A DNA stretch of 63,151 nt, the filler included, from Hausera hauseri (Eukaryota): assembly GCA_046269625.1 (NCBI GenBank). It is 9 parts of 9 records of this genome, joined end to end, with 100 filler letters (N's around TTAATTAATTAA, not from the genome) between each part and the next. Parts side by side here need not be neighbours in the genome. Positions count along the whole stretch, not along the records: positions 11,585 to 17,216 come from JBJURY010193638.1; 8 more parts are not named here. One strand, given 5' to 3'. A program made the position numbers and the translations under genes. How positions within the stretch are numbered: position 1 is the stretch's first letter; each line of letters begins with the position of its first letter. The notes under the pieces are model-generated. The model ran no database searches. It was not told the DNA's origin and was given only the letters and a program-made list of their open reading frames with translations. Below are positions 1 to 63,151 of this stretch, piece by piece.

Positions 1-3000
1 GGTCGTCATGTTTATTCAGTCTTTGGGAGGTGGTCAGTGAATTTGTTTAACTTGTTCGTTTTGATTCAGTGATTGGGATTAATTGACATTTCAAAGTGTA
101 AATATTTATGATGCAATTTAATAATAAAGCAGAATGAAACTCGAAATCGACATTGTACAATTTTTCTTTACGTTTATTCGGCCAGCTTAACTTGTAAAAA
201 CAAAACTTTATTATTGTTATTCGATTTGGAATGAGGTGAATATTATTGTGTTGATTTATTATTTGTTGCTTTATTATATACGATTTTGACGCCGTCTTCT
301 AAAGGAAGGCTTAAAAGACCCACATTAAAGGGAAAATAAAGTTAGAATTTTCAAAAAGCTTTTATCTATTTAAATTAAAAGTTAACTCAGTAATTTGAAA
401 TTGCATTGGAATCATAACAACAATCACATTCACTAAATAAACTGATTTTAAAAATGAAAAGATAACTGCTAGTACGTTGTTATTGACGTACCTTACCTCC
501 AATCTAAAAGGGTGGTTAATAAATTAATACTCACTGTAGATATAACATGATTAAGTCCAGATTGACAGAACGAGAAGTAAATGACAAAAATTTATTTAAT
601 TCAATAAATTATTAACTCAATATAACATTAATTTTTTGTAGCCTGGATGCATAATTTTTGCGGGTACATACCAATGAACGATATGGCTCAAATTTGTTTC
701 AACGACATCAACAACATTTGCTAGTACGTAACTGCTACTCATTGATAAGATGACACCAGTATCGCATTGTAGACCGTTTTTTGTGGAATACCTATTTGTT
801 TATTTTAGGACTAAGCCATACTGGTCAATCATTTTGTCAGTGGAATTATCTTGAACTAATATTTTATTGTGTCTAAAAAAACTGCGAGTATAGTTGTTTC
901 TTTATCATTAACTTCATATAAATTTGATCTTTCGTTATATTTGTAATTATATACATCTGATTGATCAGTTTTAATAATGTTCATTTCAGACAAAACCTCA
1001 TTACATTATAACGAAACACATTTCGGATCAAAATAATTTTCAACCTGATATTGTTTGTTTGATATTCAACTGATTTGGACCTGTATCTTCATTAGATAAT
1101 GGATAAGTTTTTGTTTAGAAACACTGTTAGCTGATTGTATCGACTCATATCAACCAAAACAAAAATGCATTGCTTTTACTGTTTGATTGTTTGCATGGAA
1201 GAGTTCTCCGATATAAATTATTGAAATTTGCCAATTTCCTGATAGCTTTGTATTTATTGTGGAATTCTGTGCAGTTAAGCTGTGGTGGCGCCTGAGTTCG
1301 CGGCACCACACGAACTTTGCATTAAATAGTGAGTCAGGTAAGTATGTTTTGTCACCATGTATTATTCTACAGAAAGAGTCCTGACTTAACTGAACAAAGT
1401 GATTTTGTGCGAACCTAATAGTTTCGTCAGTTGGCGTGTTATCCAAATCGGTAAGTTCAAAGAATGCACAAATTGTGGTACCAAAAAGTGCTTCAGCAGG
1501 TGCACAACCAGTAGTAGTAGAGGGCGTGTTGCGCCACCCGAGTAAAACAAAAGGGAGCATGGTTGTCCAATTCGTATGATTTTCAGCCAGGATTTTTAAC
1601 GAAATCTTGAGAGTTCGATGAAAGCATTCCAATAAGCCGTTCGACTGAGGATGATATAGAGTTGTGTGTATGTGATTTATGCCCAGTCAATTAACTAAAG
1701 ACTTGAATAGGTTCGATCCAAATTGGGGACCTTGGTCTGTAATTAGATAGCGAGGTGAACCGAACCGGCTAATCCAAATCCTTATGAATGCGTCGGCTAT
1801 GGAGTCTATATTGATGGAGCGCAAAGGGACGGCTTCAGGACAACGAGACGCGCGGTACATCACTGTTAATATGAATTGATGGCCGTTGGCGGAAGGTAGT
1901 GGGCCAACGATATCTATGTGAACTGATTCAAAGCGGGATGTACAGGGGAAATTAAATAATGGTGGCTTAAATATTTAGCTACCTTGAACTTTTGGCAAAC
2001 TACGTATTGCTTAACCCAGCTCTGTACGTCAGACCTCATTGATGGCCATGTTACGTGACGTTTGAGGAGGCGGAATGTAGTCTTTGAGGCCGGGTGATGC
2101 AACGAATGAACATGATTAAATGCAGTTTGCTGGAGAGAAGGTGCCAAAATTGGCAAATGTTGCCCAGATGTCGACGTGTCCATGTCTATTCCATCGATGA
2201 TTGCGGATTTGTACTGTTTAAGAGTTTCAGCGGAAGGTGAATTTTGGATCAATTGCTCCTTAGAGGATATTGGTGTGACACTGATAGAACCAACTGACCG
2301 TAATAAGAAGTTACCTATTAAATTGTCTGTGTCAGAAATATGGCGAATTTTAAAATTGAATGTTAACAGATATGAGATATGGCGTTCTTGTCGAAGTGAT
2401 GGTTGTTTCATGTTCATTATCTGAACGAGGGATTTGTGGTTTGTTTTAATGGTGAAGGAACGAACGATAAGTAAATGTGAAAAATGTTTCAGAGTTAAAA
2501 CAATGGCTAGGAGTTCTCTATCGAAGGTGGAATAATGGCGTTCTTGTGGCTGTAGTTTACGTGAAAAGAATTCTAATGGCTCATTTGTACCTTGAGATAT
2601 TTGATGGAGAACCGCTCCTACTGCTGTAGTTGATGCGTCGGTTGTTAAAATGAGGTTAGCATCAGGTTTTGGTTAAGCTAAAATCTCGACTGTTTTAAGA
2701 TTGTCGCGGAGTTCTTCGAACTGGTTAACAAGTTCTGGTGTCCAATATATGAGTTTTTCTTCGGCCCTGATCCTAGTTGAGCGAAAGCAGCAGTTAACTG
2801 ACTACAGTGTGGGACGTATTTGTGGACGAAATGTAAGGTCCCAAGGAAACTACGCATGTCAGTAGTGGTTTTGGGTAATTCGGTGTTTCGTAATTGATGA
2901 ATTCTATCAGGCTATGGACTAAAACCGTCAGGTGTGATGACGTGGCCAAGGAAATTGACCTTTTTCTGGAAGAAAAAACATTTAGAAAAGTTCACTTGCA

Positions 3001-4277
3001 GATTATAGTTGTGTAAGCGTTGGAAAACCCGTCTGAGATGTTCTTCGTGTTGTTTTGGCGATGCCGATGCGACTAGTATGTTATCAGTGTACGGATATAC
3101 AAATGGCAAACCTGAAAGGACTAAACCAATGTGCCGTTGAAACGTTTATGCTGCGCTTTTTAAACCAAACGGCATAAATGCGTATTGGAAGAGACCAAAA
3201 GGTTCTATTATGGCCGTTTTCTTGGATGTCTTCGAGAGCTACCGGTATTTGGTGGTAGGCTTTTTCAAGATCTATGATCGAATAAATTGTTATCTTGTTT
3301 AAAGAGTGTAATATATCCTTAATCAAAGGTAGAGGATACGCATCCATGGTAGTGACGTTATTAAGTTGGGATAATCACCGCATAAACGGAATGTACCATC
3401 TTTTTGGGACGATGTGGTGTGGTGATGCTCACGGTGATTTTGACCGTTTTATAATACCAGCTTGCTCGAGTGCAGAGAATTCCGCTTGGACTGCCTGTTG
3501 ACGGCGTGGTGAAAGTGGGCGGAGTTTTTGCCTAATGGGCCTAGAATTTTCTGTGATGATATGATGAAACGTCATGTTAGCCGGATGAAATGCTGGGTCT
3601 TTTTTAGTGTATGAAAACAAGATTTGGTTAAATATTGTTGCATTTCTTGGCTAAGTGTAGTAAAGGCTGTTGTTGTTATGACAGTGGACTGATTGGATTT
3701 AATGTAAGAAACGCTAGAAATCGAGTCGCATAAATCGTCCTTGTCAACGCTTTTGTTCCTCTATTACCGGATTGCAACAAAAACGTTGAATTATTTATAT
3801 TGGTATTAATGACGTTCTTATTTGCGTTGGCTGACGGTTCTTTTAATATCGATTTTATAGGCGAGATATGTTGCATGATTGGTTGGTTATTTGTAGAGGT
3901 CGGTTTTGTTGAACTGCTTTTGATGATCCGACGTTGTCTACAATCTACAAGGAGGTTGTAGAAAGATAAGAAATCAGACCCAAGTATGGGAGATTGTGTG
4001 TCGGAAACAATGAAAGTCTAATTGAAAATTTCAGAGGATGGTGATAAAGTAAATGAAACCTTGGACGTGACGAATACACGTAAAGCTTCGCCGTTTGCTC
4101 TGTACAATTTAGTAGAAGTCGGTGAGGTAATTGATATTTTGGTGGACATTGGTAGAAGAGATACTGCCTCTCCGGAATTTATTAGAAAGTTGATTGGCTG
4201 ATTAGGCTTGGTGGAAATTAAGGCATTTAATGTGAAGACGGCATTCGTGCGGCTGTTACAATGACGAGGATAGCCTT

Positions 4278-4320
4278 TGCCAGCATGCGCCGGAACATCT
4301 GGTGGCTTTCTCAGTTTTTT
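4278..4320 (-). promoter_or_regulatory. Putative gag/pol -1 ribosomal frameshift site
   Basis: AAAAAAC heptamer at 4314-4320 (minus), followed by a CCAG-ATG...CAT-G-CTGG stem, about 45 codons before the protease. Confidence 0.55.
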
Positions 4321-4449
4321 GGATGGACAGATTATGGGAGTCCGGAGAATTACTATGGAAGTTTTAGGTCGGTTGGAAAACGTGCAACCGTTGATGCAGT
4401 TTCGGGCTTTATTACTGAACCTATTATGGTAAATACAAACAATGTCAGA

Positions 4450-5406
4450 TTTTTGAAAAGCGGGTGTAAAGAATTTTGCACCCCAAGCAACATTTGTTGA
4501 ACTGGTTCTTAAATTTAGTGTGATAATAGCACATTATAGGTCGAGTAGGGGACCTAGCGGATCTCGAATTGTTCGATGAAGCACGGCTGTGATTATTTGT
4601 GAATCGTTCTCGTCGCGGCATGGATAAATTGTCTAGTTTAGACGTTAAAGCAGAAATGGCTTGGTGTATTGCCCTGTTTTCATCCCGGAGAGCATTTATT
4701 TGGTTATTCAGCGCTACGATTTCTGCACTGGGCGGTGTTATAGGCGGTTGTAATGTGCTACAACAATTGGAGTATGGAGTGTATTTAATATTTTGTAGCT
4801 TTTATCAGCCAGTTGTGCTAGTTTTTCTAACGTAGCGGTATCTTCAACTACGGTTAGTAAAGCGCGTATTTCTTTCGGTAACGATTGAAGGAAATATCTA
4901 CGCAATAAGTCGGCATTGTCTGTCTGGTATACTTCTAATTTGATTAGTTGGGTCGAAGATGTTTGTAAAAATTCAGAGGGTATTTTATTTCCTATTGTGT
5001 TGTCGTTAAAATATTTATGGATAATATTATCCAGAGATGGTTCCGTGATTTTTAAAATCGAGTTAAAAAATGTTTTGTATGGGTCACTGCTTTGGAAAAT
5101 TTCCGACAAATTTGGAAGCTGCGACTTAATGTTGGAAGGCAAAAGTATAAGCAAACTGTTTGCTTTGAGAAAAGAGTCGACAATATTATTCGACTTCAAC
5201 CAAGCCGCATGAAAGTCCAACCATGTCTGGCTGGAATGTTGCTTGTCAACGAAGTATTTTACGCAAGGTAGGTTTACTGTTGACGACGGAGGTATAGGTG
5301 AATTTAGCGGTACGTTTATAGTAGGAATGTCGGCAAGGACTTGTTGGTCGTTAGATGAGACTTTTGGATCGGATAAGCCTAACAGACGGTAGTGTACGGT
5401 AAGCAT
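4450..5406 (-). pseudogene. gag: Gypsy gag, interrupted at ~4738; ends in CYYH..F...C-type knuckle
   Basis: ORF 4738-5406 has PSEFL and LRRYFLQSLP...LAQLADK motifs. Another frame continues to CYYHTKF at ~4515-4535. Confidence 0.8.
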
Positions 5407-6326
5407 AGGTGTTGAAGATGAGTCGATGTAATTTGTTATAATGTCAGATTGTCGGAGAAAAGTTCGTTAAAACTCAGGCGAAAATTAGCAAGAGTTGTTT
5501 GTCGTTGTAACATGCATGACAATTTTGCAATTGTTGCTAATTTGTGAATGTAGTATGTTTGTTTATGCTTATTTTCGAATAACAAGACGAGTGGGACGAA
5601 ACTGTCACATAAGTATGGTGTGCAGTGTGGTGTATAGGACACGGGCGCGCCCAAAACCCCTGCGTTATAATGGATGATCTGTCCAATTAAGGTGGTATCC
5701 GGGACATTAGATCTGGATATGACCTTGAACATTTGATCAGTTGGTTCGGAAAACGATAAGTCAATTCTTTTTGTTTGTATGTTAGCCAGTTTAGCAAGTA
5801 AATTTTTAGGTTTCAGTCCCTTGTTCATAGGTCCAACAAGTAAAAAGCCGAATTTGTAAAACTTAATTGAATTAACTATACTGAGGGATATTGAATGTAG
5901 TGATTGACGTACTCTGGTTGGCATGATTTTACAAAGTATAACAAAACAGAAAGGTAACAAATTACCCGAACTTTTTTTAAATCCTGAGTCCAAAATGTCT
6001 GTACAGCCCGGGATCATTGAGTTTATTGGTTCGAATTCAGCGTGCAAATGTCATTGACGTTTTTGCAGTTCACCTTTTGCTTTGGCAAAATTGACATCCG
6101 TAGAATTGCCTCGGACTTCCAAATACAAGTCAACTCTGTAACACAAATTGCTCCAAAAATTATTTACTTTATACTGATTATCTGGAAATTCTGTGACAAT
6201 ATACAGATGATTTTTCGGTTCGCTTCTTTACCAATCGTAATTCAGTGTGTATTTACAAGATAAGTGATATAACCTTTCCTGTGTTTCCAATCTTTGAGCA
6301 TGGATGACACTATTTTGCTCATAGAA

Positions 6327-6700
6327 TCAGTCAAAATACTGAAGAATTCTGAGAGTTTTGCTAGAGTATTCAAACAACTGTTCGGTCACCTCGTGTTTGA
6401 CATCAGGGTTAGACATGAACAACAGCGCACTATTCAGATTAATTTTATCTTCGGTAAAACTCTTAACGTCTTCTGCAGATATGTCCAAAATACTGTTACC
6501 AAGCATCGAGTCCTGGTCTATTGACATAGACAGATCACCCGTACTTTCATTACCTAACTTTAGGTTTTTTTTAATAAAGTCAACACAGAATTCAACATGG
6601 ATGATACCGCTTATAAGCATGATTTGACAGATAGCACCGAACACGCTCGACACCTTGTCGATCGGCATATCGTTGGACTGCATAAGAACATGTTCCAAAA
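6327..6700 (-). pseudogene. Unidentified host-like coding fragment abutting the truncated dynein
   Basis: The 138-aa open frame is helical/acidic and does not match the usual dynein C-terminus. Identity unknown. Confidence 0.3.
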
Positions 6701-9700
6701 TCGTCGAAATTAGAACTCCTTCCAGCAGATGACAAAAATCCAAATCTGCTAGGGGTTTTGTACAGAGGACATTCGTAAGTCATAGGATCGGCTTTTGGAA
6801 GACCAAACTGTGACGTCAGCATTACCGGTTGAAAATAGATAAATGGAAGTTTACAGAAACGTCGGTGACTTGAATTTGAAACAAGTTCAGACAAACTGCA
6901 GTCCCAAACGGCATTGTCTAGATATAAACCAAATATATACGTTCCATTGTCTGGTGGTTCCGTAATCAGAGAAATGATTTCAGAAACTGGAAAAGATTTT
7001 GACACATCCAACAATTCAGTCTGTTTGAAGTATCGTTCTATAGCTTTTGGCAAGGCTTCCGACAATACCGACATCGATATATGAAATAGTTCAATAGACT
7101 TTTTCTGTCTTCTTGCTTCATTTTGTAGCACAGCTGTGATGAAAGCCTGTGGGGAAAAGAAGCCGGGAAGCCAGTAACAGCAAATGTTTTTCTGCTTTTC
7201 CGATATGAGACCTCCCTTCCAAATATACTGCAATGCCTGATATTCATACTGCATTGGATTAATCTTGTCAGCATTGGGACTTAACGTTTTGCAGATTTCT
7301 TTAGAATATGTTATTATTTGATCCAAATACCAGTGATATTGTGACAGAACACTGTGACACCAAAACGAAATAAAATCAACTCTCATTCTAATATTCAGTG
7401 ACCATTCGGACAAAGAATTACCACTGGAAATGATACCCCAGGCAGGTGGAACCACATTAATTATTATATGGCTCCAAATATCTTCCAGATTCTCCGTGAT
7501 GTTCTTTTTACCAGTAATGTAGCTCAGAACAAATTTGATGTCTCGATGAATACGAATGAGCATTTTATTATAGTTATTGACCTCTTGTTCCAGAATGTTT
7601 TGGAAGGGTGAGTCAAAGAACCTTTGAATAGTATTTTCAGCATCGTTGTATTTTTTATATCTATTCATGTCATCTCTAATAGCATCACTGATTTTCAAGA
7701 ATGACGGCAGAAGTTGATCCGTAAATTTCGTAAAATCCTTTCCGTAAACCTCGGACATGTGAGATTCAATTGACTTCGGAATTCTATCCGACAGAAGATT
7801 AAGCATGTCAATAGCGCTATTTGTTTTATCATTTTTACCAAAAATATTCGCCTCATGATGCATGGATTGCTGCAGAACGACTTCTAATAAAAATTGTTTA
7901 GACTGATTTTCCAGTCGGACAATCTCAGCATTTTCTCCAAGTCCCAATAAAACTTCGGTGCTGGAACTCAAGAAGTTTCCGGATCGTATAAAATTATTTA
8001 TTTGATCAAAGCTATCGACATGTTGTGAAATGTCGGGCTGTTTGTCTGTGTAGAACTCCTCTTCTGAAAGATATTTCTGAAGAAGCGAAAGTAAGCAACG
8101 CTGGTCAAGATTGTCAGTAATTCTACCACTGTAGTTAATTCCACCAATGATGCTATGCAATGTCTTCCAACGAACAATATTTTCATTTACTACAAAACTA
8201 GGAAGTTGTTTGATAGATATCTCCAAATCCGTGTCGTTGAAGTCATACGGAAGACTAAACCCTAGACAACCATAGTTTTTTCTCTCTAGGATCGCCACGT
8301 TAAACAAACACAGACTGAATATCATTTTCTTTATTTTCATGCTTTGAGCATCAAACATATTTTGGGAAATAATTCCAGTATCATCAATAGCAAATGCTTT
8401 GATCATTTGATTTTTTATTCCAATTGGAGTTTCGATTGCAATTTTTAAACCAATTTGTAGAATTCCAATAGGGAAGTCGTTGTGTGGGTGGGTACTGAGA
8501 ATCAATTTAAAATTGGGATCATTATCTAATTTTGTTGTTTGAAGATTTTCAATAATTTTCTGCAAGTTTTGCATCCATGAAATCATTAAATCACAATTTT
8601 GCAGATAAATCCAACGGCCTTTATGTAAATTAGTTTTCTGAATAAGTGATTCAGCTTTTGTAGCTTGCCCTCTGCCCATTGAGACTATGTCAATGTGAGA
8701 CGAATTGCCCCTTAATTCGCATACCAATTTCATTACGTTATTCATGGGATCGCTGTTTGGTCCCAGTATGAATATTATTGGCATTCGTGATGGCGACTCA
8801 CTGAATACTTTCAGTAAATTGATATCGGTGAAATTCGTATAAATATCCGAGAATGTCGTTCTAACATAATCGAGAGAAGCACTAACGAAATTTCTCAATG
8901 ACAAAAGAGAAATGACGATAAGTCGGTCAAAATTGTTCAATAAATCAAAAGAAAACTTCCCTATGAAACCCGTTTTATGCAAAGGATTATTGTCTAATCT
9001 ATACTCCATCCATGACTCAACATTTTCTGATAAACTCATACAAAGATATCTAAATTTCTCTGGCAATTGATTTTCCAAGAATTTACATTTATTCCACAAT
9101 TCATGGGATAGCCATTCGACATTGTTCGGTTTGGAAAGAGACGATCCATCTTCATTTGAAATGACAATATGTTCACCATAAACCTCCGATGTTGTATGAA
9201 GTCTAATGAACGTTGCCCACTGGTGATTACTGATGTACTCCATTCCAATATAATTATCACTTCGCAAAATTGCTGTACACATCATAAATGATAGTAGAGG
9301 TTTATGGTTACTAAAGACACCGTATGACGTCATTTGAAAAGCCGTTATTGTAACTAAATCGATCATTTTCGTAAGTTTCAACTGTTCGTCGTTGGGGGCA
9401 TCCGGATTTTCCTGCTTAAAAGAATTATTGACTGAGTCTATACACGAACAGAACAACGACTGAAACCACGCCAGTGAAAACTGGTACATGTAATTAATGA
9501 TTGAAAAATCCGCAAGAACAAAATAGATCTGACCAGCACGAATTGCTAATGGCAAATAAAAGGCTCTTGCAACTTGAAGCTGTTTTTCGGCGTGTACTGC
9601 TTCTTCTAGACGTTTTTTAATATTGACTGCAGTGGTTTTACTGTTTTCCAAATTCTGTGCAAGTTCGGAATCATTGATAAGAGCATCAGCATTTTCTTGT

Positions 9701-11140
9701 AAAAGACTCAGCGTTTTATCTTCTAATTCTCGGATAGTCTGAAGACTTGATGCATGCATTTTCAACAGCATGTTTCTTTGCTCTTCAATTTCTGGACGTT
9801 CCTTACTGACCACAAGGGACAACAATTGTTCCTGAAGTCCAGTCATGTTGACTGTGAAATTGACAATACACACAAGTCGGCTCACAGACGAATGCAAAGA
9901 TGGATTGGCTTGGGATATCATTAAGTATAATCTAAAATATTTCTCATCTTTATTCGAAATAATTTCATCCTACTTAAAACTCGGACTGTATTCAATCTCA
10001 TTATCCCCAATCTTAACCATTTTGAGATTATTTTTTAAAAACGTTTCATGTCTCATAAGAGGACTCAAGGCAGGATCGATATAATTGTCAATGTCCTCAA
10101 GTAATACTGTTTCGCTACTCGTGTTGATCTCTCCAAATTAGATATATAATCGCTTAGATGTGTACTCAAGTCTTTCATAGTATAATTCGTACAAGATCGC
10201 AGAAAGTTTTTCTCTTGTTTTTCCTTTTCAGACTGCAATGCGTCAATCAACGCGGCTGCTCTGGTCTTTCATTTGTAAGTCTTTAACATTCATTTAACTT
10301 CAATTCTTTTTCCACACTTGTCGAGTTTTTGAATGTGACTTTGTACCATTTTACCTGATTTTGTTCCCATTCCAGTTTTTTCTGGATAATTCCATCGCAT
10401 TATTCGCAGTCGTTACATTGTTACTTCTCGGTATTAACATCGTATAGACAGCGTGATAATTTTCCACTGCTAAAACCCATTGGCAAATACACTTGCATGC
10501 CACCGACACTTTACCAAGTTTCTGGATTAAAATCATTTTGTTTTGTGTATTGTCTGAGTTGGTGGTACATACTTTTGCTGATACCATCCTTGTCGTAGTT
10601 TTTCAAGCTATACAAAAAATTTGTATCACTAAGAATCATTTTAGCATTTAGCCAATTAGGCTGTACCGACAACAAAACACAAAAGCACTCATAACCATCT
10701 CCACCAAATGTGGAGGACTACGATACACGCGTATTTCGAATATTGATACTTTGTCCAAACAATTTAATGATGCGATTACGTCATTCAGAACTGGAATAAC
10801 AGATTGCCAGTACTCTTCACATTCCTTTGAATATTTCTCCACGGCTTCAGTTTTAAGTTTTATAGCGTCTTCTTCATCTTTCACTATATCTTCTATTTCT
10901 GAGACTAAATGCCTATCTTCTAATTTGTGAAGCAACTTCATTGTTTCTTCTGCCTCCTGTTCTATTTGCGGGGTTAGGTGTATGAGTTCTTCCTTCATAT
11001 TAACAATAAGAGACTTTGTGCCATTTAACTGATTCAGACCATTTAGAAATCTTTTTCGACTAGTTGGATCTTTTTTATAATATTCGTAGAGGATTTTAGT
11101 AAATGTATTCAGATATTCAACAAAATCACCAGTGGCAATA
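6592..11140 (-). pseudogene. Axonemal dynein heavy chain, C-terminal part (stalk/MTBD, AAA5, AAA6, C-terminal domain), DNAH14-like; disrupted in this assembly
   Basis: Motifs RFLNGL, EIRVYRSPP.LVEMVM, YDKD, KVSVACKCICQWV, VNFTV...GLQEQLLSLVVSKERPEIE, YMYQFSLAWF, SMGRGQ...WIYLQNC, ERKNYGCLGFSLPYDFNDTD, INYSGRITD, WLPGFFSPQAF, YECPLYKT. The 1109-aa ORF is intact; the upstream part has several 1-nt frameshifts. The DNAH14 subtype is from recalled similarity around ELRGNSSHIDIVSMGRGQATKAE. Confidence 0.93.
9932..9973 (-). other. 42-nt GT-AG spliceosomal intron in the dynein gene
   Basis: GTAGGA...TTTTAG. Removing it deletes an in-frame stop and restores EIEYSPSFK|LYLM, matching the dynein Y...FKLYL motif. 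Confidence 0.85.
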
Positions 11141-11484
11141 TTGTTCAGTTCCCGTTAATTCAATTTGGGAAGAGACTTTTACTTTACTGTGAATTAATGG
11201 GTAGAACAAATTCTTAGTTAACTTACGCGTTGGTCAAGCGGTCAGAAGATAACTATGCTTACCTAATGATACAGTAGGTAATATGTAGGGAACAAACTCG
11301 TTGCGTAATCTTTAATCACTATTGGTTAATATCCTATCTTTTACTTAGGTTTTAGACAGGCTGCCGTTAGGTAGGTTAGACCTAGACGGCTAGTTTCCAA
11401 ATTAGTTAATCTCTTACTTAGGTACTTAAGTTATTTGGATTAAATCAACAAGCAATTCGTTGATCAAAAATATAAAGTATATTC

Positions 11485-11584
11485 NNNNNNNNNNNNNNNN
11501 NNNNNNNNNNNNNNNNNNNNNNNNNNNNTTAATTAATTAANNNNNNNNNNNNNNNNNNNNNNNNNNNNNNNNNNNNNNNNNNNN
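11485..11584. other. Artificial contig linker
   Basis: 44N-TTAATTAATTAA-44N (stops in all six frames). Confidence 0.99.
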
Positions 11585-11618
11585 TTATTAACAATAATAA
11601 ATTTTATGCAAATTTTGT

Positions 11619-13586
11619 TTATGTTTCCTCAAATAAACTTTTATTTCCAATTTCTAACACCCCACCAATGACTACTTCATCTTCCACTAATGATAGATAT
11701 GGTTTTATATTCCTAACATTTACTCGCGTGGCTCCGCTCTCTCTCTCTATATGGGCCACACTTCCTTGAATGTTTATTAGTTTAAAAGGGCCTTTATATA
11801 CAGGTTCCAACTTCCCCCTTCCATATTGTAGGTCTTTCACTAATACGAATTTAGCTTCTTTTAGAGTTTTGGGCATATAAACCGACGGGTTTTTTCCACG
11901 AAATTTCGGGCTCAGCACTTGACTCATAAAAAACTCTAACCGTTCCGCGTACGCACACATAGACAACGGCAAGAATTCCCTTTCTCCCTTAATGATATCT
12001 CCCGGCAAAACGACATTCTGCCCCATCATTAACATATTTGGGGTAATTCCCTCCCCCGTAATGGGAGCTGATCGTAGCGCCAATAACGCGAAGGGTAATA
12101 ACTCGACCCAGTGAGATGCTTGGGTTTCATCGGCAATTAGCATGCTCCGCAAAGTGTTGAGCAGTGTTTTATGCATATTTTCAACCAAACCATTGCTTCT
12201 GGGGTTCCCTGGGGCGGTTCGACGGTGAATTATGCCTAACTGAGAGCAGACACTGGTAAATAATTCACTTTCCATTTGAGAGCCCTGATCGGTAATTAGC
12301 GCCTTGCACACTCCTGCAACTGGAACAATTTCCCTAATAAAGGTTTCCACAATAGTTTTCGCTTCAATATTCCGCAATGGGAAAACGAAAGGATACCGAG
12401 AAAATCGATCAATCAGCGTCAATATATATTTAAATTGTTTGTGCATGGGCATCTTAAGAATATCTAAATGCATTACTTCAAATTTTCTTTTTACTGATTT
12501 AAAAGGTGTAAACTCCGGAGAAATATTCCGAAATACTTTGGATTTTTGACACGCATCACACGCGGCGACAATACGTTTTATCTTAGACATCATTTTCGGA
12601 AACACAAAATTCTCTCGTAAATTTAAATACGTACGTTGAACTCCATAGTGTTGCATTCTATGGTATCTCAAAATTAACTCTTTTTCTAGCTTCTCCGGCA
12701 CATATAATCGAGGGGACGTTTGACGGCCTTCACGACCGCAATTTGATATATCACCATATAATTTAATCGATTTTACGCCAGTATCAAATTCAACCTCCTT
12801 CAATTGCAAACTTGTCTTCAATTTTCCGGATAGATAATCATGCAACGTCTCATCTTCATATTGAGCCTCTTTTAATCGTTTAAAATCAATTCCTTCATTA
12901 AAATTTTTAAAAATACCCAAAAGCGAATTTACGGTCACTTTTTTTACGACCTTATCCTCGGTCCTTGTTTCTTCTCCCCCACTCAGGGGAAGAGAAACCT
13001 TCTCAGATTCATCTCCCCCACTCAGGGGAAGAGAAACCTTCTCAGATTCATCTCCCCCACTCCCCAATTTCAGCTCAGCTTTGTTATTATACTCGTCGGC
13101 AAAAGGCCCCCCTTCAAACGGGAAATTGGGCATTCTAGTGGTCGTGACATACTTAATTCTTAGATCGTATTCCGAAATATACGATATATACCGCCTTTCT
13201 CGCATACACAGAGTTGAATGTAAAGAGTTACTTTCAAGTATTCTTTTTACCGATTTATTAAGTACATAAACTATTATCTCTTTCCCCGCACACAAATAAA
13301 CAAACTTTTTAAGCATATTAACAATCGTTAAAAGTGTTTTACTAAAATTTGTATATTTCTCTTCATCACTGGTCAAAACATGGCTATAAAAAGCCAAAGG
13401 AAGGTGTCTCCCTTCTTTCTCCAATTCACAAACCGTCCCAGCCAACACATGGCTTTCCTCTTGTATAAACAATTCGACCCTTGCGTCCACATCGGGAAAT
13501 GTTAAGGGGATCATCTGTTTTAAGAGCCGCTTACTTATTTCAAAGGCGGTTAATTCCTGTGGAGACAAAATCACTCTCACCCCCAA
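11619..13586 (-). CDS. pol: Pol part 2: RNase H-like (non-catalytic) + integrase
   Basis: PLAFYSHVL..E.KY RNase H scaffold; H...H/C..C; HLDIL, ITDQG, SNGLVENMH; YKGPFK. In the +1 frame relative to part 1. Confidence 0.92.
   Translation of the reverse strand: MGVRVILSPQELTAFEISKRLLKQMIPLTFPDVDARVELFIQEESHVLAGTVCELEKEGRHLPLAFYSHVLTSDEEKYTNFSKTLLTIVNMLKKFVYLCAGKEIIVYVLNKSVKRILESNSLHSTLCMRERRYISYISEYDLRIKYVTTTRMPNFPFEGGPFADEYNNKAELKLGSGGDESEKVSLPLSGGDESEKVSLPLSGGEETRTEDKVVKKVTVNSLLGIFKNFNEGIDFKRLKEAQYEDETLHDYLSGKLKTSLQLKEVEFDTGVKSIKLYGDISNCGREGRQTSPRLYVPEKLEKELILRYHRMQHYGVQRTYLNLRENFVFPKMMSKIKRIVAACDACQKSKVFRNISPEFTPFKSVKRKFEVMHLDILKMPMHKQFKYILTLIDRFSRYPFVFPLRNIEAKTIVETFIREIVPVAGVCKALITDQGSQMESELFTSVCSQLGIIHRRTAPGNPRSNGLVENMHKTLLNTLRSMLIADETQASHWVELLPFALLALRSAPITGEGITPNMLMMGQNVVLPGDIIKGEREFLPLSMCAYAERLEFFMSQVLSPKFRGKNPSVYMPKTLKEAKFVLVKDLQYGRGKLEPVYKGPFKLINIQGSVAHIERESGATRVNVRNIKPYLSLVEDEVVIGGVLEIGNKSLFEET
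12974..13062 (-). repeat. 39-bp in-frame tandem duplication (SGGDESEKVSLPL x2.3)
   Basis: Identical units start at 12974 and 13013, with a partial unit at 13052. Confidence 0.97.
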
Positions 13587-15978
13587 AAGGATTTCCTTTC
13601 AATAACAATTGTAGCGGACGGATAACACGCGCAAAATTCGGGACATGTCCACGAAAAAAATTTATGGCCCCTATAAAAGCTCTGATATCTTTAATGGTTC
13701 GAGGGACTTTAATTTTATTTATGGCTTCGACTTTTGACTTGCTTGGTCTAATTTCGTTATAAGAAATATCAAACCCGAGATAAGTCACTTGTTCTTGAGC
13801 AATAAAACACTTTTTCGGCGTTAATTTTAGATTTAATTTATTCAAACGGACTAGGACTTCCTCCAAAATCACTCTATGTTGTTCTATAGTCTCCGTAGCA
13901 ATCAAAATATCATCTAAATATATAAACACATCAGGTAAATCTCCTAGAATAATATTAATAAAACGCATAAAAGCCCCTGGTGCAACTGACAACCCTTGAG
14001 CTAATCTCGTGAAAGAGAAAGATCCGAATACAGTATTAATTGTGCACATACGTTGACTTTCCTTATCAATGGGAACTAAAAAATAAGCTTTAGATAAGTC
14101 GGCCACAGTAAAAACGCGTTTATTTTTTAACATAAAAATGACATCATTTTGCGCGGGAATATTAAAAGTGTTCTTGAAAATTATTTTATTTAAAAGTCGG
14201 AAGTCCACCGTCAACCGCACACGACCATCGCCCTTTGCTACAAAAACGCACGGAAAGCCAAATTCAGTCCTGTGAGAAGGGATTAAAACACCACCCCTCA
14301 CAAGCTCCTCTATCTCTTCTTTGGCAGCTTTATAAAACTTGTTTGCGATACGCCGCGCGGGGATACTTATAGCCTTTGCACTCGGTTTCAGCTTAATTTT
14401 ATAAGGTAACATAGCCTTTAATGCATCCACTTGCATCTTATTTAAAACCCCCAATGAAGCGTTTAAATTCTCCACCCCTCCCCCATTTTCCTCAAAAGGA
14501 GTTTTCGGGGGCTCGGCGTAAATATCGAGAAACACATTCGGAAAGCTATTTACCAATTCGACAAAACACGGATTTATCTGTTTCGACGGTGGAAATATAG
14601 CGCACAAACTATCGTAACTCACATAATTATGGCCAATATTTTCCTGTTTAAACAATTTAATTTCTCTATCTATCTCTCTATCAAATAAAACTCCTTCACT
14701 TAAATTTAATACGAAATTATATTTACGTAAGAAACTCATTCCCAAAATAGGCATGGCCACGTCGGCGATACAACATGTGACTGTATACGCTCGACGCACA
14801 CCAAAATCCAAAACTAATTCTTTTTCTGCGTACACACACACACTAGTGTCATTCGCAGCTTTCAAACTTCCTACAGGGTCCCTCCTCCTAAAAAGTCGAT
14901 TAGCGGGCCAGATATTCAGATTGCTTCCCGTATCAATCAAAAAATATCGTTTGTGATTAAACTCATATACATAAAGCAATGAATTTTCATGTGTACTTTT
15001 AAACCCCATGTGCGCGCAAAAATACCCACTATCTTCCCCGTCGTGAGAGAAAGCATCTCGTATTTCCCAACCTAAATTTGGGGCGTGACCGCGAATTTTA
15101 TTGTTTAAGATTTTATTACCTTCCCTTTCCAATTTTAAAATTAAATCGTTATCAACACTTGATTTAATATTACATGTATAACAATTGTTAATTCTTTTAG
15201 TTTCTCTTACAACATCAAAATCAATATTTTTTTTTTTAAAATTATACATCAAATTTTTATTATTCCATTCAGTTATAGAGAAAATTGAACGGTTACTCCC
15301 CACTTTAAAAGGAAATGATTGAAGCTCGGCCAGAGTACCAGACCCCCTCTCCCCCAAAGTGGGTTTTTCGACCAGAACCCCCATCTTCGGATGAGAGAAG
15401 GCCAGACTCGAAATTTTCCTCCATGAAATTTTATTATCAAATAAATTACCGTCAAAATTAATTTCTTGAAATTCCATACTAAGTAAATTAAAATTTTGCA
15501 CTAACTTATATTTTAATTTTAATCCAATTTTTACCTTATTAAGAGCGCTAAACAATTTTGTTAATAATTTTTTTCTTTTTAAAGGGCACAAATAAAGAAG
15601 ACCTTTTTGTTGAGACAGCGAAGGAGTGTATTTGATTTCACTTACAGCTCCTTCTCCCCCCCAAACCCTCGGTCTCTTACCAGCCCTAAGCTCCCTACTC
15701 ATTAAATGACATGTGACGTCATATGAATTGAAATTACTTTTCTCTATAAAATGTCTATTGTCATAATTTCTATCAATTAAAGGAATACATATATCTATAA
15801 CATTATTTTCTAAACTATTTGAAGTATAAAATCTACAATTAATAATATTGTTAAAAGATACATTACGAATTTTCTTCGTCGGTTTTATTTTATTTTCTCT
15901 TTGGAAAGGGCTGACTAATTTTCTCGAGTGGGGGAGGGTAAATTTTGTCCCGTCTCCCCCACTCCATGGCTGTTTTTT
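13540..15978 (-). CDS. pol: Pol part 1: long N-terminal segment + aspartic protease + reverse transcriptase
   Basis: YFLIDTGS, PILGMSFL, DGRVRLTVDFRLLN, ADLSKAYF, YLDDILI, YLGF. Confidence 0.93.
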   Translation of the reverse strand, partial: KKQPWSGGDGTKFTLPHSRKLVSPFQRENKIKPTKKIRNVSFNNIINCRFYTSNSLENNVIDICIPLIDRNYDNRHFIEKSNFNSYDVTCHLMSRELRAGKRPRVWGGEGAVSEIKYTPSLSQQKGLLYLCPLKRKKLLTKLFSALNKVKIGLKLKYKLVQNFNLLSMEFQEINFDGNLFDNKISWRKISSLAFSHPKMGVLVEKPTLGERGSGTLAELQSFPFKVGSNRSIFSITEWNNKNLMYNFKKKNIDFDVVRETKRINNCYTCNIKSSVDNDLILKLEREGNKILNNKIRGHAPNLGWEIRDAFSHDGEDSGYFCAHMGFKSTHENSLLYVYEFNHKRYFLIDTGSNLNIWPANRLFRRRDPVGSLKAANDTSVCVYAEKELVLDFGVRRAYTVTCCIADVAMPILGMSFLRKYNFVLNLSEGVLFDREIDREIKLFKQENIGHNYVSYDSLCAIFPPSKQINPCFVELVNSFPNVFLDIYAEPPKTPFEENGGGVENLNASLGVLNKMQVDALKAMLPYKIKLKPSAKAISIPARRIANKFYKAAKEEIEELVRGGVLIPSHRTEFGFPCVFVAKGDGRVRLTVDFRLLNKIIFKNTFNIPAQNDVIFMLKNKRVFTVADLSKAYFLVPIDKESQRMCTINTVFGSFSFTRLAQGLSVAPGAFMRFINIILGDLPDVFIYLDDILIATETIEQHRVILEEVLVRLNKLNLKLTPKKCFIAQEQVTYLGFDISYNEIRPSKSKVEAINKIKVPRTIKDIRAFIGAINFFRGHVPNFARVIRPLQLLLKGNPFGGESDFVSTGINRL

Positions 15979-16982
15979 GGAGGTGGCTTCGCGGTAATCC
16001 CATACATTAGGCAATATGGGCCTTCACAGTGATATGCTCTTTGCCCAAAGCGCAAATGCGGCCCACAAACCTTATTCCTTTGTTGGGGAGGGGCTCGATC
16101 CCGTCCCCTAGGGGTAGGGCTTCTCCGTCTCATGTTTTTCTCGCTTTTCGTTGTACGTCCCTCTTCAATCTTGCCCACTCTAGTCAAAATAGATAGAATT
16201 GTTTCTTGCATCCCGGCAATTAATAAATAGATATCTTCCAATTTATTCTCTTTGGGGATCTCTTCTGTAGATTTTACTTGCCATTTTTCATCCCCTTTTC
16301 TCTCTTGCGTGATTAAATGATTACAATCGTAACGGGGTCGATCTTCCAAGAGGGTATCGGCGGCCGCAGCCAGCTGAGAAAGCGTATTATTACTTAAAAG
16401 CAACTTCAATGACCTTGCTATATCCTTGGGCAAAGCTCGTAAAAATACTTCCGAAAGAAAAGAAGATTCCCTTAATTCCCATTGTTCGAAGGTGTCTTCT
16501 CCGATCAAACTTTTTATTCGTAACAAGTATTCTGATGGCAATTCTCCAATCTTCATTTTGGAAGAAAAAAGCTCATTAATTCGGGTACGATAACTGGGAG
16601 CATATTTTTCATGCAAAATTTTTTTCAACTGCTGAAAACTCTCTTCATGTAAAGGTAACTCTAACGCCCTCAGAACCTGGGGGGGCAGGTAACTACTTAA
16701 AAACCTTACCCTTTCTATTGCGTCTGTGATGCCATTTACCCTTAATAACAGGTCGGCATGATTAAACCAGGCCAGAGCATCTTCTTTGTCAAATTTTGGT
16801 AATTCTATGAAAGTACTTCTCTTCATTAGCCTACGTGGTGTTACGTCATCAAATAGTTGGCGTGGCGTGCCATATCCTGTTCTCTGATTCGTCGAGGCAG
16901 ATGGCATCGCATGTTCGGTTTCACCGGCGTTTCTCGGTTCGCTGCTTGATCTGCGTCTCAAGTTTCTTCCACGAGTAGCCAT
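15915..16982 (-). CDS. gag: Gypsy Gag
   Basis: LPKFDKEDALAWF, PSEYL, FLRALP, C-terminal CGPHLRFGQRAYHCEGPYC knuckle. Start taken at the MATRGR ATG. Confidence 0.9.
   Translation of the reverse strand: MATRGRNLRRRSSSEPRNAGETEHAMPSASTNQRTGYGTPRQLFDDVTPRRLMKRSTFIELPKFDKEDALAWFNHADLLLRVNGITDAIERVRFLSSYLPPQVLRALELPLHEESFQQLKKILHEKYAPSYRTRINELFSSKMKIGELPSEYLLRIKSLIGEDTFEQWELRESSFLSEVFLRALPKDIARSLKLLLSNNTLSQLAAAADTLLEDRPRYDCNHLITQERKGDEKWQVKSTEEIPKENKLEDIYLLIAGMQETILSILTRVGKIEEGRTTKSEKNMRRRSPTPRGRDRAPPQQRNKVCGPHLRFGQRAYHCEGPYCLMYGITAKPPPKNSHGVGETGQNLPSPTREN
15926..15978 (-). promoter_or_regulatory. Programmed -1 ribosomal frameshift signal
   Basis: In-frame A_AAA_AAC (15972-15978), 7-nt spacer, perfect 11-bp stem GAGTGGGGGAG/CTCCCCCACTC. 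pol is in the -1 frame. Confidence 0.92.
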
Positions 16983-17112
16983 TTTCTTACAACAATTTGC
17001 GTTTATTTGAATACGTTCACAAAATTTAATTATAATAGTTAATGACACTGAACTGCACTTTGCAATCACTAATTCACTTTATGATTTTAAAGCTCTTAAC
17101 ATAGTACGACTG

Positions 17113-17130
17113 TCACACAGGGGGCAACCA
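17113..17130 (-). promoter_or_regulatory. Primer-binding site, elongator tRNA-Met-like
   Basis: TGGTTGCCCCCTGTGTGA, 2 nt after a ...TTCA LTR end; resembles TGGTGCCCCGTGTGA. Confidence 0.65.
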
Positions 17131-17132
17131 AA

Positions 17133-17216
17133 TGAATTGCAACACAAATAAACAAAGTAATAAGTTTTGACTCCAATTGGCTGATTAATAACGTCAATTA
17201 AAAAAGGCTGAAAGAT
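17133..17216 (-). repeat. 3' end of the 5' LTR (truncated by contig end)
   Basis: Ends in CA immediately before the PBS. Confidence 0.6.
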
Positions 17217-17316
17217 NNNNNNNNNNNNNNNNNNNNNNNNNNNNNNNNNNNNNNNNNNNNTTAATTAATTAANNNNNNNNNNNNNNNNNNNNNNNNNNNN
17301 NNNNNNNNNNNNNNNN
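17217..17316. other. Artificial contig linker
   Basis: 44N-TTAATTAATTAA-44N. Confidence 0.99.
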
Positions 17317-20300
17317 CATTGGGGTGAGTCCGAAATATTCAGATGGCCGGAACTGGTTGTCTCCATAATTTTTTCGACTGAAACCATTGGGGTGAGTCCG
17401 AATATGCAGGTGTTCGAAACTGGCTGTCTCCAAAATTTTTTCCGTTTCAACCCATTGCGGTGAAGCCGAATATGCAGACGACCGGAACTGGTTGTCTTCA
17501 TAATTTTTTCTTACTCAACTCCTTTCGGCGAATCCGAATATGCAGATGTCCGAAACTGGTTTCCTCCACAATTTTATCCGACTCAACTCATTGCGGTGAA
17601 TCCGAATATGCAAATGGTCGGAACTGGTTGTCTCCATAATTTTTTCGACTGAAACCATTGGTGTGAATCCGAATATGCAGGTGTTCGAAACTGGCTGTCT
17701 CCAAAATCTTTTTTGACTCATCTCATTGCGGTTAGTCCGAATAGTCCGGTGTTTGAAATTGGCTTTTACCAAATTTATTTTCGACTCAACTCATTGCGGT
17801 GAATCCGGATATGCAGATGTCCGGAACTGGTTGTTTCCATAATTATTCCCGACTGAAGTCATTGGGGTGAGTCCAAATATGCAGGTGTTCAAAACTGCCT
17901 GCCTCCAAAATTTTTTTCGATTCAACTTCTTGCGGTGAGTCCGAATATGCCGTTGTTTGAAACTGGCTGTCTCCAAAATTTTTTTCGACTCAACTGATTT
18001 CGGGGAATCCGAGAAAGCAGGCCTTCGAAGCTGGTTCTCTCCAAAACTTTTTCCGACTCAACTCATTGCGGTGCGGCCTAATGGACAGGTTTTAGAAACT
18101 GGCTCTCGCCAAAATTATTCTCGACTAAACTCTTTGCGGTGAAGCTGAATACGCAGGACTTCGAAACTGGCTGTCTCCAAAAATTTTTCCGACTCAACTC
18201 ATTGCGGTAAATGGGAATATGTAGGTGTCCGGAACTGGTTGTCACCATAATTTTATCCGACTCAACTCACTGCGGTGAAACTGAAAACGCAGGTTTCCGG
18301 AACTGGCTGTCTCCAAAATTTTTTCGGCCTCAATACATTTCGGAGTGTACAAATAACCGGCTGTTCGAAACTGGCACTCTGAAAATTTTTTTCCGACTCA
18401 AATCATTGCGGTGTGTCTGAATATGCAGATGACCGGAACTGGTTGTCTCTATAATTTTTTCGACTAAACCCAGTGGGGTGAGTAAGAATATGCAGGTGTT
18501 TGAAACTGGCAGTGTCCAAAATTTTTTTCGATTCAACTGATTGCGGTGAGTCCGAATATGCAGGTGTTCGAAACTGGCTCTCTCCAAAGTTATTTTGGAC
18601 TAAACTCATTGCGGTAAGGCTGAATACGCAGGACTTCGAAACTGGCTGTCTCCAAAATTTTTTCCGACTCTAGTCATTGCGGTGCATGCGAATAAGTAGG
18701 TGTCCGTAACTGGTTGTCTCCATAATTTTATCCGACTCAGTTTATTGCGCTGAGGCTGAATATGCAGGAATTGCAAACTGGCTGTCTCCAAAATTTTTTC
18801 CGACTCAACTCGTTGCGGTGAATCCGAATAAGCAGGTGTCCGTAAGTGGTTGGCTCCAAAATTTTGTCGCTTCAACACATTGCGGTGAAGCCGAATAAGC
18901 AGACGTCCGGAACTGGTTGTCTCCATAATTTTATCCGACTCAGTTCATTGCGCTAAGGCTGAATATGCACGAATTGCAAACTCGCTGTTTCCAAAATTTT
19001 TTCCGACTCAACTCACTGCGGTGAATCCAAATACGCAGATGTCCGGAACTGGTTGCTTCCATAATTTTATCCGACTCAACTCATTGCGGTGCGGCCTAAT
19101 GTGCAGGTTTTCGAAACTGCCTGTCTCCAAAATTTTTTTCGACTCAACTCATTGCGGTGAGGCTGATTATGCAAGACTTCGAAACTGACTGTCTCCAAAA
19201 TTTTTTTTGACTACACTCATTGCCGTGAATCCGAATATGCAGATGCCCGAAACTGGTTCTCTCGATAATTTTTTGGATGAAAGCCATTGTTGTGAGTCCG
19301 AATATGCGGGTGTTTGAAACTGGTTGTCTCCAAAATATTTTCCGACTCAACTCCATGCGGTGAATCCGAATATGCAGATGTCTAAAACTGGTTGCCTCCA
19401 CAATTTTATCCGACTGAACTCATTGCGGTTAGGCTAAATATGCAGGACTCCGAAATTGGCTGTCTCCAAAATTTTTTTCAACTCAACTCATTGCGCAGAA
19501 TACGAATATGCAGATGTCCGGAAATGGTTGTCTTCATCATTTTTTCGATTGACGCCATTGGTGTGAGTGAGAATATCCAGGTGTTTGAAATTGGCTGGAT
19601 CCAAAATTTTTTTCGACTCAACTCATTGCGGTGCGACCTAATTGGGCATGTTTTCAAAACTGGCTGTCTCCAAAATTTTTTCCGATTCAACTCATTGCGA
19701 TGAAACAGAATAACCAGGTGTCTGAAACTGGTTGTCTCCAAAATTTTTTCATACTCAACTCCTTGCGGTGAATCCGAATATGCAGATGTCCGGAAATAGT
19801 TGCCTGCATAATTTTATCCGACTCAACTTATTGTCGTGAATCCGAATATGCAGATGGCCGGAACTAGTTGTCTCCATAATTTTTTCGACTGAAACCATTG
19901 GGGTAAGTCCGAATATGCAGGTGTTCGAAACTGGCTGTCTCCAAAATTTTTCCGTTTCAACCCATTGCGGTGAAGCCGAATATGCAGACGACCGGAATTG
20001 GTTGTCTCCATAAATTTTTCCTACTTAACTCCTTGCGGTGAATCCGAATATGCAGATGTCCGAAATTGGTTGCCTCCATAATTTTATCCGACTCAACTTA
20101 TTGCGGTGAATCCGAATATGCAAATGGCCGGAACTGGCTGTCTCCAAAATCTTTTTTGACTCATATCATTGCGGTGAGTCCGAATAGTCCGGTGCTCGAA
20201 ACTGGCTCTCTCCAAATTTATTTTCGACTCAACTAATTGCGGTGAATACGGATATGCAGATGTCCGGAACAGGTTGTCTCCATAATTATTTCCGACTGAA

Positions 20301-23286
20301 GTCATTAGGGTAAGTTCGAATATGCAGGTGTTCGAAACTGGCTGTCTCCAAAATTTTTTTCGACTCAACTCATTGCGGTGCGGCCTAGTGGGCAGGTGTT
20401 CGAAAATGGCTGTCTACAAAATATTTTCCGACTCAACTCATTGCGGTGAGTCTTAATAAGCAGGACACCGAAATTGTCTGTCTCCAAAATGTATACCGAC
20501 TCAACTCATTGCGCTGAGGCTGAATATGCAGGTGTTCGAAACTGACTGTGGCCAAAATTTTTTCCGACTCAACTCGTTGCGGTGAATCCGAATATGCAGA
20601 TGTCTGGAACTGGTTGCCTCCACAATTTTATCCGACTCAAATCATTGCGGTGAGGCTGAATATGCAGGACTCCGAAATTGCCTGTCTCCAAAATTTCTTC
20701 AGACTCAACTGACTGCGCAAAATACGAATATGCAGATGTCCGGAACTGGTTGTCTCCATAATTTTTTCGACTGATGCCATTGGTGTGAGTCAGAATATGC
20801 AAGTGTTCGAAACTGGCTGTCTCCAAAATTTTTTCCGACTCAACTCATTGCGGTGAATGGGAATATGCAGGTTTCCGGAACTGGTTGTCTCCATAATTTT
20901 ATCCGACTCAACTCACTGCGGTGAGGCTGAATACGCAGGTTTCCGGAACTGGTTGTCTCCAAAATTTTATCGGCCTCAATACATTTCGGAGTGTACAAAT
21001 AACCGGCTGTTCGAAACTGGCACTCTGATTAATTTTTTCCGACTCAAATGATTGCGGTGAGTCCAAATATGCTGATGGCCGAAACTGGTTGTCTCCATAA
21101 TTTTTCCGACTGAAGCCATTTGTGTGAGTCCGAATATGCAAATGTTCGAAACTGGCAGTGTCCAAAATTTTTTTCGACTCAACTGATTGCGGTGAGTCCG
21201 AATATGCAGATGTTCAAAACTGGCTCTCTCCAAAATTATTTTGGACTAAACTCATTGCGGTGAGGCTGAATACGCAGGACTTCGAAACTGGCTGTCTCCA
21301 AAATTTTTTCAGACTCAACTCATTGCGGCGCATGCGAATAAGCAGGTGTCCGTAACTGTTTGTTTCCAAAATTTTATCCGACACAATTCATTGTGCTGAG
21401 GCTGAATATTCAGGAATTCGAAACTGGCTGTCTCCAAAATTTTTTCCGACTCAACTCACTGCGGTGAATCCGAATAAGCAGGTGTCCGTAACGGTTTGTC
21501 TCCATAATTTTATCCGACTCTATTCATTGCGCTGAGGTTGAATAAGCAAGAATTCCAAACTGGTTGTCTCCATAATTTTTTCGACTGAAGCCATTGCTGT
21601 GAGTCCGAATATGCAGGTGTTCGAAACTGGCTGTGTCCAAAATTTTTTCCGATTCAACTCATTGCGGTGAATCAGAATAACCAGGTGTCCGAAACTGGTT
21701 GTCTCCAAAATTTTTTCATACTCAACTCCTTGCGGTGAATCCGAATATGCTAATGGCCGGAACTAATTGTCTCCATAATTATTCCCGACTGAAGTCATTG
21801 AGGTGAGTCCGAATATGCAGGTGTTCGAAACTGCCTGCCTCCAAAATTTTTTTCGATTCAACTCCTTGCGGTGAATCCGAATATGCCGTTGTTCGAAACT
21901 GGCTGTCTCCAAAATTTTTTCCGACTCAACTCATTGCGGTGAATCCGAATATGCAGATGTCCGGAACTGGTTGCCTAAATAATTTTATCCGAGTAAACTC
22001 ATTGCGGTGAATACGAATATGCATATGTCCGGAACTGGTTGTCTCCATAATTTTTTCGACTGAAGCCATTGATGTGAGTCCGACAATGCACGTGTTCGAA
22101 ACCGGCTGCTTCCAAAATTTTATTCGACTCAACTCATTGCGGTTAGTCCGAATAAGCAGGTGTCCGTAACTGGTTGGCTCCAAAATTTTGTCGCTTCAAC
22201 ACATTGCGGTGAAGCCGAATATGCAGACGTCCGGAACTGGTTGTCTCCATAAGTTTTTCGACTGAAGCCATTGGTGTGAGTCCGAATATGTAGGTGTTCG
22301 AAACTGGCTATTTCCAAAATTTTTTTCGACTCAACTCATTGCGGTGAGTCCGAATATGCAGGTGTTCGAAACTGGCTGTCTCCAAAATTATTTCTCACTC
22401 AACTCATTGCGGTGAATCCGAATAAGCAGGTGTCCGGAAGTGCTTGTCTCCAAAATTTTTTCCTACTCAACTCCTTGCGGTGAATCCGAATATGCAGATG
22501 TCCGGAACTGGTTGCCTCCACAATTTTATCCGACTTAACTTATTTCGGTGATGCCGAATATGCAGATGTCCGGAAGTGGTTGCCTCCACAATTTTATCCG
22601 ACTCAACTCATTACGGTGACGGTGAATATGCAGGGCTCCGAAACTGGCTGTCTCCAAAATTTTTTCCAACTTAAATCATTGCGGTGAATGCGAATATGCA
22701 GATGTTCGGATTTGGTTGTTTTCATAATTTTTTCGACTGAAGCCATTGGTATGAGTCCGAATATGTATGTGTTCGTAACTGGATGTCTCCAAAATTTTCT
22801 TCGACTCAACTCATTGCGGTGAGTCTTAATAAGCAGGACGCCGAAATTGTCTGTCTCCAAAATGTATACCGACTCAACTCATTGCGCTGAGGCTGAATAT
22901 GCAGGTGTTCAAAACTGACTGTGGCCAAAATTTTTTCCGACTCAACTCGTTGCGGTGAATCCGAATATGCAGATGTCTGGAACTGGTTGCCTCCACAATT
23001 TTATCCGACTCAAATCATTGCGGTGAGGCTGAATATGCAGGACTCCGAAATTGCCTGTCTCCAAAATTTCTTCAGACTCAACTGACTGCGCAAAATACGA
23101 ATATGCAGATGTCCGGAACTGGTTGTCTCCATAATTTTTTCGACTGATGCCATTGGTGTGAGTCAGAATATGCAAGTGTTCGAAACTGGCTGTCTCCAAA
23201 ATTTTTTCCGACTCAACTCATTGCGGTGAATGGGAATATGCAGGTTTCCGGAACTGGTTGTCTCCATAATTTTATCCGACTCAACT
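17317..23286. repeat. Tandem satellite, ~68-bp (67-69) monomer, roughly 88 copies, fills the whole contig
   Basis: Consensus ~CATTGCGGTGAATCCGAATATGCAGGTGTTCGAAACTGGCTGTCTCCAAAATTTTTTCCGACTCAACT; period 68 (17317, 17385, 17453). Confidence 0.98.
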
Positions 23287-23386
23287 NNNNNNNNNNNNNN
23301 NNNNNNNNNNNNNNNNNNNNNNNNNNNNNNTTAATTAATTAANNNNNNNNNNNNNNNNNNNNNNNNNNNNNNNNNNNNNNNNNNNN
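23287..23386. other. Artificial contig linker
   Basis: 44N-TTAATTAATTAA-44N. Confidence 0.99.
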
Positions 23387-23667
23387 GTACCGTTGCCATT
23401 AATTAAATTTAAACATCGACTCATGAAATAATCAAATGAAACTGAACTGAATCTTAATGAATCAACGAAGAACAATCTTCATTTCAAATTGTCCGAGTTT
23501 TATCGTCCATTGAATGAAATAGAGATTTATTCAACTGATTATGTATTCAATTTGGTTAGGGCAAGTCGACAAGATTTGCTGCTGGAGATCATGCAATCTA
23601 AACAATCGTGGAAAATATTCAACAATTCCATAATGCGCAGTCGAACAATGCAAAGTATGCAGTGTAC

Positions 23668-23712
23668 AAATGTCCACATGTTTTGCCCGATGATATGTTG
23701 TCGGATTTGACG
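23668..23712 (-). pseudogene. Tiny Ty1/copia RNase H motif remnant
   Basis: SNPTTYHRAKHVDI resembles copia NP..H.RTKHIDI; the flanks do not look copia-like. Confidence 0.45.
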
Positions 23713-24141
23713 ACCTAGAAAATTTTTGTTTTAATAATAAAAAAATAATTGCCTTTTTTGAATTTACCTTTTCAGCCATTTTTGCTCTTACGAATTTGTT
23801 GAAATTTTTAGTCATATTTTGAACAAAATGACAAGTGAAGATTATCAAATCTAGTATTTTCTTAGTTCAGTTTCCGAGTGCCATTTTTATTGTAAGAATT
23901 GGTATTCTGCTTTGTTTGTGTCTCAATATTTTGCTATATTCTGAATATCTTCGATAATCCGTTGGATTTTATATATTTGATTTATTTATCGCATAAACAC
24001 TTGCACAATTATGGACATTTCATATTACTTATCTGATTATCAAATTCAGTATGACAAACTATATTTCGTACCAAAATACAAAACCAAAAGGAGAATCATA
24101 CCTGCGAAAACTTTAAGCAGAACTAGCTCATCTGCATCAGC

Positions 24142-24766
24142 TTGTACATGAATTACAGACCAAAAAGTGACAAAACATACTTACCTGACTCACTATTTAA
24201 CGCAAAGTTCGTGTGGTTAAAAAAACCTTCACATTCCGGATTCCAACCAAATTACTTAGGACCATTTAAAGTTCTCAACCTATGTTCACACACGGTAACA
24301 ATACCTAAAAACGACAAAGAACAAAACGTACACATAACTAACGTAAAACTCGCATTCTTTGTTAATAACACACCGGAATCTTCAGTTGAGTCTACACAAA
24401 CCTTTCTTGACTCCTTCAGTTCTTCTTCCAATCTACCTACACTACAACCTTCTACTCTAGGACTTACATCAACACTAAACGGCATACCAACCAGTTATAA
24501 ATTTGCTGAGAGGTCAAATCAAAATATAACTTTACCTCGACCAAAGCAACAAACAATCAAATAATACGTTAAACAAAACAAGACAGTTACCTTCAGTAAA
24601 TATGGCAGAGAATAAAATATAAATAAGGTTCGACGTCTTGTTCATACCAAAACTGATTATATCATATTAACTGTTCTGTTTGCAGTTTTATACTTTCATT
24701 TTGGCATTACATAATGTCATTTTGCCACGCGGGTAATGTGGTGTCGCAGTTTCGGGCGTCACCACA
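24142..24766 (+). mobile_element. Gypsy integrase C-terminus, 3' UTR and LTR start; same family as the 1.3-5.4 kb element
   Basis: KTYLPDSLFNAKFVW...QPNYLGPFKVL. 24167-24217 matches the reverse complement of 1305-1355 at 50/51 nt. Ends in TGTGGTG...CACCACA. Confidence 0.88.
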
Positions 24767-27139
24767 AGTCCTGGTTGTGCTTCGGCGCACGACGCCGCCC
24801 GACCATGGTGTTGGCCGCCTCGGTTTTTGCCTGCCGGATTTTGTTGGTTTGGCAGTCTCAATCCTACTTACCACTGAAATCACTGTTGCATTTTAAAAAA
24901 CAATTTAGTTCGAAATTTTCTGACAAATTTAAATCACAAAAGTACAAAACAGAAATTGAACTACCATGCAAAGAAATTGGATTAGATTACACTGAAATGG
25001 CAGCTGATTCCTGTGGTGCCAACAGCTGCCGGTGACCTTTGGCCCATTTGGTCGGGCACGGCCGGGCATCCGTTGTCACCGCGTCGGATTAATAGTCGGA
25101 TCCGATTCCCTGCCTTAAGAATTCAATACCGTAGCAAGTGCATCAATCGTTAGGTGCTGCCGAAGAAATTGTTTTCCAAATGTAGATATTGCGCTTTATT
25201 GGATTTCTTAATTACTCATGACTTTCAGCTAAAATGCAAATAATTCGAGCTTTCAGGGCATGACGATGAACAAATTACCAAGAGGGCTTTTGGAAATTCC
25301 TAAAGGAACTAATACTTCTCAGTCAGATAATACGGATTTTGTCACATCTGGAGAAGACAAATACGATTTTAGCACAGTACATTGCAACTTCCGGTAATTG
25401 GAAAAAGTTATAATGCGACAAGAATTGGAAGAATCTCATTTTACGTTAACTATCTGCAGTTTGAGAGACAGCATTACTCGTATAGTTGAACAAGATATGT
25501 GGAACAATTTATATTCTGGTGACTAACCACGTTCAAAAAATCATGGTTTTATCTGTATTGTGCAATGAAGTCAAAAATTTTGATATTAATTTTTGTTTGT
25601 TTGCTCAACGCAGAGAAAAGAAATTTAAGTGCTACTTCCCGAAGTATATCTCGGATTTATTTGCGAACGGTTCATCGCTGGAATATTGTGTGGTTAGAGG
25701 CCAAGAAAGTTTTATTTTTCTTATGTATATCCATTGCGTAAATAAGAGGGAGATATTAATTTATATCAGTACTCATCTGCATTTATTCGTGAATGACAAT
25801 GGGCGACGTATTAATCTGTTGGACTTATGCATATGCACAAAATGTTTTCATTCTAAAATTTGTCTGAAATTTCAATCTGTCGGTAACGATAATTTTTAAC
25901 ATATCATGTAATGGTAGATCGCCGGTCATGGATTCTGAAATTGTGAACAACAACGAACGGGTGCCTACGAACATTAGTCACGAATACTTCGGTCAGCCGT
26001 TTATATTGTGGATTATGTCACGTTTTCTGTAAACGTAAATAAAGTTTGTATACGGCGACTTGGAAATAAATGGCAATTCTGAATTATCCGATAGTGATAA
26101 ATTAAAGTTAACGGAACATCCATCCTGCCTATTGAAAAGCAATTTATTGACTACGGAAATGCCAAATTTCAGCAATTCGACGCATGTAAACATCAGTCGC
26201 TTTTCAAGTGAAACGTGTCCGTTTCCCGTTTGGATTTGTTCACGTTCGTTCGCTGTGTATCGTGTGTGATTATGGCTTTATTTGCTTGTGGTTACTGCCT
26301 ACGGAAACGCCGATCAAGGTATTCTGAATACGAGGAACATAATTAGACGGGACCAGTGTATGAAACGGATGCTCAGATGGTGCTTAATGATAATACTTAT
26401 TCACAAAACACTGTGTCTCATTGCTAATGATGTTTTGTACTTTTCTGTACATGTTACATTTAATTTTTAATTTAGTTTACATTTGTATAAAAAATATTTT
26501 TAATATTCAATAAAAAAACTTATCAACAGTTGAAATTTGAAAATTATTTTGGCCACATTGACGTTTTCACTCTTTTATAAATATTTTAATACGTCTGGAA
26601 TATTTTGATTATTTCGCTGAATCTTGGATGTTATTTTCTATTGCCAGTTTATCAGGTGGAAAGGATGAATAATTTACAGAACAATACAAAAGTTGGTTAC
26701 TATTTGACCCCGACATTTATTTCAACAGAAACTTGTCTAACATTAATTTGTATTTTGGTTTTCCTCTATTCTGTGGTGAAATTTCGAATGCGGCTATTAT
26801 GGTCCGATGTTTGGCATATGTCATCAGATATTTGCAATTTAAAAATTATAAACAACCATCTCGAAAAAATTATCGGGATCTGTACCTATCTTCCCAGAGA
26901 CAAAAAGCTAATGCTCCATGAGAAATTTCCCGTGCTTTTGGACAAAGATATGACGTGGAGTTATAGTCTGGTTGTGATGCTCACCGATACGCCGATTAAC
27001 AAACTGACACGTCGGCCTTTCACTTATCCAACTCCTTTTAAACTTAATATAGGGCAATATCCAGGGTCAGTATTATCGTCTGAACTTGATGAAGTATCTT
27101 TTCAAAATCGTTTCTCTGACTTGTAATCAACGTGTTTTT

Positions 27140-27388
27140 CTAATTTACCTCGCCATTGTTTTTCATGGTAGGCTTCAATGAATTTGCCAATTGAGGGAAA
27201 TAAAGCACTACTATACTCAATGATAGTCCTGTTAGATTGTAAATTTCATAAGCATTCAGTACGGAGTTGATATAAACTTTTAAAGTTTGTATAATGAAGT
27301 AGATTGCCAGAAACCTTGAGGATACTTGGCCAAACCTTTGAAATCCTCCCCACATTTTATACCACAAATTTGAGACAATTTTGACTGT
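27140..27388 (-). pseudogene. Chuvirus-like glycoprotein C-terminal (membrane-proximal/TM) fragment
   Basis: WYKMWGGFQRFGQVSSRFLAIYFIIQTLKVYINSVLNAYEIYNLTGLS fits the recalled W.GF..FG..S...LAI..I...K..I.....Y..Y...G.S pattern of chuviral-type glycoprotein EVEs. Confidence 0.6.
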
Positions 27389-27389
27389 T

Positions 27390-27660
27390 AGTTGGGGAAT
27401 CCGGCAACAGTCCGATCAGAAATCAGAATTAGGATAAAAAAGAGGATATATGGGAGTGTGTATGTACATAGAATGTATGTGTGTGTATATATTTGTGTGT
27501 TTGCAAAATTAAATTATATACAAGAATTGACTTTGGGAGGGCAGCGTCTGTTTGTGGGCGACATAGGTGTCTGAGTGTGAAAATATGTATAGAATATATG
27601 GTGTGTTGTGATAGCCGACATCCGAGAAACTCAATAGTCAGTTCACCAACGCATTATGTA
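27390..27660 (+). repeat. LTR-like terminal repeat beginning AGTTGGGGAATCCGG
   Basis: The 16-mer is shared with 35738-35753 (opposite strand); both are followed by TGTATA-rich sequence and AGTTCAC. Confidence 0.45.
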
Positions 27661-28950
27661 CTTTAAGCCCATGTATCGATTTAAGCATCGACTACCTCTC
27701 TGTACTTCTCACCCAGGGCTGGAGAACTGGCGACGGCCAATTAATAGTAGATCATTATAAATGATAATAATGATAATTAAAATAAAAATATCAATAAATT
27801 TAAAATTTAAAAATTATGAAAGTTAAGCTCAGTTATGATGAAAGAGTTAGATATTGAAAAATCTGTGTTAGAGGTGGTAACCAGAATAAATCTGAGAAAT
27901 TTGTGTCCTTCACATAGTAATTCAACGTGGAATCCAGAAGACATGGTATGAGGCATTATAATACAAAAATTTAAAGGACAAATGGCGATAAAATATGAAA
28001 GATTAGTGATATTAAAGAAAATAAATGCAAAACATTGTGACTGTATTATCAAGTCGCAACTTAAAATGGGAAGTTTGATTCTTACGATATATTCTCTCTT
28101 ATCTGAAGAAATACAGCGAAAATCAACGAAGTTATACTTGCGGAATACGTGTCACCAAGAGATTAGGTGTAAAGTAAACGGATGTGAGTCGTCTTTGAGG
28201 CTACGTCTCTCTCTTAGAACCCCAATTCACGTGGAATTGATGTTGCATACGGAATGTATTTTACAAGATCACCGGAATTTAATTAATTATATTTTCCATG
28301 TGACAAGTATTTTAATGTCCGCTTTCCGTAAGAGGAAAATGATGTTGTTAGAAAACACGTACATGTATGATCCGTTCATGAAACGTTTTAAGACGCAAAA
28401 TGTCGAGAATATCGAAAGTAGCCTCCGCATTGGAAAATCAAATGTAAAACCAGTTATTTGAATGCCTTGTCGAGAGTATGAGTAGCCAAGAAATCCACCG
28501 AATCTGGCTTTTAAAGAAATTGTTTATAGGATTTATATATAATTAATATCGATCTAATTTCCTGCATATTTGTGCTACAATGTGTGAAAACAGATTTAAG
28601 TTAGAAATGCAGAATGCCTAAAAACCCAACTACCAGCCATCCAACCTGCTTATTTAATTGCTCTACATGATGAAAACATAAGAAGTTCATTACAGTGACA
28701 AAATAAAGGAAAGGAAAAGAGGACAGGGTTTTTCTGATCGGTAACCTGGATTTGACATTGAATGACACTAAAAATGAGTTATACAAACAAAAGTCCTATA
28801 TTAAAAACCTTTTAGCCTGTCAATACTACCTAGAAAACATGATTTTCTAATAAAAACACAGTTAGACACACAAGGCTAACCAAATAAAGAAGTCAGGACC
28901 ACTGTTGACTAAAGAGTAATTTAGATAATGTTAAGTCGTTACTTCTACAG

Positions 28951-29030
28951 GTCATGGTGCTTAGTGGTCTCGAAGTAGGAAGTCCGCTTTAGGTGCTAGA
29001 GGTAGATGGTTTTAATCCTGGTGGAAGAAA
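28951..29030 (+). mobile_element. Degenerate tRNA-derived SINE-like head
   Basis: A-box-like TGGTGCTTAGTGG (28955) and B-box-like GGTTTTAATCC (29008) at tRNA-like spacing. Confidence 0.45.
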
Positions 29031-29126
29031 CAATTAGAGTTTTTTTTTTTTTCTCTCATGGGTATTCTGGTTAAAAATGTCCCTGTTCTCTGGGTGGTGA
29101 GATTGGACAACATTATACATACGTCG

Positions 29127-29362
29127 CATCATCATTACCACCATCATCATCAGGTACCACCCTGTGAAGCGCAGGTCGTCATGGATCTCCATCTCACTTG
29201 ATTTCTGGTGTCTCCAATCATCTCTGCTGTTGAGTTACTTCCGAGCCATTCTTTCAAACCATCCGGACACTTCATTCCCTGTTGTCCACAATATCCTGAT
29301 ATTTTGCCTGCGGTGATCCAGTTCTCAAGATCTTCTCTTCTTAAAACATTGCCAATCATAGA
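29127..29362 (-). mobile_element. RTE-clade LINE 3' end with (TGA)n tail
   Basis: GNVLRREDLENWITAGKISG...WRSM is typical of the RTE ORF C-terminus; followed by a TGATGATGGTGGTAATGATGATG tail. Confidence 0.8.
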
Positions 29363-29462
29363 NNNNNNNNNNNNNNNNNNNNNNNNNNNNNNNNNNNNNN
29401 NNNNNNTTAATTAATTAANNNNNNNNNNNNNNNNNNNNNNNNNNNNNNNNNNNNNNNNNNNN
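29363..29462. other. Artificial contig linker
   Basis: 44N-TTAATTAATTAA-44N. Confidence 0.99.
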
Positions 29463-29797
29463 GCAAATAACCCGACATGTAGGTTAAACCGGTGGATCGA
29501 AGAAATTTCACGATACAATATTGAATTTCAATATAAACCCGGAAGTAAACATGTAGATGCAGATGCTTTATCAAGACTTAAAACAAAGACAAGCGCAATT
29601 ACGACTATGAAAAGAGCTCAGCTCGAAGAACTAGTCGAACGACAACAGACCTTAACGCTAAATAAGACGATTAGAATTGCGTCAGAACAAGCTAAAGATA
29701 AAGTTATCCAACAAATAATCAAATTTGCTGAACAAGATGAGATACCAAAAGGACGTCAATTAAAGAAACACTTACAGAAACACGGACATAAATATTA
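29463..29797 (+). pseudogene. Gypsy pol fragment (RNase H end / linker)
   Basis: RLNRWIEEISRYNIEFQYKPGSKHVDADALSRL. Confidence 0.85.
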
Positions 29798-30069
29798 TGC
29801 ATCAAATCCAGTCATTTTTATAGTATCAATTTTATTATTATTATCTAATACAATACGTCCGTTTTCAATGACATTTGTAAATCGGTACATTGCCATTCAT
29901 CAGTTTTTATTGGATAATTTTTATTTATAATTTTATTTTTCGCCATTTTTAGATGAGAGGGGAATAAGTAAGTTTTCATAAATTGTTATATTCGGTCTAA
30001 CAAGTTTATTACATTTTAGTTTGAATAAAATTGTCAAATATTGTCAAAAGCTGTGAAAGAAAAATAGAC

Positions 30070-31770
30070 GATGATATCGATCATTTCAATGACTATATTA
30101 GCAGTAGTGACGATGAGTTTGAATTCGGCATCTCTAATAATGAATGTGACAATAGTAGTACTCAATATGAAGAGAAGAAAAATAGCAAATATAAATTACA
30201 GTGAGGATGAAGAAGATGAATCCGATACTGCTGGTGAAAAAACAGAATCGAAGGATGTTACTGATGTTGATGACATTCCACAATGGATGCAATTCAATAC
30301 ATTTTCAAAGACCGCAGGTCCACAACTTCCAATTCACATTAAAGAGCCGTTAGAGTTTAAAGTTATTTTTCACATACGAATGAGTAGATAGTATAATAAA
30401 GGATACAAATAATTATGCTAAGCAGAAAATAAAAGTATTGGAACCTTTATCAAAGAAATCAATTAGGAAAACGTGGGAGAGTGTAGAACGGAATGAATTT
30501 TTGGCCTTCCTTGGAGTAATTTTCAATATGGGAACAATTCCTTCAGCCAACATAAAAGGATTGGTCAACCAGGAATAATACTAAGGTACCATTTATTCAA
30601 ATACATTTTCGAGAACTAAAGTTTCCGGTAATCAGAATATTAGGACTTGCATTCAAAAAGTCAGTAATTTTCTAGACTATATTGACTCAAAATACCTACA
30701 GTATTTTGTACCACATAAATATGTTTCTATTGATGAGTCAGTTGTAACATTTAAAGGGAGGATAGGTTTTATTACGTACAATCCAATAAATACTCAACAA
30801 ACTTGGGTATAAGAATATACAGAAGTGTGCAACTAAGTTTCCGGGTTTTTTTTGATAAATGAAAACTGGAAAATTTCAAAGAAATACAAAAACTAGTTTA
30901 TTCACACCATCGTCCCTCGCTAGTTCCACATTTTTGCCATCTCTCTGGCAACAAATGGATACCGCGACGATAAAACGACGCGTCTTTGGACAGAAGCCAT
31001 TCATCCAACCAATTATGCACCTCTTCGAAATTGACCAAGTATAGCCCAGCCAAGCCATGCGCCATCGACCGGAACAAATGATAATCGGAATGAGCTAGGC
31101 CTGGTAAATATGGCTGGTGCGGTAACATATGTAATTTCAGCGTTTTGATGGTGTCCTGGACGATGGTAATGCAATGGCACGGGGAGTTGTCGTGCTGCAA
31201 TATCACACGTTTGTGTCTCGTGTCCCATTCTGGCCGTTGCTGACTTACAAATAGGATACCTTTCTACAATTATACAAAATCTTCCTAGATCAGATCCCCC
31301 ATAACTACTCGTATTCCTTTGCATTTATTTAAGAAACGTCTTAATAATGTTGGCTGTCCAAAAGAGTACCATATGAATATACAGATCAATATTATACCAG
31401 TTTATCTTTGACAATTGAATTATTGAAAATGGAATGCCACCTTACAGGTACAATATCAACAAATAAAGAAGCCTAAATTTGCAAAGAAAACATAGTAGCC
31501 TGCCGGAAAAACAATACTTTACTTCTTTCATGGAAGGAAAAGAGGATTGTAACACTTCTTATTACTGGGGATGCAGCAAAAATGACGTGTACCGATGGAA
31601 TAATACGAAATGGGGAACAGGGAACAATCCATAAGCTTCAAGTAGTGTTAAACGATACCAATAATACGGATGGTATTGATCGGATTAATCACTACATAGC
31701 AAACTACGGTTCTTAAGAAAATCCCTTAAATGGTGACGGAAACTCTTCTTCTGGGGCTTGAAGTATGTGC
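30070..31770 (+). mobile_element. Decayed piggyBac (PGBD4-like) transposase
   Basis: Acidic N-terminus, FF...DSIIKDTNNYA, EFLAFLGVIFNMG, VSIDESVVTFKGR, YTSL.L...L...LTGT, DGIDR, KW.RKLFFW across several frames. Confidence 0.85.
30820..31242 (-). mobile_element. Truncated mariner (Mos1-like, DD34D) inserted in piggyBac
   Basis: ILQHDNSPCH, PYLPGLAHSDYHLFRSM, FYRRGIHLLPERWQKC; TIR-like CAGAAGTGTGCAACTAAG next to TA at 30818-30819. Confidence 0.9.
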
Positions 31771-33709
31771 GGGGAAGAGATAATGCTGAACAAGAAGAAG
31801 CATCGAAAGCTGATGCTTTTAAATGAATACATCTTTCGAATGGACAAAAAAGGAATTGGAAGGCCTGTATGCGTTGTTAATCATTACGTATCAAATTATA
31901 TGTAATATATTGTAAAATAAAACAACCGGTGTGGTGCCCACATTCACCCAATGGGTGATTTGTTTAAAAAACTTTTTTCGTTTGAATAATCAAAAAAATA
32001 AGACTTTTGTGTTTGTCGTTCGACAGTCTTTACAAAAAACAATTGTCTTATAATTGCATGAATTTCTATTAGAGTTTGATGCATTTACTAAGTTATAAAG
32101 GAATTATTTAATGATAACATGCCACAAAAGAGTAGCCAGAATAGAGAATTTATTGGTGATCGCTTAGATACGATACGACATGGATTTAATGAAATTCCAG
32201 TTAAGACAAACACAAACCATTTGAATGATGCTAAATCGGAAGTTTTAACAACGAATCATGCTCCAACACCGATTGTAAGCCGAACCGCTCATTGGAAAAA
32301 TGTTTCCGTTTACAGTTATTGCCGATCGAATAACGATGAAAATACCATTGTTGCTTTTAATCAGTTTGAAGTGTCGGAGTTTTCAATTCTGTCATTGACA
32401 ACAAATCGTCGTTGACACAGAACTGGATGTCTTGTCAGAATTCATTAAATTACTCTCCCGAAGTGAAACGGAATACGGATATTATTTTTGAGGAAAAATT
32501 GCAGTATGATGTTGGCAATGCGAAAATTTATAAAAATGGAGCAGTTAAAGTCTGATGATGATATTCTTGGTGATTTGTACGTCATTACTGAATATCCCCA
32601 AGAAGATGGACACTTTGTTACAATTACTGATCCAACGAGTAGGTAGCATTGGCGACAAAATTCAAATTGAAATTATGGGCAATTCAATGGAATATGAAAT
32701 TGAGGATCTTGATGTTGATGGAACTTATCTACAGATCCGTGTGTACGTTCAGAATTCTGATACGGTCAAGTCTAACGAAACGTTCGATGGTCAGCCGGTC
32801 CAATATATAATGGCCATCGATAGCATTGGGCCGAACGTGGAACAATCTGATGGTGGCGGTAATGAAGAAGAGTATGCTGTAGTTGAAAGAGCCGTGTTAA
32901 TCGATTCACGGAATAAACATTTGGCATAATTAACTGATAACCCTCACAACCGGATAGGACTCCAAAAATTACGGAAAGAGATAAACGAGTAATTGATTCC
33001 AAAGCAGTTAACAATAAAATATGTTCAGCTCAAATTACCGATGGTTGCTCGGCATGTTAAATGAATAGTGCACAAGGCAAAAATATCAAGTGGACAAGAG
33101 CAGTGAGGAAAAGGCATATAGAAGCTCGTGTTTAACTGTAAAACGAACGAAAAAGACAGAGTACGCCAAATGTGCCTGACAATGAAGGCAAAGGTAACTC
33201 AGTGTCAAGAATTTAATAAAACAAGCGCCTAGTTGTAACAAATGGATCCAATGAATCAGAAGAGCAAATATACCATCACGACCGATCAAGAGCTGATTTC
33301 GTACTTTGTTCATTGAAATGTTCTCCAAACACGAGTTGTTTATATAATATCTTTTTTTCAATTTTGTAATTGAAATTTCAATTCAAGTATAATTTTGAAT
33401 GGTGTGTACATCGTATGCAGTACTCAGTCATTCCTCAATTATTTCATCAATGGTTTGTGGATAATTTCGTTAATATTCTTACAATTTGCATCATTTTACA
33501 ATTGTGGCATTGAATTTCATTTCGTTGATTATCATTAAATACATTCGGCAAAAAGTGAGAAAACATTTATTAATAAAAAGCAGTGAGTAAAGTTGAATAT
33601 TCAATAAAACAATTCGCATAAAAGGAAGTAAAATGGAAAGTTATTTGTTTCTGTGTAAAAGATGAAATATAGGTTGAAGAAATTAAGCTAATAAGGTAAG
33701 TTACACAAG

Positions 33710-35402
33710 TTAGACCCTTGCCATATATTCTGGAAAGGGTCCATCCTTTAGCATGTTCTCATTAATATAACATTTCAATTGAGCTATTTGCCCATTTCTC
33801 GTTTCGTGACAACTGTTTTGTTTCAATATTGTTAATAGTAAAATTGCCGCACCAACACAAACTTCCTGGCTAATTTTACTATCAAAATACATCCACAGAA
33901 CTTCTGAATATTTTGTGCTAATATCTTCCTTGGTACAGAAATAAATGTTGCAAAGTAAACACAAAAGTATTGTTGAAAATCTTTTGGAAGAATTCGACGA
34001 ACAATTTTTATTCGACTTCAGCAACTCCATTAAAATGTTGTATGGTTCAAATTTCATGAAATTTTGGAAATCGACACCGGTTTCGAATTCATTTGGTCGA
34101 ATAACTCCAAGTGCCATGGTTAAGAGGTTCAATATACTTTTCTGAACAGTTGTAAGTGAGTCTTGTTTCAAACCATCACAAACGGACGACATGTGATTCG
34201 ATTTAAACCATCGCAATGCACTTCCTGCCATTATTATCTTGGCATTATCGAATCCGGGTATTTTCTGAATTTTACTGCAAATCTTTTGTAACTTATTGCC
34301 GTCCACTGCAATATCTGATCTTTTTACCGTTCCATCCGTGTTAAAAGATGTCTTTGTATAAGGTTTCATAGCTCCGATTGACTCATTTGATAGTGGATAT
34401 TCTCTTTGTTGAGAAATGTATTCTCATTTTCTCAACTTTGTTGTATTTTACATTTGTTTCTTTGATACATCAATTGTTTCGAAATTCTACTCGAGATGGG
34501 CTTTAGCGTTTTTTTTCCGCTTGACTAAACTGGGCCTTAAGTTTCGTAATTTTGTCTTCGAATTCGGCTTGGTCTTTGGTGAATTTTATTTTCTGATTTT
34601 CCAGCGCCTTTAATTTTGCCTTCAAATTTTCGCAATCATCTTTATACTTTTCCACGTCATCAGAATTTTTTCAAGATTTTTCTTATATTCTTTCAGTTCC
34701 TTAGTTAATTATCTAACTTTAGCTTCCAGTTGAACCTTTTCCTTTGCGAAATCATCCAATTCTTCTTTGCTAGACTTAACTTCGTTTTTCAATTTATTAA
34801 TATCTCTCATCAACTTTTTGTTGGCCGACTCTTTTTTATCAATCTGATTCTCCAGTTTAGTTGTTTGGGTATCTTTTGATCTAAGCCCCTCTCGTTTATC
34901 TTTGAGCGTATTAGACAATACATAGAGAGTTTCATCCACCGTTGAATTTTTATCATTTTCTAATGATTCAAGTTTGTTTTCTAAATTTTCTTTTATCTCG
35001 GTTAAAATGCTCGATTTGTTTTTCTAATTTTTCTTTAGTCGCCTTCAATTCATCATTTTCTTTTATTTTCTCAACAAGAATCTCTCTATAATTGTTATTA
35101 GCAGTTACGCTCTTTTTAAGTTGTGCGATGTCTTTTTCCTTTTGGGCAATATAGCCGTTTAATTTTTCAATTTTACCTTGCAACTGATTGTTTTTTTCGT
35201 CCTTGTTGGATAAATTAGGTCTATTGCTCTTTAATTTCTTTTCTAATACTGAAATAGTCTCTTTTAATTCTAAAACTTCTTTGTTGAGTTGGTCAACCTC
35301 AGTCTTCCATTTATCTATTTCGACCAGTGATTCTCTTAGTGTGCCTCTTTCTGTCAATTTGAGTCCGATTGGGTTTTGTTGTTGTATTATTCTTACATCC
35401 AT
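33710..35402 (-). pseudogene. Frameshifted coiled-coil gag-like gene running into a host-like helical fragment
   Basis: Long K/E heptad ORFs (34968-35402, 34709-34939), then a MAGSALRWF gag-like motif; lies downstream of the LTR-like repeat. Confidence 0.45.
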
Positions 35403-35479
35403 CTTGTTAGCAAGGTAATCCTCGTCATTGTCTAGATTAGTATTTGCAAAGACCTTCTAACGGCCTTCAACTCTCTGTG

Positions 35480-35752
35480 AACTATGATTATTCTCGCTCT
35501 CCGGTTTTCCGAACCCTGCCAGGGTCATGTCACACTCACATTTATTTTGCACACTCTGTCTTTATATTATGCACACTCATCAACATCTCATACATTCCAT
35601 ACAATCCTTATTTTTATACAACTTCTCATGCACCATGCAGCTAACATTTGAACATGCAAACATACATATATACACTATATATGATTTTATATATATACAT
35701 TATATACATCTCCTATACCTCTCCCGTTGAAGTTCGACCGGATTCCCCAACT
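35480..35752 (-). repeat. LTR-like terminal repeat, same family start as 27390
   Basis: AGTTGGGGAATCCGG start, TGTATA-rich body, AATAAA. Confidence 0.45.
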
Positions 35753-35799
35753 AGTCCGTCGGGTTCCAACAGCATATGACTGTGGCAAATTGGTATCTA

Positions 35800-37012
35800 T
35801 ACCAAATAACATTACATGTATTTATCGTGAACGTGGTTTACATGGTGCTTATAAAAAGTGTTTAGCGTTATGTCAAAGTTATGTTGTTGAAAAATAAATG
35901 TGTTATGAAATTAGTTGGCCTTATCCTATATCCCACATTACTTGATCAAGAAGACAACACGATATTTTTATAAGATTTATTAATACAAAAAATACAACAC
36001 GTCATAACAAAGATATTTACGTTAATTCAACATGCCCGTGAGGTAGAGTGCTTATTCCATCACCCAGGATCTGCCTTTTGTCATCCATCCAATCTAGGCT
36101 TTTCTTCTGTAATGATACTGTCTCAATGTTATGAGCCCTAGACTGGATCCTTCGCACTTCTGATATGACACGAGTCTGCTCAAGAAGAACTCTCACATAG
36201 TCATTAAAGCCAATCTTCTTGGCTCAGGTCGCCATTTGAACCCCTTTAGCTCGCTTCTTTACTTGACCACATGCATCAAGGGTATACATTTTGGACTTAA
36301 GAGCCACAAATTTCGAGATGATTGCTCCATTCACCTCGTCTTTGAATTTCCCAAGAACCTTCTTGTTGGCGACTGAATAGTTGGGATGGTCCTTCGGTTA
36401 GTCAGACGTATCCATATGCTGAGAAAACTTAGCAAAGTCCTCATAAATGTCCTCAGTATAGATCTGATAGATGAAACTATCAGTACCCATGTACATCAGC
36501 TGTATAAACTTGAATATGGGGACCATGGTGTCATAGTGGAATTTGTACGTCAAGGTCTTTGACAGGTCGAGTATTGCCATACCCACATATATGGGTTTGT
36601 TGAATTGCAAGGATGTTTTCAGCATATGGATGCTGATCAAGTTCTCAGCATATATGATGCTGCTGTGGAAATTGGGCTTGGAAAAAGCTTTTTTGCCCGC
36701 TTCCACTCAGAGACCAGTTTGATGTTGATCCTGTTGCAGATATTCTCTGTGGTCTTGCCAAAACGCTGTTGTTATATATCTTGAACTGGTTCTTCTCAAA
36801 ATCGTTATTGGCATTTGTCCGCAGCTTGATATTGATGTCTATGTATGGTTGCAGCCAGATGGACTGGCTGAACTGCAGGGCCCGATGGGTCTTAGTAATG
36901 TGGAGTCCATTCCTGACCGCTGGATGGAGATTTATATAGTGGAATACATACCTCTCCCTACGATCCAGATGGCAGAGCAGCTTTCTATGCTTTCAATGAG
37001 AAGGAGGCTTAC
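35800..37012 (-). mobile_element. Protein-primed family B DNA polymerase pseudogene, C-terminal part + 3' flank (Polinton/adintovirus-like)
   Basis: NDFEKNQFK, NKPIYVGMAILDLSKT, YMGTDS, MDTSD, LGKFKDE, ALKSKMY, DDKR. The flank is homologous to 49050-49640. Confidence 0.9.
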
Positions 37013-37112
37013 NNNNNNNNNNNNNNNNNNNNNNNNNNNNNNNNNNNNNNNNNNNNTTAATTAATTAANNNNNNNNNNNNNNNNNNNNNNNNNNNNNNNN
37101 NNNNNNNNNNNN
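37013..37112. other. Artificial contig linker
   Basis: 44N-TTAATTAATTAA-44N. Confidence 0.99.
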
Positions 37113-38346
37113 AGGCTACGACGAATACGAATATTTCTCGACCAAGAGTAGTGTTAGGTGCAGCAAGGACGCTGCTGGCGTATTCCAACCAAGAGCTAAG
37201 AAAGTCCCTAACTGAAGATGCGACGATTAAGTCGGTCATGATGGGTCTTGAGCACCTGGAGGAGTACTTCAAGGAGGGCTCAGATCCGAGGAGAAAGAGT
37301 AAAGAGGAGGTGAGGAAGTTGTCCATCCCGAGGAAGAAATTGTGGAGGCATGAGAAGAGGCTTAAGATGGTGAATGGGTTGCTATACAGGCAGGTTAAAT
37401 TACCTGGAGGACCTGTTACTCTGCAGCTGGTGGTCCCTGAGACTCTGAAATTTAGGATGCTAGACTCGGTCCACAAGGTGGGACACCAGTGTGGGGAGAA
37501 ACTGGTGCAGTTACTCCGGAAGAGATGCTTCTGGGTTGGCATGGAGGCCGAGGTGAACATGTTATGCAAGAGCTGTACACGGTGCAATGTGGCAAAAACT
37601 CCACAACTGAAACTGCATGGTCCAGTTGGAAGCCTAACAGCAACGAAGCCATTGGAGTGAGCGCAATTGATTTCACGTTTCTGGGACGTGACTTCAAAGG
37701 GTATGACAACTCAACATCGCACGCAGCAATGGGTCATTCGCCTTATCACTTGCTCTATGATCGGAAACCGAGACTGCCCAGCGATTTCATTCTCGCCACG
37801 GAAACCGAAGAAACATCGGTTTCGGCAGATAAATGGCTGTAAAGCCACTTGTGTAGGCTACGAGAAGCACACAAGAGAGCAAGTGAGCAAATGCAAAGGG
37901 CGGTGGCCAAGCGCAAACAACACGCTGACGGTCTGCCCCAAGCAGTTCCATTACAGGTGGGTGAACGAGTGAGAAAACGACTACATCATGCAGGTCGTTC
38001 AAAGATCCAAGACATGTGGTCAGCAGATGTATTTGTGGTGGTTAGGGCTCCTACAATGGCAGGAGGTCCCTACGTGATACAACGTGCTGATGGTCTTGGG
38101 GAGACCATGCGAGTGACTGCACATGAGTTGCTCCGCAGTGAACAGCACAATGATGAAATGTTAACTGTACAGGAAGAACTGTTTCCGGTACCACAGGATA
38201 TGCCAGGTATCGATGCTGAACCAGATGGTCAAGTCCAACAGTCATTGAACCCAGGATTATATGAGCTGATTCCTGCGGAAGGTGAGACGAGTGTCAGACG
38301 ATCAGCGCGAGTTCAAGGTAGGACAAAATTTACTCCATTTTTATAA
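37113..38346 (+). pseudogene. Gypsy integrase remnant with catalytic core deleted
   Basis: HHCC intact. After IDFT...KGYD it jumps to NSTSHAAMGHSPY; C-terminus VRRSAR. Confidence 0.88.
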
Positions 38347-38595
38347 CAAGGATAATCACTAACATTCAGAGACTTGTGTAGATGGTGATTGATCACCAGT
38401 AATACCAGTGATTGACTTTATGAACTATTAGTTAATAACAATTCTAGAGAATCCAGAAACTAGGCTTACTCCATTTTTGTAACGAAGATAGTCACTAACA
38501 TCCAGAGACTTGTGCATATTGTGATTGGTCACTAGTGATACCAGTGATTGACTTTAAGAACTATTAGTTAGTAAAAATTCGAGAGAATCCAGAAA
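38325..38595 (+). repeat. ~135-bp imperfect direct duplication in the Gypsy 3' UTR
   Basis: TTACTCCATTTTT...CAGAGACTTGTG...GAGAATCCAGAAA occurs twice. Confidence 0.85.
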
Positions 38596-38803
38596 ATTGT
38601 TTGAGAAATGGACAGAGATACAGAAGTGTATGTCATGGACAGAATAGTTTAGATGTTCTGTTTTTGATTTGTGTTTGTTAATGGATATGACATGATTTAA
38701 AGGTGTTTAGGTAGTACTGTAGCAACAGAGAATGACACAGGGTGAGAAATATTGTGTCATTGAGGTTAGTTGTCGGGACGCCAACAAAATCAGAGGGGCA
38801 ACA

Positions 38804-40325
38804 TGTAGTGGGGTGGAAAATTATAAGTATTTGTTAGCCATGGGTAGTTGCCAAAAACACGAACTTCGTTTTGGACGTAGTTAACTCTTCAGTGTCTGGA
38901 GGTGGACAGCGCAACGGCGCGCACCGGAACGTGAGATGAACCCTAGTTCCGGTTTGCGACTAGAGAGGTCTTTTCAAATCTAGTCACTGAACAAGTAAGA
39001 CGCCAGCCGTCTAAATCGAGAGCAATCGTAAGTGTTAATAAGATTTAAGATGCTGTTTTAGTTAGAATACGTGTTTTCGATACATATGAGTTTGATAAGG
39101 AGAGATATTGTTAGGATTATGAATGAAACTCTGATAGTTACAAGGGGATTAACCATCCCATATGGGCATCTCTAGTTATGAGGGTAATGTTGTTGTCTAA
39201 GAAGACATGTGGCGCAGTATGTGCATAGAATGGTATTAATATTATGAATATCTACTCGGTGATCCAAGTTTAGTAGACTTGTGAGAGAGCTACATGATGT
39301 GTGATTATTAATATTCCTATACTTGTTAATATTGTGGCCACTGCGATGTCTAGAGACACGCTGGAGTGGTTTGTTTCCATGTTGTAAGAGATCAGTAGTG
39401 GGTTTCGGTAATCTTTTATTGTGTACCACGTGTAGGAGTCTACCGTGCGGAATGTACACATTATGATCTAGACGACATTGGGTGTAAATAAGGTTACGAT
39501 TGTTTATTCTCGGTAATTAATATTAGTTGTGTCTATATTATATTGTGTTTATTGATTGTGATCACGGCTGAGAGTGGTTGTATGCCATGATGCAAGGTCG
39601 CAGTTTGGCAGTGATTGCTTTATAGCATTATTGCAAATGAGAGAGTTCAGTGTGTAATATTGATTCAATGTATGTATATTGTTGTTTGAGGGGAATCGCC
39701 CCCCGGGCATTGTATTGAGGAAAACCCAGATGGGCCGTGCATGACTGTTTCAATAGCCGCATGGTACGGTCGCCATGTTGACTTCACATGGCTGGGCGGC
39801 CAATGGCTTATAGTAGACTGATAATTTGAGCTAGAGGCTCGGAATTAATGTAATGTTATTTCATATGGATGTTATATCAGGTCATGAGGCATATGTTGCC
39901 AATGGTGTAAATGGGAGTGTGATCGTTTGTGTGTCTTATGTGCGAGAGAAATGTAGGTAGTATGTGAGGTGACTGTAGATGCATGTCATTCACACAGTAG
40001 TAGTAGTTTGTTTCTTTTCTTCTTATCACAGCAGGTACCCTGCTGGGTGTTTTGTTAGGACAGTGTTAGGACTGTCCAGTACGATTGATTTGAGCAGCTG
40101 TTACCTACATTGCATGATCAATTCAACTGTAATTGTAATTGGATGCTAGAATAAAAGACACATTTAAATACAGGGTCTTCAGAATTTTCATTGTTGACCC
40201 CTGCCTCAAAACCTATGATCTAGAAGAAAGAGTGGTGTAATGTGAGAGACAGAAGACTGCACATAGTCTATGCATCAGTCGTTACAAGCGATCATATTAC
40301 CAACCCCACCCATACTATCACTTCA
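38804..40325 (+). repeat. ~1.5-kb LTR
   Basis: PPT-like AGAGGGG before TGTAGTG; ends CACTTCA (inverted terminus, 1 mismatch); PBS follows; AATAAA at 40150. Confidence 0.85.
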
Positions 40326-40328
40326 ATT

Positions 40329-40346
40329 TGGCGCTGCAAGCAGGAT
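40329..40346 (+). promoter_or_regulatory. Primer-binding site, tRNA-Ser-like
   Basis: TGGCGCTGCAAGCAGGAT, 3 nt after the LTR CA; resembles TGGCGCTGTGAGCAGGAT. Confidence 0.75.
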
Positions 40347-40430
40347 AGGCAGACTTTAAGCCGTGTCTGATAGCAACCTACACCCAAGAAGAACACCCAG
40401 CAGTACGGAAAACATTTCCTATCATACCTG

Positions 40431-41363
40431 ATGGAGACAAGAAATATGAAGGCTGTAAGAGCGGGAGCAAGTGATGGAGAATCAGCTCCAAGTCACGCGG
40501 CCCCCGCCGAAGATTTACCGGTAGAGGGAGCTGCAAACAATACAGTCATCAGGTACGTGATGGTACCTACGCAAACGGCGCTCAGACGGTTTGGTGGGGA
40601 GACAGGGCCATCGTTGGATGAGTTCATCCAGGGAGTGAGAGCGGCATGGCGAGCTGGGGTGATGAGTAAGCAGCAAAGGGCTGACGTCATCATGGAAAAT
40701 GTTACCGCCGACGTCAAGAGTGAGTTGAAGTTACAGGCGGTGACAGATGATCCTGAAGGAATGGTGGCTGTATTAGAAGAGGTCTATGGAGACCTGAGAT
40801 CATTACAAGAACTATCATCAGCTTTCCACACAATACGACAGGGCACGCGGGAGTCCGTTAGGGATTATTCCCATCGGCTGCATGGCGCGTTTGAAAGAGT
40901 GGTGGGGGCGCAAGAGAGGGGAAACATCACCCCTTAGCACCCATCGACACTGAGAGATCAGTTTATAGCGATGCTGAAAGACACTCTGACCCAGAAAATG
41001 TTGAAAGAAAGGGTTCTTCAAGAACCGGAGGCTTCTTTTCTTACAATCAGGGACTATGCCATGAGGTGGGTCGGTTATGATGACGTTCCTCGGGCACACG
41101 TGTCAGGGGTAGCTTACGACAACTCAGCCCACGTACCCGGGAGGAGTCAAGATGATTGGGAAGCGCTGAAAGCGGAGGTGGAGCAACTGAAGCAGCAGTT
41201 GGAAATGTCGAGGCGGCAACAGCGACAGACAGAAGCCCCGAGGCATGCAATAAGTCAAGCAGATGCACCACATCAGAGGCAACAGCGACGGCGGGAGGTC
41301 CGCTGTTTCCGCTGTAAAAGACTGGGTCACGTACAGAGGGAGTGCCAGGAGGCACTAAACTAG
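40431..41363 (+). pseudogene. gag: Gypsy gag with one in-frame TAG (40935-40937)
   Basis: RQGTRESVRDYSHRL, LRDQF, CFRCKRLGHVQREC knuckle; both ORFs are in the same frame. Confidence 0.9.
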
Positions 41364-44300
41364 ACCCCTCTGTGGCTCGGAGTCAGGTTGCAGAAGGGGA
41401 GCGAGTTGGCTCTAAGAAAATGGTTGGTGGGAGACCGGAGTGTGAGGCGGTGATAGGTGGAAAGAGGGTGAAGTGTATTTTGGACACTGGGTCCCAAGTC
41501 TCCACGATAACGGAGAGGTGTTTCCACGAGTCTTTCAGCCACTATAATCTCAACGAGAACAATTGGGTCCGTCTGACGGCAGCTAACGGCGTGGTGATAC
41601 CGTACATTGGGTACTTAGTAGTAGACATCAGAGTTGGCGACAAGTTGGTGCAGAACTGTGGTGTTTATGTGGTGAAGAGTATGTCCGAAGCAGACGAAAG
41701 AGTGCCCGGCATAATCGGTACTAATGTGCTGGCCGAGCTGCCGGATGTGCACAAGTTGTTACGTTGGAAGAAAGTGGATGAGGAAACAGGCCCAGAGAGA
41801 GTTAATGTATGGGTGGCAGGAAGAAGGAAAGTAAGGGTAGCAGCCCGGTCAATTACAGCCATCAGAGTAGCTTGTAGGAAAGGCTACGGGAAAGACCGAG
41901 TGGTGCTATTCGAGCCGTCCAGAAACCTAGACCACACAGGCTTAGTGCTGAGCCATACATTGACAGTAGTGAACGGAAGGTCTTGTGAAGTGCAAGTAAT
42001 AAATCTTGGCGAAGAGGATGTGTTCTTGTCGCCTGGTGTTCAGGTGGGTGAATTATCAGTGGGAGTGGGAGCCAATTATGATAGACACTTCAGGGTAATA
42101 GGTGCACAAGCCCTGGAAGTGTCAGCAAGCCCAAATCCTATGGAGAGAGGCAGAGATAATAACCTAGTGAACCTGAACGACTTTAAGGGCAATGATGAAG
42201 AGAAGTGTAAATTGCAAGAACTACTACTGAAATACCAGGATGTGTTTGCGAAGCATGAGACGGATGTGGGTTTCACCGACAGGGTGACTCACACAATTCA
42301 GTTAACAGATGAGGCACCGATTAAACAACCCTATAGACGTATCCCACCAGCGTTCTACAGAGAGGTGCAAGACCATCTGCAAGGTCTGTTAGACAAGCAG
42401 ATAATCAGGAAAAGTACGAGTCCTTGGGCTTCACCAGTAGTACTGGTCAGGAAGAAAGATGGCAGTTTGCGCCTATGTGTGGACTTTCGAGCAGTGAACG
42501 CAAAGACGAAAAGGGACGCCTATCCCTTACCGAGAGTGGAGGAGTTTTTGGATGCTTTGGGAGGGGCGAAGATCTTCTCGTCGCTTGATTTAGCCAGCGG
42601 CTATTACCAGGTAGCAATGGAGCCAGAGGATCAAGAGAAGACGGCCTTCACAACACCGTTTGGGCTGTATGAATACACCCGCATGCCCATGGGACTAGCA
42701 AATTCTGCTAGTACCTTCCAGAGGCTCATGCAAAGCTCCATGCACGACTTGATGTTTCAAGTGCTGCTTGTGTACCTAGACGATATCCTAGTGTACTCGA
42801 CGGACTTCGCTGACCACTTGAAGCGGTTGGAGAGGCTATTCAGCAGACTGCGAGAGTTGGGATTGAAGCTCAATGGAGCAAAATGTCGCTTTGGCCAGAC
42901 AAAAATTGAGTTTTTGGGCCACACCTTATCAGAGGAAGGTATTGGGACCATGAGTGATAAAATCCAAGCAGTTAGGGAAGCGGCTGTTCCAAAAACCCAG
43001 TCAGAGCTACGAGCGTTCTTGGGCTTAGCGAGTTATTACAGGAGGTTTGTGAAGGGCTTTGCTACTATATCCCGCCCACTACATGAACTGGTGGCGCGGC
43101 TGAATCAAGAACAGCCACGGTCTAGGCAGAAAGTGTCCACAACTGACTTTTGGACAGAAGAGTGTAGGGAAGCCTTCAACAACCTAAAGACAGCCCTGAC
43201 GTCCACACCATTGCTGGGTTTCCCTGACTTTACGAAACCATTCATCTTGGAAGTGGATGCTTCCTATCAAGGACTGGGAGCCGTACTATCACAAATTCAG
43301 GATAACAGGAGGAGGGTGTTGGCCTACGCAAGTCGTACATTGAGACCATCAGAACGGAATGCCAAAAGTAGCATGAAGTTGGAGTTGTTGAGCCTGAAAT
43401 GGGCTATGACCGAGAAGTTCAGAGGGTATTTGCTTGGTGCGCAAGTAGAAGTGTACACCGATAATAGGGGTCTAGCTCTGTGGCAGAAAGCAAAGCTAGG
43501 TGCGATTGAACAGAGGTGGGTGGCACAGATGTCTATGTTCAATTACACGATTAAGCACAAAGCAGGTCGGGCAAATGGTAATGCCGACTACCTCTCGAGA
43601 TATCCTTTGGAGGCACCGCAGAACAGAGATGATGAGGATGATGGTGATGTAGCAGTCAGTATGGTGATAGCAGGGCCAGATCGGCAGACATCACAAATCC
43701 CTCCTGAATTAGCCCTGGTGCAAACAGAAGCTGTGTTAGGCGTTACCAACGCAAGCAGAGTGAACAGTTCTAAAACAGAAACAGTGCTAGGTGATACCAG
43801 CGCCAGAGGTATAAACAGTTCGAGAGTAGAAGCAGTGGTGGGAGCGTCAACAATGCTACCTACCTATACAATCCAGGAATTGAGGCAATTCCAGACAGAG
43901 GATGTCACGATTAAGGCAATCGTGGACATAGTCGAAAAGAACACTAGATTGAGAGGCGAGGAGGTGAGGAAGCTGCCAGTCGAAATGAAAAAGCTATGGA
44001 GGCACGAGAGAAAATTGAAAGTAGTAAATGGACTGCTGTACAGAGAGGTTAAAATGCCAGGGGGATCTGTTACTCAACAGCTGGTGGTGCCCGAGTCCTT
44101 GAAGCTGAGAGTATTGGACTCAGTGCACAAAATGGGACACCAGGGGAGAGAACGGATGTTACAGTTGCTAAGAAAGAGGTGTTTCTGGGTGGGCATGACG
44201 GTCGACGCGGAGAACTTCTGCAAGAGTTGCAATCGGTGCAATGTAGCGAAAGCTCCACGCTTGAAACTGCGTGGTCCAGCAGGAAGTCTGACAGCATCAA

Positions 44301-44386
44301 AACCATTGGAAGTGGTTGCCATCGATTTCACGCTACTGGAGCGTGACTCCAAGGGTTATGAAAATGTGTTGGTGATCACAGATGTG
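41354..44386 (+). CDS. pol: Gypsy Pol (PR-RT-RH-IN), open to contig end
   Basis: ILDTGSQVS, SPWASPVVLV, DLASGYYQV, YLDD, VDAS, KLELL, YTDN, NADYLSR, HHCC, AIDF. Confidence 0.96.
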
Positions 44387-44486
44387 NNNNNNNNNNNNNN
44401 NNNNNNNNNNNNNNNNNNNNNNNNNNNNNNTTAATTAATTAANNNNNNNNNNNNNNNNNNNNNNNNNNNNNNNNNNNNNNNNNNNN
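44387..44486. other. Artificial contig linker
   Basis: 44N-TTAATTAATTAA-44N. Confidence 0.99.
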
Positions 44487-45639
44487 TAAATCGATTGAAT
44501 GGTTTTGGAATAATATCGACTCGGAGATGCAGGTGTTGAAGAATGCCTATAGGTTTTTTTAGATCCTGAGGAATCAAAATTCGACATTACATTGAGTGGG
44601 GACAATGTGGCAACCGAGTATGGAGATCTCGAATATTGAGTCAGATATTTGAACTTCGAATTTTTTGATAAGTATGATGAGTTCATTCGATTCCAAATTC
44701 ATAAATCCATTAAAATTATTCAATGAAAATATGCTATATAGATATAAAATCAATAAATGTGCATTTTGAGCTCACTGAAGTGGAAATCTATAAATCTTTA
44801 AGCGCTGACAGATAGGAACCCATATATGGCGAATCGGAATATGACATCAAATATTTGAAATCGAGCTTAAAAGTCGAATATTTGGCTATTCGAACTTGAA
44901 AACTCGGTCAAGCCTAAATTATTCAAATAATCTAATGTATCGATTGGATTCCCCATGTGCGATAACCTATGAGCGAATCGAAATTGGCGCGGTGCAGTAT
45001 GTTTTGATAACAAGTAACTTTTGTTTTACTGCATCAACTACCAAAATTAGACAGAGTGTTGATACAGTCATATCTTTCATTATTTCAGGAATCACTTCCA
45101 AAAATGGTGAGTTTTTATTTTATGCTTCACAATTATTTATGCCCCATTTAAACTTGTTAAGTCTACCAATACTGTATGACACAGAATCGCAAGGCACTGA
45201 ATGTGTGTCCTGCATGTAAGGTAGTATGCCGGTCAGATTAAGAGGAATTTTACAACCAGCATAAACAACATCTGGATTTCTTCGCAAAATTGAAGAAACA
45301 AATATTGAACAGTAACATACCAGTGGTAACAAGTATCACAAATGCAATTCAGATGTGCGATTCCTATGCTTATTGTACATTCGCAGCGCATAATCCGTAA
45401 CAGTGCCACAAAGCGATGCAGCTGTATTATAGAAACAAATACAATTTGATTCTATATTATATATCCAGGATGCGAGACTGTATGCGGCGCAAATTAAATA
45501 CAGTTCCATTATGGACACAAACATCATTTGAGTGACTTCGCATAAAAGTTCAAGAACACTATCTTCAATACGCAACATAATCCTGCTGAATCTGCTTCAC
45601 GGTTTGCTTTTGGAGGTGCTGCTTCGGCTTCATAGTGTG

Positions 45640-48600
45640 CTGCAAAATAGATTGGAGAATTGAAATGCGCAGCAACATCATGCTTAGCAGTATCAAATGC
45701 TACGCCAGAAACCAAAGACAGCGGCAGGCTTATGCTGAAGCATTAAAGAGAAAAGTTCGCCGCTATGTTATTAATGTAACTGATCAAACAACGCTCCATG
45801 AGTTCCTGGAGTACACAAAAGATGAAGCAGAGGGATTGTCCAGGGCAACATGGTAGAGCTCAAAACACTTAAGGTCAATATGAAACAAAGAACAGCATGC
45901 ATCAATTTTGATGACGAACAATCCAATAAAGCCTTCAAGACCACAAATAGGTCCATACTGAAAACCACAAATATAGTAGAATGGATGAATGAGGAAAACA
46001 ATAAGCCGATACATGAAGCAGAGGAGATCCAGTAAAAGAAGACTGAATGGACCATGGCAACCATACAGAGATTGCTTGTGCATGCACACAAGTACTCCCC
46101 ATGCGTGGCAGTTCCTATATAGTGCTCTCTGAATGGATTTGCAGAAAGTGGTATGCATCTATGCTTGTAGTGATGATAACATGTGTTTCATGTATGCCAT
46201 TCTATCAAAACTCGTACCGGATCAAAAACATGCTTCACGAGTTTGACTATATTAGGATGTGAAACCCAACTATGACTTCCAATTTATCACGTTCCCACCA
46301 TCCTTAGATGAAGTCAGAAAATTCGGGAAACTCAACAATATATCAACCAATATCTTTGGATTGGATGAGGAAAAATTTTATCCGCTACAAGTGTCTGATG
46401 CGAAATTGGAAGACTGTAGGAATCTGCTCCTGCTAGACGATGAAGAAAAGAAGCATTACGTATGGATAAAGAATTTCGAGCGTCTAGTCAGATCCAAAAT
46501 TACGAAACACTCAAGAAGAATAGAAATATGCAAAAGATGTCTGTGCCATTTCGCTGGTGGTGCAGCAGTGGATAAGAGGCAGGAGAACAATATGTACTGT
46601 AACAACAATTTTTGTATCAGACTAGAATTTCCCAAGGAGGACTACATCGAATTCAAAGACTTTGAGAAGATGGTCAAAGTTCCAATAGTCATCCATTGCG
46701 ACTTTGAAGCAACTTGAATCCAGTTCAGAGCTGCAGTCCCAATCCACAACACAGCAGCACAACGGCATAACAATATGATGAAGTTTCATCATATTGTATG
46801 TATGGCAAAGGACTGGAGAGTGAACCATATCTATTCAGGGGTCCAAATGCCGCAGCACAATTTATGAAGAGATTAGAAGACATTGCTGCGAGAATTGAAA
46901 TTGTGCTGTAACAACACAAATTTTGTTCATTCTTCAATAAATGAACATAAAGTATGGCACCGGGCATCAACGTGTTACTTGTGCACCAAATCATTCACTA
47001 TGGAGAATCATAAAGTCAGGGATCATTGCCATTTTACAGGAACATATTGAGACGCAGCGTGCAGCAATTGAAATATACATTGCAAAACAGTAACATTTGT
47101 ACCTGTAGTATTCCACAACCTCAGTGGATATGATTCCCATTTCATAGTACGAGAATTTAGAAACATTGAAAGAAACTTTGAAGTGATCACCAGTATTGAG
47201 AAGTATATAACTTTTACAAAACATGTTGGAAAATCCGGCTCCGCTTCATGGGCAGTTTCCGATTCATATCATCTTCATTTGACGGTTTAGTGAAGAATCT
47301 CCCGAAAGAAGAACTCAGGGAGACAAAGCGGTTCTTTCCTAATACGTTTGATATAGTCAAAAGGAAAGGAGTGTTTCTTTATGATTACATTACATCATGG
47401 GAACACTGGATGAAAAAGCTCTGCCGGCCAAAAAGAACTTTTACAATACCTTCTCAGACAGTGATATCAGTGATATGGACTATCAGCATGTACAAAATGT
47501 CTGAAAGGTATTCAAATGCCGAACATTAGGAAAATACAGCGATATGTATCTCAAGACGGATGTGCTGCTGTTGACGGATGTATTTAAAAGCTTCCGGAAT
47601 GTGACATTAGCAAGCCACAAGTTTGATCCGGCTCATTTGTTTACAGCTCCAGGAATGAGCTAGGCAGCAATGCTACAATTTACCGGTATTAGGCTGCAGA
47701 TCTTAAAGGATTGCGATATGATCCTCGTGATCGAGCGAGGCATTAGAGACGAAATATGCCCAGCCATTCACCGGTATAGTGAGGCTAACAACAAGTATAT
47801 GGCTGAATACGACCCAGCAAAGCATCTTCATTTATTAACTTTCTAGACGCCAGCAACTTATATGGATAGGCAATGAACGCCATTGAACGCCAATTTCAAG
47901 TGAGTCGAGCATCCCGAAGACATCCCTATAATGAACCTGGACCTCAGTGGAGATACGGGATACATACAGGAGGTGGATTTTGATTGTCCAGCTTCCGTCC
48001 ACACAAGACATGAACATCTGCCTTTCCTCACTGACAGCAAACCTCCGCCCCATGATAAACATCGAAAGCTGCTCTGCCATCTAGATAGTAGGGATAGGTA
48101 TGTAGTTCACTACATCAGTCTCCAGCAAATGGTCAGAAACTGACTCCACATCACGAAGATCCATCGGACCCTACAGTTCAGCCAGTCCAAGTGGCTAAAG
48201 CCATATATAAATCTTAATACGAAGCTGCAGGACAATTGCAAAAACGAATTTGAAAAGGATCAATTTCACCTGCATAATTACAGCGTTTTGGCAAGGCGAT
48301 GATGAACAGAATCAACATCGAGTTAATCTGTGAGTGGAACCGAGCCAAGAAGCTGATAGTCAAGCTCAACTTCCACAGCAGCACAATATACGCTGAAAAT
48401 CTGGTCAGCATCCATATGCTAAAAACATTGCTCGAGTTCACTAAGCCAATATATGTGGGCATGTCCATATTAAACTTGTCAAAGACTTTGATGTACGATT
48501 TACATTACGACATCATGGTCCCCACATTCCTGTTTATACATCTGATGTACATGGATACATACAGCTTCATCCATCAGATCAATTTACAGCACATCTTTGC

Positions 48601-49030
48601 AGACTTTGCTAAATTGGCTTAGCATATGGATACGCCTGACTATCCGAAGGAGCATCTAAACTATTCAATCACCAACAGGAAGGTCCTTGGGAAATTCAAA
48701 GACGAGGTGAATGGGTAATCGTCTCGCGACTTGTGGCGCTGTGGAGCAAAATATATGCCATCGATGTATGTGGTCAAGGAAAGAAGCGAGCTAAACAGGT
48801 TCACAGGGCGACCTTAGCCAAGAAGATCACTTTTGCTGATTGTGTGAGTTTTGCAGGAGCAGATTCATTTAATATCCGAAATGCGGAGGCTCCAGTCTAG
48901 GGCTTATGAGATCCACAGAGTAACGCTGCAGAAGAAGAGCTTTGACTGGTACGATGACAACAGGCGCATCCTGAACAAAGGAATCAACACACCACCTTAC
49001 GGGCATGTTGCATTAATGTCAATATGTAAA
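45640..49030 (+). pseudogene. Near full-length protein-primed family B DNA polymerase with zinc finger and endonuclease VII domain (Polinton/adintovirus-like)
   Basis: HYVWIKNFERL, CKRCLCHF, IHCDFE (Exo I), RDHCHFTG (Endo VII), FHNLSGYDSH, RKGVF.YDY, YLKTDVLLL, LDASNLYG, IYVGMSIL, YMDTYS, LGKFKDE; many stops and frameshifts. Confidence 0.93.
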
Positions 49031-50069
49031 TATCTTCGTTGTTATGCACTTTTATGACATATTGTATTGTTGTATCAAAAATATAAGAAATCGTGTTGCC
49101 TTCTTGATCAAGTAATGTGTGATATAGGATACTATATAGATCAAGTAAATAAATCAATAAATTTTAAACTCAAATTTTAAAAATTAATGCAGTGCGTCAT
49201 TTACTTGAAATAATATCATTATTTCAAAATCAAAATGACAAAATCGTGCCAAATTTTTCTGAAGAAGGCAGAAAAGAAGATGCGTATGGCAACTTGCGAC
49301 ACATACTTTTTGTATTGGGTGTCTTCACAAAGGGCTGTCGCAAAATGCCTGCCGAATACGCAGGACAAGATGTGAATACGTCATTGTTAAGGATGCAGAA
49401 GATCAGTGCTTGTACGTCTTATGGGTAGGGTGTCTGATAAAGACCATACATGGTCTCTTGTCTGATACAGAAAGTGGTTATGACAGCAATTTTGTTTACT
49501 ACATGTTTTACTATATTTTGTGTCTTGTATATAAAACCAATTATTTTCATAATACATTTTTTTCACAGTAACAAAACTTTGACATAACGATAAACACTTT
49601 TTATAAGCACAATGTGAATCATTTTCACGACATGTATTACCTTAATATGACTTATATTTTACCTATATTTTACCCGTATTTCACATATATTACCTATATT
49701 TTACGTACATATTACCTAAAGTAATAATTTTATTGACTAATGCATTGATTTATTGATTTATATGTATGTTATATTTACCTATATAATAGTAAGCTTAATG
49801 CATTTGCATTCCTCACTACTTGCAACCAACATGCACCAAATTCCCCAATCAATGAAGAGGGACATTTTAAACAAAACAAAGGAGAGTACATAAATAGGGC
49901 CAAGAACATATATTGTTAAAATTGTGAAATTATGAATTAATCCATCTTATCGAATTTTTATTTCACTACCGAATACTCTCCATTGTTCATATTCTTCACT
50001 TTTTTATGAAGTCCAGAAGACTATGTTAGCCAAGAAAATCTGCTTCGCAGACTTGGTCAGATATTTTAA

Positions 50070-50515
50070 CATACAATTGAAAGCCAAGAATGATTTTGAG
50101 AAGGAGCAGTTCAAGCTGTACAACAACAGCGTGTTTGATTAAACTACGGAGAATATCCAGAATAGGATCAATATTGAACCGGTCTGTGAGTGCAAGCGGG
50201 AAAAGAAGCTCATTCTCAAGTCCAACTTCCACAGCAGCACGATATACACGGCGAACTTGGTTAGCATCCATATGCTGAAGACATCGCTCGAGTTCAGCGA
50301 GCCCATATATGTGGGCATGTCCATATTGGACTTTTCAGAGACCTTGATTTATCGTTTCCACTATGACACCATGATCCTCACATTCTGATCTATGCATCTC
50401 ATATATACGGATACTGATTTTTTCATCTATCGGATTCGAGCACACGACATCTGCGTCGATTTTTCTCAGTATTTGGACACATCGGATTATCCAATGGACC
50501 ACCGTATTTATTAAA
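50070..50515 (+). pseudogene. Third pPolB fragment (motifs B-C), same family
   Basis: KNDFEKEQFKLYNNSVF, PIYVGMSILDFS, YTDTD, LDTSDYP. Confidence 0.88.
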
Positions 50516-50673
50516 TCGTCCAGAAAATGTTTATTGCAACCATGATAGTATTAGTTTTAAGGTTGCCCAAGTGAAACAGTTTCTATCGTAATGACCTGTC
50601 TTATCTCTTACTCCAGAAGTCGCAAAATATTTTAGTAAAACATCTTTCTTCTTTTGTTTTGATTTGACATGTG

Positions 50674-50683
50674 NNNNNNNNNN
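50674..50683. other. 10-N scaffold gap with duplicated flanks
   Basis: TGACATGTG on both sides of the gap. Confidence 0.9.
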
Positions 50684-51713
50684 TGACATGTGCCATTTCT
50701 GTTAGTACATTTCTGGACCTTTTGATTTTGTCGACACTGATACTTATATTACCATTCTTGATGTTGTCCATAATCTGAATATAATCATCAATTACATAAG
50801 ATGGTAGCATTTACCTGTATTGGTCACATATTGCATATATACCTTTTACATATATTACCCATATTTTACCCACAAAGTTCCGATATTTTACCCGTATTAC
50901 TTCCAAATTATCCAGTATTTTCAGCATTGTATTGAATTTCTATTTATTTTCGTTATTGTTACAAATTGATAAGACTAAGACTAAAGAACACAAATATTTA
51001 TTCACATAACATATACAATAATTCCTATAAAATATTACTCAGCAGCAATAAGACGAATTTTAACGAGTACTTATGTCATTATATTCTTGTAAAAGATTCC
51101 GAAGTTTTTGTTTTTTGTTATTTTAAGGCTGTTTTATTACTGTTTGTTCAACTGGTGGTAAAATTTCCATAAAGTCAAATTTTATAATTAATGTGTCATC
51201 ATTAGCAAAAGAAGTAATTCCAATTTTGTTAACTGATTAAATTTCGGGAATCCACTACCTATGTTGCAACTGTTGGTTTTTATTTTGTCAGAGCAGATAA
51301 CTTCGCCCACTTTATTCAGTAAGATATTTGAATTGCTGCAAGGAAAGGCCATTGTAAGGTATCGCTATGTTCATCCTTAACAATAGCAAAGAAAACTGAT
51401 AAATGTGTATTTCTTCCAACATAATAACCGTCAGGATAAATACGAAGGCAGAAATTGTACTGCTGTAAACTGAAGGTTTTTCTGGATTTTGTTTCACTGA
51501 TCTTGTGGTCCTTATAGTTTTCTACTCTCCAAGTGAAGATATTTATATTTTTTTCAAAAATTAATCTTGATTACGTCATAATCACACTCACTGTGTTGGA
51601 AATCTTGGCAGCATTCCTCAAACAATTCAGTATCTTCAGTTTTATTAGTTCTATCCATGTGTTCTTTATCTGTATGATATTCTGATTGAATACATGTATA
51701 TTCTGAAACATCT

Positions 51714-51813
51714 NNNNNNNNNNNNNNNNNNNNNNNNNNNNNNNNNNNNNNNNNNNNTTAATTAATTAANNNNNNNNNNNNNNNNNNNNNNNNNNNNNNN
51801 NNNNNNNNNNNNN
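51714..51813. other. Artificial contig linker
   Basis: 44N-TTAATTAATTAA-44N. Confidence 0.99.
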
Positions 51814-52928
51814 TCGTTGTTTGTCAAATGTGTTCGACCAAAGTAACCCACAAATGTCCAAAATGTAAATGTGGTATGATGGAAATTATACACAATTATT
51901 ACTAATAACTTCTTCAATAACGGAACGAAACAGTGTCATGGGCTTTAATTACGTGGAAGTAATTTTAACTATCATGTATCATTGTGATATGAGACAATAC
52001 TCACAAAGTAAGTGTCTATTGTTTACAATGAAAACAAACTGGTAGGAACAAATTTGAGAGAAATATGGATACAATTTCATTTCACGTTTGTATTTAAACA
52101 ATGTCTTTGAAACAATTCAGCAGATGACAGTTCCGCGAGTCTCTCAAAAAAGCCAAGGTACAGCAAATATTCGCCCAGAAATTCTCGATTGTATAATGAT
52201 ACAACTTACATTATCTGCGCAACGCTATTCAATTGCAATTGACGCAAACAGTCAAAATCAAACCGGTGAAATATGGTCTCTTGGTGAAAAAGATCCGCGA
52301 CGATGATTTGGATACAATGGAAGACACAATTAGAAAAGTTGACAGCGATTTGGTGTTGAGTAACGATATCCGAGATATATCGTAGATTTTTCTCAAAGGA
52401 AGTATGGCAAAAATTGTCAGTTCACGTGGCGGAGAAACAAAAGAGGTAGTTTTGCCACCGGAAGGAACTAAAGGCTACCTGACAGTGAAGCTCAAAGGAT
52501 TCAAGGAATGGAGCTGTGTCAAATCCCCAATGTAGAAAATGGGGAAGTTTACTATGATTTATCTGACTTACTTTGTATGTTTTTGTGATTTTAGTTTTTC
52601 TTTGATCAATAAATAAATGTATTAATGTTACATATTTTGTTTTCTCGTACAAGGTTATCGTTTTACTTTTACTTCTAACTTACTTAATAAAAATAGGTTA
52701 AGTAAGTAACCGAAAACTAAAAACAAAGATACTGAACAAAGTACATTACTGACATTGAAATAAAACAATGTACAAAAGATAATTGTCAATAATTGTCACA
52801 ATATCCAGACCAGATTGAATTGTATCTCTATTGAATTGTCTGTATCATATCTGATCTGATCTGACACCACCGAACGTGTTTTATTTCAACTTCCAATATC
52901 CATACGCCCAACTCTTATTTCGCCTCAC

Positions 52929-55600
52929 CTACTTTTGCTTATCATCGTTACATGACAAAGCGACTTGGGCATTAGATACTGTATACAGCTGGTGCACAAT
53001 TGATAGGATGATCGTTTGAGACACAAAAACCACTGACTGTCCTCCTTCTGCTGCTGCTACTGCTGCATGTATACGGCGATAATCACTGTGGCCGATTTCC
53101 GTCTGCCTCAGCAGGACTCCTTTTGCTCGCATTTTCGGTCCACAGTCTGTCAGAAGTCTGCAGCACTTTAGGCGTAGGAATATCCATTCCCGATACCCAT
53201 CACAACCTTCACTTTCATCTTTGACGCAGCTGATGTTATTGGTGATCGCGGTGCTGTACAACGGATGATACGGTGAGTAGTTGGACGTGTCTAGTAATCT
53301 ATCTGACTGCATTTGCTGCAGTAGCTATTTGCGATTGACGTTTTCAGACGCAGAAAAAAACTGTTTGTGCCACCGGCAATTATGCAGATATTGCAGCCGT
53401 CAAACATTTACCGTTAACGTGCCAAGTCGCGATACTGCAGCTCATACATCCGAAACTTTATCAGATCCAGTACCACTTGTCCGATGTAACTTGTCCTATC
53501 CTGAACGACTTCTTCTCTGTTTAACAGCACCGCTACCAATCCATCGGTAACGTGCATTGACCGCCTAAAGTGTGCCTTGCTGATATACGTAACCAGCTGC
53601 TTTTCAGAGTTACATAGGCGCACATTGAGCCCTCTTTCCCGTACAGGGATTTGTTTTTCAGCCTGTAGTAGTTCTTTTCGAACTTTGTGCAAGCTGCGGC
53701 TTGTTTTCCCGAATTTCCATCTATGTATGCCTTGAATATGGCAGCCTGAGCAAATCGGATCGCACGATGCAGCTGTCTGATGCGTACACTGACGCGTACA
53801 CTGTAGCAGACGCCAATGAACCACGTAATTCAGCTTCTGTTCATGCGCCATGAATAGTTTCTTCACTTTTAAGCCTGGCGGCCATTGGTTAAATTGTGTG
53901 ACCATTATATTGTACAAAACGTCATGCTGTCTCGAGATCGACCTCCATCAGGTATCCGATTGAGCCTGCAATGCTTGCTCGTGGTAGGTTGACCATTATG
54001 TCGTCCAGATCTTGTCTGTCGACTACTTATTCAAATGAACTGCACGGCAAGGGTTGTGAAAGCGCCCAGCCGTACATGTTATTAATATTAATATAAGGCA
54101 ATGATGTGATATCAGTAGCACTTACCTGATGCTTGTTGACAAATATCATGCCGCCGCGAATACCAACATCAAACAGCCGGTACATTACCGAATCTTGCAG
54201 CAGCTCAATGTCTCGATCCAGTGACATTAGAGCTGACGCCAAACTCATTTCCGGTATAGAATAAAAGTTGAGTGGCTTCAATCTATCTTCTGCCAGTGCT
54301 TTGGTCCGAAATGCTTTAAACACGTCAGCTAATAAGTAGACGTCCAGTTTAAGATACTGCAGCATGTAATTTAACATGTTTCTACATCCCATTTTTGTCC
54401 AAGATTCTTGTGCTCTCCGATATTCATCATCTGCGATACCTGTCCATGGCGGCGGTAATTCCTCTGCTGTCCCGAGTTGCTCATATGATGTTGCAAATTC
54501 ATATGGAAATATGCCTTTGCTGCGTGAAACATATACAGGGAACTGTGTCAGTGCTATCGGCATATGTGGCAAGGTATTTACCAGCTTCGTCAATGATTCA
54601 TTAACGTGACATGCTTCTCCCATGTTGTTTCCGATCTGAATTGATGCAGACATACAAGACACCATTTGCATCTTATTCGCTTTTTGATGAAATGATCATG
54701 CTCCGTATTAAACAGTCTATCTAGATTTGTCACTGCCACGTAGTGAAATTTTTCGGCCTGCTCCAAAAGCAACAAATTTACCGAGCGTCTATTCGGGTTC
54801 CGATTATGGTAAATTATGTCCACATGGGGGTTCTTATAAATTTCTTTGTCTTCCGGTATTTCAACTATTGTGTTGTACCGCAAAACGTTAATTGACAGCG
54901 CCAGATTACGCCGTTCAAAAGCCGAAACGGTTTTCAGTTTCATCGGCATCCAGCATTCATCAAATTGCAATTCGGAAAAATACTGCCGATACTGATTTGG
55001 AGGACTTGCATGATATCTGTTTATTTCGCTGTACTTCAATACAGCCAGAATAGTTCACAGAAATCAGTTTTTTTGTCATCGCCAGTATTTTGTACATTCA
55101 CTACTGCTAGAGACTGATTTAGAGATGCAGGTGTCGGTATGAATGATCGTCCAGACAAATATACCACGTTACTCGACTTTGTTATGATAAAGCTGAGTGT
55201 GACAATTCTTATAATTCGCCATCCACTACCCTTTTCGGTATAATTGACGATTTTCTAATCTAACTTTGCGACTACATCGGCAATGAAATCTTCGGAATAC
55301 GGTACGGCTAGATGTGACCGATACTATTGTTTCCTGTCACCTTCAGTGTTTTCAAATTCTGCAACTGCATAATATTACACTTTGCAGTTGTTGAGTTTTA
55401 ATTTCTCCACCTCTAATTCCAAGCAGCTGCGCATAATGGAGGGAACATGCCTCAGCTGTAATGTTGTTGTCCCCGATATGTTTACTTTCACGTCCATGTA
55501 CGATTTGTTTCGATTGTACTTGACAGTAATGGAGGGTTTCTGCTGTTGCATCTGCTCCTGCTGCTGCTGTTTGGGCATTGTTTCGGATTAAGTCTTCAAG
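52929..55600 (-). pseudogene. Divergent pPolB pseudogene (second family) with internal deletion
   Basis: GSGWRI, FERRN..SINV, HYVAVTNLDRL, CLVCLHQF...H, KGIFPYE, YLKLDVYLLADVF, GIRGG, NNMYGWALSQPLP, LDTSNY, KDES, RAKGV, DDK. Confidence 0.9.
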
Positions 55601-55949
55601 ACTTGTTGAAGCCTGACGTTTCCTACTTGTTGAGGGGATACTAGTTTTTCTTCTCTCCGTCACTATTTCATTTTTTTACCGCTGAAACTGGTTTAAGTGG
55701 TCATTGTGCTGGTTAACTATAGAACAACCGGGACAAACGTAGGCCCGTTTACCGTACACCGTTGTGGCGCCATAGTACTGCTCCATTACACTATAATAAC
55801 CATGAACGTCATGCACTCTACTACTACTACTACAGTATCACGGGTATGTGGGGCAGTGCACAACCATCATCTTCATTGCACGCGTAAAGGGGCCAAGATG
55901 ATGCGTGTGCATCGCATAAAATTCGGAGTACGGACAAGGGGCCGAAATA

Positions 55950-56341
55950 TTACCGCATGTCATGCTTTTATGCCCGTCTTTCTGGCACGACCAGAATTTT
56001 ATCGTGCTCTTTGCCTGCGTATTGTGCAGCTTGAAATCCCTCCTTTCCTGTCTTGGTTTGTCAAATTTTGCACAGCCATATCCCGGTAACTCCGTCGACC
56101 CTCTCTAGTGTATTCTCTGACTGTTTATCTCTTCCGCCTTTGTTGCCACTTCGTGGACTTTCCGTATTTTCTTTCATTTGTTCGACGCTTTTTTCGTCAC
56201 AGAGATAAATTTCCTTTCTCATCTCTGGATTGTCGCAACAGTGGATCATCAATTCCTCTGTTAGAGCTTCCAGTGTTACTTTGTGGCTAAGAATGCTCTT
56301 CGCCAGTTGTTCAATTTTGTTGAAGTAGGCGTCCGGTTCTG
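55950..56341 (-). pseudogene. Gypsy-like gag fragment
   Basis: DAYFNKIEQLAK...ELMIHCCDNPEMRKEI and a degenerate knuckle FWSCQKDGHKSMTC. Confidence 0.55.
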
Positions 56342-56441
56342 NNNNNNNNNNNNNNNNNNNNNNNNNNNNNNNNNNNNNNNNNNNNTTAATTAATTAANNN
56401 NNNNNNNNNNNNNNNNNNNNNNNNNNNNNNNNNNNNNNNNN
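56342..56441. other. Artificial contig linker
   Basis: 44N-TTAATTAATTAA-44N. Confidence 0.99.
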
Positions 56442-59400
56442 CTTCATCGTTTCCTTCGTCTTCTTTAGATTCTCTTCTTTCTCGCTCTTCTAGACGTCTT
56501 TTCCTTTCTAGCACAGGCATATCGCTATCTCCTGATGAACTAGTTCGTATGGTTCTTCGTCTTTTTAACTGCTGTGCTCGTGCTTCTTCAAATTTCCTTC
56601 TCGCTGCTGCTCTTGTGTTTTGATATGGGGCAGTTGTTTCAGTTTCTTTTTCTGTTCTCACTTCTGTTTCGTTTTTCGTTCCAGTTTCTGTTCTCGGTTT
56701 TATTTGGTACGGGATTGCTATTTCATATCTCGTGTCAATTTCTTCTTCGCTTGACGTTTCACTACTACTTGAACTTTCTTTATCAGATGGATCTGAACTG
56801 CTCGATGTCTTTGGTGGTACCACATACCTCGCTTTTCGTATTCCATCTTTCATCTCAAATTTGGGCTCTTCTAACATTTTCCTGTTGTCTTTTCTCAGTT
56901 GACTGGTGGTTGTTGTTACCTCGTGTTTTGTAAGTTGGTTCGTTATAAAATACGATATTGGTCCTCTTTTTTCTATTATTGTGTACCCTGGTAACCAGTT
57001 ATTCTCCATTTTTAAACTTTTCCTGTGCTTCCGGTAGTATACTCTGTCTCCTACTTCGAATTCTTGCTCTACTGACTTAGGATCTGCGTATTTCTTTCGG
57101 TTTTGGAATGCTTTTCTTACATTTCTACTAACTTTTGTCGTGATCTCATGTAACTTTTGTAGTAGATACTGATGAAATTCTTCCCCTTGATATCTTAACC
57201 TTGGTTTCAACAAGTTGTCGACTGGTAATATCGGTTCTCTTCCGAACATCATTTCATATGGTGAATATTTCCTACTACCATTTACCATCACACGTATTAC
57301 CATCGCTGCTTGGTCCAGGTAGAGATCCCACTCCTTTGGTTGGTCGTTCGTATGTTTCGCTATTATGTCATATAATGTAGCATGTTGTTTCTCATTGATG
57401 CCATTAGCTCCCGGGTTGTAACAAGGTGTCGTTACATGCTTGATGTTTAACTCTTTTAAGGTTTCTTTCATCGCCGTGTTTACAAACTCTCTTCCATTAT
57501 CTGTGACTATTAATCGGGGACATCCATATCTCGGAATAAAACTTCCTAATAATATTTCTATTATATTCTCGGCCAATTTATCTGGCACTGCATATAATTC
57601 TGGCCATCCGCTATATACGTCCACAATGTGTAAGATATGTCTATTTCCTGAGGCTGTAATTGGATGGGGTCCCGAAAGATCTAAACTTATTTTCTCGATT
57701 GGAAAGTTCGCATATTCAGGCTCTTGTATTGGGTGTTTCAGTATTTCCATATTTCTTAATTTACATACTTCACAATTTCTGACATAATTTCCTATTTCTT
57801 GGGTCATGTTCTTCCAATAATACTTTCTGCTAATTAGTTCGCTAGTTCTGTCTCTACCAAGGTGTCCTAACTTGTCGTGATGTTGTTGCATTACAAGTTG
57901 TCTCCTGTTTTCAGGTACACACAGCTGCCAATTTTTCTTTTCTCCTCCACTAATTCTATACAATCCTTCATCTTCTAATATGAACTTTTTCCATTTCTTC
58001 AACTTCTCTTCTATACCTGTCTTCAAGTCTTGGATTATTTGGTTCAATTCTTCATCTTTTTGTTGTTCTGCTTTTAAGTCAATTCTATCTACTTCATATT
58101 CATTACTCTCGACTTCTGATTCTCCTGTTTTATCCCCTTTCAATTCCGTTGCATTAACTGCTGATATTTGTAAAGTATGATCATCTATTTCCGGTGTGCC
58201 TTCTTCTATCTCTTCTCTCTGGTTGTCTGCCTCATTGTGTTTGTCTGGTATTCGTGACAATAAATCAGCAATTGTGTTTTCAAAGCCTGGAATGTATTCT
58301 ATATTCATATTGTATCCTTGCAGATTTATGATCCACGGTTGTATCCTTTTGTTCTGAATATCTGCTCGTAGCATCGCCTTCAGTGGCTTATGATCGGTCT
58401 CGACTGTGAATTTGCTGTTATGTACATAGAAATTCAATTTTTGTAATGCATAGTGGATGGCATAGGCTTCTTTTTCGGTCACTGACCATTTACTTTGTGA
58501 TTTGGTCAGCCTATGTGATAAGAAGTAGATCGGCTTCTCCTTGGATATTTCTTTGCCTTCAACGATCTCCTTGCCGTCTTCTTGAGCTAATACCGCTCCT
58601 ATCGCGTAATCCGACGCATCCGTACATAGAACGTATTCTTTGTTGACATTTGGGTATGTTAGTAATGGTACTACAGTTAGACTCTCCTTCAGGAATTCAA
58701 ATGCCTTTTGACAGCTTTCGTCCCACCGAAATCTTGCGAATTTTCTCGTTAGTGCGACTAACGGTTCCGCTATTACTGAGAAATTCGGTATAAACCTTCG
58801 GTAATAACCGCATGTTCCTAGGAATCCTTTGACCTCTTTTGTAGTTTTCGGGGCTGCCATCGATCTTATCGCTACTACTTTTTCCTCGTCTGGCTGTACG
58901 CCCTGTCTAGTGATTACAAATCCAAGATATTTAGTTTCTTCCTTTAGAAATTCACACTTGCTTAATTTCAATTTCACTTTGTGTTCACGCAACCTGTCAA
59001 ACACTTTCTCTACATGTTCGAGATGATTTTCGATGTCTCCTTTCGAGAAAATCAGGATATCGTCGATGTATACGAGTGCATATTGTTGCATGCCTTCTAA
59101 CACTATGTTCATTAAAGACATGTAGGTAGCCGTGGATCCTTTTAATCCAAATGGCATAACGTTCCATGCATACAATCCATTATGCATGCAGAACGCACTC
59201 TTTGCCTTTGCGTCTGGCGACATCGGGATACACCAAAAACCTGACCTCGCGTCTAATGTGGTGAAATAAGTGGTCCCGTCTAGTACTCCTAGAATATCGT
59301 CGATTAGTGGCATGGGGTAACTCACGTTTGCGTTAATGGCGTTTAGTGTCCTGTAGTCGACGCAGAACCTATGACTTCCGTCTTTCTTTGGAACTATTAC

Positions 59401-61098
59401 TATTAGAGATGACCATTCCGACCGGGTTCTTTCAATGATTCCGGCCTGTAGCATGTCTTCTATGGCTTTTTCCACAATTTCTCGATTTCCAAGCGGCGTC
59501 CTGTACGGTTTCAAGCTTATTGGACCATGGTCTCCTATGTCAATCTTCATCGTGACCGTTTGTGTCCGACCAAGCTCCATATCTGACAATGCAAAGACAT
59601 CTGAATGTTTTCTCACAAACTTTTCGACTCGTGCTTTATGTTTCTCGTCTATTTTTAATGTCTCCAACAGTTTCTTAGTTCTTTCACTGTCTCCACTAAT
59701 TTCTGCTACCATCTTCCCTTGTTTCTGTCTCCATAACCTTTCTCTTATTTCTGCTAGTACTCTATCTCAGTGTGCTCTTCTTTGTGTCTTTTCTGCCCAA
59801 TATTCCTTTCGCTGTTCTCGAACCTTTTCCTTTTTGTTTCTTTCAGCAATGTTCACTACTGCACACATCGATGTATTTGTCTTATCTACTTTCGCTATAA
59901 TACACCCTTTCTGTAGCGTGATGGTCTTCCCTGTATAGTTGACTATCATTACTGGCATCTCCTTTTCTTTGTTCAACTTTACTATACCACATATCGTTTG
60001 AAGTCCGGGTTCTTCTATGATTTCTTTTTCTTCAAGTGCTGACACCATTACACTTTCCCCTTCGTTCCAGTATTCGCTCCTTTTCAACGTTGCCAATACA
60101 ATGTTCACTGAGTTAGGTTTCATCGTAACTTTCTTCTTCACACGTACAATCGATGCGATGTGAATGTCATCGTCCAGGTCTATGTACTGGTCTTCTATTC
60201 GAATTTTCTTCAAGTCAAAATATATCCGAACATTGTGTTTTCGCAAAAAATCTCTCCCGATAATTGCACTTCTGCACATATTTCTTATTACCAGAAAGTT
60301 GTGTTTCATTGCTTTTTGTCCGACATTAAATTCCAACATGGTTTTTTCTAGTACCTTCAGTGTGCTCCCTGATACCGATCTCAAGTCTATGTCCTGGCTC
60401 ACCAGTTTTCCTTTTGTCTTCAGCATCCTGTATACCCTTTCGCTGATTATGCTTACTTGCGCTCCTGTATCTATCAAACATCTTACTCTGACCTTTCCAA
60501 AATATACTATACATGAGCTCGGATCTTCTATAAAATTTATTTCATATCTTCTCTTCGATTTTTTTGGTTTTCGATTGTTTCCATAATCTCTATCCTTTTC
60601 TTCTAATCTAGTCAACGTTCGAGTTTGCTTCTGTCCTCTTCTTGTTGGTTCCCTTGGTGGTTGTTTGGGCCAGGGACATTGTGCTTCGGGATTTGCGATA
60701 TGGGTATTAACTGCCTTCTTGCGATGGGGAATGGGTTGGACTTGTCTTTGGGGTTCTTTTCTTGTCTCTCGTATCTTGCACTTAGCTTCATTAACTTCCA
60801 TGGATTCTGGTTCACTTTGTCTTCTGTTATCTGTCACATCTCAGTGTCTTTGTGTCGCTCTGATTCTTGTTTCTTTGTTATCTTTATCATTTCGTTGACT
60901 CACCCGAGACCAACTCCTGTTATTTCTTGTTTCTCTTGACCTTTCAAATTCTTTGTTTCTCGTCTTGTTATATTCCCTATAGCTGTATCTCCTAACTTCA
61001 CATTTTCCTTTTCTCTCTGGGTTTCTGGTTCTGTGTTTTGCCTCCTTTTGGTTCCCGTTCCAGTGGAAGCTCAAATCGAAGCGGGGTTTCCATTTCCC
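56442..61098 (-). pseudogene. pol: Gypsy pol with two in-frame TGA (60841-60843, 59767-59769)
   Basis: LIDTGAQVS, YIDD, TDASDYAIG, EKEAYA, TDHKPL, HHCC, LDLSGP, TDNG, NGINEKQH; the three ORFs share one frame. Confidence 0.94.
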
Positions 61099-62227
61099 TG
61101 CTGTGTTCTGATTCTGGTATCTCTTCGTTCGTTGGTCATAACTGATCGACATCCTCTAGCAAAGTGTCCTTCTCTGTCACATTTATAACATCGGTTGTTG
61201 TTTTCTGATTTCTGCCTAGCATTGTTCGTATTCGTTATCTTATCCTGGCATTCTCTTGCTATATGCCCCACTTTTCCACATTTAAAGCATTGTATTCTCT
61301 TCTCAATCTCGTGTACATGCTTCCTGTCTACAAATCGACCTTCCTTATACCTGTCATGGTCCTGTGGTCTTCGGTGCCATTTGGATCTGTATTGGCCCAC
61401 TTCCATTTGTTCTTCACTTCTATCATCATACTTGTCTCGGCCTAATCTCATATTCAATCGTTTACTGAAATTTTCTTCTTCTACCGCAGTTTGAATAGCT
61501 GCTTGAATAGTCTTAGGTTCTTCTTTCATTAGCTTTATTTTTATTCTTGTATTTCTCAGCCCGTCTGTGAAGATGGGTATCAATAATTTCCCTATTTCTT
61601 CTGACATTATGTTCTGTCCTGCGTAGGCTTCCTCCGCCATATTTAACATCCTGTTCCATATAACTGTACTGCTTCTTCCCTTTCCTGTTTGATTTTTCTC
61701 AAGGCGGCGACTGCGTACTGCATATCGCTGACTTCTGCATACCGATTAGCCAACGTCTTTTTAAATTCTTCCCATGTTTCTTCAGGGTGTGAAGTGAATC
61801 TCCTTCTAATAAAATCATTTGCCAAGGCATCTGAGGTCATGTAGGCCAGCTCTTTCTTTTCTTCCTCTGTAGCTTTGACCAGATAAGAGTATTTTTCTAT
61901 CTGTGAGATCTAAGTTTTGAATGTCTTGGTCTCCTTCCCGTTGAAAGGTTGAACAAATGTTCTCACGTTTTGGTGCCTGCTATTCATATCCACTTTGGTC
62001 ACCATTGTTTCAATCTTATCTAGTGCCTTTCTAACTGGGTCACCCAAACCTGACTTTGTTTGATGAAGTTTCCCTTCCTTAACTGGCGTCTGACTCCCTG
62101 TTTGTAAATTCTCTAACATCTTTCTTGTCTCCTCATATGCGGTTTTCATGGCACTATACTCCGCCATCATCGCATCTAACTGTTGTTGCGGGATCGCAAC
62201 CATTTGTACAGATGGTGTTTCCGCCAT
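61071..62227 (-). pseudogene. gag: Gypsy gag with a TAG (61910) and a frameshift (~61650)
   Basis: PFNG...FKT*ISQIEKY, IFTDGL, CFKCGKVGHIAREC, CYKCDREGHFARGC. Confidence 0.9.
61092..61098 (-). promoter_or_regulatory. -1 frameshift slippery heptamer G_GGA_AAT
   Basis: In frame at the gag end; pol is in the -1 frame; downstream CCCG/CGGG and TTCC/GGAA pairing. Confidence 0.7.
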
Positions 62228-62949
62228 CTTTTCCTCTACACTATCCCTTAATTCTCTTATGAATTTATCGTAATCAGTCTTTACTTTATTAGCCTTTACT
62301 CAAGCTACACTGTCTCAACTTTATCTTAATTGATGATGATCAATATCATACACCTTAATTATTTCTAAAATTTTCCACAAGTGTCTGACTTAGTTCAGAC
62401 TTACTCTTGATTGATGATGATCAACCAATTTATTAACTAATATGGCTCACACAGTAATACAAACAATCAACGGACTTCCGACAACAAAAGGTGGAAGTTG
62501 ATTTCACTAAAACCGGTGAAAGCAGTGGCGGGGCCGACCGTAGGGTGCCGCAACGTACACTCCACTGCCGTCACAACAAATAAACAGATCCCGGTGTGTA
62601 AGGCCGAGATTACCAACAAAGACAGCGGAAGCTAAGTGGCGGGGTCACAATTGTCCTGACGGACCGGCTCAAACCAGCTACACTTTGCCGCCGACAAACA
62701 TATATGCACATACACACTAGACGTGGGCCAAACATCTAAGTATCCCAAAACTATCAATAGTTACTATTTCTCATCAGCTCATCAACTGTGTTCACCTCCT
62801 TGTATACTGGAGCTATTTCGTTTCAGCTGTCTCACAGCTAATCTTTAGTGGTTAGTGCTGGTGATGGTCGTCAGTACCACAACTACCGGATGGTGTTATA
62901 TTCAATAAGGGCCAGCTAAATTTGCTAGACCTTGACCGGATATCAAGAA

Positions 62950-62969
62950 ATCCTGCGTCTAAGGCACCA
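62950..62969 (-). promoter_or_regulatory. Possible primer-binding site (tRNA-Tyr-like, imperfect)
   Basis: TGGTGCCTTAGACGCAGGAT compared with TGGTCCTTCGAGCCGGAT; lies upstream of gag. Confidence 0.4.
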
Positions 62970-63151
62970 CACAAACTTATATATATGTTGTGATAATACA
63001 ACACAACACCAACTCTTCAATATTGAATATAAACACCAAACTGCAACTCTAACGTGTACGCCCAATTACAGAGCGAACTCCAGCGTATGTAACAACACAG
63101 TGGACTAAACTCATTAATAATTTATTAATTACAAAACTACAAGTAACAATA

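Follow-up and report, generated by a model that had tools for sequence, protein, structure and literature searches.

A CsRn1-like Gypsy family with a degenerate RNase H active site: a candidate tether with no second RNase H detected

Strand transfer in LTR-type reverse transcription needs RNase H (PMC3187697). In Tat elements the native Gypsy RNase H is described as keeping its fold and its last Asp and losing its catalytic residues, together with an added archaeal-type RNase H (PMC4408406, PMC10508981). Tat lineages without the added RNase H show no degeneration, and the position of the added domain makes no difference to the decay of the native one, even if it lies outside pol (PMC10508981). 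The published view is that the native domain degrades only once a second RNase H has been gained (PMC4408406, PMC10508981).

Retroviral, lokiretroviral and Odin systems are described with an inactive tether and a second, cellular-type RNase H directly downstream (PMC9040795). In Chronos and Archon from oomycetes, the Gypsy Pol has a native RNase H that is degraded, plus an added RNase H (PMC5348765, PMC10508981). Our searches of the open-access literature listed no LTR element whose native RNase H is degenerate and which lacks a second RNase H. Every published tether conversion that we found carries a second RNase H, and the element presented here appears to differ. Another described group, the CsRn1 clade, has a Gag CHCC finger of the form C-x2-H-x9-C-x3-C, a tRNA-Trp PBS and the order PR-RT-RH-IN, and in one of its layouts gag overlaps pol and a -1 frameshift is used (PMC2582038).

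The window is the whole stretch of DNA analysed, 63,151 nucleotides (1-63151) from Hausera hauseri, in which contigs are joined by 8 linkers of the form N44-TTAATTAATTAA-N44, and neighbours across these linkers are not real neighbours. The features of the element are listed below in the direction of its transcription.

11585..17216, minus strand: whole contig with the internal region of the element, 5632 bases, between N runs at 11485-11584 and 17217-17316
17133..17216, minus strand: likely 5' LTR end (ends CA), cut by the contig end, boundary placed from the CA and the PBS
17113..17130, minus strand: PBS-like tract starting TGG, two bases after a CA
15915..16982, minus strand: gag ORF with a weak DUF7041 match and a C-x2-H-x9-C-x4-C (CHCC-type) finger (Pfam, sequence)
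15926..15978, minus strand: predicted signal for a -1 shift from gag to pol, with A AAA AAC, a 7-nt spacer and an 11-bp stem
14989..15984, minus strand: open stretch of ~330 residues upstream of the protease (sister: ~190 residues)
14674..14982, minus strand: aspartic protease with DTG, without a Pfam match, aligned to the protease of the sister
13765..14235, minus strand: RT core with YLDD (Pfam RVT_1, E 2.6e-27)
13540..13598, minus strand: overlap of the two pol frames, where this copy changes frame near 13573, after the RT thumb and ahead of the RNase H
13170..13487, minus strand: RNase H-fold domain with D1/E2/D3 replaced by Q46/T88/L113 (profile, alignment, model)
13095..13097, minus strand: D168, possible retained fourth Asp (alignment), after an 8-9 residue insertion, low model confidence
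12969..13046, minus strand: tandem duplication of 39 bp, in frame, within the linker from RNase H to integrase, which is short and acidic
11691..12713, minus strand: integrase with HHCC finger, D379-D437-E473 core and GPF module (Pfam Integrase_H2C2 and rve)
11660..11684, minus strand: likely PPT, an interrupted purine-rich tract (18/25 purines) inside the pol end, role suggested by position
11585..11659, minus strand: likely 3' LTR start (begins TG), cut by the contig end, boundary placed by reading of the sequence

The two pol ORFs on the minus strand, 16023-13540 (protease and RT) and 13598-11619 (RNase H and integrase), give the order protease-RT-RNase H-integrase of Ty3/Gypsy LTR retrotransposons. 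The D-E-D-D of a Ty3/Gypsy RNase H is not found, its first three positions being Q46, T88 and L113. Only the outer, non-overlapping LTR ends are carried by the contig, with PBS-like and PPT-like tracts present. The frameshift stem has a predicted energy of -24.6 kcal/mol (z -3.3), and 1 of 200 shuffles was equally stable. The motif of its 5' arm (15945-15964) occurs three more times in the RNase H-integrase linker (12965-13062). A first-pass annotation of this DNA had described the machinery outside the RNase H as intact. DTG, YLDD, HHCC, D379/D437/E473, the PBS-like tract and the frameshift stem are all present, but pol is split near 13573.

Like CsRn1, the element has a CHCC-type finger and the PR-RT-RH-IN order, and its gag overlaps pol at a predicted -1 frameshift. 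Unlike CsRn1, the finger reads C-x2-H-x9-C-x4-C instead of ending in C-x3-C, both in the element and in L001, the locus of its closest relative (the two Gag proteins are 27% identical). Furthermore, ~3/12 places of the PBS-like tract, compared by eye, do not agree with the tRNA-Trp site, and a disarmed RNase H sets the element apart as well. By finger and frameshift the element may be called CsRn1-like, the tree described below holding unnamed relatives only.

The RNase H scaffold is open, as had been reported, and scores 43 bits on Pfam RT_RNaseH, compared with 81-104 bits for three further RNase H domains from Gypsy elements of the window. For the assignment of active-site positions, 243 proteins gave 191 near-complete segments, and 184 remained after near-duplicates of the closest relative, P0171, had been removed. 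Aligned to P0171 and within the alignment of these 184 domains, the D1 position is Q46 (13461-13463), the E2 position is T88 (13335-13337) and the D3 position is L113 (13260-13262), and each of the three codons is 2 bases away from the nearest acidic codon. In the 183 relatives, acidic columns 1-4 are conserved at 100%, 100%, 99% and 99%, respectively, and 182 of the 183 keep D1, E2 and D3 together. An RNase H match was also obtained in 24 of 45 loci examined: D-E-D-D in 19, partial or split in 4, and N at the first site in one weak partial match. E47 was tried as the counterpart of D1 and rejected, as the sister sequences place Q46 at this position.

The claim that all four acidic motifs are replaced thus stands for D1, E2 and D3. 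The fourth position reads P157 when ungapped, but MAFFT aligns D168 with the conserved AD after an insertion of 8-9 residues. The fourth catalytic Asp may hence survive as D168 behind the insertion, at a position beyond the range 13120..13480 assigned to the domain in the first-pass annotation.

Active-site columns of the RNase H were kept in 1/9 cases versus 15/19 for scaffold columns (P=0.001), and the three main acids alone in 0/3 (P=0.023), both with column sets chosen by us. Highly conserved columns were kept in 28/31 cases in RT, 34/37 in integrase and 11/18 in RNase H. The columns A46, S47, N209, S224 and R225, which surround the active site, are altered too. The activity of an RNase H depends on acids one to three, and the fourth is not known to be required. 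Judged from its residues, the element's RNase H domain is very probably without activity.

As a related element that still has TTDAS and DRELLA, the one at 2.4-2.7 kb had been named. This copy does keep TTDAS and DRELL, but it reads D-E-N-N and is a decayed Gypsy copy (1150-5466) broken by many stops and frame changes. It also belongs to a different contig, its identity to the element in RT and IN reaches only ~31-33%, and it makes a poor comparator. On the alignment the proper comparators are the sister families P0171 and P0021, both D-E-D-D.

An AlphaFold2 model of the RNase H domain was made from an alignment of 72 rows, 71 of which are relatives with a normal RNase H. The pLDDT is >90 over most of the core and <50 in the tail holding D168. 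The best fold match is CaMV RT (Z 16.8, rmsd 2.8, 147 aligned), and the model also matches Ty3 RT (Z 13.7, rmsd 1.5, 97 aligned) and the retroviral connection regions of MLV, XMRV and foamy virus (Z 12-13). As normal domains dominate the alignment, the model predicts that the disarmed domain is compatible with the RNase H fold, which is compatibility and not proof.

The same model bears on the possibility that acids at shifted places, D168 together with E47 or E48, form a new active site, so that some activity is kept. E47 and E48 do sit beside the end of strand 1, and the fourth Asp may be D168. No acid is found <=5 residues from T88 or L113, however, the nearest being E80, E107 and E122, and the five changed columns around the active site also speak against a functional site. 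We regard a rebuilt site as quite improbable.

Among the matches listed, the closest relatives are P0171 (DNA in L001), with 40% identity over 99% of the RNase H-integrase frame, and P0021, with 38%. Identity between the sister families and the element is 36-50% by domain. For the RNase H the disarmed and the intact sister domain are 36% identical, and this pair may be used for studying the origin of tethers. P0171 has a single unbroken pol frame and a shorter stretch in front of the protease. One 90% cluster with P0171 contains proteins labelled Armadillidium vulgare and Dictyocoela muelleri, a matter of contamination or horizontal transfer. Related integrases are P0220, P0022, P0025 and P0026. 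No relative >47% was found in protein searches, the best 150 of 55,218 matches in a representative library, and metagenome and viral contigs. The same searches (again with the best 150 of 55,218 library matches) gave no relative at 50%-99% identity that could date the loss.

In a tree of RT and integrase with 33 rows, the element, P0171 and P0021 form one clade with an SH-aLRT of 100. Since both clade-mates keep D-E-D-D, the loss of the RNase H residues is derived. The RNase H branch of the element is 1.25, compared with 0.32 and 0.91 for P0171 and P0021, and its branch for RT and integrase is 0.60, compared with 0.39 and 0.65, respectively. Counting lineage-specific changes in the element versus P0171, we obtained 33 vs 10 for RNase H (P=0.0006), 30 vs 23 for RT (P=0.41) and 44 vs 28 for integrase (P=0.08, a weak trend). 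Versus P0021 the RNase H counts were 33 vs 19, which is not significant (P=0.07). RNase H appears from these counts to be the sole domain clearly accelerated in the lineage of the element.

Whether the loss is restricted to one copy was addressed with the public run X1, which has 86% of the sampled words present and may be the source sample of the window itself. A contig of X1 with depth 23.7 spans 13033-13559 with one differing letter, at 13090, and the catalytic region is identical. The depth of X1 over the RNase H domain is 24.5-26.8, and most other bins have 20-29. Near 13573 most of the X1 depth is free of the break: contigs making up 23.2 of the 26.7 depth units have another length there than the window copy. 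Differences between the window copy and the main X1 contigs are clustered, with 4 in 28 bases (12078-12105) and 6 in 86 (14172-14257), which would fit a copy put together as a mosaic from variants of the family.

The variants of X1 were taken from 40 of 151 rows, chosen by the tool, 38 of them coding, on unphased contigs where depth does not equal copy number. Synonymous changes make up 23 of the 38 coding variants, with 15 that are not, against an expected share of 0.275-0.285 (P 2-4e-5). For the 19 full-depth rows within the same 40 of 151, the counts are 11 synonymous versus 8 not (P 0.005-0.007). The resulting pN/pS, for these 40 of 151 rows, is ~0.25-0.29. The variation of the family shows purifying selection. 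Variants occur at depths close to 3.6, 7 and 11-12, which points to several copies, with two alleles as an alternative.

The frame break of the window copy would fit decay of a single dead copy once it had inserted, or a fault of the assembly. This explanation is largely refuted and has very little probability left: there are at least 6 base changes in three codons and no stop in ~1785 codons, and the same region is found in X1 at full depth with a synonymous excess. As a crude bound on neutral decay, the joint probability of two changes in each of three codons and no stop in ~1785 codons was <1e-11 at all five divergences tried. Because the catalytic region is identical in X1 and the variants are mostly synonymous, the loss is old and family-wide and not the decay of one copy. 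Random decay had already been called unlikely, and the multi-base changes aimed at the active site, their presence in the main X1 form and the purifying selection all support this judgement. The loss of the RNase H catalytic residues is real, derived and family-wide, and the Gypsy family concerned looks young.

A pair of variants with almost the same depth (12 and 11.2 of 26.7) might represent two alleles, as expected from a domesticated single-locus host gene or from a fixed insertion kept for another purpose. We consider domestication highly doubtful, as the PBS, the PPT-like tract, the LTR ends, the frameshift signal and the other catalytic motifs are all kept, the window copy is frame-broken, and the depths of ~3.6, 7 and 11-12 suit several copies better. 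The family has very probably kept copying itself after these RNase H residues were lost.

A priori a hidden domain would be the better guess, since the tether conversions found in print all come with a second RNase H and Tat lineages that lack it are not degenerate. An earlier statement that no second RNase H is visible held in searches of Pfam, NCBIfam, PHROGs, PDB and the ESM Atlas, and with an RNase HI profile built for this purpose. This profile was made from 143 RNases HI, bacterial and phage only, and metazoan and non-LTR types are covered only by Pfam. Three control proteins with an added RNase H scored 10-23 bits on the profile, and none of the six-frame segments of the contig exceeded 2.7 bits. 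No added RNase H was matched by Pfam in the three ORFs, and two antisense ORFs (12865-13269 and 14627-14956) gave no match in the RNase HI profile and NCBIfam searches. An RNase H directly after the tether, the mark of dual-RNase H systems, is absent: the linker to the integrase has ~50 free residues, which leaves no space for another domain, and it aligns with the linker of the sister without a profile match.

The most plausible place for a replacement nuclease of the element itself, too diverged to be detected, would be the ~330 residues in front of the protease. This stretch is ~140 residues longer than the spacer of the sister, and its comparison with that spacer remained at shuffle level (218, 231 and 409 of 1000), with no detectable homology between the two. 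By eye it has FDG, AEL and GH-x6-E-x2-D in an RNase HI-like order, although the third acidic residue is indistinct, and an alignment of its GH motif to RNase HI of E. coli is obtained, albeit at E 1.5. The degradation of native domains irrespective of where the added one sits, even outside pol, would also suit such an arrangement (PMC10508981).

The searches do not support it. There were 0 Pfam matches, 0 PDB matches and nothing relevant in PHROGs or NCBIfam for the pre-protease stretch, and an NCBIfam match to holo-ACP synthase (E 0.012, 15.8 bits versus a cutoff of 128) was rejected as noise. On the RNase HI profile the stretch scores -0.9 bits, equalled by ~5% of 1000 shuffles. With hhalign its score was equalled by 125/150 global and 43/150 local shuffles, and a Gypsy RNase H used as control beat all 150 global shuffles. 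The best ESM Atlas value, 0.84, belongs to zinc-knuckle clusters and is a weak lean, and a single-sequence structure model with pLDDT 31 was uninformative. We find a hidden nuclease of the element's own unlikely. The stretch also has a C-x2-C motif at 15270-15150, where X1 variation is high.

Compared with the described systems, the element resembles Tat in that the native domain is degenerate with its fold apparently retained, and the kept last Asp may apply here too (D168). It is unlike Tat in that an added archaeal-type RNase H was not detected in the element, which also belongs to a different Gypsy clade. With retroviral, lokiretroviral and Odin tethers it shares a predicted inactive RNase H fold after the RT thumb; unlike in these, a short acidic linker runs straight to the integrase, and an intact sister domain with 36% identity still exists. 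Chronos and Archon likewise have a degraded native RNase H, but their added RNase H is not detected here. By analogy, the element would resemble the tether half of dual-RNase H systems, which does not imply membership.

With the domain predicted to be dead, RNase H activity probably comes from outside the element. Ty3 and CaMV offer a model for such a supply. In Ty3, RT subunit B supplies the RNase H, and CaMV needs a second RT molecule to associate for cutting, whereas in the RT molecule that polymerises, the RNase H domain takes up an inactive, connection-like arrangement (PMC11363490). Such an arrangement offers a reason for a fold kept without catalysis and makes a supply in trans physically possible.

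One candidate donor is the RT of a co-packaged helper retrotransposon, which would act as the second, cutting subunit on the same dead tether. Cleavage by Ty3 subunit B and by the transient second CaMV RT molecule provides a precedent (PMC11363490), and excess, polymerase-independent RT is described as degrading RNA in retroviral particles (PMC3187697). X1 also holds diverged pieces (17/74 are <90% alike) in which the RNase H region is not visible. A close helper was not found, however: the other Gypsy copies of the window are ~30% identical in RT and the best sister family 45%. Over the RNase H, the X1 depth of 24.5-26.8 beside a contig of 23.7 leaves little space for a close active form. Dependence on a helper is also expected to relax RT, protease and integrase, and these are conserved. 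A helper is somewhat unlikely on this evidence, though we would place it ahead of a hidden nuclease.

The reading that we prefer, tentatively, is a CsRn1-like Gypsy family in which the dead, folded RNase H serves as a structural tether and the host RNase H removes the RNA strand. The RNase H domain would keep its fold, without catalysis, solely as a tether, the polymerising RT would hold it in the connection position while another enzyme cuts the RNA, and this enzyme would be a cellular RNase H of the host acting in trans. If the source is indeed external, a host enzyme is a somewhat better guess than the RT of another element, because RT, protease and integrase remain constrained, which would be unneeded under dependence on a helper. 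L1 elements depend on the RNase H of their host. In Ty1, RNA:cDNA hybrids may be cut by cellular RNase H1/H2 (PMC4214602). Counting against a host donor, yeast cellular RNase H is described in the same source as suppressing Ty1 mobility (PMC4214602), and access of the host enzyme to the particle and correct selection of the PPT lack an explanation.

Taken this way, the element might, with the same reservation, represent tether formation without duplication in an otherwise self-sufficient LTR lineage, with a host nuclease completing reverse transcription, and so reverse the accepted order of events. If true, either a cellular or helper RNase H can replace the element's own, or an unrecognised nuclease exists, with a weight limited to one family and two data sets.

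Other parts of the window were annotated as well. An open frame of 1125 residues at 6592-9969 corresponds to a dynein heavy chain in its C-terminal part; the span is free of introns, which may hint at an intron-poor host. A satellite array at 17317-23286 has a 68-bp unit in ~70 copies, in register, with 60-90% identity. Gypsy elements with long open pol frames and a D-E-D-D RNase H are found at 41318-44434 (plus strand) and 56386-61745 (minus strand), with the ~30% RT identity given above. Short frames at 46256-46717 and 53414-55054 resemble, by eye, fragments of Polinton-type DNA polymerase genes.
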